A stretch of 64,000 nt of DNA from a virus, in the IMG/VR virus record IMGVR_UViG_3300045988_159113; one strand, written 5' to 3'. Positions 1-64,000 of the stretch are shown here, in pieces. The position numbers and the translations under genes are program-made. Position 1 is the first letter of the stretch. Every line of letters starts with the position of its first letter. A model generated the notes under the pieces. The model saw nothing but the letters and a program-made list of their open reading frames with translations, was not told the origin of the DNA and searched no databases.

Positions 1-582
1 ACTGGCGAAAAGTTTGTAAAAAAAATACAAGAAGAGCAGGCTGGTTATTATTTTTGTCAACTAGAAGCAATAAGAAAAAAAAAAGAAAAGGAAAAATTTA
101 TCTCTTGCTTAAATTCGCAAGAGACAGAACGGCAAAAGAAAAAAGGAGAAAAGCCTTGCTCAGATATATCAGAAAAAGAAGAGCGAAAAGAAGGAAATAA
201 AGAGCAGAAAGAAGAAGAGAAAAAGCCCTCCTCTGACTTATCTAAAACAATATCTCGCTCTTATTTGACAACTCTTCCTGGATTTGAAAGAACACAGCGA
301 AGAAAACCAAGCTCTTATTCTGATTTGTTAAATACTGAAAAATGGAGAAATAAAAGGCTTAAAATTATCAAACGGGATAACTGTCGATGTGTTTATTGTG
401 GCAATAGATTCCATTTGCACGTTCATCACAAATACTATTCAGCATATCCAAATGGGGTTCTTGTTGATCCGTGGAATTATCCAGACGATGCACTCATCAC
501 ATTATGCTCTTATTGTCATCAAAGAGTACATGCACGGAAAAAGATAAAGGTCTACCATAGAAGATATACTGATAATTATTAA
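1..582 (+). CDS. HNH endonuclease-domain protein, 5' partial (N-terminal Lys/Glu-rich region runs off the window)
   Basis: The frame of the listed ORF 265..582 is open back to nt 1 (TGEKFVKKIQEE...). The C-terminal domain reads CRCVYCG...HVHHK...LCSYCHQRVH, a Cys4/His-Me finger pattern. Stop is TAA. Confidence 0.7.
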   Translation, partial: TGEKFVKKIQEEQAGYYFCQLEAIRKKKEKEKFISCLNSQETERQKKKGEKPCSDISEKEERKEGNKEQKEEEKKPSSDLSKTISRSYLTTLPGFERTQRRKPSSYSDLLNTEKWRNKRLKIIKRDNCRCVYCGNRFHLHVHHKYYSAYPNGVLVDPWNYPDDALITLCSYCHQRVHARKKIKVYHRRYTDNY

Positions 583-599
583 CTTTTAAAAATTATAAA

Positions 600-863
600 A
601 TGAAAACAAGAATTGTAGCACTTCTGCTAGCCTGGTTTTGTGGGTTCATAGGATTCCATGATTATTACCTTGACAGAAACCTTGCTGGACAAATTAAAGT
701 GGGGATTTTTATAGCCTCTTTTTTATGTAGTCTTTCATCATTCGAGTTTTTTAATGTTATCAGTGTTATAGGTTTCGCTAGTGTTATTTTATGGACACTT
801 ATCGATTTCTTTAAACTGACATGCTTAACAGATGAAGAATTTAATAAACTTTATAACAAATAA
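600..863 (+). CDS. TM2 domain membrane protein
   Basis: ATG start. ALLLAWFCGFIGFHDYYLDRNLAGQIK matches the TM2 signature (G-x-H-x-FYLG-like) and is followed by a second hydrophobic helix. Confidence 0.7.
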   Translation: MKTRIVALLLAWFCGFIGFHDYYLDRNLAGQIKVGIFIASFLCSLSSFEFFNVISVIGFASVILWTLIDFFKLTCLTDEEFNKLYNK

Positions 864-865
864 AC

Positions 866-1057
866 ATGGAACAATCAAAGGATTATTTGCGTGGATATTC
901 TGACGGTATGGCAGACGCTCAGGAAACTATACTCAACCAGAGTTTGGCTTCAAGGATTAAAATGCTCGCAACAAACACGTTGCTTTTATGCATGTCTATT
1001 TCAATTGTCATATTATTTGGCTCGATTGTGTATCATATAATGAGGGAGATTTTATGA
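866..1057 (+). CDS. small membrane protein
   Basis: 63-aa ORF starting 3 nt after the previous stop, with a C-terminal hydrophobic helix (LLLCMSISIVILFGSIVYHI). Confidence 0.5.
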   Translation: MEQSKDYLRGYSDGMADAQETILNQSLASRIKMLATNTLLLCMSISIVILFGSIVYHIMREIL

Positions 1058-1060
1058 TTT

Positions 1061-1108
1061 GATAGATGCTTCTTGTGTACCTATAATGGTGCACTTGAAG
1101 CATCTATC
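1061..1108 (+). terminator. long intergenic hairpin, possible terminator or attenuator
   Basis: GATAGATGCTTC (1061..1072) pairs perfectly with GAAGCATCTATC (1097..1108). An inner 7-bp stem GTGTACC/GGTGCAC (one G-U pair) surrounds the loop TATAAT. The hairpin is followed by ATTTAATTATATTTT. Confidence 0.45.
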
Positions 1109-1126
1109 ATTTAATTATATTTTACC

Positions 1127-1462
1127 ATGAAAAAAGAAAAAGAAATAATAGAGTTTTTTGAAGGACTCAAACCATTCAAAACAATTGATAACATCCCGAA
1201 TATTCCAATTGTAGAAAGTGAGATATACAACAATTGTATTGTTCCAAATCTGATAAGATGTGGAGCAATACCAAAGGAAAAACTGATTACAGGAAAACGG
1301 TATGAAGGTGCTTGTAGGAATGCAAGCGAAGCAGAATGGGATGGAGAAAAGTTCATATATAAAAGGCATAAATTTGGAGATGTATATGATGAAAATATCA
1401 ATCATTTCCAAGACGATGATGGATATGATTTATTTGTGCCACTAAAAGAAATAGAAAACTAA
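1127..1462 (+). CDS. hypothetical protein
   Basis: Uninterrupted 111-aa ORF in the co-directional operon. No motif recognised. Confidence 0.55.
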   Translation: MKKEKEIIEFFEGLKPFKTIDNIPNIPIVESEIYNNCIVPNLIRCGAIPKEKLITGKRYEGACRNASEAEWDGEKFIYKRHKFGDVYDENINHFQDDDGYDLFVPLKEIEN

Positions 1463-1565
1463 CAGGATAAAAATTCTTATATAAAGAACAATAAATTATT
1501 AAAGATAACACTATAAGATTAAACCATCCGCTAGATATTTTGTCATATATTAAAAGCTTAATAAT

Positions 1566-1916
1566 ATGAAAATAATCTATAACCGGTTTATTCCGTTTAA
1601 GGGATTCATGGCGATCAATCTATTTGGTGTTTTATTTGTCCGTAAGGAATACGAAGATGATATGAACGAGTACGCAGAAGTCAAGAATATTGTAATAAAT
1701 CACGAATCAATCCATACCGCACAAATGCGGGAGCTATGGTTTATAGGGTTTTATCTTATGTATCTTTTCTATTACCTCTTTCTTCTAGCTAAGACAGGAG
1801 ATGCAAAAGCTGCATATCGAAAAATCCCATTCGAGGCTGAAGCGTACGCTAACGAAAGACAAGCTGACTATCTCGCAACACGTGAGAGGTTTGCATTTAA
1901 ACATTACAAAGTATGA
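1566..1916 (+). CDS. small HExxH-motif protein with hydrophobic segments (putative metallopeptidase-like)
   Basis: HESIH motif followed by the hydrophobic stretch LWFIGFYLMYLFYYLFLL. ATGA overlap with the next gene. Confidence 0.45.
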   Translation: MKIIYNRFIPFKGFMAINLFGVLFVRKEYEDDMNEYAEVKNIVINHESIHTAQMRELWFIGFYLMYLFYYLFLLAKTGDAKAAYRKIPFEAEAYANERQADYLATRERFAFKHYKV

Positions 1917-2614
1917 CGAAAATCAAAGTCATGGCACTAAGCGACATGCATGGCATGCTGCCAGACCTTAGAGATCACCCTGTCGATCTTGTACTTATAG
2001 CAGGAGACATAGCGCCGGAATATACGGATTACAACACAGATATCGCGATTTCTTGGTACACTCGCGAATTCTATAGATGGTGTAAGAGCTACGTATCGGC
2101 ACAAAAGGTGTTTTTTATCCTTGGATCGCATGATCATGCACTCGAAAATTTCTATCCTATGTTGTGGGAGACATTCCACAGCAACGAGATGAAAGTTCAA
2201 TTTTTACATAACGAGATCAAGATTTTCAGAAAAGAAGGTCGCGAGTTATCGGTATATGGTACAGAGTATAACCTCAACAATGGCAACCACTCGTTCAGCA
2301 AAACAGATAGAGAACTTAACAAGATCTATATGAAAAACAATGAGTTTGTTGATATAGTCCTAAGTCATGAGGCGCCGTATGGTTTCAGTGATACGAATAA
2401 TCAGACAGAAGCCGCAGGATATCAAGGAGTACATCATGGAAGTCAAGCGTTGAGAAGATACATCCAGAGAATGGAACCCGAGGTGGTAATACATGGAAAA
2501 TATCACTCGGCTACACATTTCAAGGAAAAGCTACAAGATACCGATATCTACAATGTCTGCCTCATGGATGAGAACCATGAGCTGACTTTTAAACCTTTAA
2601 TTTTTGAAATATGA
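1913..2614 (+). CDS. calcineurin-like metallophosphoesterase
   Basis: Motifs LSDMHG, IAGDI, GSHDH, LSHEAP and HGKYH occur in canonical order. Confidence 0.75.
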   Translation: MTKIKVMALSDMHGMLPDLRDHPVDLVLIAGDIAPEYTDYNTDIAISWYTREFYRWCKSYVSAQKVFFILGSHDHALENFYPMLWETFHSNEMKVQFLHNEIKIFRKEGRELSVYGTEYNLNNGNHSFSKTDRELNKIYMKNNEFVDIVLSHEAPYGFSDTNNQTEAAGYQGVHHGSQALRRYIQRMEPEVVIHGKYHSATHFKEKLQDTDIYNVCLMDENHELTFKPLIFEI

Positions 2615-3444
2615 GAATGCATTTTTTTCGTGACCCATTGGTAAACAGCGGAGTTTGGAGTTTTGAACAGAAAAACTTAGGCCCTAGAATAACTGACACA
2701 GAAGCTAGAGCTTATTTTGACCCAACTGGTAATGATGCAAAAATGATTCAGATGTATATGGAAAGTTGTGAAAGAGTCATTCAATGTATGAATAGATTAG
2801 CCGAACGTGAGAAAGCAAAACATGCGGCCAATCCTGAACCTGCAAAGCCAAAATCCGATGCAGAAATAAGAACAAAACAAATGCTGGATAAAATATGCGA
2901 CACTCTTTATGGCAGTCGGCATTCGGATTTTGATAGAGAAGTTTTGAAAAAATATTATGGATATAGCGATCATGATATTGATAAAGCAAGAGAAGAATTG
3001 AACCAAATTCACAATCATATTTCAAACAAACCTTTTGAACAAGAAGCAAAAACAGGAGATGTTGGAACTTTTAATTCTGCAACAGAAACAGGAGATGACG
3101 AACCACGTAGTACTATGATCAAGTCAGATACAGAGGATGTTGTAAATAAGGAGCCAAAAGAAAATATGGATAACTTAGTCGACCATGCCGGTATATGTGC
3201 CGAACTTACAAACACATACAGAAAGAAGAACGCAGATTACGGGAACTCTTTTTCTAGAGCAGTAGAGAAATACGGCCTCGTCTCTGCACTTACAAGAATA
3301 AGCGACAAGTTTAACAGACTCGAAAGTCTTATTCTTCATAAGGAGCAAGAAGTAAAGGATGAATCAGTACAGGATACTCTCCTCGATCTTGCCAACTATT
3401 GCATAATGACAGTAATGGAAATAAGAAAAAATGGAATTAATTGA
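2611..3444 (+). CDS. protein with C-terminal DUF1599-like (MazG-related all-alpha) domain
   Basis: The C-terminal sequence KNADYGNSF...GLVSALTRISDKFNRLESL...DTLLDLANYCIM resembles the DUF1599 pattern as I recall it. ATGA overlap upstream. Confidence 0.5.
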   Translation: MRMHFFRDPLVNSGVWSFEQKNLGPRITDTEARAYFDPTGNDAKMIQMYMESCERVIQCMNRLAEREKAKHAANPEPAKPKSDAEIRTKQMLDKICDTLYGSRHSDFDREVLKKYYGYSDHDIDKAREELNQIHNHISNKPFEQEAKTGDVGTFNSATETGDDEPRSTMIKSDTEDVVNKEPKENMDNLVDHAGICAELTNTYRKKNADYGNSFSRAVEKYGLVSALTRISDKFNRLESLILHKEQEVKDESVQDTLLDLANYCIMTVMEIRKNGIN

Positions 3445-4036
3445 TTTGGGTTTGCCTTCTGGCAATCTATGGTGTGAAATAAACCTGGGAGCTGAGAAGA
3501 TAGGAGAGAATGGTAAATGGGCAGCATGGGGAGGTCTTGAACTCCACGGCGATAAAGAAGTCGAAGAGTTCACTATGTTTTCTAATGATGGCCATGACTA
3601 TAGGCTCGCAGAAAACAACATCATAACAAAATATAATCTGGACGATCATCTTGAAAAGTTAGAACCAGATGATGATATAGCAACGCAACTATTAGGTCCC
3701 GAGTTCTCAATTCCAGGAAAGGATGATTTCCAGGAGTTAATAGAAAATACAGAGTTCAGTATTGCGACATTTAACAATTATAAATGCGCTAAACTGAAAA
3801 GTAAAATAAACAATGCGGAAATATATTTCCCAGTCCCCGGATGGTGCGCTAACGGAAAGGTAGAGTACCCAGGAGAAGGCGGGATCTATATGACGGCTGA
3901 TTTAACACCTAACCCGATGAAAGCCTACGTGGCAGTTGTTGATGGAGGAAACGGAGAAATGGCCATTTCCGGATCTGGTCTCCGTTTGTTAGGTGTACAA
4001 GTTAGAGCAATAAAAAGAAAAGACAATGAAACTTAA
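3431..4036 (+). CDS. FISUMP/DUF1566-like domain protein
   Basis: The N-terminus IDLGLPSGNLWCEINLGAE...AAWGG resembles the Bacteroidetes/Fibrobacter paralogous domain motif (DLGLxxxxLWAxxNLGA...WG). Confidence 0.5.
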   Translation: MELIDLGLPSGNLWCEINLGAEKIGENGKWAAWGGLELHGDKEVEEFTMFSNDGHDYRLAENNIITKYNLDDHLEKLEPDDDIATQLLGPEFSIPGKDDFQELIENTEFSIATFNNYKCAKLKSKINNAEIYFPVPGWCANGKVEYPGEGGIYMTADLTPNPMKAYVAVVDGGNGEMAISGSGLRLLGVQVRAIKRKDNET

Positions 4037-4640
4037 AGTATTTAATGGGTCTGAGGTGTTCTTCACCTCAGATACTCATTTTGACCATGAGGCTATTATC
4101 GGGCTATGCAACCGCCCGTTCACATGTGTCGGGGAGATGAATGCCAAGCTTATCGAAAACTGGAATGCTACAGTCGGACCAGGTGATACAGTGTTCCATC
4201 TTGGTGATTTCTCAATGAAAGGTACGCAGCGAGTGCTGCACATAAGAGAGTACCTAAACGGTAAGATTCACCTGATACTTGGCAATCATGATATTCCAAA
4301 AATAAACCTGGCATCTCCTATACAGGATGCGTTTGAGTCAATAACAGAACAGCAAAGCATCATGATTGACGGCATCAAAATCATATTGAATCATTACCCG
4401 TTCCTCTGTTTTCCTGGACAGTATAATCCGCATATGTGGCAATTGTTCGGGCATGTACATACAAGAGAAAACAACACGGGATGTGATAGGGACAGATTGA
4501 AATATCTTTTCCCTACACAGTATGATGTGGGAGTTGACAATAACGATTACCGACCGGTTAGCTGGGCTGTGGTAAAAGAGAAAATAGAAAAGCAAATAGC
4601 AGAGTATGACAAAGAAAGAAAAGCTGGGAAATGTGGCTAA
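4026..4640 (+). CDS. metallophosphoesterase (second, different subfamily)
   Basis: Motifs FFTSDTHFDHEAII..CNRPF, FHLGDF, LGNHD, LNHYPF and FGHVH. Confidence 0.8.
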   Translation: MKLKVFNGSEVFFTSDTHFDHEAIIGLCNRPFTCVGEMNAKLIENWNATVGPGDTVFHLGDFSMKGTQRVLHIREYLNGKIHLILGNHDIPKINLASPIQDAFESITEQQSIMIDGIKIILNHYPFLCFPGQYNPHMWQLFGHVHTRENNTGCDRDRLKYLFPTQYDVGVDNNDYRPVSWAVVKEKIEKQIAEYDKERKAGKCG

Positions 4641-4785
4641 TATAGCACTCTCAGCTGGAGCGATCGTTTCACTGTTAGCTGGAGCCAAAGCGATAAGCTG
4701 CTTGCTGTTTGGCTTAGTTCTGTTTATGGTAAACACAAAGTGGTTAATATTTAAAATGAAAAATAAACTATGGTGGAAAAAATAA
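4606..4785 (+). CDS. possible 59-aa membrane protein, below the ORF-track cutoff
   Basis: ATG at 4606 to TAA at 4783..4785. Encodes MTKKEKLGNVANIALSAGAIVSLLAGAKAISCLLFGLVLFMVNTKW... with two hydrophobic helices. It overlaps both neighbouring genes. Confidence 0.3.
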   Translation: MTKKEKLGNVANIALSAGAIVSLLAGAKAISCLLFGLVLFMVNTKWLIFKMKNKLWWKK

Positions 4786-5063
4786 AAGAAGCGTTTGGCT
4801 GGCTTATTCTGTTCTTTTTTAATATGCTCGGTGTTGGATGGTCTATTCTTGGAATAGATATTCTGGCAATATCGCAAGCGATTAGCCTTTTGATTGCTAT
4901 GATTTTTTTGATTGTTGGCACATCTACGGGTTATGTTTTAGCTTTTGCTCTTGCAGGGCTTTTTGGTGCTGCGAATATTCTTTCATCACTCGCATTTTTC
5001 GGATTTGTGTTTTACGTCAAAGGTGAGACATTGAAGAAAATAAAAGAGGAATTTTTATGCTAA
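4770..5063 (+). CDS. small multi-pass membrane protein
   Basis: 97 aa and almost entirely hydrophobic, with about three helices. Confidence 0.55.
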   Translation: MVEKIKEAFGWLILFFFNMLGVGWSILGIDILAISQAISLLIAMIFLIVGTSTGYVLAFALAGLFGAANILSSLAFFGFVFYVKGETLKKIKEEFLC

Positions 5064-5066
5064 TAT

Positions 5067-5348
5067 ATGAAAACAATAATAAGAGAGATTGAGATATTGT
5101 TCATGTGTTTTGTTTCCAGTATGACAGGGATCGCGTTTTTTGAAGTAAACGCAAAGTTCATTGGAAGCATTCAGTGTTTCATTTTTATCTTTGGATGGAT
5201 GTGCATTTTAGCCGGATGGAGATTTGAGGAATTGGGAATTTGTCTCTTATTGGTCAACCTGGTAATCGCAGCTATTCACACTTTAATTTTTGAAATTACT
5301 TATATAATAAAAGCGAGAGATGGAAAAGAAAATGTACCAAGTATTTAG
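5067..5348 (+). CDS. small multi-pass membrane protein
   Basis: 93 aa and hydrophobic. It ends in TAG (5346..5348); readthrough would add only 2 codons before a TGA. Confidence 0.5.
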   Translation: MKTIIREIEILFMCFVSSMTGIAFFEVNAKFIGSIQCFIFIFGWMCILAGWRFEELGICLLLVNLVIAAIHTLIFEITYIIKARDGKENVPSI

Positions 5349-5682
5349 TCTTGACATGTCATTCCAGCCATTCGAGACAGAAGAGCACTTGATAGGTGCA
5401 GAATCAGCGGCTGACCTGATAGAGCATTTGCACGACGTGTTCCCTGATCGAACATACATCGTAGAACGCGAGGACTGGATGGAAGACGAGGATTGGGAAG
5501 AAGTGCTTGAAATGGAAGAGTGTGAACCAGGGACAGAAAAAATACAGCCTGGAATTTCAGAGGAAAAAGAAGCGGAAATCAGGGAGTCTATGGAAGGACA
5601 TTTCCCGAGAGTTAAACTTGTCGAGGGATTATTTAGCGATAAGAAATACGTAATTTTATACACAGATTATCATATAGAATAA
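5320..5682 (+). CDS. acidic hypothetical protein
   Basis: 120-aa ORF, strongly Glu/Asp-rich (EREDWMEDEDWEEVLEMEECE). Confidence 0.5.
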   Translation: MEKKMYQVFSLDMSFQPFETEEHLIGAESAADLIEHLHDVFPDRTYIVEREDWMEDEDWEEVLEMEECEPGTEKIQPGISEEKEAEIRESMEGHFPRVKLVEGLFSDKKYVILYTDYHIE

Positions 5683-5683
5683 A

Positions 5684-6445
5684 ATGGAAAGATGTAATAT
5701 GTTTAAGTGCGCAATGGCTTTTCTTTGGAGTTTGTTCATTGCATTTTTTATTTTGCTTTGTCTGGCATCGTGCGAGTATGAAGAAGCGATAACTCCAGAT
5801 AGTGAGGTCGTCCAAATTAAGTTGGATTATAGCTTGCCGTTTACTGCTGGTACAAGAAGTGTTGAAGCACAAGATGTTTATGACGAATATTATGAGCAGC
5901 AAATTTTGACGAGAAAATTAACACCAAAGAATTTTGAGTTAACATTAAACGGATCCGATAAATCTCAATATTCAATTACTGGCATTTGGGGAAAAGATAA
6001 TTCTTTATGTCCAAAAGTTGGCAATTATAAAGTATACGGTAGTAGTAGACCAGCAGATAATCCACTAGTATCAGATACAGTTTCCTTCACATTTAATACT
6101 GAAATTAAAATTTCAAAAAATCAAACTGATATAATTATTCCTGCTACGTATTCAAATTCTTTATTGTTATTTAAGGATGAAAATATTAAGTCGATAAAAG
6201 CAAGAATTAATAAGCATGAAGTTGTAGATAAAGAATTTGAACCTCATAATGGCATATATGGGTTATATGTAAACTGCTCATACGATAGTGATTATTATTC
6301 TTATCAAATAATAATCACATTTGAAAACGGTAAACAATATATAATATATTACAAATCTTGTGGTTTTGAAGTTGGCAAATATTATTATTTTAATTTAGCG
6401 ACAATGGGATTTGATCTCCCTAAAATGGAAAACGGTAATGGTTAA
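5684..6445 (+). CDS. lipoprotein
   Basis: Signal peptide ending in the lipobox LASC, followed by the acidic residues EYEE. The rest looks beta-rich. Confidence 0.65.
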   Translation: MERCNMFKCAMAFLWSLFIAFFILLCLASCEYEEAITPDSEVVQIKLDYSLPFTAGTRSVEAQDVYDEYYEQQILTRKLTPKNFELTLNGSDKSQYSITGIWGKDNSLCPKVGNYKVYGSSRPADNPLVSDTVSFTFNTEIKISKNQTDIIIPATYSNSLLLFKDENIKSIKARINKHEVVDKEFEPHNGIYGLYVNCSYDSDYYSYQIIITFENGKQYIIYYKSCGFEVGKYYYFNLATMGFDLPKMENGNG

Positions 6446-6658
6446 ATGGCACGAAGAATAGTAAAGCATACATACGCAGATGGAAGATCTGAGTATGTAA
6501 TACAAACAAATCGAATTTTTGGATTCATACCTATTCCATGGTGGATAGAAGAATTTGATGAATTTGATACTGGAATATATTATACACTAGACGCAGCGAT
6601 TGACGCTTTGAATTATTCAACACTTGTAAAATCCGAAGTAATAAAAACACGTAAATAG
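6446..6658 (+). CDS. hypothetical protein
   Basis: 70-aa ORF with a TAAATG junction upstream. It ends in TAG (6656..6658), directly before a strong terminator. Confidence 0.5.
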   Translation: MARRIVKHTYADGRSEYVIQTNRIFGFIPIPWWIEEFDEFDTGIYYTLDAAIDALNYSTLVKSEVIKTRK

Positions 6659-6665
6659 AACACAA

Positions 6666-6719
6666 GGGGGTGGTGAGTATCTGGAAAAATCCAGGTATTC
6701 ATCACCCCCTTTTTTTTTT
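6666..6719 (+). terminator. rho-independent terminator of the rightward operon
   Basis: A 19-nt arm GGGGGTGGTGAGTATCTGG pairs with CCAGGTATTCATCACCCCC. The three non-Watson-Crick positions are G-U pairs only in the + strand RNA. Loop is AAAAAT, followed by T10. Confidence 0.8.
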
Positions 6720-6753
6720 AAAAATATTATTATTGTCTAAAATATTAAAAATC

Positions 6754-7434
6754 ATGGGAGATAAAGCAAAGAAAGTAAGAACGAGCATGGCGTCAAGAGG
6801 CCCAAGCTCAAGGTGTAATACTAAACAGTGCGCATAGTTTTCAAATGGTGAATTGAGAGATGCCGGTTTTAAAGTTTACGGTAATGCTTGGAATTTATCC
6901 GGAACAAAAGACGTTATCAATGGATATAGAGAAACAGGCGGCTCAAATGATAAACCATTCAATGAGGCAGAATACAACAAAATGAATGCACAAGCTGCCA
7001 AGTATATATATGATAATCTAAATACTCAAGACTTAGATACCAACAAAGTCTATACTGTGAACATGTTTCACCCTTCAAGTACATTCAAAAAGCGAGCATA
7101 TGATGAAAGCCGAAGAAGAACGTATGGCACACATACAGGTATATTGTCGTATGATCCAGGAACACAAGGTGGACACGGAGCTAGCAAATGGTATGTGACA
7201 CATAATGAAGGCGGACATGTGAAGAGAGAGCCATTTTCTACTATGCAATATTCTGGGAAAAATGGAATTCCAACAACTGGGTCATATGTCACACAGATAT
7301 CAGAACCTCTTGAAAATAGAAATATTTTTGAAAGATTCCTTGACAAATTGAGAAGTATGATTGGATTATATGAAAATGGTGGTAAGATATAGAAAAGAAT
7401 AATTCGTAGGAATTTTTTATATGATTATAAATAA
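6754..7434 (+). CDS. papain-fold (CHAP/NlpC-P60-like) putative cell-wall hydrolase; needs TAG readthrough
   Basis: ATG at 6754. There is an in-frame TAG at 6835..6837 inside CNTKQCA[TAG]FSNGELRDAGF, a Cys-motif typical of CHAP/NlpC enzymes. A His motif GTHTGIL lies downstream. The TAG at 7390..7392 would be read through to TAA at 7432..7434, just before the terminator hairpin. Confidence 0.55.
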
Positions 7435-7438
7435 GAAA

Positions 7439-7476
7439 AGGACAAGTAGGAGAATATCCTATTTGTCCTTTTTTTT
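7439..7476. terminator. bidirectional terminator between the convergent arms
   Basis: AAGGACAAGTAGGA pairs with TCCTATTTGTCCTT (14 bp, one G-U pair), loop GAATA. A T8 run follows on the + side and a T-rich tract follows on the - side. Confidence 0.7.
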
Positions 7477-10400
7477 ACTTTTCTCTTTCGTTTCTAAAAA
7501 CGTCTGGTTTGATAGCATCAAATGCTGGCTTGAATTGTCGAGATGCAGAGAATGTATTGATACATCCATCCCAGAAATCTTCATCACCAGTTGCAATTTT
7601 TAACCAATTAGATACCTGTTTCCCAGTCCATTCAAATGCAAATGGCGTCCAGTTTGTGATTGGTGTACCGATTGAATCCATGAAATTAAAATCAAAAGAT
7701 GCATTCCTTAATGAAGCAATTGCAATATTAGCTGCAGACAAACCAAGTCCTGCCATAAAATCATCAGATTTTTTGTTTTCATTCATGGCATCTTTCAACC
7801 ATTCTCTAAGAAATCCTGAGATAATAGTTCCAAATAATATCCACATCATCAAATCTGTTGTGATCTGTTTGATGTTAGATCTGAAACGTTCGCGTACATC
7901 CTTGTTGGAATTATACCACATTGAAGAAAAACCTTCTTGAATAGATCCTGTGTCATACATTGACTTTGCCATTGTAGATAACTGAAGCATCACTCCTTCT
8001 CTCCAATCTCCTACCCATTTGTATACAGGATATCCCGTGTCTTCTGTTACTGGTTCAAGATCACGACGTACATTGTTATCTTTATCAACTTGATAGTATA
8101 ATTTTTCACCTGTCTCTGGTTTTTCTATCTATTTATAGTGTCCTTGCAAAGTAACGCCACCAGGAGCAAGGAATAAGTTTTTCTTACCAGACCAATACGT
8201 CCTGAATTGCATCCACATTGAGCCAATAAGAGTTGACTATATCAATGATTTTTTTTCATGGGAATAATATCCGTAGATATTATCCGCTAAAGATTTCATG
8301 CTCTCTGCTTGTTTATTTGTATAAGCTCTAGGTAGTGGTTTGAATTTCCCTGGCTCACGTACCCATGGATTTCCATTTTCATCTTTAACTCCTTCAAGTT
8401 CAAACTACTCAGCCATTACGTCATACAGCGCTTTTTGGTGCTTGTACATTGGATCCGATGTGTGCCCGTTTACTAACAAAGTGAATCGCTTATCTGCTTT
8501 GAAATCATATTTCAATACACCATCAACTAATTTGTGAGCATCAAGACATCCGTCAGCTTCCATCTATGACCCAAAGATAATGCAACGATTATAGTAATCA
8601 GGACGAGAAGAAAACTTCATCAAGAAATTTGTAAAGTTATGAATTCCAAATCTGTCTGATTTAATCTTGTCACCATATGTGTTCATATCCATATCATTCA
8701 ATCCATATAATTCATTGATTTTCATAAATAATGTTGGATGAGATGAATCTCTAAACATATCTGCATACACTAATTTTGCAGCTTTAGTCATATTATGAAA
8801 TGTGAATGATTGATTTCCATCTGGCTATGTAATAAACAAACGAATATCTGTGAATAATCCCTGTAACATCTGATAGAAAAACTACACCGGAGATAACGCC
8901 AAAGTAGCTAGAGATGCAGCATAACGCAATGAAGTCAATTTCTCAGCCACACCTTGGTATCTTGGATCAATAATAGATTGGTTGAAAATTTTATTCATCA
9001 CATACTCTTTCAGGTACTGCCTATCATTTTTAAAACCAGAAGGATCATTTTGTAATGCAGCAGACATTGTTAAATGAATCATTGCTGCTTTAATCATTGG
9101 GAAAACACTATCCATATTTTCTTTCATAGAATATGCAAGATCGTGTTTTATTACCAATGTCTCAAGGTTATGCTCTATGTTAGCAATGCCACCCATATCA
9201 GCGATTCGTTTAATTCTATCAGGACTTTCGTCATTAGCAACGTTGAATCGGTTGATCATCTGGTAGAAATTTTCATTTGCCTATTGCTGTTTTAAATCTT
9301 TACTAGCTTCAAATACACCTTCAGCTTTCATTCTCGCCTATTCCCATGCATACTTAGGATTTAAATATCTGAATATTTCTTTGATATTAGATAATAAGCC
9401 CTTTTGAGAATGTTTTGAACTTTCTGATGCAACTTCAAGGGGAACACGAAAATATCGAATATCATGTTCATCTCTCATCTTTTGAAGTTCAGATTCTGTA
9501 TAATTACTATACCTGTTGTGATTTATCTCATTCAATACAAATTCAAGAAAATCGCGCTCTTCCTAAGTATCTAATGTGCTAGGATCAACAAAAACAAAAT
9601 CTCCGTCTGGAGTGTGTTGCGTCATGTTCACATATAGATCTGTTTGGTTTCCCAACGTGTGAGTTTGTAAACTTCCAAATCCCTTTGCCTTTTTAAGGTT
9701 TTCAACAAGCTTGCTTATCTTGATCATCTTACGTTGCATATCATCTCGAGTTAGCTGATATGCTTGTGTGACCATTTTAGTAATAGTATTTAGAGTTTCA
9801 CTTGAAAGATTTCCAGGGTTATCTGTATATGTTCCAGATATTCCTTTTGTTAATATATTCGTACTTTCTAACCATTTAGAATGATCCCTGAGCTATTGTC
9901 TGAATTTGATTCCTCTTTTATCTGCTAAAGCAATAATAACCTGATTATATAACTGCATATGTTTCTTTTGTAAATTTGAATCTTTTACACTTTCTGTATC
10001 AGCAGCAAAATCATTTTCAAGCCTTTTTCTTAATTTTTCAAGTTCTCGAATTTGTTGCTCTGGGTTTTCAATTGCGTCATAAAAAGAACTGAGCGCATCT
10101 GTATATCCTGCAAATTGATAAATTTCTCCTTTGAAATTACTTGCTTTTCCTTCCTACATTATACTCTTAAAAGTATTAAATGCAAGCTGATATTTTGATG
10201 CAAGTTGTATATTCCCATTTTTAAAATTATCAACTTCAATTGGATCAATATCATTCAATGCTTTCCAGTTGTACGCAAGCTCTTCATTGGATAATGCTAT
10301 ACCATAAGCTGATCCTGGATTCATTACTTCGATACCTGTAACTTTTACATCACCAACGTCACCAAGAGCATTCAACAATAGCATTGTTTCTATGATTTCA

Positions 10401-12268
10401 ATATTACCAATTGTTGCTTCAGCAATAAGAGAGTCAGCTTGAGACTAAAAATACACATCATCTCGTCCAATACCAGCGCAAAGGTTTTTCATAATGCCAA
10501 AATTCTTTCCTTTATTACCCTCTGCTTCCTAGAAAGTCTTTGCATTATACAAGCCATAGTCAAGATTTTGTGTGGAAATTCTTTTGATATCCAATTCATT
10601 TGTTATAACATTACGCAACATGATAACACCAAACTACTCGGCTGCATCGCAATCAACAACTTTCCATTGCTTATTGCAATACTTTGCAAATCGCTCTTTG
10701 AACCAAGTTGCAGATAATCCGTGATGATTTGCTGATGCACTTGGGAATTTTACTTCTGATGTTTCATTTTCAATTCCCTCTTTTAATGCTGCAACAGTTG
10801 CATCATATTTTATCATTCGAAGGTTTCTGTCATCTTCAATGTATTTCTTAACCTAAGCCATCAGCGTTGCTTCTGCATCAGGTCCGGCTTTAACAACAAA
10901 AGTCTTTCCAGAACCTCCTCCATATGTATATGAAAGGTTGCCATCTTTATTTGGAGTGAATCCACCAGCTTCGTTTATTTTATCTCTTAGCCATTTGTCG
11001 TCAACCTTTCTTCTATCTGAATATGTGGGAAATAATCTTGCCATTCTATCTTTTACCTTTGTTAGAATCTGATCTGCTGGTATTGATATGCTATATTTGA
11101 ATGGTAAAATTTCATTCAAGTTTGCTTGTGTCCTTTCATTAGTTAACTATACAGTGATATCTTTCAATCCCTCAGTTTTACAATTTTCAAATGAGAATTT
11201 GTCTGTTGTTTCATCTAAATGAAAGCCATCCATCTGAATAGGTAAAACATAAGCCTTCTTGTCTTTCATGCGCAAGCCTAAATCGGACAACATTCTTTGA
11301 TATAAACCAATCTGATGAAACACTGTAATTTGTTTTGCGCTTGAATAATCAGAGAAAGCGTGAATAGATGTTTTGTAATCCACAATGTGCGTTTGTCCGT
11401 GTTTATCAATAACTACCAAGTCAGCAATACCATAGAGTTGTTGTGTGCATTTTGATGCGCCAATATGCGATTTAGCAGTCAAAGGCATCTCGGTGTAAAA
11501 TGTCAATGGACCCTACAACGAACTATTCAACTAATCATAGAATGTTTTTGCAATATCAATAACCTATGAAATCTAATCTAAAGATATACGTTCTGCATTC
11601 TCCGGTTTTAACATTCCATGTATCTTGCGACGGTCTGCATCTGAATTTGCGCCTAATGTCTACAGCCTTATCTTATATTCTTCGCTCTCGCCAGATACTT
11701 TCTAAAATAACAGTTGCAAAACTTCATGGATAGCAGTTCCGGTATACGCTTGTTCTTTCCATTTCCTTGTTATTCTTTTCCTGTAATCTTTGAATGTCGC
11801 ATCATCTCCTTTTGCTAATTTATGAGTTGTGCCATCATCTCCTGGACCAAACAAGTATTCAGCAACATCTTTTGAATATTCACCTTTTTCGAATTTTTCA
11901 CGAAGATTTTTCCACAGATTATCAGAATTGAATTCAGGGACCATATGATCTCCATTGATATTTCGAACAGCACCTAGAAATTTATTCACACCAGTATAAG
12001 GAGCAACTTCGCCATTCAGAAGGTTTCCATCATCATCGAATTCAGCCCTATTTGAATGCATGAACTCATTCATCTTTTTACGCAATTTGGATGTCTCTTC
12101 ACCATGTTTTTTTATCAGTTCATCCGCCTTTATTTGCTGTTCGCTAATACTGAAAACAAGATCTTTGTATTTAGCATACAGCTCACCTTTCTACATCAAA
12201 AAATCTTCAAGTTCAAGTTCAGATGTGAAAGGATTAATTCTTCCTTTTATATAATATACACAAGCCAT
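7475..12268 (-). CDS. 1597-aa giant protein with N-terminal RecB/Cas4-type PD-(D/E)xK nuclease domain and C-terminal hydrophobic segments
   Basis: One frame runs from ATG 12266..12268 (GGAGG about 10 nt upstream; TAATG overlap with the upstream gene) to TAA 7475..7477. It contains 23 in-frame TAGs and no TAA/TGA (hand-scanned). Motifs: GTAIHE, IADLVVID, IVDYKT, QIGLY. Confidence 0.8.
11300..11740 (-). other. PD-(D/E)xK nuclease core motifs
   Basis: GTAIHEVLQ (11723..11740), D in IADLVVID (11420..11422), DYK (11372..11380) and QxxxY in QIGLYQ (about 11300). The core is interrupted by six in-frame TAGs. Confidence 0.65.
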
Positions 12269-13341
12269 TAGTCACACACCTCCTTTAATTGTCCAGATTT
12301 AAGCATTGCTGATTTCATATTGTTCAATTTTCTATGTATAGAACTATCTTCTAATGGAAAAGAATTCACTGATGTCATCTTTGATGAATTGACTAAATCA
12401 GCAATTTGTTTCAATGAATATTTCCCAATATCCTATAGTTTAAGATCTCGTATTCCAAAAGAGCCTTCTAGCATTGTATCTATCATTCTATTAACCTAAA
12501 ATTGAACTTGATATGCAATATCAGGATCTATAGAATCAAATACAGATTTCTGGCCAGTTATAAATTTAGAGTATTCAGTCACAAAGATTTCTTCATTTAT
12601 ATCATTCCTTGATCTGTTAGGATATGTGCGCGCCATTTTCTCATAATTAGGAAGCTATTCGGATAAAGATATGAGTTGCATATAAAGATCAGGCTTTGCA
12701 AACCTTAGCTATCCAATAAGCATGTGAGACAATTCATGTATAGGAGAATCAACAGAATAGTTGTTCATGTTTATATATATCTACCCATTTAGAATGAATG
12801 CTTTTGGATTTGGATCTACTGCTATCACATCTTTAAACATTGGATCATTATGCAAATCATGCAAGTATACCTATTTGAAATGTATACCATACAAAGTTGC
12901 AAGTTTTCCAAATGCTGTATCAAGTATAATTTTAGAATTAACTTCCTCGTCAGGCTTGTATCTAACTTCAAAATTATTGTTGTATTTACTTGGACGGTGT
13001 GATATATTAACAATTGATGTTTTATTTAAAGGTAAAATATCAAATTCCAAATCATTATATGTATCTTGAGTATTTAATAATACAACAGCCTCATCAACAG
13101 TGTCAACCTGAAATTTATCTGTCAATTTAGATGTTTCTGTTGTATTGTTTTCTCGCAGCTCTAAAAATTCACGAGCATGCTCAGTAGTATCAGATCCATC
13201 TATTTCTGCTGGAGTCGGCCATCTGCCATTATGCTTGTCAGCATAGTCGATTATTTCTGCTTCAAGAAATAAATCAGAGAGACCGGTCCTCTCACTCAAG
13301 GACCGGTACTCATAACTTTTTTTATTTATACATGCATTCAT
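12268..13341 (-). CDS. 357-aa zincin-like (HExxH) metallopeptidase
   Basis: ATG 13339..13341 lies 2 nt after the TGA of the upstream gene. It ends at TAA 12268..12270 and has six in-frame TAGs. The motif SPIHELSHMLIG places HELSH at 12724..12738. Confidence 0.7.
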
Positions 13342-13343
13342 TT

Positions 13344-16300
13344 TCAACAACCATTTTGTTTTTTCTTTTCTTGGGCTTTTATTACTTTAATTAGTGTATC
13401 TCTACTAATTGTTGCCGTCTTTTTATTTCTGCTTATTATGATCGGATTATTTCTTCCTTTTAACTGTTCAGCTGGAATTTTACGAACTCCATCAGAGAAT
13501 TCAATTTCAAAAGAACTCAATTTTCCTGCATTAAATTGTACAGAAATCCTTGGATAGTATTTTCGTTTTTTGCCATCTTCCTATTGTTCTATTTCTTCGT
13601 CTGGACGTTTTCCAAGTTCAATTAATCTTCTACTATCGCCTATTTCTTCAAGATTAATATTCTCAGAATCATTTTCTGGTTTATTCATATCTATTTTTTT
13701 CTTGTCAAACGTCAGCTTCTTTTCTCCATTTTCATATGTAATCTTTACAGCGCCATAACCAAAAGTGTATGATGATTCCATTACATCATTACGATTTCTG
13801 ACATCATAAATTTTGTGATAACCATATTTGTCTTGATCTGCGGCATAAATAATGATGAGATCTTCGCCATTTGGACCTGTGAATTTTACACGACTTGATT
13901 TTTGTAAAGAACCAGTTCTGAAGTACTAGGTATCAACTTTGGACCTTATTTCTTCAAAATTAGAATCATACCAATTTGCCCTTCTGATTTCTTCCGTGTA
14001 TTCGAAATCATATGGTACATCGTAATATTCATCTTCATCGTAGTAACTGTTTCCTTTTTTAGAAAAAGCATCCATATTTCTCAATGTTGTCCATTCTCCA
14101 GTATGCGGATTGCGCTTTCTAACATATCCACTGTTTGCTGTCTTTGCACTAAAAATAGGAACAACATAAGGAAGAACATCTTCCACTTTTATGTCAGCTG
14201 TATTGTACCCAACAGTGTAGCGATCGCCATGTTTATCTGCTTCAGCAATGAATTTCTCAAGTTCAGAGATTATTCTTGAATTAGAAGCATCAACCAATTT
14301 TGTGAAAGTATTTTCACCTAAATTTCTGCGCTAGGCAATTATATTATAATATGCAAAAATATCATGTATAGGAATACCTCCATATGCAACAGTGCTCAAT
14401 CTCATGTATGCATTGACATATTTGTCAAATATGTGCTAATCTATTTTCTCTCTTGGAGATAGATTGATTGTCGGAATAGAGTAGTACAACTCTTCATTAT
14501 GTGAAACCGTTTTGTTTGACGATACAACACCAAGACCTGCAACAAACTCATTTCCTGAGAATTGTGCTTTCAAATATGGGATAACATCCTATTCAACCCA
14601 AGCTCTAAACGATGCATTGTTGATATCAGAACCAAGTACCAACTCAATATCACCTTCCGTCTATATAGAATTGCCATCCTAATCAAAAACGGTTCCACCT
14701 TTTGGAATCTTGAACTTCTAGTTCTTTGAAACAAGGAACTCATCAAGCATAAGATCATCATAGAATCGCCTCAATCCTTTAATTATATCTGTATCAGATA
14801 CAGATGATAATTTTAATTGAGTCTTTACTTTTTTGTAATTATCCAATCCAAAGCGATACTTTGCAGATCTCAAACTTGCTCTAGTGGAAACTGTCAATGC
14901 CTTCAAGAATCCGTAGACATCCTCTTTCCCGAAAATGATTGCGAGAGAATTGAATGCAACTTTTTTGTTTTCAAAATCTTTGATTGCTTTATCTCTTGCT
15001 TCTTTATTGAAAACAAACTGTTCCAGATCGATAGCATTATCAACACCAAGCATTTCTTCAAGAGAAATCAGCATTCTATCTGACGAAATTTCTTCGTTTT
15101 TAAGACCTTGGTTCAAACTCAGAATCTGACCAAGAGTTTTCATCTCTTGTGCTCCTTCGAAAAGTTTTTTGAAATCTTTGAACTCTTCTTTATGTGCATT
15201 AATCACTTCTGCTTGAGTCACGTATGTGATTAACTCATCAATAGCATAGCAAACTTTTGCACTGAAATCTGTACGTCCAGCTCCTTTTCGTGCTTCTATA
15301 TATTTAGCTTTTAGTTCATTCAAGGAAGCGATTTTTTTCTCAGGTGTATCATCTTGATTTTTAGACATTACAGCTTTTTTCAATATTTCTTCACCTCCCG
15401 CTAACTGACATAACTCTTGATATACAGTTTTCTTTGTTCTCTCTCCATTTTGAGACATGAAGTTGTATTTGCGTTTCAAATAATCCCATGGTCCTTGTTC
15501 TAAATAACTAAATACACCAAATAACGTATTGAAAGAATCAGTTTGATCCGTGAAACTGTTTGCTTGCAAAATCTATATGGCAAGATCTCCAACTGGTCCC
15601 ATTATGATCTTTGTAAGTGTATCAACTGGAACTCCAATCGTTACACCAAAGATATACATACCTAATGTTGCAGGATTTGCATTCAGCTTGTTCAAGCTCA
15701 AATCCTTGGCATTATCCACAGATAAACTCAATAATGCACTGACAGCAAGAGCAGGATCATTCTATGCTCCTGCATCAAGCAATTTTCTCAGCAATTGAGC
15801 ATTTAGTGTATTTGGAGATTTTGGTCTTACGTCAGAAGGCAGGCCATAATGTCTCCCGTTTATTGTTATATTAAAATACAGAGAATTTTGTCTTGGGTCT
15901 TGATCTGAATTCATTATCAAATCATAGTAGTACTATATAGCAGACAATGCTTTCAATCCAACAGCAGCAATAGAAATACAATCCTTACCAACTTGGTTCT
16001 CAACAATACCATTTGCTTTTAATGTTACAGAACCAGGTTGTCTGTATTCAATATCGTTTTTCTTAGATGTATCTGCAATTTCATTCCATTCATCCTTACA
16101 ACTATCAATAGGCGTTCTTGATTCAATCATATTCGCAGGATCTTTTGATACTTCTATCATGGATGATATCGTGATATTGTTTGCAATCTATCTTTGTACA
16201 TGCGGAGATTTGATCCTTCTCAAATACAAATTGTGTTTATTGAAAATATACAGTAATGAATTATTGAACTTTTTAATTAGCTCTTCATCAGAAATACCTC

Positions 16301-19300
16301 TTGTACTATCAACAAATCCGTACTATTCTAATGTATCACGCAAATCTTTTGTGTCTGAAGTGTTTAGTTTTATTAACTTTGGTACAGTCTTCAACAATGC
16401 TATAATACTTGGAATGTTGACTTTCTTATCTAATTCAAAGAAGATATGTTTCTTGTCAGATGGTTTGAATAACCCGCCAAACTATTTGAAATAAGTAAGA
16501 GCTTCATTTGCACTCGTTCCATCCAAGTATTCAGTGTCATCATTAGAAGACTACATGTTATTTTCGCGAATCTTATACTCAACAGATGATGGAGCAGGAA
16601 TTCTTCTTGACTGCTGAATTTCCTCGTATGTATCATATTTTGCATACGGTGACCACAAATACAGCTTTCCTCCTTTATCAACAGAGTATGTAGCTAATGA
16701 TACAGTATCAATATCATAATCAGAACCTTGTAACCAAATCTGATCAGTAGATACGAATGCATTATTTACGTCACTGTCTACAAATCCAACCACACGCATG
16801 GGCATGAAAGAGTGCTGACACTATGCAGGAATACGAGATGCTACAATATCAAGTGTTGTTTTAAAAGATGCATACATTCTCAATCCTTCTGTTCTAAACT
16901 TTTCCAGTAAGAATTTCGAGGAGCTGCTAGACATAGATTTCAAATAATCTTTGAATACCTCTTTGATTTGTGCGCTCTCGCTGCTGTCTTTCAATTCATC
17001 TATTATATTGTTAAGCTATTCATTTGTTCCTGATTCATATACAGAAAAACAACGATCAATATACCGATCTATATTTGTATCATCTACATTGTTGCCCAAA
17101 GTTATATAGCTGTATTTGATATTATCCAAATAAAGTTCTGGATTATCTGTGACTATAATCTTCTGGCAGTACAAGTTATCCACAATAATTTTGTCATCAT
17201 TTCCAATTTGGAATAATTCTGCACCATTATCACTCAGCAAGATTTTGTTTCCGTTTATATCTATAGTTGTGCGTGGAGATATTTCGTGTACATCTTTGAG
17301 TTTCTTGGCATTAGCTTTGCTAATAATATAAAAATGTTCTCCTGTGATATTTTTGAGACATATATCATACAAATTCTTGGAAAGGATACCGTCCCAGTTA
17401 TCCATTAATCTTTTACCAAAAAATCCTAAATAATTAATATCATTAGTTGGTGTTTCGTTTTCTATGAAAGATTTAGATTCATAAGAATCCAAAATATTAG
17501 ATACTGAATCGCCTGCTTTTAATCCGTAAACAGTTGCCATAACTTTTGGCATCACAACTTCATATGGATCACATTCAACTGTTGATCTATCTACATCAAC
17601 TTCTTGTCCGTTTATTTTTACACGAGTCCGATTTGCAACAATCTGCCTCAAGATCTCTTTTTGCAAATAGAAAAATTCTGGTGTAAGTTCAAGGATTTTC
17701 CCATTGATAGTCAATTTACGTTCACCTGTTCTTCCAAGTACATAATTTACCCAGTCGCGAACTCTATCACAATATGCGATTGTATTATCAAAACCATCAC
17801 ATAATTTGTCAAATTCAGACAACAAATCCGCAGTGTTTTGCGATAAATTATTCAAATCATACTGCGATTCAATCCTAAGTTTAGAATCAATTTCTTTTAC
17901 GACTTTATTAAATCTTTCTTTGTCAGAGATTACTCCATAATCAATACCTACTGTTTTGATTCCAAATGATATCAACTCATCAAAATCTGGCTAATCTGAG
18001 GATTTGATTTTTTTGATTATTGATTTCAGTTTGAATAAGTTGCGAATTGAATCAATATCCATAAGCTGAAACTTATTTCCAGAAGTATCTCTGAATATGT
18101 AGTTTATACTAGACAATTCGTGTCCAGCATTAGCAACCTCTATGACTTTAGAAATTTTTCCTTCGTTAATCTATTCAGTTAGAGCGATATAATCTTCTGC
18201 TGATGTAAGCTTTTTCACCTTAATTCTAGCACGGTCATATATCTATCTTGCTTTTTCCTTAACTTGTTCATTCGTCAAATCTTTATTGAAATGTTTTTGT
18301 AATGCTTCATAAATTGAAAGTTCAACATATTCATTGAATGTTTGATCAGGCTCTCCGAATATTTCAAAAACATCTTTCAGATTCTACAAATCAAGTAAAA
18401 TTTGAGACCCTTCTATTCTGACACCTTCCTTTATATTTTTTCTTGTATCTCGAATTCTTATGATATCAAAATCATTGTATTTGGTAACATTCTCATCGTA
18501 TTTCCATAAGTTGGGTATAATTTTGTATGTCTTACCAATACGGATTCGTGATGTATCTATCTTCTTGAGTTTTGAATCAGATGCTAAATCAATGCCATTC
18601 TCTTGCATATATTGTTGCGATTTCATTTGTGAAATATCAGCAACATTTACATTGTTTGTTGGCTTTACCTTTACAACTATATCTCCTGGATTAGCATCAA
18701 TTGAATCACCAAATTTCTACTCTACAAGTTCATCCTTACCGATAGCATAGACAATTGGATCTTCAAGAATTTCGTATTCAATATCATTTGCATCATACAA
18801 CAAATCACCTTTTCTGAAGTCAAAACGATCATTGCTGTCTTTGAAGTTGAATGACACGATCATCGTATTATCTTCGCTGTTCTATTTGAACGATTGAAGA
18901 CCTTTGACGTTATATTTACGTGGAACTTTTACAGGTCGTTTCTATTCCAAGAAATGATTGTTTTTCTCTTGTAAGTTTTCACGAAGTGGGTTGTTATCAC
19001 TGCGCATAATAACAGCAATATTTTTTGCTCTAGTCAATGCGGTATACATCAGCTTGGATTTAACGTCATCTGTTGTCCGTTTGTTATGCATAATATCATC
19101 ATGCTGAATAAGGACAACATCATAAGTAGAACCTTGCGCTTTATGTACTGTTGTTGCATAAGAAAGTCCAACATCAACAGCATCATTGTCTTTCATCCAT
19201 TTTTTCAATCCTGGATTATTTTCTATAAAACGCTAGCCAAATTGCATTTCAGGTATTACAGTCAAAGAAACCGTATTGCCATTTGATAGTTCTACCTATA

Positions 19301-22300
19301 TTTCCTGCGTGTGGAATGAACGCTATGCATTATCTTTCCCAATCTATGCCTTTTGAGATACTGGATCTGATACACTGACAATTTTGCCCTCCATGGAATT
19401 TTCAACAATCTCTGTGGTTTGTTTCATTACGACAAACTCACCAATTCCATATTGATTCTTTTTGTACCCTAAATAGTCGTGTATCTTATTGTTGAATCTA
19501 TTCACCTCATTGTTAGTATATGCAAGTATTTTGATAGCGCTCACATTTCCAGCTTGCACAGATTCTTTTATGAATTTAAGCGTCTGATCATTTAGGTCTA
19601 AATTGCTAGAGTAGATTGCGCCACTTTCGTTTTCATTTGTGATATTCGGAGAAGTTATTCCTGGAACATTATCGTAAAATCTTTCTGCATATCTCAAAAT
19701 CGGGTTTTCACTAGATCCTTGTCTCATATTCTATTCAAGAGCGAATCTCAGTTTTACAAGATTCGGACCAGCATTTGGGCTGAGATACATGTCCGGCTCT
19801 CGCATTTCAGAATCAAATATTGTGTAGTTATTAAACAAATCGTCTTCTAATGCTGGCAACTGACCTTTGTCTCCAAGTAATAACAAGATAGAACCTGGTT
19901 TCATTTGCAATCTGATCATATCAATCTGCGAATTGCTTAACATGGAAATCTCATCCAATACAACAATATCTGCATTTTTGATTGGTGCTTGTTTACCAAT
20001 ATGTGTGTAATCAAATACTCCATCCGCATTTGGCTTTATTCCAAGCATCTATGCAAAACTCAAAGATTTATAATTTGAATATCGCCCATGCTTAATACTC
20101 TCTGATATATTGGAAGAGATTATATTTTTAGCTTTATGACTTAATGCTCCAACAATCAAATTCGCCTATGATGTTATCCTCATTGGTAAATTGCGCAATA
20201 TTGCATCCACAGTTGATGTCTTACCTGTTCCTGCTTTTCCATCAATTACGATTGTTGAAACTTTTGTTGATTCATCACCAAAGTTTTCCGTGATCAGTTT
20301 AATTGATTCGCGTACAGCCTCAGACTGTTTTTTGTTTAACTGGAAACCATTTGATATGATACTGTCAGATACACTTTCATCAGTAGGATTTAGTTCAATA
20401 TTGTCGTTGAATTTATTAGAGAAATTTTCACGCCCTTCTTGTGCATCTACATACATCATGGAAACTTCTGGATCTATGAATGTACGTCTCTCTCTAGTAC
20501 CTTGCTTTGTTATATCTATTTTTGACATAACGGAGTTTGGACCGCCGAGATATGTAATGCCATCGATACTATCAATTGCTTGTACAATAGCGTCTTTTGC
20601 TTTAGTATAGTTGTCTAGACGTTCTTTCTTACTCTTTGTTGTATCTGCAACTATTGCGAATTTAGATTTCAAATCTTCTGAAATGCCAGCAATTAAATGG
20701 TTTTCAAATTTATATCCATCTCCGCTTATATCTTTTGGACTTCTTGCTATATCTTCAAGTAAATTCAACAAATCATATAACTCATTGGCATCTTTTACAG
20801 ATTCTTGACGACCAAAACAATATGCTGTATTTTCAATATCTGTTTTTACTGAGTACAAAACTGGATCAATTCCATTCGGAGACATGTCCCAATTTGATTT
20901 ATCAAATTTACCTTCATGTATTGCTGCACAAATAGCTGATTGATCAAATGTGTCTTCAGTAGAGTGAGTTGAAAGCATTATCTTCTTATTCACCTATTGA
21001 AGCATTTGATACAAAGAAGAAGGAACATAATATTCCCATGTCTGTCCGGCCATTGCTAGCTCTTGCTTTATAAATGATGCATTTATAACCTCTTGAGAAT
21101 TAGATATTGCAAAGAAGTTTTGTCCAGCTATACGTATTGGTGCGATGATAGCATCATTGCCAAAGACCTTTTTGACATCTTCAACAGTGCCAAGTGCCCC
21201 ATCTTTTGAAAGCGATTCGTCATCACTACCGATTAGCAGAAGTGCTCCATCTCGTATCGCCAATTTCCCTTCGTCTATGATTGTTTTGTTTATATCTTGC
21301 TTCGGCTTGCTCTTTGGATTCAATGTGCAAATCAGTACAATATCACCATTTTGATACTATGAACAGTTGACTACATCTGGATCTTGTTTTAGTGCCATTG
21401 TGACACTGCGCTCAGACAAATAATTTTTTTCGCTATTTTCCGCAGATGGCAAATATCCTATATATTTGTTTGATATCTAAGCCATGACATTGAGCTGTTC
21501 AAAATCTTTTTGTATTTCCTGTTTCTTTGAAAATACAGGCTCGAGATTCGCTGTCTCAAATTCATACGCCCAAGATACATTCTCCAAAAGTTCTGCAAGT
21601 ATTCTTGCAAGGCTTCTGCTTGCTGGCTATCCATCATATATTACCTTTGACGTATCTTTTGCCATCATGTTTTTATAAGCAAGAATAAGTTTCGGATTTT
21701 GATATGCCCACAATTCATATAATGGTTTCAAAAATGTCTCGTATTCTTCTTCTCCATATTTTGATGGCTTAGTATCTGTTGCTTTGTTATAATCATCTAT
21801 TATTTGTTTGATTGATTTACCTGAAATGTCTTGCAAAGAATCTTTTTTCGCTGTAGATCGTGGTGGTCTCTTTGTAAATACAGGCTCTTTTCCTGGTTTT
21901 TTAGGCTCTTCGCCAGTTTGCGTTTCTTCCCATTTCTAATATTTAGCTTTTGCTTTCTCCCATTTAGCATGTGCATCTTCAAATTCTTTGTGTTCTTTTA
22001 TATATGCATCATGTCTTTTGTTGAATGATTCAATTGCTTCTCTTTGCTTTTCTTCATAGAATCCTTGAAGCTTTTGAAATATAGTGTCTGGCAAATAAGT
22101 TCCGGGTTTAAATGTTGCATTTGCTGGTAATAATGCACCAAAAGATGTCTGAAAATTGAAATATTCACCTGTTGGCAACTACTATGACCAGCGGTCTTTT
22201 GCCGGTCTATCATCAAATACAAATGTTTTTTCACGATATATACATTTACCTCCATTGATCACAGCCCAATCTTGATTAAGATGTTTTGCACTCATTACAG

Positions 22301-25300
22301 CAGCATATCCAATACCAGATTGTCCATCAGATAAGATTCTGATTTTTTGATCTCCTATGCTAGTTGTTATACCTTGTATAATTCCAACAAACGTTCTATT
22401 GAAATCTGATTGCTATATGAATTTGCTTTTGAACTTAGTAATATCATCGCCTATTATACAAATATTTCTTTTGTCTGTTGTATTAGCAGCTTTGATATTT
22501 TCAACAATAGTTTCGATTGTATTATTGATGAAACTCTAATTTCCAAGATCTGTGTCAGATATTTCTATTATATGCAAAAGTTTCTTTTTGTCTTTTGCTT
22601 TTTTATTTGCTGCATCTATGCGTTGCTGTAAATTAAGAATATCCTTTTGGTTTTTATCTTTTGTGAACACGTAAATCTCATCAGATTCTACCATCAACTA
22701 TTGATATAGCTATGAACGTCTCCCTTGTTCTAAGAATGTAAAATGCTCATCAAATTTTTCCCCATCAGTTTTCTCTTGTGTCTACTCTTCGCTTCTCTAC
22801 AACACATTCCGTTCCATTTTGGGAATTATTATCTTTGACTTATCTTCTGAAAATGCATAAGCATCAGCAATACTCTAATCATTTGCAAGACCATCAGCAG
22901 CATCATGCTCGCTATTGCCTTCAATAACATCCAAGAAGCCATATTCCCTGAACATCTCATAGGTTTTGAGATTATCTTTGCTAACTTCAGAATTTGCAAA
23001 TCTTATATCCTTGCCAATAGGAACAGCATTTGTAATAGCTGAGAATAAACTTGAAAGCTATTCTTCTGTCAATCCGTTTGTGTCCATATTGAATATGATA
23101 TCATATTCATTTGTCTAGAAATTGTATGTCAAATCTATATATCCATCATGGCCGTTTATACTATAGCGTGTAGCATCTACGTTCATGTGTTCTCCGTCAG
23201 CGTTTGATGCGGAAAGTGTGATTTGTTTAATATCTACATCTGTATTTCTATGCAAATCAAAAGCAGCATCTTGATCATATGAATTTTGTAAAGCGTTTAT
23301 TTCTGAATCAAAATCAGCGAAATCTTTTTTTAGTTTACCATTACCGTAAACGAGTACACAGTTATATGATGGAGTTAACACACTCAATGATCCAGATATC
23401 TTGTGCTTGATACCTTGCTTTGTGAGTATTGATGCAATAGATGATATAGCTTGTCTATATATAGATTTTGCACTGAATGGAATTTCCAATTCGGCATAAT
23501 CAATAACCTAGCCATGTCTTTCTTTATCCAATATTTCCTGGGCATACTGCTTTGCTCTATCTGTTTTGCCTGCTCTATTTGCTAATGTCTTTATGAGGCT
23601 TTTATTTATAGCAGCATAGAATTCTTTTGTTGCGTCGGCTACCTATGATTCTGTAGATTTCGGATCAAGCATTTTCTCAAATGGAACAATGAAATCTCGT
23701 GTTCCAACTTTATTCAAAGAATATAGGGCTTTGTACAAATTCTGTGCAACATCAAATGTGAATCCTCTAAATGCACATGCATTCATCACCTGTGTCATCA
23801 TCGAAAGCTCAGCCTCGTCTGCTTGGTGCTCCTTATCAAGCTGTATTCCAAACTGAGTTGTCAAGAAGTATGACCAATTTAATTTAGCATTTTCATCATT
23901 ATATACAGTATTTGGATTCATGTTGCACTGGAACATCTTAACAGCCCCCTCAGTTGGCATATAGTGTATATTGGCATGTTTAAGAACCTAATAGAAATAT
24001 TTGACACTATCACCATCTTGTATTTTTACAAAATCAAGCTCATTGTCAGTCGGGTCAAGTTGATCCTTAACAACACCTATATCATTTGCCATATCAGCAA
24101 TCATCTGTACGGATCGCTCTGAGAGAACAAGCTTGCCTTCTGTATTCTTTGAATACGAATTTTCTCCTCCGAAAATTTCCCAAAGTGTGTAGTTGTTGTC
24201 AATTTTAACAGCCTCACCTGTTGGCATGTTTTTGATAAGATTACCATAAGCATCAACCTATTGCAACTTTACATAATACATGTTAATGCCAGGAGCTTTT
24301 TCAAGAGAAACACGATAAAATTCTCCATTCTCTTTTTTATAGACAGGTCTCGTTGAGAAATCTATACGATTGCCTTCTATTGTCCTAGTAATATCTCCGT
24401 CCCATTCAGTACCATCTGGATTTATCCATTTCAAAGATGCGCTCATTCTGAACAGATTACGATATACGCTTGAACCACGCATGTTTTCATTATTCAATGG
24501 GAATGCGGCTGTCTTCATCATTCCAGCACACATGAGCCTCTCATTATAATAATGAGCATACGGTTTCTTTGTCTAGCCCACTCTAGCACTGGCAAGCGAA
24601 TTGTTTTCCCAATATACTTGCATTGGACTTGTAAATGTCGCACCATCAAACGGTTTCACTCTATCAGTTTGACCCAAGTTGTTATAAGCGGATGCATATA
24701 TGTCTTGAATCAATGCTAACTTTGCACGAGTTGTTATGCCATTCCTCTGCCCAAGCTGGGAACCTTCCATTGCTGCTGTAAGTGATACATTACGTTTTGT
24801 TTGAGCAAGATAACGCAACGATTCGGCTGCCATTATCTTTTCACGTTCTGTAATTGCAGAAGTCTTTCCTTTAGGTATATGAGAAATAATTGATCCAACA
24901 GAGCAGTGAGTATATTCAGAAGAAAGTAAATAATCCACAAGATTATACTGTTCCAACAATGGGTTCATCTCAACGTCAAATTTCCCATCTTTCAAAAATT
25001 CCTTTTCTGTTACGTTCGGATCAAGCAAATAGAGATCTGTGTAATTTTTTATATCGTAAATTTTACCGTCTTTTTTAATTTTTGCAATAATCATCTAGCC
25101 AGAATTCTCATCATACCAGAACACTCCTTCTTTCTGACGGATTGCATCAAAACGAGCCTTGAGATCAACAATTTCCGGATTATTTCCTCTTGCCTCTTTC
25201 ACTGCTGCTGATTGCCCGTTTGTCGCAAATGCAAGACTCAGGTCTATTGCAAAATTATTTTGCAATAAATCCCAGACAGTTTTCTTGTTTTTATAATTAA

Positions 25301-28300
25301 AGAATTCATCTATAGTATAAAAATCAGATAGGTTGATCGGTGTTAATCCTACATTGCCAATCTGTGTATTAAGATTCTCGACATAGTCTTTGTTGAACCT
25401 GTACAACAAAGAAATGATTGTGTCGTTGAACTTAATATTTTCATTTTTATCAAATGTGCAATCTACCTAATTATATAATTCTGCAGGGTTCACTCTTCCA
25501 TTATCTTCGGTATTATACCACAGCAAAGCTTTATCGAACAACTATTTGTGTGTATTGATTCCTATTTCTTTCAATCGTCCAGCATTTTCATTGAACCAAT
25601 TATAGAAAGACTAAAATCCAGATAATGCATGCGGTTCGTTTGCGTAAAAATTAAATTGAGGAATTCCCCATTTATCAATATATTTGTTTATAACGGTAAA
25701 AAACCCATTGCTACTGTTCACGAAATCTTCTGAGATATTTTCATATACCCTTCTGTATTGCAAACCAATTTCATTGCGTATAACTCGAAGCAATGTGTCT
25801 TTTTTCTGCTATGTATTCATGTTTTGATCATTCAACACCTTATACATAGTTTGATTATTATCCAATTTGAATAGAGCAAGATTGAATATCGCTGTGTTCA
25901 CTTCACTTTTATCTGAGTTCGTTGTTGGAAGTATACCAATAACACCATCACCAAAAATGTCTTTGCTAGTCGATCCTGTTATTAAGTTTTGGCTAGATGA
26001 TTTTTTCATTAGTCCAGATATGAACTGATACAAAAATCCTCCATACATAAATTCAGCCGTGTTGAATTTTACGGTTCGTTTGCCTTTCTGTGCATACGAA
26101 TAGCTTTCAAGATTCTTGGCAACGCCAACAAACAATCCTGGCATTTTGACAAAAGCAGAATCTTTTGTTGCTGAATCTTCTTTTGTACATTGCAGCTCGA
26201 CCTATTCCTAAATACTACCCAGTAATCTGCTCATGCTATATGGTGAATATGCTGATCCATTTCCAGATTTCACAATTGATGGCATATTCATTTCTTTCAC
26301 AGCAAACACAGCTCGTGCTATTCTTATAAATTCAGGAGTCATCGTTGGAGTTATCAAAGAAAAACTTTTTCCTAATAATTCCGGCGCATCATTACTTGGG
26401 AAATATTTTTCAACTAATGCAACCTTATCATCACGTGTTTTTTCATTTGATAAACCCGTTTGCAACTAATCTTTCAATATAGCATTTGCTTTTATTTGAT
26501 TAGCAAACAAAAACAGGTCTTTGACAGCATTAAAATCACTTCCAGATCCCTTGTATTTTTTGAAAAGATAATCATTATATCCAAACCCAAGACAAGTCTG
26601 ATTCGATACAAATCGCTTCAATATTCCAATAATATTACCAGCATCTTTGCTTGGAAGATTATCGAAGAAATCCTTCACACTCTAATCAGATAATACAATC
26701 CGACCTGAATCTGTGTTTAATAAAGTTATCGTAGGCTTTTTTGGATTTTTTGTGTCTGTTTTTACGGTAATTTTATACCCGTCTCCTGTAATCCAATATG
26801 TGATTTTGTTTGGGTTCTTTTCGTCAACCTACGCATTATGTCCTTCAACTGATAATTTTAAAGCATGAGATCCGTTGATATTGTTTTCAAGCCTGATTTT
26901 CAAATTATCAAATTCCTGATCAAAAAGATATCTGACTCTAGTTCTTCCTCTTCTGTCTGTATAATATTGCGTGATTGCATTTTTATATATAGTTGCAGCG
27001 TTTTGCGTAAAATTATACAGAATGTCACGATTCACATCGAGATGATACAAAGAATCACTTTCTGAGGAAAATATGCCTCTATAAATAGAGAACAATTTGT
27101 CTTTCTTTTCTTTTGTATCATATCCATACTGTGCAAACAACTATTTGATTATCTCTTCATTTTGAAATTTAGCATTGTTTAATAATTCCAAAACATACCG
27201 TATGTTGTTTTCCATGTCAAGTTTCATTGATGTGATACAACGCCGTAATGTTTTGTGCTTTTCAACATATGTTTGTGTTTCTTTACTAAGGCCAAGATCG
27301 GATATTTTTGCGCTAAATAATCCATCAGCTCCTATTTCTACATAAGCGCCTGGAGATGATGCCATTGTTTTAATGTCTGCAATTACAGTTGCAAAATCAG
27401 AATAACTCAAATACAAATCTGGCTTTGCTTTTTTAGTTACAGAATCATATTCAGATGTTGTTTCGATTCCACCTTTTACAATGTAATTGATTAACTTGTC
27501 AACTATAATCTCATCTGCTTCAGCATGCGTCGTTCTATTTGTGTGACTTTTATTTGCCAAAGCATATGCCATATATCCGTTGTGTTGTTGCTATGTACTT
27601 GGCAACATCTCAATATCTTTTCCAAATAGTACAGTCAGGAAGGAATCAAAATTTGACAACAGAACAAATGCATTGTACGCATCAATAAATGCTTGAGCTT
27701 TCTTTCCGTTTTCAGTTTTCGGTTCACTCTCTGCAATATTTGCTTGTTCCAAAATATCTTCTGATGTGAATCGGTTGAAAAAGTCTTGTAATCTTGTTTT
27801 GTTCAGATCAAAAAGATATGTTGGCATTAAATTGTCACTTGCATCTTTCCTGTATAATGTGCCCGTGATAGAATTTTCACCTTGACCTTTATTTGCATTG
27901 TAGTACTCTACAAGAATCCCAAATTGGGATTCCTGTAAAGTTTTGAGATTATTATTCATCTAAAGTTGTGAAGTCACTGCACCGGCATTATCTTCTCCTC
28001 CTATCGAGCCTCTATTGATGAAGCATGATTCCCAGATGTATCTTGTGAATTTATCCTCGAATCTAGACCTTAACAGATACATACCACGAAATGCATAATC
28101 AAGGAATAGCAAATTCAATTCATTATCAGCATGCTTTCCATACACACTTTTTGTAGTCTCAACATTTGATTGTGTAGTACTTGGAGTTTCTGGATCAGCA
28201 GTTGCTTGTGTTACACCAGTGATTGCTCCTCTAATTATTGGACCGAAATCAAAATTGCTAAATCCTGAAGCATTTGAAAGTATTGTGTAATAAAGAGACG

Positions 28301-28535
28301 ATTTGATTATTGGCTCTGCAAGTCCAATAAAATCATCAACATGATCTTTTATGTCTGGGCTAGAATTCAAAATGTTTTCTCCGATATGTTTGCATATTGT
28401 TTGTGCCCAAGCAACAAATTTTTTTTCTGGAGTTGAATTCTATTTCATTACGTCCATAAATATGGACGTGCTGCCCATTAAAGTGGTACGAACAACAGAT
28501 TTTGCTGTTTCTTCATTAAATTTACATTTATTCAT
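13344..28535 (-). CDS. 5063-aa giant multidomain protein: SLOG-like motif, Dda/RecD-type SF1B helicase core and beta-prime-like DxDxD RNA polymerase catalytic loop
   Basis: One frame runs from ATG 28533..28535 (first ATG after in-frame TAA 28551; 11 nt after the upstream gene's TAA) to TGA 13344..13346. Every gap between track ORFs was hand-scanned: 66 in-frame TAGs and zero TAA/TGA. Confidence 0.8.
16707..16721 (-). other. DYDID (DxDxD) metal-binding motif of a two-barrel RNA polymerase
   Basis: The reverse complement GATTATGATATTGAT encodes DYDID. Context: IVASRIPA[TAG]CQHSFMPMRVVGFVD..NNAFVSTDQIWLQGSDYDIDTVSL. This parallels bacterial beta-prime NRAPTLHRLGIQAFEP...NADFDGDQMAV. Confidence 0.65.
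19023..20240 (-). other. SF1B (Dda/RecD-like) helicase core inside the 5063-aa ORF
   Basis: Motif I GKAGTGKT (20217..20240), II VVLDEISM, III LLLGDKGQLP, V ATTVHKAQGSTYD, VI YTALTRAK (ending at 19023). The motifs are in canonical order and are separated by seven in-frame TAGs. Confidence 0.75.
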
Positions 28536-28545
28536 ATCATCAATT

Positions 28546-31500
28546 TTAACTTATAGAAAGGACTATTGAACAAATTCCTGTTTGATTTTCTTCAATATCT
28601 TGTTTGAGCTTTTGTGCTAGTGTTTCAAGCTGATCGACTGCAGTTTTTAAATCTATTTGCCCATTTTGAATATCTTGTATTATAGTAAGATTTTGACTAG
28701 TTAACATTCCTATAAGGATATTTACTCCTTCATCTAATCTGGTAAACGAGCTTAAAATATCAATTGCCTGTATAAAGTTACTAATTTCCGTCTTGATAGA
28801 ATCTTCATATTCAATTTTCTAAGTATTACCATTTTCATCAGGTATCATTTTCTCTATTATCTTTTTTCCTTGATTGCTCAAAATAGGTGTAGGAGGAGTT
28901 CCTGGCGCGCCAACAATGCTAACATTGTTCATTATTATATTTGCATCGCTACCCAACTAGACCTATACACCACTACTTGATCCTCCTTCACTTCTGGATT
29001 CTGGATGCTTTTCAACTGAGTAGTTTACACGTAATTTTCCGGTTGCCATATCAGATTCAAAATTTATGGTTAATTTATCACCATTTGAGTTTTTAAATTC
29101 AATACCCAACAATGTTTCTGCATTTTCATCGCTAATTAAATCAATATCAATATCATCTGTAAATTCAAAATCTATATTTTCAAAATTTATATTTTGATAT
29201 TGCGGTATTGAATTGAAAATCGCCTTCCAACTTGTAAGAGAGTGTGAGATGACTGGATACTATATAGTTTGTCCGTTTAACGTACCATTGAGTTGAGTGC
29301 ATTTTCTAATGTTGCACACAAATGCAGTATATTGCATATTTTGAATATCATTCGGTTTTATCCTTCTTGCATTTTTCGGTGGGAATATATCAGCATCTCC
29401 GTCTAATACAATGTCAAGAAAACTCTCATCACCTCCAAATAAATGTTTTGCTACTTCAGCCTTAAATTCTTCATCAGTTAATGCTCTGCTTCTACTTCTA
29501 CCTCTTGATTGAGATCTCGTGTAAAAGAATGGGTGTGGCTTTCCGGTTCTTCTATCAATATTTGTGTATCCATACAAATCGTCATAGCCATTTCTTTTGT
29601 TCTCTTGCTCAGCATGATCAATTGTTTCCAAAAACAAATTGTATAAATTAGTTAGGTTAACATTAAATGCTGGTGTATCAAGTTTTCCATATACAGTGCA
29701 AGGCCTACCTTGTAACGAGTACGTTGTAAAACCATACATATCTCTATCTTGGTCTATTAATCTAAAATCATCCTGTCTGTCTTCATTACTTTGATGCTTA
29801 AACTTAGCAACCGATCTCACTGCATATTCATCTCCAAGTAATGCTTTAAATGCATTAATCCTTGCTGTGTTTATCGTGTCTGAATTATTATCATATGCTA
29901 TGTGATGTAATAAATCATTACATAAAGCTGTGAGTGAGTGCTATGTGGTTATGTCCTGAAGCCCTTGTTTTACAGTTCGTGTGATTGTTATATTATCTAT
30001 GTCGGTATAATTATATTCTCCTCTTATGGTATGTGCTATTGCATTTAATATCGTATGAGCTAATCCATGCGACGCTGTTTCCACAGTCGAGGTTGCCAGT
30101 TGCCAGCTTCTTGATGTGTTCTTGTATTTTGCAATATCAGATCCATCAAGGAAATTCCTCAATTTAGTCAATCTGTTATTATCAACTTTCCCATCAGATC
30201 CAATGATTGCATCTCGCAAGATCTTATATGATGAGAATTTGTTTCCAATTCTGAAATTACCAGAAGCACTGCGAGTTAATATTCCATGAAGGTTTTCACA
30301 ATATTCTTCAACACTATAAAGAGGTGTGTATACATAGGCGTAGAAAACATCTTTTCTTGAATTAGGATTATTTCTCTACTCTTTAAATTTATCAATCAAA
30401 TCTCCTTTTGTGTATGCAGGATTGAAAGAATACAAGACGAACGGCATACCAGATTGAACCTCTATTTTTTTACCAGGTTGAATCTCTATGTTTTGAATTT
30501 GTGATGTCAGCATTAGCATGTCTGTTTTTATACACATAGGATTAGACAAAGCTTTTGCAACTTCTGTTGCGTTCATTTTATCTTCAGCCTTGAATCCCAA
30601 ACGTGGATCTAATGCAGTAGATCCTCTTTCGGTTGATCTTGTATTTGACTGTGGGTTGCCTATACTTGCAAGATTAGTATTTTTTGGCAAAAAAACGATG
30701 TCATGATTAGTACTGTCAAAGAACTTAAATGACTATAAAAGCCATTTTAAAGTGTTTATCTTTTTCTTGTTTTTCGCAGTATTTGCATTTGATGCACTTT
30801 CTCTTGCCTCAATCTCTGTTTTCAAAACAGTCTATATACTTGTAGACTTATTATGCGTTTCGTCACCAGAGGTCAATACTCTATCGATTTTTTTGAGAAT
30901 ATTATTTTGAATAGTATTCTCATCATTAAACAGATCTAAAAACTCTTGACTCTAAATCAGTGAGAATGGATTGTTTAATGTCATCATTGGTAATTCCAAG
31001 AATAGCTGTGATGTGTTTTTCCCATCTGCGTCCTCGCTCTCAATTCCAATAAATGAGACAATTTGATTTGGACTTGGTGGGATATCCATGTCTTGATTAA
31101 ATTCAAGACGCTCCGCTTCGTTTCTGTTAAAGATTCCGTATCTTTGACCACTGTAGTTTGTTTGATCTTCCAATGTATTTCCATCTGGTCCATATTTCAC
31201 AAATCTTGTTTTTATTGCATGATCTATGAACAGATTGCCTATTTCAGCATTGAAAACATCTTCTTTTACATTAGCTCTTGTACCATCTATTTGTATATTT
31301 TGACTTTGAACTTTTGACTTTACAAAAGCAAAAACATTTGTACATGCTGATTTGATCTATTCTTTTAGTGTATCATTATTTACAGTACTTAAAAGTGCAG
31401 CTCTAAATGGAGCAATTAGTTTGATAGCATCTTCTCTAGTAAAAAGACTGCGGAATGTATCAAATACGTCTTTGTTAATAGCAAAATTGTCATATCCGCA

Positions 31501-34500
31501 CCAATGAGCAGCGAGTTTCGCAATACCATTGATACTGTCAATTCTATGTGAATTATGTTCATAGTCGCTTTTTCTTTCTCCTGTTGTGACTATTTTCCCA
31601 TTGCCATCCCAAATAGCACCTGTCTCAAATGTATTGAAACTGAAAATCAAGCCTTTCAATCCGTCTGGATTATCAAAATCCACAAAATGTTTTTCTTCTT
31701 TAGATCCTGTACCACTATTGCCTGTTGGTGGTTCTTCTCCAAAGCTATCATCAAACTCATCCCAATTCACATCATCAAAAGATTCTGGTTGAATTCTTTT
31801 TTGGAGTACAAACTCATTGAAAGCATCCTGTAAAAAATCAAGTATTCTGTTATCGTATTCAATAACATCTCCATATTTATTTCCTGCCGTTTTATTTTCA
31901 TCAATACTCATATCTATGACTTCAGAAAATGTGTCAGGTTTAATTATGTTATAAATATGCAAATTACCAAATTTTGTTTTTAATGCTTGAGTTAGTGATG
32001 TAAGTTCTGGGCTAGATTTTACATAAGAATCTGCCATAAATGGAGAACCACCTATCAACAAATCCCATTTCCCGTTTGGCCTTAATATTGCACAAATCTC
32101 TGCATTATGATTGATTCCATGTGGATCAATACCAAATCGAATTCCAAGAGTTCCGTCATCGTTAATCTTTGCAATATACTTTTGCGAACCATCGCTTGCA
32201 ACCCAAGGAATCGGCATGAGTTCTAATTCTTCACCATCATATTCAATTTTGATTTTTGGATCACTCTCAAATGCAGATATGGCTTCGTCGATATTAAGAA
32301 CAAATGAATCTATTCCGCTATTAACGTACCCATTATTGTTTAATATATCAAAAAGCTATTCAAACGATAGTGTGTTGATATCTCCATTTTCATCAATATA
32401 TTGAATAGTGTTTGCGTCTTCGTCAAAATTTAAAATAGTGATTTTTTTATCTGTAGTTGAATAAGACAACCCCTACGTGACACTTGCCTTGAATACATCA
32501 AATGCAGAAGGAATAACCGGTGGAGGAGTTAATTTGATTAAACCTCTAGTGATTCGATCGTTAAACTCATCATAATCCATTGTGTGTTCTGTTGTTGCAT
32601 CTGAGTATTTAATATCTACCTATTTTGTAGCTTTTACTACTACATCAATAAATGTATGCTCCTCTATTGTTCCAGGCGAAGTTTCCATGTAAAATTTAAT
32701 GCCTGGAGTGTATCCTTTTGCTTGCATCTCGCCAAGTCTTAAAGACCTTTCGATTGCCATTTCTGCTGCATTCCACGTAGTTCTTGGAGCATGGCCTCCT
32801 CCAGTTCCACCACTAGGACTTGGTCCAGAACTAGGTGCTGGAGATGGACCTGATCCAGGTACAGAAGTAGTTGGTCCGGTTCCAGGAGTAGGACTTCCTC
32901 CAGGTGCTGGAGATGGACCGCTGCCTGGTGTAGGACCAGAACCAGGAGTAGATCCTTGAGTAGTAGGTGCAGCAATAACTGTTCTTTCTTTGTATTCAAC
33001 ATCATCACTGGCATTTGCCAATGCTGCAGTCAAAATTGTTTCTTTCTTTATTGCGTAGTTTTCAATTGCTTTTTCTGAAAGTTTTTCTAATTGATACGAA
33101 GATTCTTGTTCACAACTCAAATTTATACGACCAGAACCATCGATTGATTGAATATTCGGATATACAGTATTCCCTATGCTGTTCGTAAAATTTAAAATAG
33201 TAGCAATTTCAGAACGAGTTTGTGCAGTATATAAATCTTTCAAGAATGATTTCGTACTTTTACTTTTTTCAGATCCTACGTCATCAATGTTAAAATCAAC
33301 AATGTAATATTTACCTTCAGATCCTTGAGCAGATGTACCAGGATACATTTCTATTTTATCAGCATAATGAGTTGTCAAATATTTGTACATGTCACTATTT
33401 GTGTCATTATAGATGTATCCAACTTTTTCTCCATCTGCTAATTTTGCAAACATTGAATCTATAAATTTATGGTCAGCGCTAGGATTTATTGTTTGAATAA
33501 AATCACCAATCAAACCTTCATCATTAGAATAGTAATATTTTAGTTTTACATCACCACCAGATTTGTTTTCTTGTAATGTTAAAAGCTGTTTCCCATTGAT
33601 GTTCTTCAGATTGTTTCTTGTGCGCATTGAGAGTCCCATCTTGTAACTATGGCAAAAATTTTGACGTTCAATTTCGCTTTCCCATTTATACATTACACCA
33701 TTCAACTCTACATCAAATGCACCATATGACTATGACTGATTTGTGTCACCAGATATAATTACAGCAATACCATGTCTTTCTGCAAATTTTTGTAGAAGAT
33801 CAAGTTCACAACTATTGAATTGTGAAATTTCATCTATTATTATAATTTTTGGAGCATCACTTTTTGTTGATACATTAAATTTGGCGCGAAGTTCATTTTC
33901 ATCATCAAATTCAAGATCTTCACTTTTAACATTAATTGTACCATCTTCGTTTACGCTGTATATTTCATAATCTGGTGCAGCATATTTCATCAGCTATTTT
34001 TTATTCATTACATTAGCTGAATCTACACCACAATCTTCTGCAAGTTTTTGTGATTTTTCTGTAGATTTTACATTGTCTGCATCATTATATCTATCTGCAC
34101 CATGACAAACAATTGCGCCTTCAAGAAGATCAGGACGATATTTCTTGATCATGCTTACAACCATAGCGTCACACGCTGTAGTTTTTCCAGTTCCAGGACC
34201 TCCTTCATTAAGCACAAAGTTTTTGTATCTGAAAAAGCCAAATACATTCATGATGTATTTATCGTTCTCTGGTTTCAGCAAATTTGCATATTCCCTCTTA
34301 AAATTCTTTATTGCTCTTTTATCTGCTTCTGAAAAACTAGCCCATTCTTTCATTATGGCCTTCTTGACCGCAGACTCAAACTTTGTATACATATCACCAT
34401 TGAACACAAACGCAACTTGGTTCAAAATATTTGCCTCTTGTGTTGTTATTGGAGCATATTTTGAATTTATGGATTTTCGTGTATTCAAATACATTTTGTG

Positions 34501-37500
34501 TAGCTTGCTTGACTTTACCGCTGCACATCTCATTAAATATGTAACAAAAGCAATAGGATCAACTTCATTCAAATTTTTTGTCAATGAATAGGTCTTGTTT
34601 TCATAAAGATTCAATTTTCTTGGCTTAATAATTCTTGCCAGTTCATCTTCTGTTAAGCTATTAAATAAATCGTAGAGTTTGTCCTCAATTCGAAGAGACT
34701 ATTTTGTTATATTGATCTATTCTTCTTGACTTGGTACTGACGTGATTCCAGAATCTAGCAATCCCTACAAAAGATTGCTTTTATTCTCTAGAATATCTTT
34801 CAATTCCTTAAAATGAACGTTGTTTTTTATATCATCGTCATCATCGTCCAAAATCTACACAAATGTTTTCACGCCTTTGAAATTCAATCTGTGCAAATTC
34901 ATTGACACTTTATCTTGTTCTTGTAATTTCTGGCCTTCGTTTATATCCATCAGTGTCTTAGCAAACTAAACTTTTGCTATAAGAGCATCAACATCATTCA
35001 GAAAAACATCAGCTATATCTTTATCAATCTCGGCTAAATCTGTCCAATCCTCAGTACCCTATGCATGATTGATATCATTCAATGCTTTACTATATCCATA
35101 TATATTTAAAATGTCAGCATTATCAACTCTTGATCCACTGATAGCAGCACGATACATTTTTAGTAATTCCAAAGCATTATCAAATGCTTCACGCATTGTT
35201 GGATCAAACTAGACATCTCGCAAATTATGCTTTGCATTGTCCATTGCTGTATATGCAGCATTTATTAATTGGAGGATATCAGTGTACTATCCAGTCAAAG
35301 CAATTGAAAATTGTTTCAGACTTTCAGAGATTGGAGAATTCGCCTTTTCTCGTATAGCTATTTCTGCAGCTGCGAGTTTACTCTGTAATGATGTCAATCT
35401 ATCTATTACAATATCTTCGTCTTCAGGTGACAAAAATTCACCTGTTCCTTCTGTTAATTTCTTTAGTTTAGTTTTTACGTTTTCGTTTAAATTTTTTAAA
35501 AATGTCAAAAGTGCAGATTTTACTTCTGGATGCAAAAATTCCTAAGATGTAAACTTTTCAATAATTGAATCAAAATTATCGTAGAGTATGTTTTCTTGTT
35601 TATCCTAATAATCTTTTTGTTTTAGTTCTAGTTTTTCTTGTAAAGCTGGAATAGTTGGATCTGAATCATCTAATTCAGCGATTTGCTATTTGATATTATC
35701 AATTTCATCAGAAAGTGTATTCAAAAGTCCAATTTCATATCCCGATCCCTCTTGCTCTGTCAAAAATTCTTTGAGATAGTTTTGTTGAGAGCCTATTGCA
35801 TTCTGTGCATTTTCCATCCAGATATCTTCGCCAAGTTCTGTTGGCATATTAGACATCATGTACAGTTCATGAATCAGCTAAGTAAGACCTCCAACGGTTG
35901 CGTTGTTAGCCTGTGCTTTATATGCATCAGCCTAAGTTGATAAGATATTGCTTGTTCCGCGCAATACATCAACAAATTGTGTAGCAATGTCATGTATTTT
36001 TTGTTTACCTTCTCCATTTTTCAATTCGTTAAACTTCGCAACAGCATCGCTAATTTCAGACTCAGTTAATTCATTGTATTTTTTATCGTACAATTTTTCT
36101 GCATATAGCGGTAAGATTACAGTTGTCAATTGTCCACTCAATGCGGTATTCATTTCAAATAATGCATCTTGTATGTATTTGGCAGCGTGCTTTCCATTTA
36201 CGAAATCTTGCACTTTCTTTTGTGCTTTTTCATAATCTTCAGTAAGTTTCTTCAGCTGATTTTCCTCAATTATAGTAGTTTCCTCTTTCCTTTCCGCTGC
36301 TTTTTTAGCATCTGTTTCTGGTTCGTGCGAATGTTGAAAATCATTCAATAATTTAGAAGCTTTAACTAAATCCGTGCATGCTGTGTTAAATTGCTACAAG
36401 TACATTCCTGCTGTTGTTGCTTTTCTTAAAGCATAGAAACGTAAATCTTTCAACGCACTCTAATCCAAGAAACTATCGTCATCAATAGCAGCACCTTCGG
36501 CATTAAGAGTGTCAACTATCAAATCAACCTATTTTTTTACTGCATTCTTTATATCGATAGTTTGATTGTGTTTTTTATCGCCTGGTTTATAGATAATGTT
36601 GCCATCTTCATCTGTCGTAGTTTCGAAAGTCAAGCGTTTGTTTCCAATTTGTAAATCATTGAAATCCATTTTGTCAATTGACTTTTTAAACTCAGAAACT
36701 TGTTTCGGATCTCTGCATATACTGACCAATTCCTATATAGCTGTATCATAATCAAGGGATTTCATATATCGCATACCTTGATAGCTGGTGAATGCGTTTG
36801 TAAAACTACCACCAGCCATACCGCCAAAAAATGACATGAGATATCGGTCTTTTGCATTTTCCCAGGCCCCCATCTTATGCTCATCGTCTCCCTGCAACCA
36901 CTTTACTGTATTATAGCAAGATTTTGTAAAGTCAGCAGAAAGTTCCTCAATAACCTCTTCTATACCTTCGCCAAGTCCACCAGCCAATGTCGCTTTTGTC
37001 ATAAGGCCAGGTGTGCCATTGGCATATTCTGCCTTTGCTATCTTTTTACCAATATTGAACAAGCGATATATGTATTGCTTTTTACCCTCATTTGGCAATT
37101 TCTTGATTGAACGCTCAACAAGGTCACCTCCGGTGTCTTTCATATCTTGAGTGATAGCTTTAACTAAAGCCTTGTTTTTGAATTTATCAGCACGTAATTC
37201 AGGCAAGATCCATTCTCCTATTCCTGTATTTAAGATTGCGGCTTCTTGTGCAGCATACCCAATAGCGACCATTGCAGCTTCAAGATCAGTTGCTCCAGCT
37301 TCTTTTGCTTCACCATAAGTATCTAATGTTGTGATACCGTTCATGTAGGCCTTACTAAGTACTTCGCCAACCTTTTGATATCCTTTCAGGAAAGTGTTCA
37401 TGTCTCGCTCTGCATTTATTGCAGCCACAGCCAACAACTCATTTCTCGCTTTATCTGCTGAAAACTGATCAATAAATGTCCGCGATTTAGTGAGATCTTG

Positions 37501-38685
37501 AAAACGCCTCTCTGCAGCTGTTTTATATGCTTTTTCTATTTCTGCTGCTTTCTTCATTTGCCTTGATTCACTAGCGCCACCAATACCTTTGAAAAGAGCT
37601 GGTGCTTTCTCAAACAAGAAACGTTGTTCTTTTAGCTATGCTGCAACATCTCCTATCAGATTGATCCAGTTTTCAAGACACCAAGTGTTTTCCTGTGCAT
37701 ATTCACTTTTTGCCATCTGCCTGTTTAAAGACTTAGACCAACCTTCCATTGCAGATAATGTTGGACTATCGCTTCCAACAAGGATCTTACCAAGTGTTCC
37801 AAATAAGCCAACAGCTTGTGTTGCCACAGATAATCCGGCAACAGCTGGTCCAACATATGGAATGAACATGGTACCAACCAGTGCAGCATTTTTCAATAAA
37901 GTTTTGCCAACACCATTTTCTTCAAGATTATCAGAATCAAAAAAGTCGTATTTGTTCCAATCTGAACCGTCAACTGTTAAGGTATTCAATTTACTCAATA
38001 CACGCCTACCATAGATACTTCTGCCATCAAGATTTTCATAATAGAACGTGCCATTGTCATTGAGTTTCAAATCTCCTTTTTTATGTTCAATTGTTTCTCC
38101 GCTTATAGGATCCTTATGTGTTCCATCTTCGTCCCATTGTGCAAGCACACGAGTATCAAAGAAATCAGTGAAAAAGCTATCATTTGGAGAATCATGGTAA
38201 ATCGGTGCTGCGCCATTCTCAACTTCAACTGGATTTGCAAGTACTTTTTCTGCTTGCGCTATTTCATCAATTGACTTTGTCCTTTTACCAGGTTTACCAA
38301 GTTCGGCTATGCTGCTAGTAATTTGATAAGGATTTGACGCTTTGACAAATTCAGAATCAAAATCATCTCTCCTTTGCTTGTCAGGTGCGAAAAAGTTATC
38401 ACGATGAAATGAAACAAAATTTGAAAAATCCTGTTCTTGTTCCTATGTTGCCATTACATTATACATTGACAACACATTATCATAGAATCCTTTGAATTCT
38501 TTTTCATTAAAATTCCCACTTTCTGTTTTAAAAGCCTACTGTACCAATTCGTTACTTTTGTATTCATCGTAGTCTTTTACAGTGCTATTGTCTGCAGTAA
38601 TTCCAACAGTCTATAAATCACCCATGCTAAGGGTCGGATTTACGAGCACGTTAAGCAGCAAATCATTTTTCTTTTCCTCATTCAT
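28546..38685 (-). CDS. 3379-aa giant protein: N-terminal glycine-zipper/hydrophobic segments, coiled-coil-like region, second SF1 helicase core, Pro/Gly/Ser/Thr linker
   Basis: ATG 38683..38685 lies 3 nt after the upstream TGA (TGAcatATG). It ends at TAA 28546..28548. It has 36 in-frame TAGs and no other stops (hand-scanned). Confidence 0.8.
32776..32970 (-). repeat. low-complexity Pro/Gly/Ser/Thr linker (GC-rich, internally repetitive)
   Basis: Encodes APTTQGSTPGSGPTPGSGPSPAPGGSPTPGTGPTTSVPGSGPSPAPSSGPSPSGGTGGG. An approximately 18-nt unit, aggtgctggagatggacc, occurs twice. Confidence 0.8.
33208..34203 (-). other. second SF1 helicase core
   Basis: Motif I GGPGTGKT (34180..34203), II IIIDEISQ, III IISGDTNQS, V-like GTSAQGSEGKYYIV, VI LYTAQTRSE (ending at 33208). 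The core spans the TAGs at 33994 and 33730. Confidence 0.65.
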
Positions 38686-38688
38686 ATG

Positions 38689-40608
38689 TCAAAGTTTTGA
38701 AGGATCAACATACCTTGCTTTTACATCATCTTTGTGTTTAGTTATCTATTGCTATGTCTCTATTACCTATGAATATGCAGGAGGTAACTTCTCACCTGAT
38801 CCAGATTGGGCAGAGAAATAATCAACTTTGACTGGAACAAATACGGTTCCTTTGTAATAGTGATCATGACCATTCCAATCGTACCAGTTATCTTCATCAA
38901 ATTCAAATCCTCCTTCACCATCTTTCTCCCAGTTATTCGCTTTCTTAATTTGGGCTGTGATATTTTTGATTCTATTGTCATCCTTAATCTCTTCCAGATA
39001 TTGATTTTCATCAAAATCAGCATCACCCATTGCCTTATCATATGCTATAGCATTGATGACTCCAAATCTTCTCCATGCTCCATTTTTTATCAACTGACCA
39101 GTCTTGTCATATGCAACCGGCAATTGATGTTGCTGATATACTTGGTTTATTTCGTCGACATGCTCAGCAATCTATTCTGGACTATTCATCAAGATACCTT
39201 TTTCTCTAAGTTCCTGATCAGCTTTCGTCTTCCTTTGCATAGCATCAAAATCTGGAGCAATCTCTCCTTGCTGTGCTTTCTCTAAATCAATAGGCATATC
39301 TACAGAATGAATAACGCTGTCATTGGTCAACACTTGATTCATTGTTTCAGGATTGAGTTTTTGACCGCCAATTGATGCATTAGTCCAATCAAGTATTCCT
39401 GTATACTGACTTTTTGTAATATCCTATATTGTTGAAATAGCGCCATATGGTGTGCCCTCTTTTGACACAATTGGTAAATCATTACCGAAAGTTTTAATGC
39501 CATCCACGGTTTGGTTTTGAATAACAAACTAGCTTTTGTTTCCGTAGCCAAGCATCCACTATGTTGCCACATTCATATCCTATCCATCTTTTGTTGCAGT
39601 AGCTTTTGCTCCTGGCTTATTTCCTGTTGTATCTTCTACAAGATTGCGATCAATAGTTTGTTTTGAAGATGTCGTCATTCCGACCTTCTGTCCAATGATG
39701 ACATTCTTGATATAATTCAGCGCTTCTTTATCACTTGCCTTTCCGCTTTTAATATGCAGCAACTATTTCGCATTTTCTGGCAATTGGTTATATATATAAC
39801 TGATTGCTTCCTGTGCTTGTCTTGCCTGTGTCTCTGTTAAAGATTTAATCTTATACAAGCCATCAACAGAAACAGACGCAATATCTTCGCCATTGTATGC
39901 CTTTTCAACAAGAGCCTATAAAGCTTGCTGTCTTTGCTATGTCTTTTTTGATATGTACTGACTTGATGATTCTTCATCTTTCCCTAGACTCATCATGTAC
40001 TATTTGATAAGTTTGTCAACTTGCTCTAACCCAATGCCATTGTTGACTATTTCCATTACCGTATTATCATATGCTGAATTTTTATTTTGTGCTCTATAAT
40101 CCAACAGATTAGAATTTGTGTAAAGGCTATATTTGCTTGGGTCCTGCAAATATGTTTCTATCTTTATTGGTTTAGGCTCATTTTTTTCGTTACGAACAAA
40201 CACATATCCTCCTTGTCCTATAGCAACCTCATTTAGGCCCTTGTTCTAGCTCACAGTCTTGTATGCTTTATCATATTCCTGTTTATTAAATTCTGCGCGT
40301 TTAAGGTCATGCATAGCACTAAGATATTGTGTCGATAAATCACCAGTGCTTATTCCGAGATCTTGCAAGTCAAAAAACCTTGACAATCTGGAGTATATCT
40401 GTTCCATATCAGAAGGTAAACCTTTAATATTTCCAAGAAGATTCATCAAGTCCTTATTCGTAAGTTGTCCCTTGTCTTCTTTTGTTTTTGTTGTAGTATC
40501 ATCGGTTTCCACTTGTCTGGATAGTCCCAAATCAACAGTCACTGGCCTATATACTGAGAACGGGGGCATTGATCCCCCGCTCTACATCTAGTTAATTTTA
40601 TATATCAT
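38689..40608 (-). CDS. 639-aa virion-block protein (alternative start at 40569 gives 626 aa)
   Basis: Same frame as the 3379-aa gene but closed by TGA 38689..38691. ATG 40606..40608 forms an ATGA overlap with the upstream gene's stop. It has 13-15 in-frame TAGs and no recognised motif. Confidence 0.65.
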
Positions 40609-43600
40609 TTTATGAATCGTTTAATTGCATTCAATTCATCCTTTGACAATCTATCTATTGATTTTGATAATAATTTGCAACTATCAGCTATTTGCTTTGC
40701 AAGTCTATCATTGTTACTTTTTGATCTTTTCACATCAGTATCATCTATTTTTATGCCTTTCTTTGCTTCTGGTATACCTGTAACAGTATAGCTATCAATC
40801 GATCTCTTCGTGGGTGAACCAGAACGCAAATCCATCATATTGTATAATTTCAAGCCCTTTCTCTTAGCCAATTCATTATATATATCAATCTTGTCTTGCA
40901 GTCCTTTTGTTGCTTCGTACTATTGCAATTGAAGCTTCCTCTTGTAGAATTCCTCAGGTGAAATATTCGGATCAAGCAGCGATTTCTTCAGCTTGTTATA
41001 TTCAGGTCTGCTGTTCATCCATTGCTAGAAATTAAGTGGCATCATTATACTATCATACTTGTTTTGTGCATATTCTTTCTTTTGGCGATCTTGCGCCCAA
41101 AGCGTTCCACGCGTATTTTGAATTGCACCAAGATAATTCTGCGTGCTGTCATTGTCATATGCAATATATGCTGACTTTGCCCTTGTCTTATTGTTTGCAA
41201 GTTCTGCTAATGCAGCACTATTCTATGTCTATGTCTTGAGATTATCCTGATATACATTTTGATTCAGACTGAGCTAATTTTCACCAGTCTTGTACATCCG
41301 ATCATTATATATAGCATTGCCCTGCATATTCATCTTACCAGCTGTACTTGCACCTTCAAGTGCTGCCGCATTGTTTATATTTGCATCAGATGACTTTGCT
41401 TTTCCAGCTTGTGATTGAATCTGTGCGCCTTGCTATCTTTGACTCTCTTGACCGAGGTAATCACCATATGTATATCGGTGCATGTTCATCGGATTCTTTA
41501 ACGAAGTCCTGATGTTCAACATTTCCTGAAGTCTGCGCTTGTTATTCTTTCTGTTAGAAAGATAACGACCAAATCCAAGTGCATCGTATGCAAGCTTATT
41601 CATATTGCCATCAAGATAGGTTCGCACTTTGTTGAGCCAATTACTACCTTCGCCTTCTCCATCTCCACCAGTATTGAATCCACCACCGCGTCCGGTATTT
41701 TCTCCAGTAATCTCTCCAGCTGCAGGTTTTGGTTTCCCTTCATTCATTAATGAATTAGCCTGTTCTTCTGTTAACTTTGCAATATCACCATTGGCTTTTT
41801 TATATACATATGCAGTTTCACCATTTGACAATTTAATAGGATGAATTCTTGACATCTTACCTTCAAGTGTATCCTTGTCCCACTCTGTCTTATATCGGTC
41901 CATTCGACGCATCCAGGTTTGGGTTCCCATTGTGTCATCGATATTGTCCTGATATCCAATGTTCCAGTTTATACCTCTATTATTTGAATTTTGGCTTCTA
42001 TTATAGAACATCTATTTGAACAATCGGTTGTGATCTTGTATATTCTGGCCTTTATCGGTGTTTGCACTGTATGCCGTATCTATAGTTGAGCCATCAGGCT
42101 GCACACCCCAGAAACTCCTGATCTTACCAGCATCTGTGTTGTAATGACTTATGAAATCATCGATATTGTCAGTGTTATATGCTGTTTGATAGTATCGCTG
42201 CAAATCATCGCCTACTATATCTGCTTGTGATGTATATGCGTCATTTTTTGCAGCAGCCTGTCCAAGATCGAAATTTTTATTGTGATCATTTGCATTCAAA
42301 TCAGAATTTGCAAACTGGTTCCTATTTCTAAGATTTGCATTTCCAAGATTCTTCTATTTCCACAGGTCATTATACCATGCCCAATCTTCTGGGTTCTGTA
42401 CAACTTTATCTCCGTCTGCAGCCTTTAAGATGCCACCTTTAGCGTTAGATGATATGGCGGTGGAATCAATATCATCTGAGGTAAAATTTACGTCACGCAA
42501 AGATCTCATGCGTTCAAGAACACCACCATGCTTAAATGGAGGTGCTGTTGTTGTACTGCCTCCAGCGGGTGTTGGTGCAGTAGTAGCTGATGGTGGCGTT
42601 GTTGGTGCAGCAGTTCCTCCAGTTGGAGCTCCGCCTGTTGTTGGCGTGGTAGTAGTACCGCCTCCTGTGGTGGGTGTCACTGCAGGTCTCGGCCTTGGAC
42701 GTGTTGTTCTCGGTGCTTTTACTTTAATCTCTATTGAATCATCGGCATTCATGATTCTATCCATCAAATTGTCAAGATCAACAAATGAACCACGCTTTGC
42801 TTTCCTTATCGCATTAGCAAATTCAGCTTCAATGTCAGCTACTGTTTTACTTGTTCCGTGAACTTCTTGCAAAAGATAATTTTCTATATCGATTTTTACA
42901 TCTCTGCCATTCACATCATGCAAATTTTCTGGAAGCATATCTTTTAATCTGTCAGTCACAACATCAATATCTCCAAGAATCTGATTTTTCTCTGTTTCAG
43001 TTTTGACGGTCAATTTCCCTTTTAGCTTTGTGCTTAATTTATTATTAGCTGCGGCAATCTAACTTTTAGCAGCATTTTCTGCTCTTTGTGCGTTTGCTTT
43101 ATTTATTGCGTCCTTTGTTTGAGCTCTACGTTCAATAAACTGTCTTGTTTTTGTATTGAGTTCATATTCACTCATATCTGGATGTCTTGTTTTCAGATTA
43201 TCTCGTCTTGCTTGTGCGTATGTCTATATTTCTGCAATTTCGTCAGGATCGAAACCATAGCTTGCAACTTTTCTGGCTGTTGCTTTCTCTGCGGCTTCAT
43301 CAGTACGTATAAGTCTTAACTCGTTCTGTATATCTATATCTGTCAATGCAGAACCTGTTCCAGTTTTAGAAAACTCATCATTGTTTTTGTTTATATAATC
43401 ATTGAGTTTCTGCTTTTCAGAATTTGTCAATCCTCCACGTGTAGCCTCTGCTGCTTCTAAACGGTCAAATGCTGATTTGTTAGCATTATATCTATCTCTT
43501 AAAGCTCTAAACTCAGCCTCTGATACGGTAGAGCCAGCCGCTCTTGCTCTAAGCTCTGCATTATTAGACATTTCTGAACCAGCTGATGCCTTCCATGCTT

Positions 43601-46600
43601 CAAGCTCGCCAAGGGATTTTGCAGTATCAAATTTAGTTTGAAGTTCTGCGTTTACAAGTGCAGTATGCGTAGGATCATTCGATAATTTATAAACAGCCGT
43701 GACATCAGAATCATCAGCTGCTGCTATACCATTGCGACGTGCATAATCAGCAAGATCATTCAGTTTTGTTCTTGATGTAGTAGTAGCGTATAAATCATCA
43801 GCTATCAAATTGCCGGCTGCATCTTTTGCACCATATGTTCCAACTCTTCCCTCAATGAGTCTTTGATTTGCAATTTCTCCAGACTTCAAGCCTCTACCCA
43901 TATCTTCGCGAAGCATCAATGCTATATCTATGTCATCAGCATATCTTGGCGTTGCTGCGTTCGGATCAAAATTAGGATCAATCTTGCCGGAATAATATTC
44001 ACGAAGTGCCTTCTGCTGTTCAGGATTAAGACCATCAAAAAGATTGTCCATGATCTTTGGACCAGCTCCTGCAGTTCCTTTCAGATATTCTTTCGCAAGT
44101 TGTGTCTTCTTATATTGAGGCTGTGGGCCATGCACTCTTTCATAATCTGCTATATAATCAAGCACTGGCTGCTTATCTTTTCTTGTTCCAAACCAATCCT
44201 GGAATTGCTTTGCATCATATGCTTTTGTTCCGGGTTTTCCAGCCTGTTTTTCAATCTCTCTTTCAGTTATTATTTTGTTATCGAGCATATTATCAGTCCT
44301 TGTTCTAACTGCTCCCATGCCACGCGACATTTCAGCATTGGTATTGAGGTAATCCATGGCCCAACCTAAACCTTTACCTAAGTATGCGCGATCAGCTGCT
44401 CTTTGGCCAACTCTCATTCTAAGATTGCGCAATCCATCGGCAGTCTTTGGATCATAAGCGTACCCACTTTTAGTTTTCATTCCATCCCAGAATCCAACCT
44501 CATCGGTAAAGTCTCCAATCTTCGGACCACGTTTGAAATGACTTGTCCAACCTGTTGCCTTAGTCCAACCATCAGGCATAACAACAGGAGCATTTGGATT
44601 TACACCAACAGATATATCATGAGCTTTTACTTGGTTCAATCCTTCAAATTTAGATTTGGCAGCATCAAGTCCAGCAACTTCCTATAATTCAGCAAGTTTT
44701 GTATCATATGCTGTCTTTTCTGCAGCACTCAAACTTGATATTTCAGTATCGGCAGGCTTGCCGATTCCTTTCATGACTTGATCTTTGCCTATTGCATCAG
44801 CTGCCGTCTTATATGCTGAACGCATATTCTTTTGATCCTATACGCTCAGTTTTATTTCTGCTGCATTACCGTCTACATCAACCATATTCAAAACTTTTGG
44901 AGATGTAGGATCAGCATTGTTTGTCAACCAATTGCCAGCATGGACATCATCACTCCAAAGTACATTTGCCTAATGTCTTGTGTTAGAGTACTACAATGCT
45001 TGTTCTGGAGTTCCTGCTTTAGCCCAAGCTTCACCGACAGCCTTATTGACACTTTCTGATGTTGCGCCTTCTGCTTTTACAGCTTTATCAAAAGCTGCCT
45101 TCATTGCTTTCTTCTGCTTAGCTGATACTTTTATCTCGTTGCCATTAGCATCAGTGAAAAGGAAACTATTGCCACGTCCTGCGCCTTCTGATGTTGATGC
45201 CATAGGCTGATAAAGACCTCTAAATGCAGCCTTCGCATTTCTACCAGGAGATAATGCAAGGATAGGATCACTGACAAACGCTGCTGCTTTTCCTGCTATA
45301 TTATTGCCAAATTTAGCTGCAGCTTGTCCAGACAGTGATTTGGTACCAGTAGCAGCTCCGGAAGCCATAGAATAATAAGCATCAAGTTCTCGTGCTTCTT
45401 CGTGAGAAAGCGTGCCTGCTTTATCCTTTGCTCTCAACTCCTTGATTCTATCGAGATTTGACAGAACATTGTAAGCACCCAAGCCTGTCATTCCGAGCTG
45501 TGCTGCTGCCTTTCCTGCTTTTACAAGACCTCCACCAGGTATGAGCATCAAGCCGGTCATTCCTGCGTTTATAGCAAGGTTGCGCATCATCTCACTACGC
45601 GATACGCTGTCATCCATTGCATCAGCTATTAAGTTGCCGACTGTTCCAGCTGTTCCTCCAATGGCACCTATAGCATTACCAATAACAGGAACAAAAGAAG
45701 CAATACCGCTTGCAATATCAAGGTTTGTGCTCCATTTGCGAAGAGATGAACCTTTTTGAGTTCCGGCTTTTTGCTTGCCTTTCTTTACATCTTCAACAGA
45801 CATATTCCTGGCCTTAGCTTCTGCTTCGTATCTCAGTTCACGTTCTGCATCGTTCTACTGATTAGCTTGCTGTCCAAGAGCTGCAAGATCATAACCACTA
45901 GCAGCTTTGATAATTCCACCTGTACGCAAAGCTTCAAGTTTAGCACCATATTTAGCCCAGACATGAGCGCCTCCAGCTGATGTTCTACGACGTCTTGGAT
46001 TCTTCTTTTGATATTCAGATTTTAGATACTGGTATAAAAGTGGAGTTTCTGAATCACTCACATGTACTCTAGAGAATTGTTTTGTTTTCTTGTTGTACAT
46101 CAAAGCGGTTCCGTTCTCGTAGTTTATTGTTTTGTTAAGATAGAAACGATCCTCGTCAACAGGCGTGATATAAGAAGGATTCTTTTCAAATTCCATCATG
46201 ATACCACGCAAAATATTAGAGTTGGTCATTCCATTGGGGCCTAATTGGTTAGGATTAATACGCTGTCCATTCATAACCAACTCGAGCAACTTATCTGCAT
46301 ACTGTGCGTTTCTCTGATCAGAAAGCCAAGATGGTGTAGAATCAGCCTCGCTAGTTCCAGAAATGCCGCTCCATTTATCATGCATTGCCTGATCCCAAGC
46401 TCTGGTATCAAGTTGCTGCTCTTCATTGAATGTGTCGCCTGTCCATCCCCAGTGATTGTTTGCCCAATTCTAATAGTTGCGATTGTATGTTGCATCTCCG
46501 TATTTTCTATCTTTCCAATCTTCCGTGAATTCCTGAAGTGCTGCACGGTACTCTTCTTGAGTAATAACTCCTGCCTTGAGCTCTGCATCAAGCTCCTTCT

Positions 46601-47447
46601 TCTTCATCTTGAGCTGATTATTGTATGATTCAGGATCATCATCAACTTCCTCTTCTTGACCATTGCCAAGTAAACGTTCACGTAATGATCTGCCAAATCC
46701 TATAGCGTCTAATGCTGTTGCATCATTATTGTCGTATGTTCCATCTGCTAATGATGCGGCTGCTTCTGCGAGCTTCTGCTTATAATCTGCAAGATCATGG
46801 AATGCACTACCCTGAAAATCAAACGAGTCATCGTTTAGAGTTCCTGCATAATCGGTAAGCATCTGTGCAAGAGCGTTTGCTCTATTTGTATTACCACGTA
46901 CTCCATTATCGTCTAATGCATCACGATCAACCCAAGATTGAAGATCTGCATCCTCATTTCCGCCATAGAATCTATTCCAGAAATATTTTCTAAGAGCGCC
47001 AAAGTTATACTTTTCTTTTTCTTTAGCTTTAGGTGCTTCATATTGAGGCGCTGATTCCAAAATCTTGTCTAACAAGCCAAGACCATATGATTGCATCTTG
47101 TTATCATCTCCAAGAAATGTTCCAGAGTAGATCATACCATCGCCACGTCTCAAAGACCCATCACGCAGTCCTTGCTGGATTTTTGCAGCTTCATTCAAAA
47201 ACTGATTATATTTCTTGCTGCCTCTACGGAATCCTATATGCTCAGCAAACAAAGGAATATTCTTTTCGTAAAGTTCTGCAAGCTTAGCAGCATCATATTT
47301 CCCACTTGATGTCTAAAATAATACGGGCTGCTCTTCATCGGAAACGGGGGCCTCTACAACTACCTATTCCTTAGGCACAGATGGATCACTTCCAACTACC
47401 GTTCCGCCTGTTTGTAATTTTTTAATATATTGACTCATATTTTGCAT
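40605..47447 (-). CDS. 2280-aa giant protein with glycine-zipper/hydrophobic region and Thr/Pro/Gly linker (ejection or cargo-type candidate)
   Basis: ATG 47445..47447 is the first ATG after in-frame TAA 47448 and lies just downstream of a terminator. It ends at TGA 40605..40607. It has 18 in-frame TAGs and no other stops (hand-scanned). The segment IASGIASFVPVIGNAIGAIGGTAGTVGNLI...MTGLMLIPGGGLVKAG is glycine-zipper-like. Confidence 0.8.
42537..42713 (-). repeat. low-complexity Thr/Pro/Gly/Ala linker
   Basis: Encodes PRTTRPRPRPAVTPTTGGGTTTTPTTGGAPTGGTAAPTTPPSATTAPTPAGGSTTTAPP. This is a local GC spike that spawns spurious ORFs on both strands. Confidence 0.8.
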
Positions 47448-47454
47448 TTAAACT

Positions 47455-47486
47455 AAAAAAGGAGGTATAAATTATTATATACCTCC
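47455..47486 (-). terminator. rho-independent terminator after the small GC-rich gene
   Basis: On the - strand, GGAGGTATA-TAATAATT-TATACCTCC forms a 9-bp stem followed by TTTTTT. It lies 30 nt after TAA 47516..47518. Confidence 0.75.
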
Positions 47487-47515
47487 TCCGTCCTTAAACC
47501 ATTAATTTCTATTTA

Positions 47516-47887
47516 TTACCTACGGATGTAGCCTACGAGTTTACCACCTCTGCGATACACGGGCTCGCCCTGAGGAGCTTCCTGCTTGGGTGCGCCTCCG
47601 CCCTGCTGCATCATCTGGATAAACTGCACAATGCCATCGCAAGCCTGCATAGCAGTATTGCAGTCCTGACTCTGTAAAGCCTGAGCTGCCATCTGGCCGA
47701 TCTGCATCAACATTTCCATTGGATCACCGCCACCCTGAGGTGCACCGCCCTCCTGGGGCTGCTCTGCGGGTTCCTCTTCCATGGGAGCCTCAGCGGGAGC
47801 TCCACCTTCAGCTGGTGCGTCTACAGGACCGCCCTGCTGGAACTTCTTAACGCCCACAACGGGCACATTACGAAATCGAATATTCAT
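47516..47887 (-). CDS. 123-aa Gly/Ala/Pro/Gln/Glu-rich protein with basic termini (abundant virion or scaffold-like candidate)
   Basis: Complete ATG-to-TAA ORF at about 55-58% GC. It has no TAG codon, its own downstream terminator and a repeat-rich upstream region. Confidence 0.7.
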   Translation of the reverse strand: MNIRFRNVPVVGVKKFQQGGPVDAPAEGGAPAEAPMEEEPAEQPQEGGAPQGGGDPMEMLMQIGQMAAQALQSQDCNTAMQACDGIVQFIQMMQQGGGAPKQEAPQGEPVYRRGGKLVGYIRR

Positions 47888-47974
47888 ATTTGTTGTTAAG
47901 TTTAATTAAACGTTTCGAGAATTAACGCAACAATTATAGTATTAAATTATCACATTATATGAATTACTTTTTAA

Positions 47975-48107
47975 TGGACACGAAAAATATAGTATATATA
48001 CTGGATACGAAAAGACCGCTATGGTGGACACGAAAAAACATTTTTCCTCATTCAAGTTTAAGCGTATACTGGACACACCTTTTTTACTTATATACTTGGA
48101 CACACCT
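47975..48107. repeat. five direct copies of TGGACAC (GTGTCCA on the - strand), three extended to TATACT(T)GGAyAC
   Basis: Copies lie at 47975, 48002 (TGGATAC), 48025, 48070 and 48097, giving spacings of 27, 23, 45 and 27 nt. The first three are followed by CGAAAAA and the last two by ACCT. They sit in the intergenic region upstream of gene 47516..47887. Confidence 0.7.
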
Positions 48108-48111
48108 CGAA

Positions 48112-49986
48112 TCACTCTTCTCCTCTTTTTGTTCCTCCTTGGATAAGCTTTCCGTTTAAGTTTAGCCAATTCTCCGGATTTTCTCTAGTTTGGAAATATC
48201 TGATATATTCCTCATCTGTATATTGTGTTCCGTCTTTCTTCTTATGATCCTTTGGCGGTGTATAGATCCACCTGTCCCCGTCTTGTTTCCATGCATCTTT
48301 ATTTACTCCTGGCCATGTGATATGCGGTTCTAATTTATAGTCTCCGTTCATATGCGGCCAGTTCCAGAATTTATTTTTTGGTGCTTCTTTAGCTGCTTCT
48401 CGATCTTTCTTTTGCCACTCGTCGTATTCATTTTCGAAAAACGTGTGATAATCGTATGTTCCATCATCTACATCTATCCCTCTACCTCTTAACATATCAA
48501 GGAAAGCCTCGTATTGCCAATCTGTCTTTTTTCCTGGGATTGGATAAGCAGCTTGTACTTTTCCGCGGTATTTCTCACCATCTCCGAATATGAAGCCGAT
48601 GCTAGAGGGCAACCACTCGGTGGCTTTTATATAGTCCTCTTTTGTGTATGGCTTACCGTTCTCGTCAACCTGTCCCTCTGTTGGCCTTATAAACCAATCG
48701 CCGTTGAATAATATAAGGTTCGGGTACCAATCATCAGGTCCCTTTTTCCCGATGTATCTAACATCGTAAGGATTAAAGGCGTAATCTTGCAACTCATCAG
48801 CTATATATGAGTTTTGCGCGTTTCTGTAATTCTTAAACACTTCTGGTTCGTGTTTCTTTTTAATACTTCCGCCTTTTTTATGTTCCTCGATTTTCTCTTT
48901 ATCTTCGGGTTTATCAAAGTCTTTCATCTTTATGACAAAACGGCCATCAACTTCACGATTGCGCATTTTCTGATACGCCTCATCTATAGCTTCTGCTGTG
49001 GGTTCTATCTCTTCAACAATAGGGAAGATGTTGGCTTTAATAGAGAAATCAACGCATAGCTATGTCTCGCTTATTCCTCCGATCAGACTTCCGAAAAGTT
49101 CAACACCTGGAAACTCAAGTATCAAGTCTTTGATAGAGATGTCGGGACATTCATCATATGGAGGAATGCCTACTATTGCAAGCTTTCCGCCACAATGCAA
49201 GAGTCTCATGTATTTTTTGAGGTCGTAATTATACGGGATTGTTATAATTCCAAAATCAAACTTTTTCTCAAAAGACTCATCAATCTCTCCGTCCTCCTCT
49301 ATTTTTGCAAACTTTACATCTACTGCACGTGCTAATTCTTCCCTATCCTCTATATCAAAAGCTACAACCTGGCAGTTTATAGCTTTGAGATATTGGGCCG
49401 CCATATGGCCAAGACCACCAAAGCCTGCAACAAAAACAGTTGAACCTTCCTCTACGTTAGCCTGTCTGATAGGTGAGAATGTAGTAATACCAGCACACAT
49501 GAGGGAAGGGATCTTTGGGAGATCTTCCTCTTTACAGTCTACCTTTATTGCAAAGTCTTGCTTTACAACATAACACGTAGAATATCCGCCTTGTGTTATC
49601 TCATCGTTATCATCCCAGTTTTTAGCGTTGTAAGTGAGAACCATTTTCTTGCATTCCTGTTCTCTGCCATGATCGCAAGCACAACACTCACCGCATGAGT
49701 TAATCATGCAGCCTATGCCTGCATAATCTCCAGCTTTGAATTTCTTGACATCCTTTCCGCAACGGATAACTTTTCCAACTATCTCATGACCAGGCACAAG
49801 TGGAAAGTTAGCTTCTCCCCAATGGTTTTCCACAGCGTGGAGATCACTATGACAAATACCAGCATATAAAATTTCAATAAGTATATCATCATCACTAATA
49901 GCGGGACGTGTAAATTCTATCCTCTGGAAATTTTGATGTGGGCCTTGAAGACCAAAGCCTACACATTTTATTCGTTCAATATCCAT
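48112..49986 (-). CDS. 624-aa fusion: Zn-dependent alcohol dehydrogenase (cinnamyl-ADH/YahK-like, about 345 aa) plus a C-terminal domain of about 270 aa with unknown function
   Basis: ADH motifs: GICHSDLH, GHEIVG, a structural-Zn Cys cluster CMINSCGECCACDHGREQEC and GFGGLGHMAAQ. A single in-frame TAG at 49060..49062 gives LIGGISET[Q]LCVDF...IDEAYQKM...GRFVIKM. Stop is TGA 48112..48114. TAATG junction upstream. Confidence 0.8.
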
Positions 49987-51098
49987 TACTTTTTGTTTTT
50001 GTCAAGCTGTACATACTCTGCATCTCTTCCATCCTGTGCGTCTAATTCTTTGAAGACATAACGCCCAAGACTTGCGCAATATTTCTCATATTCCGGACGT
50101 TTCCGATTTTTCCACGCCCTCTTTGCTTTTGTTATTATTACTTTTGTTGATTTTCTTGACATGATACGCTGGCCGGATTTGAGCTGGTACTAAGTCTCCC
50201 CATCACTTCCCAAAACTTCCATAACGTATTCATCATCATCTCCTGGAAGCTCAAGCTCATCTCCTGGTTTTACATCAGCATCTGGGTTAAGCTCTACCAC
50301 AAACTACACATCGTCTTCGTGGATAAGGTTTTCAGATAATGGTGCACCTTCTTTGACAGAGATGCATTCGAAATCTTCATTGAAAAAGCAGATTTTGAGG
50401 GGTATCTCTGTGTCTTTCATCCAATAGTCAACACTACACGGTTTGTCGTAGTAGAAGATCATACCCTGATCTTTTCCAAGATAGCTGACATTTTGCAAAC
50501 CTTCGGCTTTCTCCTCTTCGGTCTTAGCCTCCCAGAGATGGTAGGTGTTGTTCCCTATCTTCGCCTCTACTGTTGGCTTCTCTGGTTGCTGTTTTGACTC
50601 TTCTTGTTTTGCTCCTTGCTATTCTTTCTGGATATTTCCGCCAGTCTTGAACAACTGCATTCCATTGAATGCACGCAATACATGGTCATCATCCATAAGA
50701 GCCAAAAGCTTCTTCATAGATGAGCCGTGCTTTTTCTTGTTTTCTCTTATCTCTTTGATATCTTCGACTGTGTATTTCTTGTCAGATTTAACTGATCCGA
50801 TCACATCTTTCAGCATATCAGAGAACCCGTCGGTCTCGTACGCTATATCAGGGCCTCCCATAGTTATGATGATCTCACTATTACCTCCAAGGATCTTTTC
50901 AAGTCGTGAAGGTTTATAATCATCAAGGCCGTTTGTAAGCCCAAGAGCTTTTAATACAGAACAGATAAGGCAGTCGAGGTTATCGCTATCATTCAGAACT
51001 GCCTGAGGTTTCATTTCCTCCTTTATTTCCTCCTCCTTCTTCGGCTCTTTCTCCTGTGGTATTGTCTCCTCCACAAGATCCTTGAATGTCTTTTTCAT
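49986..51098 (-). CDS. 370-aa protein with central DUF192 (COG1430-like) domain
   Basis: ATG 51096..51098 to TAA 49986..49988. In-frame TAGs at 50619, 50304 and 50190. The DUF192 pattern reads GLQNVSYLGKDQGMIFYY...DYWMKDTEIPLKICFF...DDV[Q]FVVELNPDADVKPGDEL. Confidence 0.7.
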
Positions 51099-51495
51099 GA
51101 TAATATGCCAAATAAAAATATTTTTTCTTTATATAATCACCATTTAATTCTCGCCTGGCCTGTGCAAACATCTCATAATAGTTGGGAATTTCCACCATAT
51201 CCTGCAACTCTTCGAGTTCCATTTCTCGTATGGCTTCCATTTCCACATTCTCGAGTTGTTCTTTTGTAAGCTATGCATCGTGATATTTGGATCTCATATC
51301 AAACGCTGGGGCGTTCTCTTTTATGAATTGTTTGTATTTATACATCACGATCATCATTTCGATAGAGATCCCAAGCGCAGACTCAAACCCATAATACATA
51401 TAACACGGAAGATCCACATAGTGGAATTGTACGGGGTCTCTCCATATGAAAAATTTTTTCTTTAGATTGACCCCGTATTTTATGCTTCTTTTCAT
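50989..51495 (-). CDS. 168-aa hypothetical protein
   Basis: ATG 51493..51495 (ATGA overlap upstream), one TAG at 51271, TGA at 50989. The last 110 nt overlap the next gene in a purine-rich tract, so the true 3' end is uncertain. Confidence 0.5.
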
Positions 51496-52676
51496 ACTTT
51501 GATCTGCTTAATCAACCCGACGCGGTCGTCGGTGTTCTCCATCATCTCTTCAGCGATAAGCTTACCGGCTTCAATAGCAAACTCTTGTTTCTCTTGTGCG
51601 TCATCGCTCTCGTTATACTTATCGCGCAGTTTCTCTACTTTCTCTGTGAGATCAGCGGAAAGGATCCATTCAGAATGTTCTATCTCTGCCACCTATTCCA
51701 CTTGCTACCCATCTTTTGCTATCGTCACGACGGGGATGCCCTTATGTGTTATTTCACCTTTAAGGTCATCCCTCACCTCTTCGATATGGTGTTTGTCTTT
51801 ATGGAGTGCACCCTCTGGCAAAAGAGACATCTGCCCTCCATTCTGGAACATATCGATCGTGTCAATGACTGGCACGTATTCTATCGGTTCCTGTTTTGCG
51901 TGTTGCTTCCTGTGATTATATGCCACACGGTGAGCTATCTAATACTAAGATGGCAATATTCCGCCTTTCTTAGCACTCATCGGCATAGCCGACCAATCCG
52001 TACCATTCATCATATTTTGATATTGCTGGTTATTCATATCTTGCTGATTGGCTAATGCATCCATCAGCATTTTGTTTTGGTTCATTATAGATGCCATGTT
52101 GTTTTGTAGTCTTCCAGCTGCTGCCATCTCATCATTTGCTCGGCCTAATGCTTTCCTACTAAACAGGCCATATTTCTTTCCTGACTTCTCTGCTGCATCC
52201 ATAACATCATCGGCAGCTCCTGAATAAGAATCACCACCAAGTGCCAAGGTCTAGGTGTCAGCTTCCATAGTGTCGGATTTCTTAGCTCCTAAAGCATTGA
52301 TGAGCCCGAAAGGAGTAAGAGCCATAAATGACGAATCCAAGAACGCATCAGTCTTTGTCATTCCCGAAGTCCCGACTCCCATAGAATGCAAGGCTTTTGC
52401 CCCCAATGCTCCGAGCTTCATAATACCGCCAGCCATTGGGTTAATCTAACCGACAGCATCAGCAACGCCATTGTATCCTGCATCTAGTCCTGCGGACAGA
52501 TTGCCATATCTTCCTTGGTAGTTATCAGGTTCAGGGAACAAACCACCTAGTGCATTTGCAGCATTGCCTACTGTTCCCCAGATGGCACCAGGAGAAGCTG
52601 CTGTTTGTTTTAGTCCATCGCTTCCTTTACCGGTACTTACGACTCTACCGCTTGCTGCGTTATTTTCTGTACTCAT
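51492..52676 (-). CDS. 394-aa virion-module protein
   Basis: ATG 52674..52676 (ATGA overlap upstream) to TGA 51492..51494. Six in-frame TAGs at 52446, 52251, 51945, 51939, 51705 and 51693. The frame was hand-scanned and has no other stops. Confidence 0.75.
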
Positions 52677-55600
52677 GATGCGCTTTTATTGTATAATGTC
52701 AAGACACCACCAACCACTGCAAGCTCATCGCCTGTATAACGGATGCGGATCTTGATATATTTATCCTTTAATTTCATCTCTTTCCTATCGCTCCACTTCT
52801 CGAAGCTTACATCTTCTGTATTATATGTTGTGCCAAATTTATCATTCAGTATATCCAAATCAAAATCGGTAGCCTTAGCATCGTCTGGTATTGGGTTATT
52901 CCCTAGGTTGATGATAGGTTTACCGGTAAATGGGCGATCAACATATTCATTTTTCTGCATGTATGTTATCGATGGAATCTGAACGTACCAGCAATCTTCT
53001 TTGTAGTGCATATTTCCACGTATTCGACCCTCTTTCTTCATATCGACACCTTTAACATGACACCATATCCTGAACTCGTTAAGGAGTTCGTTATACACAA
53101 TTTCAGATCCTGAGAGGTTCTAATAATCAAATCCTGTTTTCTTCATCAGCTAGTAGTAGCTCTCAACATCATTTGCGTCGTGAATCCTTCGATAGTATAA
53201 GGGGAACATTGTAGATTTGGATATATTCGCGCCTACATTAAGTGCAAGCTTTGGCGTTATATGTGTAAAGTCTGGGTTGTATTTGATGCGTGAACCAAGG
53301 CACAGGTTATATAGCGCTTTTGTTATTTCTTGCCTATAGTACATGTTTGGTTTATCATTGCCTAGATCATAACATTCACCGATCACTTCATAATGGAATG
53401 ATTCAGGCGCCGCTTTATTGCTTAGTATCCTCAGATCGTTGAAGATTTTGTGAACACTTGCATCTTTACGTACTACAAACTCAAATTCGAATGGATGCTG
53501 TGTGCCATACCAGAACGTGGGTTTGATAGTCTCCTCTGTCATAACAGCGTCGGACTGCCCATGTTTCCATAGGAAATGTGTAGTTCCTCCATCGTGTATA
53601 TTGGAATGATCTAATCCCAAGATGTGCCTGTTGACTTGATGGTCGAGGGTTATCATACAGTTCCCGATGTTCCCTGATATTGCAGGAAGCCAAGAATAGA
53701 ACGTCTGCCATCCTCCACCTTTCGTTGCTCCGTGCAAATTATAGCATAAGCTCCACATGGTATCATCACAATAAGCGGTAAAGATCACGTCGCCTTTAAA
53801 CATGTTATAGTGGGATTTGATATTCACTTTGCCAATGTCTGGATTCATTCCATCCATTGGCAACGCATCATTGAGGAATGACTGAATCCTAAAATCTGAG
53901 ATCATCTAAACGGTTGATCCATCACATGCCCAGATTTTCTTGGCGTTCGAATCAACACCAAAGACTCCGTAAGGTGTAGATATAACACTCTCAGGCCATG
54001 TAGATCCGAAATCTTCAGATAATATTTTCGGAGTTTCCGGCAACACGTTTGAGGTGTTGATATATACGAATCCACCGGCTCCCTCTCCTGCAAGTGCTCG
54101 CTCATTGACTGGTACCAACATGATACCATGCTCGCATACTACCAATAGATAACTTGCCAATGATACGATTTTTGTAATTGCTCCGTATTGATCGGTGTAA
54201 TCTCTATAATGATTGGCAAGGAAAACACGGTTTCCATTTTCAAAGTTCCCGTTTACAAGGATATTTGAATATTGGATTCTGTTTTTGTAGTAGTTATTCT
54301 CCCAGATATAGTTGTTTTGATTGAAGTGTAGCCTATCACCTCCTGACTTACTGAATCCCTCGTTGTAGTTATCGGATTCTCTTAACTTATAAGATCCGGA
54401 TGGGTCTATACTGTGCAATGGGTAGAACGACCTAGCATTTCCACTATGTGCCTTTTCATCTGTCCATGCTTCATTTGTGCTTCTTATGCATATATTCCTC
54501 GATGATCTACACGGGAAAGTAACCCATGAGCCCATCTGCACAGCATTCATATCGCCAAGGTTTACATCAAGGGCAACGTCTGGATTCTTAGTTAAATCAA
54601 AGCTTCTGTATTCAATCGAGAATAGCTTATTCAAAGCATTTGTGAAACACATTCCCTAAAGGATCGTGTCATTATATGGAGCGGATGAGTCATTGAAGTT
54701 TCTATTTACTCTGTGAGTATACCATCCAATGAAACAATCGCCACGGTAGCAATCAATATCTCTTGTGCTTATATCCTGACTGTCTGATATTCTATAATAC
54801 TGGCGTCTGTCGTTGAAGCGAGTGGTAAAATATCCGCCCATATTGTCTTCGCTGTATCCTGGAATATATAAGTTAACGATCTTATTAGCTATGTCTTGAC
54901 CTTTAGATTTACCGTTTTCTTCTGTATATGGATAAAGTCCGACATATGAACCATATAATCCTCTCATCAGGTTATATGGCTTTTGCATCGAGAGCCTACC
55001 CATCTTGTCGGTCGGAGTATATGATAAGTCAGGTCTTACCTACGCAAGGAATTTGGCACCAGCAAAACTGAATGTCTTAGTCGTCACATCTCCGGCTTTA
55101 GCAGAGAAGAACACATTGTCGTCGTGTCTTATAGAGTTCTCTTTTACTATCGCCTTTTTATGTAAGATTGTACCGAGAGACATTCCCTCTTCAATACTCA
55201 AACCGAAAGATTTGAAGAATTTAGATGTGCTGATATCTGTGTTGTTATATTGATATAATCTTTGAACGTTGCTTTGTAAATAAGCGCTCGATGTTATTGT
55301 TTTTGCGACTAGCTCCTAACCTGTGAAAATATTATTGTAATATGGCATATTAAGTTCATAATCCGGGCAGAACATAGCAAAGCTGTTATTCTCCATCGGG
55401 TTATAGATATAGGCCATATTGCCATAGTTTCCATTTTCCTTTTTCTTAGGATAGTCATATTTTCCGTTGTATGTGCTGATATCGAACTCGTAACCACTCA
55501 TGGTTCCATCTGTAACCAAAGTGCCAGCCTGAGATCTTGCATTGACTACTCTATCGCGTATTCTCTCAGCATAGCTATTTTTGGCTGAGTCAATATTTTC

Positions 55601-58600
55601 AATATCATCAGCACCTATCGCATAGTCTTGGAATTCGTACCATATACCGTCCAGTTTGACAAGCAGATTTTGGTATGGCGTGGCTGGTATAGTCCCGTCT
55701 TTATTCATCTGACCGTTTACATGGAAAGTAACAGATGGATATTCTTCGTCTTTTTTCAGTAGATCATTCGAATAAGCACACGGTGAACTTGTCTCCACAT
55801 TATAACCTCTGCCATCTGTGGATATTCCATAAATGGAAACGTTGAGACTATACTTGTTTTTTGTTATAGATGCCGATATGGCAGAACCTTCTGCGTACTG
55901 GTAGATGATATCCCCGTTTTTATAAGTGGTAGGATTCAAGAGTGTCATATCGTTTTCACTGTATACCTACTCTACAAATTCGAGATTTTCCTAATTATAA
56001 GAGTCAGCGAATCCAGCCTCTCCATATTCAAGACCCTTGAGCCTGTATTTATTGTACCTTGCATCTCCACTTCCTGTGCTCCATGTGTTATCTACGCCAT
56101 ACTTCATAGGTTCATCACACGCAATAGTGCAGAGCTAGAGTTCCTTTCCCTTCGAGTCGTCGAAAATCTTAAACTCTCCCTTCTTATCATACTGAATTCT
56201 TATTGGTGTCATAGAATCCTCTATGATTACATCAGTTGCCAAGCACTGAGCCAGCGCGTAGTACCACTCATAAGCCGGCAATTTATTGCCGCCTATGTTT
56301 TTTATGGTTCTCTTGCTGTCGTAGAAGTGCTGAAAATATGAAGTGTAGATGTTCTGCTGTTTTACATCTTTCGCCCAATTGAAAGTGTTATGGTCAGATG
56401 TTGTAGATGGAAATATGGGGATATCTGTTGTATTCCCTAAGTGGATTATTTTATCCTATAGTCCGTGTTCGTCTATTTCTTTTTCAGCCAAGAAAACACC
56501 ACCAAGTCTACACTCATTATTTCCTGCTGTGCTTCTACCGTTTAAGGTTATCATGCAGTATTGCTAGCCTGCGGAATTTTGATATCTGTAATTAAAGACT
56601 GCCAGTTTCCTTTTTTCCCAACCATCATAGATGCAGTTGCCCATCATCGAGATATCCTGGTTGAGTTCTTGCTGCCACATGACCGTTATGGCACGGCTAC
56701 TGTCGCTGTCTAACTTGTCAAAGAATGCGAGGACTTTATCAGGTAATGAGAACAGTCTCTGATAGTATCCATTGAGAAGTACGCCCTGGCTTCCTATTTT
56801 CTGAGGGTAAAAGTTGGGGTAGTCTTCGCGCCACTATGCATCCATAAACTGGAACCCTGCGCTGCAAAATGACTCGTACATATGATACGGCATTTTGACT
56901 TTCACATTCATCCCTCCAACATTTACATCCACCTCTTGCTCAACATTTATACTTGGAAGGAAAGACTCCTCGCATATATTCGTCGCGTATCCCTAAGCAA
57001 TAAGTGTAGGAATTCGTTTCTGCCTTACGAAAAAGTACCCTTTGTAATTTTCCGCATTTGGCATTTTCTGTGTAAAAGAGAAATGAACACCAACAACTTG
57101 CATAAGGTCAGAGATGACCGATTCATTGATGCGACAGACACCTTTGATATTGTAAGGGTAGGCTTCACTGTATATATCACTAAAACTTACGTTATCTTTA
57201 GATGTACCAGATGTACAGTATGGCTTACTCTCTTCGAGTTCGATATTCTCAAAGTTGATAATTGGAAGATCACCCTTTGTTTTCATATTGTTCACTCCGA
57301 GCACATCGAAAACAGAAGTGAAAGAGTTGTCTTTTCTTATATATACAATGCCAAAACGGTAGATCTCGCCAGGATGATATCCTGTGAACTTGTACGTGAA
57401 ATCACTGTTGTAATATGAATTATTTTCTCCCTCGTATGAGTAATCACTAGCCATATTGACTTTTTTATCCACTACTGCATACGGAATAATAGAGAGGCTG
57501 TAATTCTTCAGTTTCTCGTATTCTTTATTTTCCTGATTTTCCTATGTAAGGTTAGCCTAAAACAAGATGTTGCTAACCATAGCCTGAGATTTTACTTTAT
57601 CGGCGTTGAAATACTAGACATTGATATCGTTGGTTGTTATCTGTTGCGTGTTCTCGAAGCCAGTGATAAAAATATCTGTCTTGTCATCTTCAACGTAAAA
57701 CACATCGTCTATTTTATATGCTGACGTTATAAGGTTCTCATTATTGGCAGAGCTTGCCCTAGTGTAGCATATCTTGATATATTTAATGTTATCAGTGCCA
57801 ATAAGTCGAAGCTTGACGGATTTATCAGTTCGCATATTCTCCGATCCTCCGTTTATACTGAAAGGGTCGCCATCTGTTCCGATAAAGACAGGAATAACTC
57901 CGGACTCAGCTATTATATCTGACTCGTTGCCGTCTTTATCACAAGCGATAGCATAGAAAACATAATTTCCCACCATCAGCTTACCATCTGTACCAAGTCC
58001 AAGGTATGCAAAATTGACAATCTTATCCGTGTCATTATACAAAGAGGTGCTGATATCAAAAGCTGTCTCATCATATAACGGATGCCTGTTTGTGTTATTT
58101 TTGCCGAAACGGTCGATAATGTGATAAGTTCCGTCTTCCTATACAGCAAAGCCTGTGTTTATTATTCTCGGCTTATTCTTATTGTCTGTAAGTATCAAGT
58201 TGATACTTCCGTCGTAGCTATTGTCAACGTTAATCTCTACGGGATGCTATAAATCAAAACGGAAATATTCAGTACGGAGAGGATAGCCTGTCTCATCTCC
58301 GTCTTTGTCAATCTTTCCAACATGAAGAGGTTGATATTTATTGACGAGTTTATTTTTTGGACTGTCATAATCAGGAGATGGGAAAGATCCAATTTCTCCT
58401 ATCCCGTCTTTCGTAACGCTTACAATATACATAATGCGCCCGAAAGTCTTAGCTCCAATAGGTATAGCTCCATCAGGGAGCTTTGCATACTAGACGTTGT
58501 TGTCCTCGTCTCTGTATGTAATCTTGGCATTACCCATATCATTTTGGAGCAGCTGCTCGTTGCCGTTGAATGTCGACATTGTGGCATTCAAAGCATCAGT

Positions 58601-58678
58601 GAGGATATTATCGGGAACCGTTCCGACGTTGTAGTCCATAACGATCCCACCCTCGAATGTGTTCTGGGCGTATTCCAT
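52673..58678 (-). CDS. 2001-aa tail-like structural protein (the last 141-157 aa could be a separate product if the TAG at 53150 terminates)
   Basis: ATG 58676..58678 to TGA 52673..52675. It has 19 in-frame TAGs and no TAA/TGA (hand-scanned). The sequence is beta-rich and Asn/Gly/Tyr-rich, typical of tail or receptor-binding proteins. Confidence 0.7.
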
Positions 58679-58691
58679 ATTTTATTTTTTT

Positions 58692-59318
58692 TTAAAAATG
58701 TTTATGCCTCAAACCAAAACGTACGCATAGATTGCGGTATTCGATAATCATTCGCCGCCTGGTTGTTTTTGGCCTGTACAATATCAATTGAAAACGTGAG
58801 ATATGAAGTTTGAAATTCCACCATACGATCCTATGCTGAGTGAAGCACTTAGGCATTTCTACACGGAAAATTCGTTTTGACTAGTGCGTGCTTATGATAC
58901 ACTCCTCAAGTATTCTATACAATGTGATCTTCCCAAAATCAAACTGTGTCCTGAGATGGCACCTTCGTTGGTTCATGTATTTCTTGTACTTGGTAGTTCC
59001 CAAAGCGAAATAATAGTAGCACGGCTCATTGTCATCCTGTTTTTTAGCGTATCGATAATATAAAGTTCTGATCTTTTTTATTAATTTCTGCCTGTAATAT
59101 GACTCATATGCTTTTTCTGTCTGTTGCACTGGGCCTATTACTATAGGATGATTGTATGCCTTCTCCTACACTATCACATCGTGCCCTTTTGATATTGTCC
59201 TTGCTATCGCAGACATACCAAACGATAATATATTCATCAGGTCTCTTTCTGATAGCAGTTTGTTTTTCCTTCTTACTCTTTTGACTGTATTATATACTTG
59301 CCTGTATTTCATGATCAT
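58692..59318 (-). CDS. possible 208-aa very basic Arg/Lys/Tyr-rich protein
   Basis: This is the only long frame in the 610-nt gap. It runs from ATG 59316..59318 to TAA 58692..58694 with TAGs at 59166 and 58881. The composition is odd and it overlaps the upstream gene by 29 nt. Confidence 0.3.
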
Positions 59319-59772
59319 AGGTCATTCCTTCATTCAACAATTCTGCTAAAAGCTTATCGGTATCGTCGTCGAGTGTTATAATCTTCTCGAATGTCCTTGT
59401 CCCTGATTCGACATAAAAAAATGGGTAGTATGCAGTCATGGCACATTGTGCAATATCCACATCTTTGAAATATCCTTTTCGCGCCATCTCGTTAAACTGC
59501 TCGCCTTTGAATCGTTTCATGTATATTGTGATCTTGTAAGATCCAAAACGTCCAACGAACATATTCCCGGTCATCATCACCTCTTTGACTATGTTATAGA
59601 ACATATTTTGAAAAAGATTTCTGACATATCCTCCCGGATCATTAATTCCTGCAAGCTTGAGTCCGACGCCTCCTAGGATTGTTTTATCTTCCCATTTCTT
59701 AGCTATCTCATCAAGATCGAAAGCGTAACCGTAAGCGTTCCTATTATGGCAAGCTTTCCCGTGGTTCTTCAT
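59290..59772 (-). CDS. 160-aa hypothetical (head-tail region)
   Basis: Complete ATG-to-TAA ORF with no TAG. ATGA overlap with the upstream gene. Confidence 0.65.
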   Translation of the reverse strand: MKNHGKACHNRNAYGYAFDLDEIAKKWEDKTILGGVGLKLAGINDPGGYVRNLFQNMFYNIVKEVMMTGNMFVGRFGSYKITIYMKRFKGEQFNEMARKGYFKDVDIAQCAMTAYYPFFYVESGTRTFEKIITLDDDTDKLLAELLNEGMTYDHEIQASI

Positions 59773-60464
59773 TTCGTCGTCGGTTTATACGATTTACCGT
59801 ACAGTTTACGATTCCAGTTTGTCTTTGCGTCAAGTATCGTATCCATCATGTTCTGGTCTATCTGCTGCGGTACTCGTGCATGATCGCATTTAATCAGCCA
59901 CATCTGCCTTAACTGATTCGCAATTTCCAGTAGGTTTGCATTCATGGTCGTTATGCCTTCTTTGTATTTAGTGACATATGAGACATAAACAGCCAAAGCG
60001 TCGACCTCATTATCCGTAAGGTATGGCAAACCGTCATCATCGAGTTCCTGGCCTTCGTATAAGATATCAACTTCAGGATAGGGAAATTCAAAATATAACT
60101 TTTCACCAATCCGTGTATAATGTATCAGCTTACCTTTTGCATATGTTGGATCATGAAATATTTTCATAGCTTCAGTGTACGATTCCGTGAACATACTAGC
60201 AACATCTCCGTTGCTGTTTATTCCGTCGACGTTCTTGTAGTCTTCCATCGGGATCGTTACAGCTTCTATATTTTCAACATTGCATGGCAATTCTACACTG
60301 TTATCTTCTTTGTTAACAGGCAAAACGATATGATAATATCTAACGTTTTGGTTGCCTATGTCATGGTAGCCAATAAGTGCGAGTTCTTCAAACTCGCTCT
60401 CGTCTGTAAATTCTACGCCATACAACAGGTGCGCCTGGTACATGGCTTCCTTAAAATTTCTCAT
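59769..60464 (-). CDS. 231-aa hypothetical (head-tail region)
   Basis: Complete ATG-to-TGA ORF with no TAG. TAATG junction with the upstream gene. Confidence 0.65.
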   Translation of the reverse strand: MRNFKEAMYQAHLLYGVEFTDESEFEELALIGYHDIGNQNVRYYHIVLPVNKEDNSVELPCNVENIEAVTIPMEDYKNVDGINSNGDVASMFTESYTEAMKIFHDPTYAKGKLIHYTRIGEKLYFEFPYPEVDILYEGQELDDDGLPYLTDNEVDALAVYVSYVTKYKEGITTMNANLLEIANQLRQMWLIKCDHARVPQQIDQNMMDTILDAKTNWNRKLYGKSYKPTTK

Positions 60465-61150
60465 TATCCTTCAGCGTATGCCTGATTGTTCGGTAAAATC
60501 TGAGTCTTCATCTGTCTGTAAATGTTAACTTTCTACTGAACAATTCGTTTTTGTATTTCTTCATCTATCCAAGAGTACTGATTGGCCAGGTCTTCATTGC
60601 AGCATCCAAGTTCTTCCACCTGTCTCAAGTCTTTGAACATTGCGACCATCGTGATCGTCTTCATAAGTGGAGCATTGAAAACGTAGCAGTCATACATGCC
60701 GTTTTCGTTTGGTGTTGTATCAATGAAGATATACGGCTTGTTTTTTCCTCTTCTCTTGTATTTATGGTACAGACTCCACTATGCAATGCTTGTGTAAACC
60801 TCAAATGGATTCTGTCTGTCAGGGCTTCCAACATAAGCTATCGACTTGATCCCGAAATCAGTGATGATTTGCGGAATCTCGAAATGCATGATAAGTTCGC
60901 CCTTCTTCTTATTGCTGCAAATAGGGCATCGTTCGATGTCCTTACAGTCGATGTTGATACAGTTAATAGACAGCAATAAATCACGACTAGGCAATACTCC
61001 GTTCATCTGGTATTCCTTAATAACTTTTAGCCTTGTCTGTACTATCTCATCCTCTATCTGTTCAATAGTCAAAGACATATTAGCGTGAGCACCGCGAAGT
61101 CCTGAGATTATGTCGTTCTGTATCCTTGATGCTAGCTTGTCGTAAATCAT
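60464..61150 (-). CDS. 228-aa hypothetical (head-tail region)
   Basis: ATG 61148..61150 to TAA 60464..60466, with TAGs at 60779 and 60533. The track shows only the first 123 aa. Confidence 0.65.
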
Positions 61151-61154
61151 GATA

Positions 61155-61193
61155 TAAAAACAAAAAAGCGGAAGGCGTTGTTGCGCCCTCCGC
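61155..61193 (-). terminator. rho-independent terminator after the candidate capsid gene
   Basis: On the - strand RNA, GCGGAGGGCG-CAACAA-CGCCUUCCGC forms a 10-bp stem with one G-U pair, followed by UUUUUUGUUUUU. Confidence 0.8.
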
Positions 61194-61224
61194 CTAAAAC
61201 TTAAATTTTACGTTTATTAGAGAA

Positions 61225-62223
61225 TCAATCCTTCTTCTTTGCCTTCACTACGGGCTCGTGTGTATAGTCAGCGGTAGTATAAGCTACTACGTTGCCATCT
61301 ACCTTCTTAGCAAGAGCTACCTCAAAGTTGCTGGCCTCATCGGTACCAACAAAAGCCTTGATGAACTTCTCTTCTGCTACGTCTGCGGGAACCCAGAATA
61401 CGTGGGTTGTCTCGCTGGTTACTTGCTGACCAACAGCACCCATACCACCAACATGACCGCGGTGTACGGTGTAGTGGATGGTGATCTGATCGTACAGAAC
61501 ACCTGGACGGGGCATCTCGTCTGCCTGAGGACGCTTCCAGCGAAGGTTGGCAGCAGTGGGAAGGCGATAATCCTTCTCGAGATTCTCGAAGGTACCGAAG
61601 CCCTCAGCGCCAGTGTAAACGCCAGACTCCTTGAGGTCAGAGATTACATCCCAGCCGCCATTCTCGTTCTCCTGCTCCAGAACAGCCTTGGTGATGCGCA
61701 TGTACTCGTTAGCACATACAATAGCCTTTGCAGTCTTAGCATCGGCTGTGGGCTCTGCGTCAGCAGCTGTTACGGTGCTCTTCAGACCCTCAGCAGTAAG
61801 CTTTGCGGAGAGATCTGCAGCTGTAGGAATCAAAATCTGATGGTCGAAAGTAACGTTCAGGTACTTGTTCAGATTCTTGATAAGTGTAGCCTTAACGTCG
61901 TCCGTCTGCTCAGAGTGGAACTCTACAAATACGGGACGGCCCTTGTGAACCAAATCATTGGCAAACATGGGGTCAGCATTACCGATAGATGTGATGTAAA
62001 GAGCGAGACGGTAGTTCTCAGTGCCAAGCTGGGGCAGAGAATCCAAGTTCAGAACATCAAGGTAGCCCTCGTGGCCCTTAGACCAGTAAAGGCAGATGTG
62101 ATGGTTAGCATCGTTGCGATATACACCCTGACGGTAAATCTCAACCTGCTTGTTAGCCTTGTCAGCGACAATCTTCTTGTAAAGGTCGCCATTCCAAAGA
62201 GTGGTACTAGTAAATTCGTACAT
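61225..62223 (-). CDS. 332-aa abundant structural protein, candidate major capsid protein
   Basis: Complete ATG-to-TGA ORF at about 50% GC with G/C-ending codons, in contrast to neighbours at about 30%. It has no TAG codon and a dedicated strong terminator. It sits upstream of the head-tail and tail genes. No family motif was recognised by eye. Confidence 0.45.
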   Translation of the reverse strand: MYEFTSTTLWNGDLYKKIVADKANKQVEIYRQGVYRNDANHHICLYWSKGHEGYLDVLNLDSLPQLGTENYRLALYITSIGNADPMFANDLVHKGRPVFVEFHSEQTDDVKATLIKNLNKYLNVTFDHQILIPTAADLSAKLTAEGLKSTVTAADAEPTADAKTAKAIVCANEYMRITKAVLEQENENGGWDVISDLKESGVYTGAEGFGTFENLEKDYRLPTAANLRWKRPQADEMPRPGVLYDQITIHYTVHRGHVGGMGAVGQQVTSETTHVFWVPADVAEEKFIKAFVGTDEASNFEVALAKKVDGNVVAYTTADYTHEPVVKAKKKD

Positions 62224-62286
62224 AGTTTTTTGTGTTTTGTGGTTGTCTCTACAACCGTTAAAAATATGATCTGAGAATTAATAATC

Positions 62287-62664
62287 TTATGACTACGTAG
62301 CGGCAGGACTAGCTATACTCTACGAAACAGCCGCATGAGTTTGCAATCGCTGGTCACTAGCATTTTCCATTATCAGATGCACGATCTCGTTAACTATCTC
62401 ATTACATCCGTAATCTGGAAATTCCAAGACTTGCGATGTATCGATCTAGCTGTCAAGTTCGTCCTGTGTTAATCTTATAGTTTGTGGTGTCTTTAAATAA
62501 TCGACAACCACAGAATCCAGTTTGTATATTCGATCGTCGCCATATCGGATTTCCATCCGTGGCTTGCTGGCATTACCAAAACGATAGCCTGCTTGACGGT
62601 CAACCGTACTTGCGGAATCTGATCCGTACTGGACAGTACGGGGAAAAGAAACAATCTATCCCAT
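62287..62664 (-). CDS. 125-aa protein invisible in the standard-code track
   Basis: ATG 62662..62664 (in-frame TAA at 62689 upstream) to TAA 62287..62289. Four TAGs at 62656, 62446, 62320 and 62293 cut it into pieces shorter than 60 aa. The translation is protein-like: ...RLTQDELDSQIDTSQVLEFPDYGCNEIVNEIVHLIMENASDQRLQTH.... Confidence 0.6.
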
Positions 62665-62696
62665 ACGGCAACAATTATAGTATTTTTTTTATTAAA

Positions 62697-64000
62697 TTAA
62701 AGTCCAGGATTAAATTTATCATAAGAATCCGGAAGTGTTGAATTTCCGACTGTTGAAATAATTTCTCCCTCTTGCTTTAAACATCTTATAATATTCTCGC
62801 TTATCCAGAACATCCCGAAATAGTAGCTATTAGAAGACGAAGCTGTTAAGTCATTTAAAACCTTCTAGTCCTCTATGGTTAAAGAATGAGGAACAAATGA
62901 GATGTCAAAATTACTATTCGTGTAATCTGTCGTAGCATCAGCTCCTGGCTAATAATCACCGAAGCCACCAGTCGTTACGCGGACCATGTCGTAGAACGTT
63001 TCGATTTTTCCATATTTATTTTCTTTGTCATATCGTCTATTTGGCAAGACTGTGAAAATATAAGTGTTGTTATTTGGGTCAGTTTTGTCTTCGTCTTTTA
63101 TATTAACACCCCACATGTTGAAATACTTATCTATAGACTCAACAGCCATGCTATGCCTTAAAAGATCAGAATAGCTGATTCTCAAATCAACATTAAATTC
63201 GTCATATTTAGTCATTGCCGTCGTATCGTAAGCCAAACTACCACGCAAAAATACACCACCGCCGCATTTCAAATTGACGCATCTGATTCTTACGTTAGTC
63301 GTTCTATATTGATTGACAAACCTGATATACTGGCTGACATCGTCGGTAGTAGTTAATCCTCGACTACTGAATGTATCCTAAATAACTAATCCAGATTCTC
63401 CATTACTCCATGGCTATTGTTTGTAAAGATAGGCTGGCATATCTATGACTAACGACTCGTTATTTTGGTTTGCTTCCCTTGTGTCATAAATCAAAACATT
63501 CGGGCCGTACTTTGTAAAATTGAAGTAATACCAAACATTTCCGCTTGAGTCTGTGCTCTTTTCCAAATCAACTACGTTGATTCTTACCTCGCTCGTACTA
63601 GTAGCTAACCCGTTAATCTTAGAGTCAACACCGCTACAAACAACGCGTCCGTCGGCATATACTTTAAACGCTGCATTTTTGCCAACTGTACCGCCAGCAG
63701 CTCCTCCAACTCCTGTTTTCTTACCATCTATCATTTGGTAATCTCCAACCCAAAGTACCAAATTGTCTTCTTTTGTTCCAGGTTCTTTGAATGTTTCTGA
63801 CTCGCTATCACACATACCGCCGATATATCCATTTTGAACATTTCCGTCATACTTTAGTAGTATCTCACGTGCAGATATACCGTTTGTATCTATAGCGTTT
63901 GCTATCATTGTCTCGGTAATAAGTGCGCCAAACTGGTCGGCTTGTTGCCAATATCCACCACTAGTTTTCGGGTTCTCTCCCATACTATTCGCCTTTGCCT
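62697..64000 (-). CDS. virion structural protein, 5' partial (frame open to the window end)
   Basis: TAA at 62697..62699. In-frame TAGs at 63414, 63378, 62949 and 62865. The frame is still open upstream of the ATG at 63983. Composition is Gly/Asn/Thr-rich. Confidence 0.65.

Follow-up and report, generated by a model that had tools for sequence, protein, structure and literature searches.

A giant protein of a TAG-recoded crAss-like phage joins an N-terminal module remotely homologous to crAss001 gp47 to a divergent SF1 helicase core

The window, a stretch of 64,000 nucleotides of viral DNA, derives from a large TAG-recoded human-gut crAss-like phage. It encodes a 3379-residue protein with an SF1 helicase core, which is genuine, present throughout the family, very divergent and predicted to be catalytically intact. 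The gene lies directly before that of a virion RNA polymerase. With modest confidence, the protein is regarded as a virion cargo, probably ejected, whose motor would open the incoming DNA for the polymerase. We know of no template-opening partner of the sole crAss-type virion polymerase that has been studied, which is poor on duplex DNA in vitro. A conserved and predicted-intact helicase in a gp47-type cargo gene directly before the polymerase gene makes the question of template opening testable.

The minus-strand frame starts with an ATG at 38685-38683 and ends with a TAA at 28548-28546 (Table 1). As in the preliminary description, TAG occurs in frame exactly 36 times and is the only internal stop triplet, and the coordinates and codon counts agree. 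Homologues have Gln in 23% of the alignment cells at TAG columns, which is close to the 25% at the CAA/CAG columns of the gene and far from the 5% background, so that TAG is read as Gln. At the column of TAG350, Gln is identical in all 37 compared homologues. Nearly all large minus-strand genes contain in-frame TAGs; the five plus-strand genes (1913-6445) are free of them. A tRNA search of the window returned none, hence a suppressor tRNA was not seen there. The crAss muzzle and tail ring proteins recognized by Pfam are encoded on the same strand as the 3379-residue protein. Synteny with a published Zeta genome, together with the recoding, suggests a Zeta-type phage.

Table 1. Features of the 3379-residue protein and of the neighbouring genes, with positions in the window
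Feature	Residues	Positions	Strand	Basis or description
Downstream virion RNA polymerase, 5063 aa		13344..28535	-	DYDID at residue 3939
Whole gene, 3379 aa		28546..38685	-	36 TAG=Gln codons, TAA stop
C-terminal tail, poorly conserved	3061-3379	28549..29505	-	Conservation profile, AF2
Family-specific alpha/beta C-terminal domain	2330-3060	29506..31698	-	AF2 pLDDT 68.6 overall, well-predicted cores
Variable region	1971-2329	31699..32775	-	Alignment occupancy 0.2-0.6; low model confidence
Pro/Gly/Ser/Thr-rich linker, 65 aa	1906-1970	32776..32970	-	Sequence, composition
Compact SF1 helicase core, motifs I, II, III, IV, V, VI	1488-1830	33196..34224	-	Pfam, PDB profile search
Middle, weakly conserved	901-1400	34486..35985	-	Conservation profile
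N-terminal conserved module	1-900	35986..38685	-	Family conservation profile, AF2 model, hhalign against gp47 family
Conserved Gly-rich helix (RYxMSxxGGxxGG)	614-628	36802..36846	-	Conservation and AF2 helix
Post-hairpin signature, GSDSPTLSAxEGWSKS...SEYAQxNTWCxEN..NLIGD..Q	305-350	37636..37773	-	Common to gp47
Hydrophobic Gly/Ala-rich helix-turn-helix (hairpin)	258-304	37774..37914	-	Hydrophobicity, conservation, AF2
Invariant acidic motif N244-K-Y-D247-F-F-D250-S251-D252-(D), directly before hairpin		37927..37956	-	Alignment
Two upstream genes, 2280 aa and 639 aa		38689..47447	-	Positions of crAss001 cargo gp45 and gp46; synteny in relatives

The gene is real and has more than 100 full-length homologues, with which it forms a conserved family. 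A common plan is found in more than 200 relatives: an N-terminal module of about 900 residues, a middle region, the SF1 core and a variable C-terminus. Across 79 IMG/VR loci, N-terminal module and helicase are found together wherever the sequence extends far enough. The middle region is assumed to be helical, by extrapolation from the helices running up to residue 900, and its profile matches only part of the family. Searches of PHROGs and NCBIfam gave no match to the protein; against GenBank phages, megablast returned nothing and tblastn two unannotated records only. With the N-terminal model, Foldseek retrieved only the protein's own family from BFVD. Two of these proteins match at E 1e-31 and bear purely automatic names in UniProt, "Helicase [Podoviridae sp. 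ctz6O13]" and "RecD-like protein [Siphoviridae sp. gcode 4]". A literature search found no publication that analyses the domains of this helicase family, assigns it a cargo role or links it to gp47. Table 1 provides a first domain map for a family of more than 200 clusters, labelled only "helicase" or "RecD-like" in public records.

The helicase core comprises the full set of SF1 motifs in canonical order: Walker A and B, GDxxQ, IV, V (QGxE) and VI (T..TR). All the motifs quoted in the preliminary description are present, GGPGTGKT at residues 1494-1501, IIIDEISQ at 1615-1622, IISGDTNQS at 1643-1651, GTSAQGSEGKYYIV at 1784-1797 and LYTAQTRSE at 1818-1826. The profile search that had been proposed there yielded matches above the cut-offs to Pfam AAA_30 (E 5.9e-9, 36.4 bits, cut-off 27) and AAA_19 (E 5.1e-8, 33.6 bits, cut-off 25.1), and AAA_30 also matches 15 of 16 diverse family members. 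Across 40 members, down to 20% identity, G1495, G1498, G1500, K1501, D1618 and E1619 are invariant in domain 1A, as are G1646, D1647, Q1650, R1688, N1691, G1788, E1790, T1820 and R1824 in motifs III to VI of the 40 members. The second RecA-like domain (2A) is matched by Viral_helicase1 at 15.9 bits, below the cut-off of 21, and this profile matches 2 of the 16 members, with a best E-value of 1.8e-5. Single-sequence searches of the PDB, with the helicase region or with the whole protein, found no helicase. When the family profile was used, the best PDB matches of the core were RNA helicases, Upf1/Nam7 and nidovirus nsp13, which align over motifs I to VI with marginal E-values of 0.002-0.008. 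A 410-residue query covering the core, searched against 5.8 billion proteins, retrieved no standalone helicase and a single fragment, which belongs to the family itself.

The downstream polymerase carries a helicase as well, with a Walker A motif at residue 2766. The preliminary description had pointed to two different SF1 helicases in adjacent giant genes, and they are indeed of different kinds. The neighbour's core served as a positive control and matched RecD2, RecD and Dda in the PDB, as well as UvrD_C_2. A RecD/Dda-type SF1B identity was rejected for the core of the 3379-residue protein, which matches neither RecD, RecD2 nor Dda in the single-sequence PDB search and has no match to UvrD_C_2. 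Domain 1A of the two cores can be aligned, with 19% identity, and BLASTP of one core against the other gives an E-value of 0.3. The similarity is thus confined to the motif level. The neighbour's core is located inside an insert of roughly 1,700 residues (about 1754-3440) that is absent from the polymerase of one relative (3,283 aa). The two helicases are not recent paralogues; the pairwise comparison suggested earlier, together with the insert, settles that they were acquired independently. The description of the core in the 3379-residue protein as the odd, "second" helicase has to be reversed: this core is present lineage-wide, in the 79 IMG/VR loci, and it is the neighbour's that sits in an insert.

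Conservation within the family is highest in the N-terminal module. Its AF2 model (pLDDT 73.8) consists largely of alpha-helices, and residues 179-218 form a small beta region. Residues N244, D247, D250, S251 and D252 of the acidic motif do not vary among the 40 aligned members, and this motif is a candidate metal or interaction site. The hairpin that follows consists of two helices predicted by AF2 (259-274 and 278-303), set within a helical domain at pLDDT 71-86. It includes VGTMFIPYVGPAVAGLSVATQAVGLFGTLGKILVG (residues 270-304), is near-invariant across the family and has the strongest conservation of the whole protein. The peak hydrophobicity of the protein is found at residues 267-285, the sole stretch approaching transmembrane level, with a Kyte-Doolittle value of 1.59 over 19 residues. 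This is just under the usual threshold, and compares with 1.73 for the helix of crAss001 gp45 called transmembrane by TMHMM and 1.57 for the segment of gp47. Such extreme conservation is unusual for a plain membrane anchor, and burial in the core or contact with another protein would explain it equally well. A second segment, MSFFGGMAGGSF (residues 617-628), had also been listed among the glycine-zipper or hydrophobic stretches. A membrane segment was rejected here, as it lies outside the 12 most hydrophobic windows; it belongs to a conserved Gly-rich helix (residues 614-628), helical in the AF2 model, in which R614, Y615, M617, G622, G625 and G626 are invariant. In the PDB, the best Foldseek matches of the N-terminal model were generic helical transporters (best E 0.19), and no solved ejection or pore-forming fold was retrieved.

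The N-terminal module is remotely homologous to gp47 of crAss001, including the hydrophobic Gly-rich hairpin, as judged by profile comparison. Since a search for gp47 homologues returned only sequences 96-99% identical, the gp47-family profile was built from eight sequences of GenBank phages, with approximately the first 800-1,100 residues of each. With hhalign, the N-terminal module matched this profile with a probability of 90.3% and an E-value of 1.5e-6 over about 500 columns. Reversed and shuffled controls gave E-values of at least 0.15, and the middle, helicase and C-terminal profiles gave E-values of at least 0.5 against the gp47-family alignment. The family profile matched the single gp47 sequence at an E-value of 0.0025, and at 0.0014 when the N-terminal profile was used by itself. 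The N-terminal profile is specific, as gp47 alone stands out among the crAss001 cargo proteins and gp039 alone among the virion proteins of Cellulophaga phage phi17:2 (residues 490-646, E 0.0033). The link to gp47 is remote, with about 13-15% identity, and is detected by profile methods only; nothing was found among the crAss001 cargo proteins by HMMER with the family profile (--max on full-length gp47) or by phmmer with each protein of the window.

The hairpin aligns with residues 97-130 of gp47. In both proteins, it is followed in the same order by the signature WSxS...EQ..W.EN...IGD (WSES...AEQNDPWYEN..ANFIGD in gp47), an acidic G-E-G..EE segment and a Gly-rich segment. The gp47 gene is also equivalent in position, since it follows the gp45-like and gp46-like genes behind the muzzle gene. 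Unlike in the 3379-residue protein, there is no Walker A motif in gp47, where Pfam detects no helicase either; gp47 can be aligned over about the first 800 residues only, and the polymerase genes of crAss001 are on the opposite strand. The protein gp039 of phi17:2 (1957 aa, "structural protein", equivalent to gp38 of phi4:1) belongs to a run of virion structural genes, and is matched to gp47 by tblastn at residues 111-266. It differs in being much shorter, in having no helicase motif and in coming from a marine phage of Flavobacteriia. Lacking a Walker A motif, the two known cargo homologues say nothing about the helicase part. The gp47 link suggests that the N-terminus is a conserved delivery module whose payloads can be exchanged. 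The likeness of the N-terminus to phage ejection proteins that had been proposed gains indirect support from the remote homology.

In crAss001, gp47 (2341 aa, 262.5 kDa) was detected in virions by mass spectrometry, as were gp45, gp46, gp49 and gp50 (PMC10172136). It is labelled "putative RNA-polymerase subunit" and treated as RNA-polymerase-associated cargo. Transfer of this label to the 3379-residue protein as a two-barrel RNA polymerase subunit was rejected, because no polymerase was matched in Pfam or the PDB. The DxDxD motif at residue 1280 is not conserved, and those at 2978, 3095 and 3178 are within the poorly conserved C-terminal part. Alternatively, the protein could be an unpackaged late intracellular factor, acting in late transcription, replication restart or DNA packaging, with a soluble N-terminal scaffold in which the hairpin is buried. 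The position of the hairpin in the AF2 model would fit, as would the conservation peak, which is expected for a core element, and the virion role is deduced from homology and synteny. This alternative nevertheless seems quite unlikely, as all five crAss001 counterparts of the block are virion proteins, the N-terminal module is homologous to both gp47 and the structural protein gp039, and crAss-like replication helicases are encoded in a separate replication module (PMC7886860).

The order of the late block is muzzle, DUF192, 2280-aa protein, 639-aa protein, 3379-aa protein and virion RNA polymerase. All relatives inspected have the same order, with proteins of about 970-2280 and 620-645 residues between DUF192 and the helicase protein. 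The 2280-aa protein contains Gly-rich hydrophobic segments that resemble the transmembrane helix of gp45. As compared by synteny and annotation, the Zeta crAss-like phage Lera (PV725988) has the corresponding series of muzzle, DUF192, genes of 2796 and 1887 nt, ORF 191 (8346 nt, annotated "RecD-like protein") and polymerase region, and its stop codons are recoded too; the name of ORF 191 is automatic only (PMC12386605 supplement).

Two genes downstream of the 3379-aa gene, a 1597-aa protein (7475-12268) has a PDDEXK_1 nuclease domain of the RecB/AddB type (E 1.9e-8). Being encoded in the same co-directional block, it could form a RecBCD/AddAB-like pair with the helicase, degrading host DNA or processing phage ends, after ejection or intracellularly. 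In Lera, the polymerase is flanked by an "exonuclease V" (4614 nt) and the "RecD-like protein" (PMC12386605 supplement). Such a pair appears very improbable: the evidence for it is co-location, with the polymerase gene and a 360-aa gene in between, and crAss-like genomes commonly encode PD-(D/E)XK nucleases in other contexts (PMC7886860).

In the preferred reading, that of an ejected virion cargo, the N-terminal module, as counterpart of the gp47 N-terminus, may serve in capsid loading, tail passage, or association with the envelope or the ejection channel. The protein would leave the virion along with the DNA and with the product of the next gene, the virion RNA polymerase, and the SF1 motor would then unwind or translocate the incoming genome. 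Unwinding would supply the polymerase with a usable template. We infer in this scheme that the protein is packaged and ejected, contacts the membrane and partners with the polymerase. A further version, to which a small probability is given, is that of a genome-entry motor tethered to the membrane: after ejection, the hairpin would anchor the N-terminal module where the ejection channel exits at the inner membrane, and the DNA would be reeled in and opened by the SF1 motor, thus coupling entry to template delivery. If true, this would be a helicase-driven counterpart to the DNA entry of T7 and N4, which is driven by polymerases. The related virion RNA polymerase gp66 of phi14:2 efficiently transcribes single-stranded or denatured DNA and hardly transcribes duplex DNA in vitro, and its relative QDE-1 requires a helicase (bioRxiv 10.1101/2020.03.07.982082).

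The helicase core is followed by the Pro/Gly/Ser/Thr linker, found where the preliminary description had placed it. A tandem repeat at the DNA level was considered for the linker and rejected, as no repeat is present. Residues 1971-2329 are mostly missing from the relatives or unalignable with them. The C-terminal domain has the signatures FNTFExG, RIDSxNG (with D2383 invariant), GHPFVLVS and YVxPP, and, among the 79 IMG/VR loci, is confined to a subgroup of the family. Compared with the PDB by Foldseek, its model gave nothing below an E-value of 0.095, and no known fold.

A giant multidomain protein in the late, virion block, with a variable C-terminal "payload" and a C-terminal domain restricted to a subgroup, is also what would be expected of an anti-defence cargo, in the manner of the "polyvalent" virion-borne proteins (Iyer et al. 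2017). Packaged and injected with the DNA, the protein would use its helicase to translocate along the entering genome, shielding it from host restriction or other defence nucleases or stripping these off. The C-terminal domain would be a second effector, and early transcription would not be the purpose. DarB of phage P1 is a precedent for a virion-borne helicase fusion: it is a giant multidomain late-gene product, presumed to be delivered with the DNA. DarB is part of the head, combines methylase and helicase domains and gives DNA protection in cis (PMC5512222). The rapid divergence of the C-terminal third also fits a module engaged in an arms race. However, an anti-defence function is considered unlikely. 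DarB, whose helicase is fused to a methylase and whose function is anti-restriction rather than transcription, shares no domain with the 3379-residue protein, and DarB-type helicases belong to SF2/SNF2 rather than SF1. Pfam finds no methylase, ART, peptidase or LPD domain; the conserved part is the helicase and not the variable part, and the gene always adjoins the polymerase gene in the relatives inspected.

The C-terminal domain profile retrieved 259 matches (clusters) from 1.84 billion representatives. The best 150 of the 259 are either proteins of about 2,600-3,500 residues, in which the relative position of the domain is unchanged, or shorter pieces, so that among these 150 the domain is seen in the context of the family only.

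The 3379-aa gene starts with an ATG at 38685 and ends with a TAA at 28546-28548. The reading of its frame bore out the preliminary description, with 36 in-frame TAG codons and no other stop. Each of the peptides quoted there was found in the protein at the place given, and the 65-aa Pro/Gly/Ser/Thr linker is present. In an alignment of 40 sequences of the family formed by this protein and its homologues, glutamine occupies 23% of the homologue cells at the 36 TAG columns, and 25% at the gene's own CAA/CAG columns, against a background of 5%. As the frequency at TAG columns is about that at CAA/CAG columns and far above background, reading TAG as glutamine is justified. TAG350, TAG651, TAG719 and TAG2770 coincide with strongly conserved glutamines. 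In-frame TAGs occur in nearly all large minus-strand genes and in none of the five plus-strand genes at 1913-6445, a distribution consistent with the late-gene-only recoding reported for crAss-like phages (PMC7886860). ARAGORN found no tRNA gene within the 64-kb window, so that the TAG suppressor would be encoded elsewhere in the genome or otherwise supplied.

The window originates from a crAss-like phage. A 2001-aa protein matches the Pfam crassvirus muzzle family, and two proteins encoded at 59769-61150 show weak matches to tail ring proteins 1 and 2. A 117-kb standard-code phage record and three metagenomic contigs (102-193 kb) share the order muzzle, DUF192, a protein of roughly 970-1570 aa, another of roughly 620-645 aa, helicase protein and polymerase. 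For the Zeta crAss-like phage Lera, a published gene table gives a matching order, in which the corresponding 8346-nt ORF is named 'RecD-like protein' (PMC12386605). From gene order, including the match with Lera, we infer that the window belongs to a Zeta-type phage.

Genes of the minus-strand block in their order, and regions of the 3379-aa protein
Feature	Order	Window coordinates (strand)	Residues	Conservation in the family
Muzzle, 2001 aa	1	52673-58678 (-)
394 aa	2
370 aa, DUF192	3	49986-51098 (-)
624 aa, alcohol dehydrogenase	4	48112-49986 (-)
2280 aa	5	40605-47447 (-)
639 aa	6
3379-aa helicase gene	7	28546-38685 (-)
5063 aa, virion RNA polymerase with DYDID	8	13344-28535 (-)
360 aa	9
1597 aa, PD-(D/E)XK nuclease domain	10	7475-12268 (-)
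Region			100-650	highest
Region			200-350	62-73% identity among proteins 20-50% identical overall
Acidic motif NKYDFFDSD(D)		37927-37956 (-)
Region			900-1150	low
Region			1150-1900	moderate
Linker		32776-32970	1906-1970
Region			1950-2330	collapses
Region			2330-3060	weak

Full-length homologues (2600-3400 aa) number more than 100, on contigs of up to 197 kb, and 79 family loci were recovered from IMG/VR. Region profiles indicate that the N-terminal module (residues 1-900) and the helicase always co-occur where the fetched DNA extends far enough, and that the C-terminal domain is restricted to a closer subgroup.

Residues 1490-1655 match Pfam AAA_30 (E 5.9e-9, above the cut-off) and AAA_19, and AAA_30 matches 15 of 16 diverse family members. 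Across motifs I-VI, G1495, G1498, G1500, K1501, D1618, E1619, G1646, D1647, Q1650, R1688, N1691, G1788, E1790, T1820 and R1824, all catalytic or signature positions, are invariant in 40 members, which argues, at the level of sequence, for a predicted active ATPase under selection. At about 340 residues the core is compact, and its sequence is very divergent. No solved helicase was matched in a single-sequence search, and the family profile matches Upf1/Nam7 and nidovirus nsp13 across motifs I-VI at E 0.002-0.008 only. Given this divergence and these weak structure matches, the core was filed as SF1 without a subfamily. A 410-residue core query retrieved no stand-alone helicase from 5.8 billion proteins. 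Public records and one paper (PMC12386605) name family members 'helicase' or 'RecD-like protein', without analysis; the latter name was set aside, as the single sequence matches no solved helicase and the profile reaches Upf1/Nam7 and nsp13. No paper was found on a helicase in the crAss cargo block or on its relation to the crAss001 protein gp47.

The N-terminal module was modelled with AF2 (pLDDT 73.8, pTM 0.55) as nearly all helical, with a small β region at 179-218. Foldseek returned only family members in BFVD, named 'Helicase' and 'RecD-like protein', and no significant match in the PDB. The hydrophobic stretch is modelled as a helix-turn-helix (259-274 and 278-303, pLDDT 71-86). Its Kyte-Doolittle value of 1.59 over 19 residues, the maximum of the protein, is slightly below the usual threshold of 1.6 and compares with 1.73 for the helix of crAss001 gp45 that is called transmembrane by TMHMM, and with 1.57 at residue 106 of gp47, where that protein is most hydrophobic. 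The segment MSFFGGMAGGSF belongs to a conserved Gly-rich helix and is too weakly hydrophobic for a membrane span. The acidic motif directly precedes the hairpin; its N244, D247, D250, S251 and D252 are identical in 40/40 aligned members, and it may bind metal or serve in docking. Behind the hairpin lies a conserved signature that ends with NLIGD..Q.

The 3379-aa protein is probably a variant of the crAss cargo proteins. In crAss001, the muzzle gp44 is followed by gp45 (cargo with a transmembrane helix), gp46 (cargo 2) and gp47. Compared with the single gp47 sequence, the family profile matches at the hairpin and the signature that follows it, with 35% identity in 81 columns (E 0.0025). A gp47 profile was built from eight members: crAss001, Dulem virus 41, cr85_1, cr128_1, IAS virus, cr111_1, cr106_1 and gp039 of Cellulophaga phage phi17:2, annotated 'structural protein'. 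In a profile-profile comparison, the N-terminal module aligned to it with a probability of 90.3% and an E of 1.5e-6 over about 500 columns, whereas controls (middle, helicase and C-terminal profiles, the reversed alignment and five column shuffles) gave E of 0.15-0.89. Of six crAss001 proteins tested only gp47 stands out, and of six virion proteins of phi17:2 only gp039, which matches along another, colinear segment. Neither has a Walker A motif, which indicates that the helicase was added in the lineage of the 3379-aa protein. Mass spectrometry has detected gp47 in virions of crAss001, and it is considered a cargo that the capsid stores (PMC10172136). For the 3379-aa protein, a packaged, ejected cargo protein is the best-supported reading; an intracellular helicase that is not packaged is a less likely rival.

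The N-terminal module of such a cargo protein would serve delivery, through capsid loading, tail passage, or contact with the envelope or ejection channel, and the payload would be an SF1 motor working on the entering genome. A DarB-like anti-defence role is a less likely rival to this. The motor of the ejected cargo protein may open the template for the virion polymerase, and the constant adjacency to the polymerase gene makes this the most economical hypothesis. The virion polymerase of phi14:2 works well on single-stranded or denatured DNA and poorly on duplex DNA, and its eukaryotic relative QDE-1 requires a helicase (bioRxiv 10.1101/2020.03.07.982082). The main value of the finding is that the virion polymerase's template problem becomes testable.

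The neighbouring 5063-aa polymerase carries another helicase, whose core matches AAA_19, AAA_30, UvrD_C_2 and Viral_helicase1, as well as RecD2, RecD and Dda in the PDB; it is clearly of the RecD/Dda-type SF1B. Whether the two cores are paralogues had been raised in the preliminary description. Their similarity is at the motif level only (BLASTP E 0.3; 19% identity by hhalign, in domain 1A only), and the two are independent acquisitions. The 3283-aa polymerase of a relative, contig L090, aligns to residues 134-1753 and 3441-4879 of the 5063-aa protein and lacks a Walker A motif. The RecD/Dda helicase thus lies within an insert (residues about 1754-3440, roughly 1,700 in all) that is missing from that polymerase. 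The family-wide helicase is that of the 3379-aa gene, not the neighbour's.

The C-terminal part (residues 2181-3379) was modelled with several well-predicted α/β cores (AF2, pLDDT 68.6), which matched nothing in the PDB below E 0.095. The profile of the C-terminal domain (2330-3060) gave 259 matches among 1.84 billion representative proteins. The listed 150 are either proteins about 2,600-3,500 aa long with the same relative domain position or shorter pieces; none of these has the domain in another protein context. Sequence signatures conserved in the domain, among them RIDSxNG (its aspartate invariant), GHPFVLVS and YVxPP, point to a putative functional site.

The 1597-aa protein, encoded last in the cargo and polymerase block, has a PDDEXK_1 (RecB/AddB-type) nuclease domain at residues 172-364 (E 1.9e-8), and the syntenic Lera gene is annotated 'exonuclease V' (PMC12386605). 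A helicase-nuclease partnership of the 3379-aa protein with this downstream protein is a further, less likely rival to template opening. Upstream, the 639-aa gene stops at a TGA, and the ATG of the 3379-aa gene lies one codon (CAT) further in the same frame (window 38683-38691); the counterparts of both in relatives, which encode about 620-645 and about 3000 aa, are also separate and adjacent. The 2280-aa gene occupies the gp45 position. Two hydrophobic, Gly-rich segments of its protein, residues 578-596 (Kyte-Doolittle 1.74) and 624-642 (1.47), resemble the predicted transmembrane helix of gp45; the protein is not matched by Pfam crAss_CARG1. Where the cargo block has its zinc alcohol dehydrogenase fusion, the relatives' contigs L090-L092 lack a counterpart and instead have a small ORF of 95-118 aa. 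One relative has a gene for an SLT lytic transglycosylase (226 aa, L091:1661-2341) between the muzzle and DUF192 genes; no SLT domain was found among the window's corresponding genes. The post-muzzle block invariably includes a DUF192 protein, both in the relatives inspected, L090-L092 among them, and in phage Lera.

Follow-up and report, generated by a model that had tools for sequence, protein, structure and literature searches.

A zinc-dependent alcohol dehydrogenase fused to phage-only modules between the muzzle and cargo-block genes of a crAss-like phage

In the slot between its muzzle gene and its RNA-polymerase block, where crassvirus cargo genes are placed, a crAss-like phage with TAG recoded from stop to glutamine has a gene for a zinc-dependent alcohol dehydrogenase (ADH) fused to a C-terminal region whose residues 356-624 are confined to the present phage lineage (Table 1). 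The gene was analysed in a 64,000-nucleotide stretch of viral DNA, hereafter the window (IMG/VR record IMGVR_UViG_3300045988_159113). The reading we prefer, at a probability of roughly 45%, is that its product is a catalytically competent and probably NAD(H)-type enzyme under strong purifying selection, acquired once, anciently, by an ancestor of this crAss-like lineage, inherited vertically thereafter, and serving as an accessory module of the ejected-protein set. Within this reading the data show that the active site is intact and strongly constrained, that the origin is single and old, that the place in the cargo block is conserved, that the gene is fused or linked with DUF192 and X and carries the common motif, and that TAG is recoded. 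Newly noted here are the shuffling of ADH, a DUF192 gene and a phage-only module X, which are fused in many orders across relatives, and a Gly-Gly junction motif that is enriched only in cargo-block proteins.

Table 1. Features of the window discussed in the text, with strand and basis of assignment
Feature	Position	Strand	Basis or remark
ADH - linker - X' - X fusion gene	48112..49986	-	624 codons + TGA, needs TAG = Gln
Zn-dependent medium-chain ADH domain, aa 1-355, GroES-like + Rossmann	48922..49986	-	Pfam, PHROG, PDB matches
In-frame TAG, codon 309, Gln of G-G-I-x-E-T-Q motif	49060..49062	-	homologue alignment
Junction motif H-K-K-G-G, aa 369-373, inside charged linker aa 356-400	48868..48882	-	shared-motif comparison
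X' region, aa ~401-502, partial copy of module X hairpin-helix-hairpin unit	48481..48786	-	internal match E = 0.002
Module X, aa 503-624, 122-aa phage-only domain	48115..48480	-	model pLDDT 87, pTM 0.75
DUF192 partner gene, 370 aa	49986..51098	-	Pfam PF02643; stop overlaps ADH start
Gly-rich 394-aa conserved protein with F-Q-N-G-G, position of crAss001 C1 (gp45)	51492..52676	-	motif + relatives
Crassvirus muzzle protein, 2001 aa	52673..58678	-	Pfam PF25731 6.6e-14, above cut-off
Intergenic region with GTGTCCA/TGGACAC repeat array	47888..48111	.	directly after ADH gene
Cargo-block genes of 123 aa, 2280 aa, 639 aa	38689..47887	-	downstream of ADH

Under the standard bacterial code the region appears as two ORFs (49060..49986, 308 aa; 48112..48966, 284 aa). 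Read in frame from 49986 to 48112 it contains one internal stop, the TAG of codon 309, before the terminal TGA at 48112-48114. The Gln at that codon is invariant in 96 of 96 cellular and 20 of 22 phage homologues, and is encoded by CAA or CAG in close relatives, whose own TAG codons fall at other Gln positions (110, 371), making the gene a clean internal proof of the recoding. Taking TAG as sense raises the summed ORF length on the minus-strand arm (7.4-64 kb) from 8,097 to 20,756 aa and opens ORFs of 5063, 3379, 2280, 2001 and 1597 aa; this arm is coherent only with TAG as a sense codon. No suppressor tRNA was found within the 64-kb window. TAG and CAR replace one another at Gln positions among strains, which we count as pointing to late expression, and a promoter and terminator scan around the ADH gene returned counts at chance level.

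In the N-terminal domain, Pfam ADH_N (PF08240) covers residues 32-149 (8.5e-23; 81 bits against a cut-off of 23.5) and ADH_zinc_N (PF00107) residues 191-313 (9.4e-13; 48.7 bits against 31.8), PHROG 2640 ('zinc containing alcohol dehydrogenase superfamily') matches at 4.3e-40, and residues 5-356 match the structures of H. pylori CAD (HpCAD; 3TWO, 5.9e-85) and E. coli YahK (1UUF, 8.4e-66). A preliminary description made from the sequence had recognised an intact CAD/YahK-type Zn-ADH, and these matches, together with the presence of all eight Zn ligands and the GxGGxG motif, bear it out. The phage enzyme has in common with the CAD/YahK/Ahr group its Zn sites, Rossmann motif and C-terminal ETQ...RFVI segment; it is only 43% and 37% identical to HpCAD and YahK, respectively, and differs from the group in its 270-aa phage-only extension and its location in a recoded late operon. 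Strand beta-2 ends in Asp211, a position taken by Thr in YahK and by Ala in HpCAD, both of them NADP enzymes. An Asp at this position (cf. Asp223 of horse-liver ADH) is presumed, following established MDR knowledge, to predict NAD(H), and the phage ADH is on this residue probably NAD(H)-preferring; the NADPH dependence suggested in the preliminary description is therefore doubtful. The NADP(H) signature of the YahK/Ahr/HpCAD type, which would call for a small or hydroxyl residue ending beta-2 and for basic residues that bind the 2'-phosphate, was not found, given Asp211 and a score below the Ahr equivalog cut-off: NCBIfam Ahr, the best curated equivalog, gives 189.6 bits against a cut-off of 470, and the protein falls far below every such cut-off.

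The surroundings of the gene are those of a late virion region, as had been proposed: the muzzle gene lies ~2.7 kb upstream, with sub-threshold ring-protein matches beyond it, and the giant cargo and RNA-polymerase-block ORFs follow downstream from 47447 onward, the largest (5063 aa) carrying a single DxDxD (D-Y-D-I-D, aa 3939). The 123-, 2280- and 639-aa proteins each have a Q-x-G-G within their first 20 residues, a motif that distant relatives conserve. The repeat-bearing intergenic region directly after the ADH gene separates the muzzle-to-ADH gene string from the one that follows, and is an insertion hotspot in relatives. The TAATG coupling reported earlier is confirmed by the overlap of the upstream stop with the ADH start. 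That upstream neighbour encodes an N-terminal part, an F-K-T-G-G, a DUF192 domain (aa 191-283; 57.6 bits against a cut-off of 27; PDB 3M7A at 6.8e-9) and a conserved basic tail. Two relatives of the domain have solved structures, one deposited as a 'hypothetical signal peptide protein'; we know of no function for the family, and its linkage to ADH gives this orphan a first functional context to test. Neither the ADH-X protein nor the DUF192 protein matched any PADLOC defence model.

In crAss001 a parallel series of genes encodes the muzzle (gp44), the cargo proteins C1 and C2 (gp45, gp46) and the virion RNA polymerase (gp47-50), the products of gp44-gp50 having been detected in virions by mass spectrometry and gp47/49/50 being also counted among the cargo (ejected) proteins (Bayfield et al. 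2023, PMC10172136). The crAss001 cargo genes occupy the same slot as the ADH gene, after the muzzle and before or among the giant RNA-polymerase-block genes; the crAss001 cargo proteins include no oxidoreductase. The 394- and 639-aa neighbours showed no detectable similarity to gp45 and gp46 (BLASTP E values of 0.36 and 0.50, hhalign probability of 0.6%), a comparison that the distance of the lineage makes uninformative. Gene position and fusions hint at an enzyme delivered with the DNA, without proving delivery. Dehydrogenases, oxidoreductases and DUF192 are unmentioned in the crAss-like genomics papers that we read; the preliminary description knew of no oxidoreductase described from a phage structural operon, and we likewise found no virion ADH in other literature.

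The architecture recurs beyond the window. ADH - linker - X' - X is found in L003, L007, P0002 (777 member sequences), P0004, P0006 and P0122; ADH is joined to DUF192 in P0021-25, P0029 and P0035; module X is joined to DUF192 with an intervening N part (P0127) or directly (P0128), stands alone (P0129, P0133), or is attached to a protein of the 394-aa family (L008). The slot itself is retained in distant relatives: L008, L010 and L094 have ADH downstream of the muzzle, and in L008, L010 and L096 it precedes cargo-block proteins of ~100, ~1500-2000 and ~640 aa. To these relatives the ADH is 49-54% identical, compared with 27-62% for the neighbouring proteins; across relatives with the slot, structural proteins are 24-62% identical. 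Most of the genes around ADH have diverged further than ADH itself.

The C-terminal region had been described as some 270 aa of unknown kind, which is borne out: it belongs to no Pfam or PHROG family, its sole match among 5.8 billion proteins is a fragment 96% identical to it, and in a profile search PDB sequences matched only at E > 1. A word-indexed search with the X-module profile added two more small proteins and nothing else. An AlphaFold check of this region, recommended earlier, succeeded in part. The whole 269 aa was modelled poorly (pLDDT 54) and was left out of the fold search, and X' had low confidence; module X was modelled well and is predicted to consist of a long helix followed by two beta-hairpins with a further helix between them, with an I-Q-G-G end. 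Its model matched no known fold at significance in Foldseek searches of the PDB (best E 0.94, TM 0.24) or BFVD (best E 0.19). Three of its ten top BFVD structure matches are proteins of uncultured crAss-like phages, a suggestive result that falls short of significance, and no link at the sequence level emerged from tblastn.

Within the charged linker, H-K-K-G-G is an instance of a [hydrophobic/K]-[Q/K]-x-G-G motif found at the N-termini and module junctions of cargo-block proteins. The motif follows ADH in nearly all fusions and lies at residues 8-20 in three downstream cargo-block protein families. Searched as [FLMIYKH][QKRAE]xGG, it occurs 11 times against 3.5 expected in the cargo-block proteins of the window and 9-11 times against 2.1-2.5 in those of four other genomes (0/300 shuffles each), counts to be read with the motif having been defined after the data were seen and the replication falling partly at orthologous positions. 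The enrichment (3-5x) is limited to cargo-block proteins, the muzzle, tail and giant proteins having 3 against 5.3. In crAss001 the cargo protein gp45 is full of x-x-G-G sites, including one at residue 20 and others bordering the two segments of it that are structurally resolved. Maturation by cleavage at G-G sites occurs elsewhere, as with the adenovirus protease ((M/I/L)-X-G-G|X) and the ASFV polyprotein (G-G-X sites). The likeness lies in a short hydrophobic-x-x-G-G between modules and near the N-termini of particle-interior proteins; the phage hydrophobic residue stands one position further from G-G than in adenovirus sites, and cleavage here is a lead only. Two HExxH proteins considered as the G-G protease (12268..13341 in the window; 8244..9449 in L010) were rejected, being mutually non-homologous and without a family match, and no other candidate was identified. 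The motif, which gp45 of crAss001 suggests to be general, might serve crassviruses widely as a signal for marking, linking or releasing cargo modules, and may define the assembly or processing of these proteins.

The preferred reading can be put as a sequence of steps, in which packaging, G-G processing, site of action and substrate are all inferred. The fusion protein, with K-K-G-G in its charged linker, would be made late, after the switch to TAG as Gln, and would act jointly with the neighbouring DUF192 protein; the Phi-x-x-G-G motif and the X modules would be handles for processing, for incorporation into the cargo zone, or both; upon infection the ADH would leave the virion alongside the other ejected proteins and would reduce or oxidise an aldehyde or alcohol in the host envelope or cytoplasm ahead of phage gene expression. 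Passage through the tail would demand that a two-zinc, probably oligomeric enzyme unfold and refold, a difficulty for ejection. The full proposition, that the lineage packs a working NAD-linked ADH and a DUF192 protein and releases the two as infection begins, with the G-G motif as a general cargo signal, we regard as less likely than not.

Enzymes packaged in the head and co-injected with DNA are familiar from other phages: T4 Alt ADP-ribosyltransferase, the P1 Dar proteins and N4 virion RNA polymerase. Like these, the phage ADH is proposed to be made late, to be targeted into the particle and to act from the outset of the next infection; none of them, to our knowledge, is an oxidoreductase, and their targeting signals, such as the capsid-targeting sequence that the T4 prohead protease cleaves, are unrelated in sequence to the motif described here. 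Crassviruses are the most abundant human gut phages, and little apart from DNA and an RNA polymerase is known to be injected by them; the redox enzyme conserved within this cargo block is a candidate injected enzyme with assayable activity.

The main alternative, only somewhat less probable than the preferred reading, is that the ADH is a late auxiliary metabolic enzyme that stays in the cytoplasm, unpackaged, and reduces or detoxifies aldehydes or rebalances NAD+/NADH during virion production, the late operon supplying timing only. The enzyme is fully intact and constrained as such, and Zn-ADHs are catalogued in phages as non-structural (PHROG 2640, category 'other'). In relatives the slot from muzzle to cargo also holds glycosyltransferase, RepL, GIY-YIG, amidase and PhoH genes, and in close strains the locus is variable, with TAG-free insertions adjoining ADH; with such non-virion genes and insertions in the slot, position alone is weak evidence for a cargo role. 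MT835470 and MT835492 have the DUF192 gene and keep the rest of the block without ADH, which is therefore dispensable for virion building, and three strains (L004-L006) have an in-frame TAA just after the linker, so the ADH-X fusion is not obligatory. What an unpackaged enzyme leaves unexplained is the repeated fusion of ADH to DUF192 with its tail and to cargo-block X modules, the presence on it of a cargo-specific junction motif, and the retention of the slot through a divergence as deep as that of the structural genes. Like known auxiliary metabolic genes, PHROG 2640 members included, it is a cellular-type metabolic enzyme on a phage genome; unlike them, it is fixed in a virion/cargo operon, ancient and vertically inherited, and fused to lineage-specific modules. 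Even if unpackaged, it would be a rare case of such an enzyme inside a phage structural operon.

That the ADH fold has been domesticated for a structural or binding role without turnover, for instance as a plug or adaptor of the virion that binds nucleotides and is stabilised by zinc, would suit its place among virion genes, its fusion to phage-only domains and its equivalog scores, and we consider it unlikely in view of how the active site has been kept. The catalytic Zn ligands C45/H67/E68/C164 align with those of 3TWO and 1UUF, and neither the 22 phage nor the 96 cellular homologues vary at them; no disrupted Zn or NAD(P) ligand was found. The Ser47/His46 relay and G188, G190, G191 and G193 of the GFGGLG dinucleotide motif are likewise invariant in all 22 phage ADHs, whose mutual identity is 48-99%, as are the structural Zn ligands C98/C101/C104/C112. 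Invariance extends beyond the structural Zn site, a pattern not to be expected had catalysis been lost. With dN/dS at 0.01-0.06 in the ADH part and at 0.07-0.15 in the C-terminal part, both are under constraint.

The origin of the enzyme bears on a further proposal, made in the preliminary description, of a relatively recent capture from a cellular genome, taken here as a moron yet to adapt to the phage. Low TAG use had been offered in its favour and is real (1 of 21 Gln codons, against 24% pooled over other late genes; binomial P = 0.02), and the locus varies among close strains; four other late genes also have zero TAG. The higher GC that had been claimed is not there (0.405, against 0.405, 0.419, 0.399 and 0.457 in adjacent genes), GC3 likewise equals that of neighbouring genes, and no donor lineage can be named: cellular identity reaches 50% at most among 5.8 billion proteins and 47% in a profile scan of GTDB genomes, in which a single-protein donor scan found nothing. 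In an NJ tree that also takes in HpCAD and YahK, the 22 phage ADHs group together in 200/200 bootstraps; relatives keep the gene in its slot, and it diverges along with its neighbours. Of the marks of a phage moron (patchy distribution, foreign composition, close donor) only a partly patchy distribution is seen, and recent capture is contradicted to the point of being highly improbable.

The closest cellular ADHs are signal-peptide-bearing enzymes of Bacteroidota and other bacteria (e.g. P0068, Phocaeicola dorei; P0053, Cloacibacterium). These are 45-50% identical to the phage ADH and have in common with it the beta-2 Asp and all ligands; they split from the phage set in 200/200 bootstraps and differ in an N-terminal extension of 11-64 aa, found in 96 of 96 and signal-peptide-like in those inspected, against 0 of 22 phage ADHs. 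The phage ADH and DUF192 proteins could be phage counterparts of proteins that bacteria export, brought to the host envelope by way of the tail instead of by Sec.

Among deposited phages only two relatives were found, both unannotated records, and positions 44-56 kb of the window had no megablast match. A tblastn search of 50,697 deposited phage records with the ADH gave matches in 42; the best two 'Bacteriophage sp.' matches (MT835574, MT835866) were rejected as phage ADHs, being bacterial-type DNA of 72-74% GC, and most of the other matches listed are draft-genome contigs filed in that collection. An artefact, whether chimeric assembly or decaying pseudogene, has next to no likelihood: one database protein (P0003, on a 2-kb contig) is an obvious ADH/MoCF chimera and the three TAA-bearing strains exist, yet five IMG/VR contigs of 139-197 kb carry the fusion studied here, as do several independent protein clusters, which settles the chimera question raised earlier, and dN/dS is well below 1 in both halves, TAA-bearing alleles included.

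Under the standard bacterial code the region of the alcohol dehydrogenase (ADH) gene splits into two ORFs of 308 and 284 aa; read as one frame from 49986 to 48112, it has 624 codons, a sole internal stop (TAG) and a terminal TGA. Treating TAG as sense opens ORFs of 5063, 3379, 2280, 2001 and 1597 aa in the minus-strand arm (~7.4-64 kb), and takes the combined length of all ORFs of 150 aa or more from 8,097 to 20,756 aa; TGA as sense gave no comparable gain in the same comparison. Because the TAG falls on the Gln of a G-G-I-x-E-T-Q motif, kept by 96/96 cellular homologues and 20/22 phage ones, and because close relatives have CAA or CAG at this codon and TAG instead at their Gln codons 110 and 371, TAG encodes Gln and the gene is intended for the recoded state: the ADH is translated under the late TAG = Gln regime. 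A search for tRNA genes within the window found none, so no suppressor tRNA lies there. The rarity of TAG in this gene, remarked on in the preliminary description, holds (1/21 Gln codons versus 24%, P = 0.02), yet four other late genes have no TAG.

Features of the ADH locus and of the window around it
Feature	Position	Remarks
ADH-X gene	48112..49986 (-)	
Internal TAG	49060-49062	
ORFs under the standard code	49060..49986; 48112..48966	308 aa; 284 aa
ADH_N	residues 32-149	Pfam 8.5e-23, above cut-off
ADH_zinc_N	residues 191-313	Pfam 9.4e-13, above cut-off
Catalytic zinc ligands	C45, H67, E68, C164	invariant in 22/22 phage homologues
Structural-zinc cysteines	C98, C101, C104, C112	invariant in 22/22 phage homologues
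His46/Ser47 relay, GxGGxG glycines		present; invariant in 22/22 phage homologues
Charged linker	aa 356-400	contains H-K-K-G-G
Region X'	aa ~401-502	
Module X	aa 503-624	122 aa
Downstream spacer	47888-48111	array of repeats containing GTGTCCA / TGGACAC
123-aa protein	47516-47887 (-)	57.5% GC versus window average ~37%; Pro/Ala/Gly/Gln-rich; TAG 0/17 Gln codons
DUF192 gene	49986..51098 (-)	upstream of ADH; Pfam 57.6 bits; PDB 3M7A 6.8e-9
168-aa ORF	50989-51495 (-)	overlaps DUF192 gene start by 110 nt, other frame
Crassvirus muzzle protein	52673..58678 (-)	2001-aa ORF; PF25731 6.6e-14, above cut-off
Ring-protein-like ORFs (two)	59769..61150 (-)	sub-threshold matches to crassvirus ring proteins 1 and 2
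Cargo-block proteins	38689-52676 (-)	set used for motif counts
HExxH protein	12268-13341 (-)	H-E-L-S-H
HExxH protein of L010	8244-9449	H-E-L-G-G-H
Late arm	7475-64000 (-)	TAG as Gln confined here; 0-43% of Gln codons per gene
Plus strand	1-7434 (+)	
Plus-strand genes	1127-6445	zero in-frame TAG
Last plus-strand ORF	6754-7434	two in-frame TAG

The description of the N-terminal domain as an intact zinc ADH is borne out by Pfam and by an alignment examined for disrupted Zn or NAD(P) ligands, in which the zinc ligands, relay and GxGGxG glycines are all in place. The protein matches PHROG 2640 at 4.3e-40 and aligns end to end with its top solved relative, H. pylori CAD (3TWO; 5.9e-85, residues 5-356), and likewise with E. 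coli YahK (1UUF; 8.4e-66); no curated cut-off of an NCBIfam equivalog is reached, the top one being Ahr (189.6 bits versus 470). Strand beta-2 ends in Asp211, at a position where YahK has Thr and HpCAD Ala, and since an Asp at this place (Asp223 of horse-liver ADH) marks NAD(H) over NADP(H) in the ADH superfamily, we infer a probable preference for NAD(H). Among six close strains dN/dS is 0.01-0.06 in the ADH part and 0.07-0.15 in the remainder; the active site is intact and strongly constrained.

Along the minus strand the ring-like genes and the muzzle gene are followed by genes for proteins of 394, 168, 370 (DUF192) and 624 aa (ADH-X) and, after a 224-nt spacer, of 123, 2280, 639, 3379 and 5063 aa, the last with one DxDxD only. 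Bacteroides phage crAss001 is, to our knowledge, the one crassvirus with a solved virion. In that phage the order is muzzle gp44, cargo gp45 and gp46, and virion RNA-polymerase proteins gp47, gp49 and gp50, all six of them detected in virions and proposed to be ejected (PMC10172136). Because the muzzle and the downstream order parallel this arrangement, the ADH gene lies inside the slot that in crAss001 holds the genes of ejected proteins, which confirms its earlier assignment to a virion module. No sequence homology of the window's 394-aa and 639-aa proteins to gp45 or gp46 could be detected, and the lineage is therefore very distant from crAss001. The 123-aa protein gene is kept in every relative examined, immediately before a ~1500-2300-aa protein. 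Because the distant relative L010 keeps the DUF192 start (M-K-K-T-F), the overlapping 168-aa ORF may have been given the wrong end, or the two genes may truly overlap.

The position of the ADH in the cargo block, between the muzzle gene and the giant ORFs, is conserved. Synteny was followed into relatives, as had been proposed: the gene is present in 5/5 of the nearest in IMG/VR (C-terminal part 92-95% identical; 139-197 kb contigs), and more distant phage ADHs (48-62% identity) are on 33-148 kb contigs. Of these, L008, L010 and L094 have the ADH downstream of the muzzle gene; in L008, L010 and L096 it adjoins a DUF192 protein or forms a fusion with it, and ~100-aa, ~1500-2000-aa and ~640-aa proteins follow. 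The only related deposited records, and the sole relatives of the lineage within INPHARED, are MT835470 and MT835492, unannotated 'Bacteriophage sp.' with 46% identity in the C-terminal part of the muzzle. Of the two, MT835492.1 (122 kb, locus L093) recodes TAG and MT835470.1 (117 kb, L092) follows the standard code; both keep the muzzle-to-cargo order, have DUF192 as a gene of its own and lack the ADH. Two further INPHARED records considered as ADH phages, MT835574.1 and MT835866.1 (L001, L002), were rejected as actinobacterial-chromosome-like (72-74% GC).

In the 49986..51098 protein the DUF192 domain is followed by a conserved basic tail. Writing A for ADH, D for DUF192 plus tail, N for the N-terminal part of the DUF192 protein and X for the 122-aa module, we find the four recombined in many arrangements: [N-D] [A-X'-X] in the window; [A] [N-D] plus a free X-like protein (P0133) in L010; [394-aa family + X] [A-D] in L008; [A-D] in the homologues P0021-25, P0029 and P0035; [X-N-D] in P0127; [X-D] in P0128; [X] in P0129; [A + a different C-terminus] in P0017; and D alone, A being absent, in MT835470 and MT835492. 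Fusion of neighbouring genes is a classical sign of common function, and these fusions therefore point to a function common to ADH, DUF192 and X; they are also the first functional context for DUF192 known to us.

The ~270 C-terminal residues, described earlier as of no known kind, indeed matched no Pfam or PHROG family. A search of 5.8 billion proteins returned a single 96% identical fragment, and HMMER, run in full against 1.84 billion cluster representatives, matched ten proteins: the full-length orthologue P0122, four fragments from its family, P0127-P0129 with only the last ~125 residues in common, and two unrelated repeat proteins. The division into linker, X' and X follows from the matches that cover only those last ~125 residues; X' is a partial repeat of X (W-x-x-x-P...G-x-x-Y-T-x-E-x-Y-I; E = 0.002 in a single comparison). 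AlphaFold modelled the entire C-terminal region poorly (pLDDT 54) and X alone, with eight diverse sequences, confidently (pLDDT 87, pTM 0.75), predicting a long helix, hairpin, helix and second hairpin. Foldseek found nothing significant for the X model in the PDB (top E 0.94, TM 0.24) or among predicted viral structures (top E 0.19), where the top matches, suggestive only, are uncharacterised proteins of uncultured crAss-like phages.

A short motif recurs at nearly every module junction: H-K-K-G-G in the ADH linker, H-Q-E-G-G in P0004 and P0023, F-Q-D-G-G in P0021, F-K-T-G-G in the window's DUF192 protein and F-Q-N-G-G in the 394-aa family. Three protein families keep it within residues 8-20, and it reads M-Q-S-G-G or L-Q-S-G-G at residue ~8 of the 639-aa family, L-Q-T-G-G at residue ~11 of the 2280-aa family, and F-Q-Q-G-G (N-terminal) and Y-R-R-G-G (C-terminal) in the 123-aa family. 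We counted [FLMIYKH][QKRAE]xGG against 300 shuffles per protein set; the pattern was derived from the window, and the other genomes, which served for replication, have it partly at orthologous sites. The window's cargo-block proteins hold 11 motifs versus 3.5 expected and those of four other genomes (L008, L010, L092, L093) 9-11 versus 2.1-2.5, a 3-5 fold enrichment reached by 0/300 shuffles in each of the five sets; the window control set of muzzle, tail and giant proteins has 3 versus 5.3 expected, nor is the motif enriched in the control sets from the other genomes, which are smaller. In crAss001, gp45 has many x-x-G-G sites, including residue 20 and sites beside both of the segments that the virion structure resolves (PMC10172136). 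The motif may mark a site of processing, serve as a docking peptide or act as a hinge. No protease candidate for it was found; two HExxH proteins, one in the window and one in L010, possible metalloproteases encoded within or close to the cargo block, were considered and set aside, being neither homologous to one another nor matched by any Pfam family.

The ADH is physically and genetically linked to DUF192 and X, with a junction motif in common. We favour, at a probability of roughly 45%, the reading that it is a cargo enzyme, which would be built into the particle alongside other cargo-block proteins and would act directly after ejection. The main rival, a real though lesser possibility, is a late cytoplasmic auxiliary enzyme that is never packaged: relatives without the ADH exist (MT835470, MT835492) and in others non-structural genes share its slot, whereas the module fusions and the Gly-Gly motif argue against it. 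All 96 of the closest cellular ADHs (P0019-P0121) have an N-terminal extension of 11-64 aa, Sec signal-peptide-like in those inspected (e.g. ...AVQAQ in Phocaeicola dorei), which implies a putatively exported Zn-ADH family, mostly of Bacteroidota; export is odd for a nicotinamide-dependent enzyme. Of the two solved DUF192 relatives, one bears the deposition title 'hypothetical signal peptide protein'. The phage copies all lack such signals, which is compatible with tail delivery to the envelope and equally with a cytoplasmic role. That the ADH fold has a non-catalytic structural role is improbable, the active site being preserved. Zn-ADHs are ordinary enzymes, and ADH genes are already known among phage gene families (PHROG 2640). 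What appears undescribed is that a crAss-like lineage has an ancient, vertically inherited ADH fixed in its cargo block, that this ADH is fused with DUF192 and with a fold lacking known relatives, and that cargo-block proteins have a Gly-Gly motif in common; the crAss-like genomics and structure papers examined mention no dehydrogenase, oxidoreductase or DUF192.

Recent capture of a cellular gene, proposed earlier together with a higher GC than the neighbours, is very unlikely. The gene's GC (0.405) and GC3 equal its neighbours' values, and a search for the donor lineage found none: no cellular homologue exceeds 50% identity to the ADH, and the top among GTDB genomes is 47%. In a neighbour-joining tree with HpCAD and YahK, all 22 phage ADHs split from everything else in 200/200 bootstrap replicates. 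Between the window and the more distant genomes with the gene in the same slot (L008, L010, L094, L096) the ADH is 49-54% identical and neighbouring proteins 27-62%; the ADH has therefore diverged in step with its neighbours, and less than most. It has a single old origin in the crAss-like lineage; an artefact is scarcely conceivable.

Among the close strains, L004 has an in-frame TAA in place of codon 400 (CAA in the window) and L005/L006 one at codon 414, independent of each other and both directly past the linker. Beyond the TAA there are no further stops, X'-X is under purifying selection and the first in-frame ATG is the exact start of module X; the fusion may be splitting into two genes, or this may be a very recent knockout. 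The ADH domain is intact in all strains. TAG-free ORFs are inserted upstream of the gene in L003 (209 aa) and L004 (149 aa), and a TAG-free 506-aa Walker-A/DExH protein lies in the downstream spacer of L005/L006, split in L004; the locus is thus an insertion hotspot. Within the spacer's repeat array, GTRTCCANNATA occurs 3 times versus 0.22 expected in the entire window. The array could consist of regulatory protein-binding sites or be a recombination hotspot, and is 85-110 nt longer in L003 and L007.
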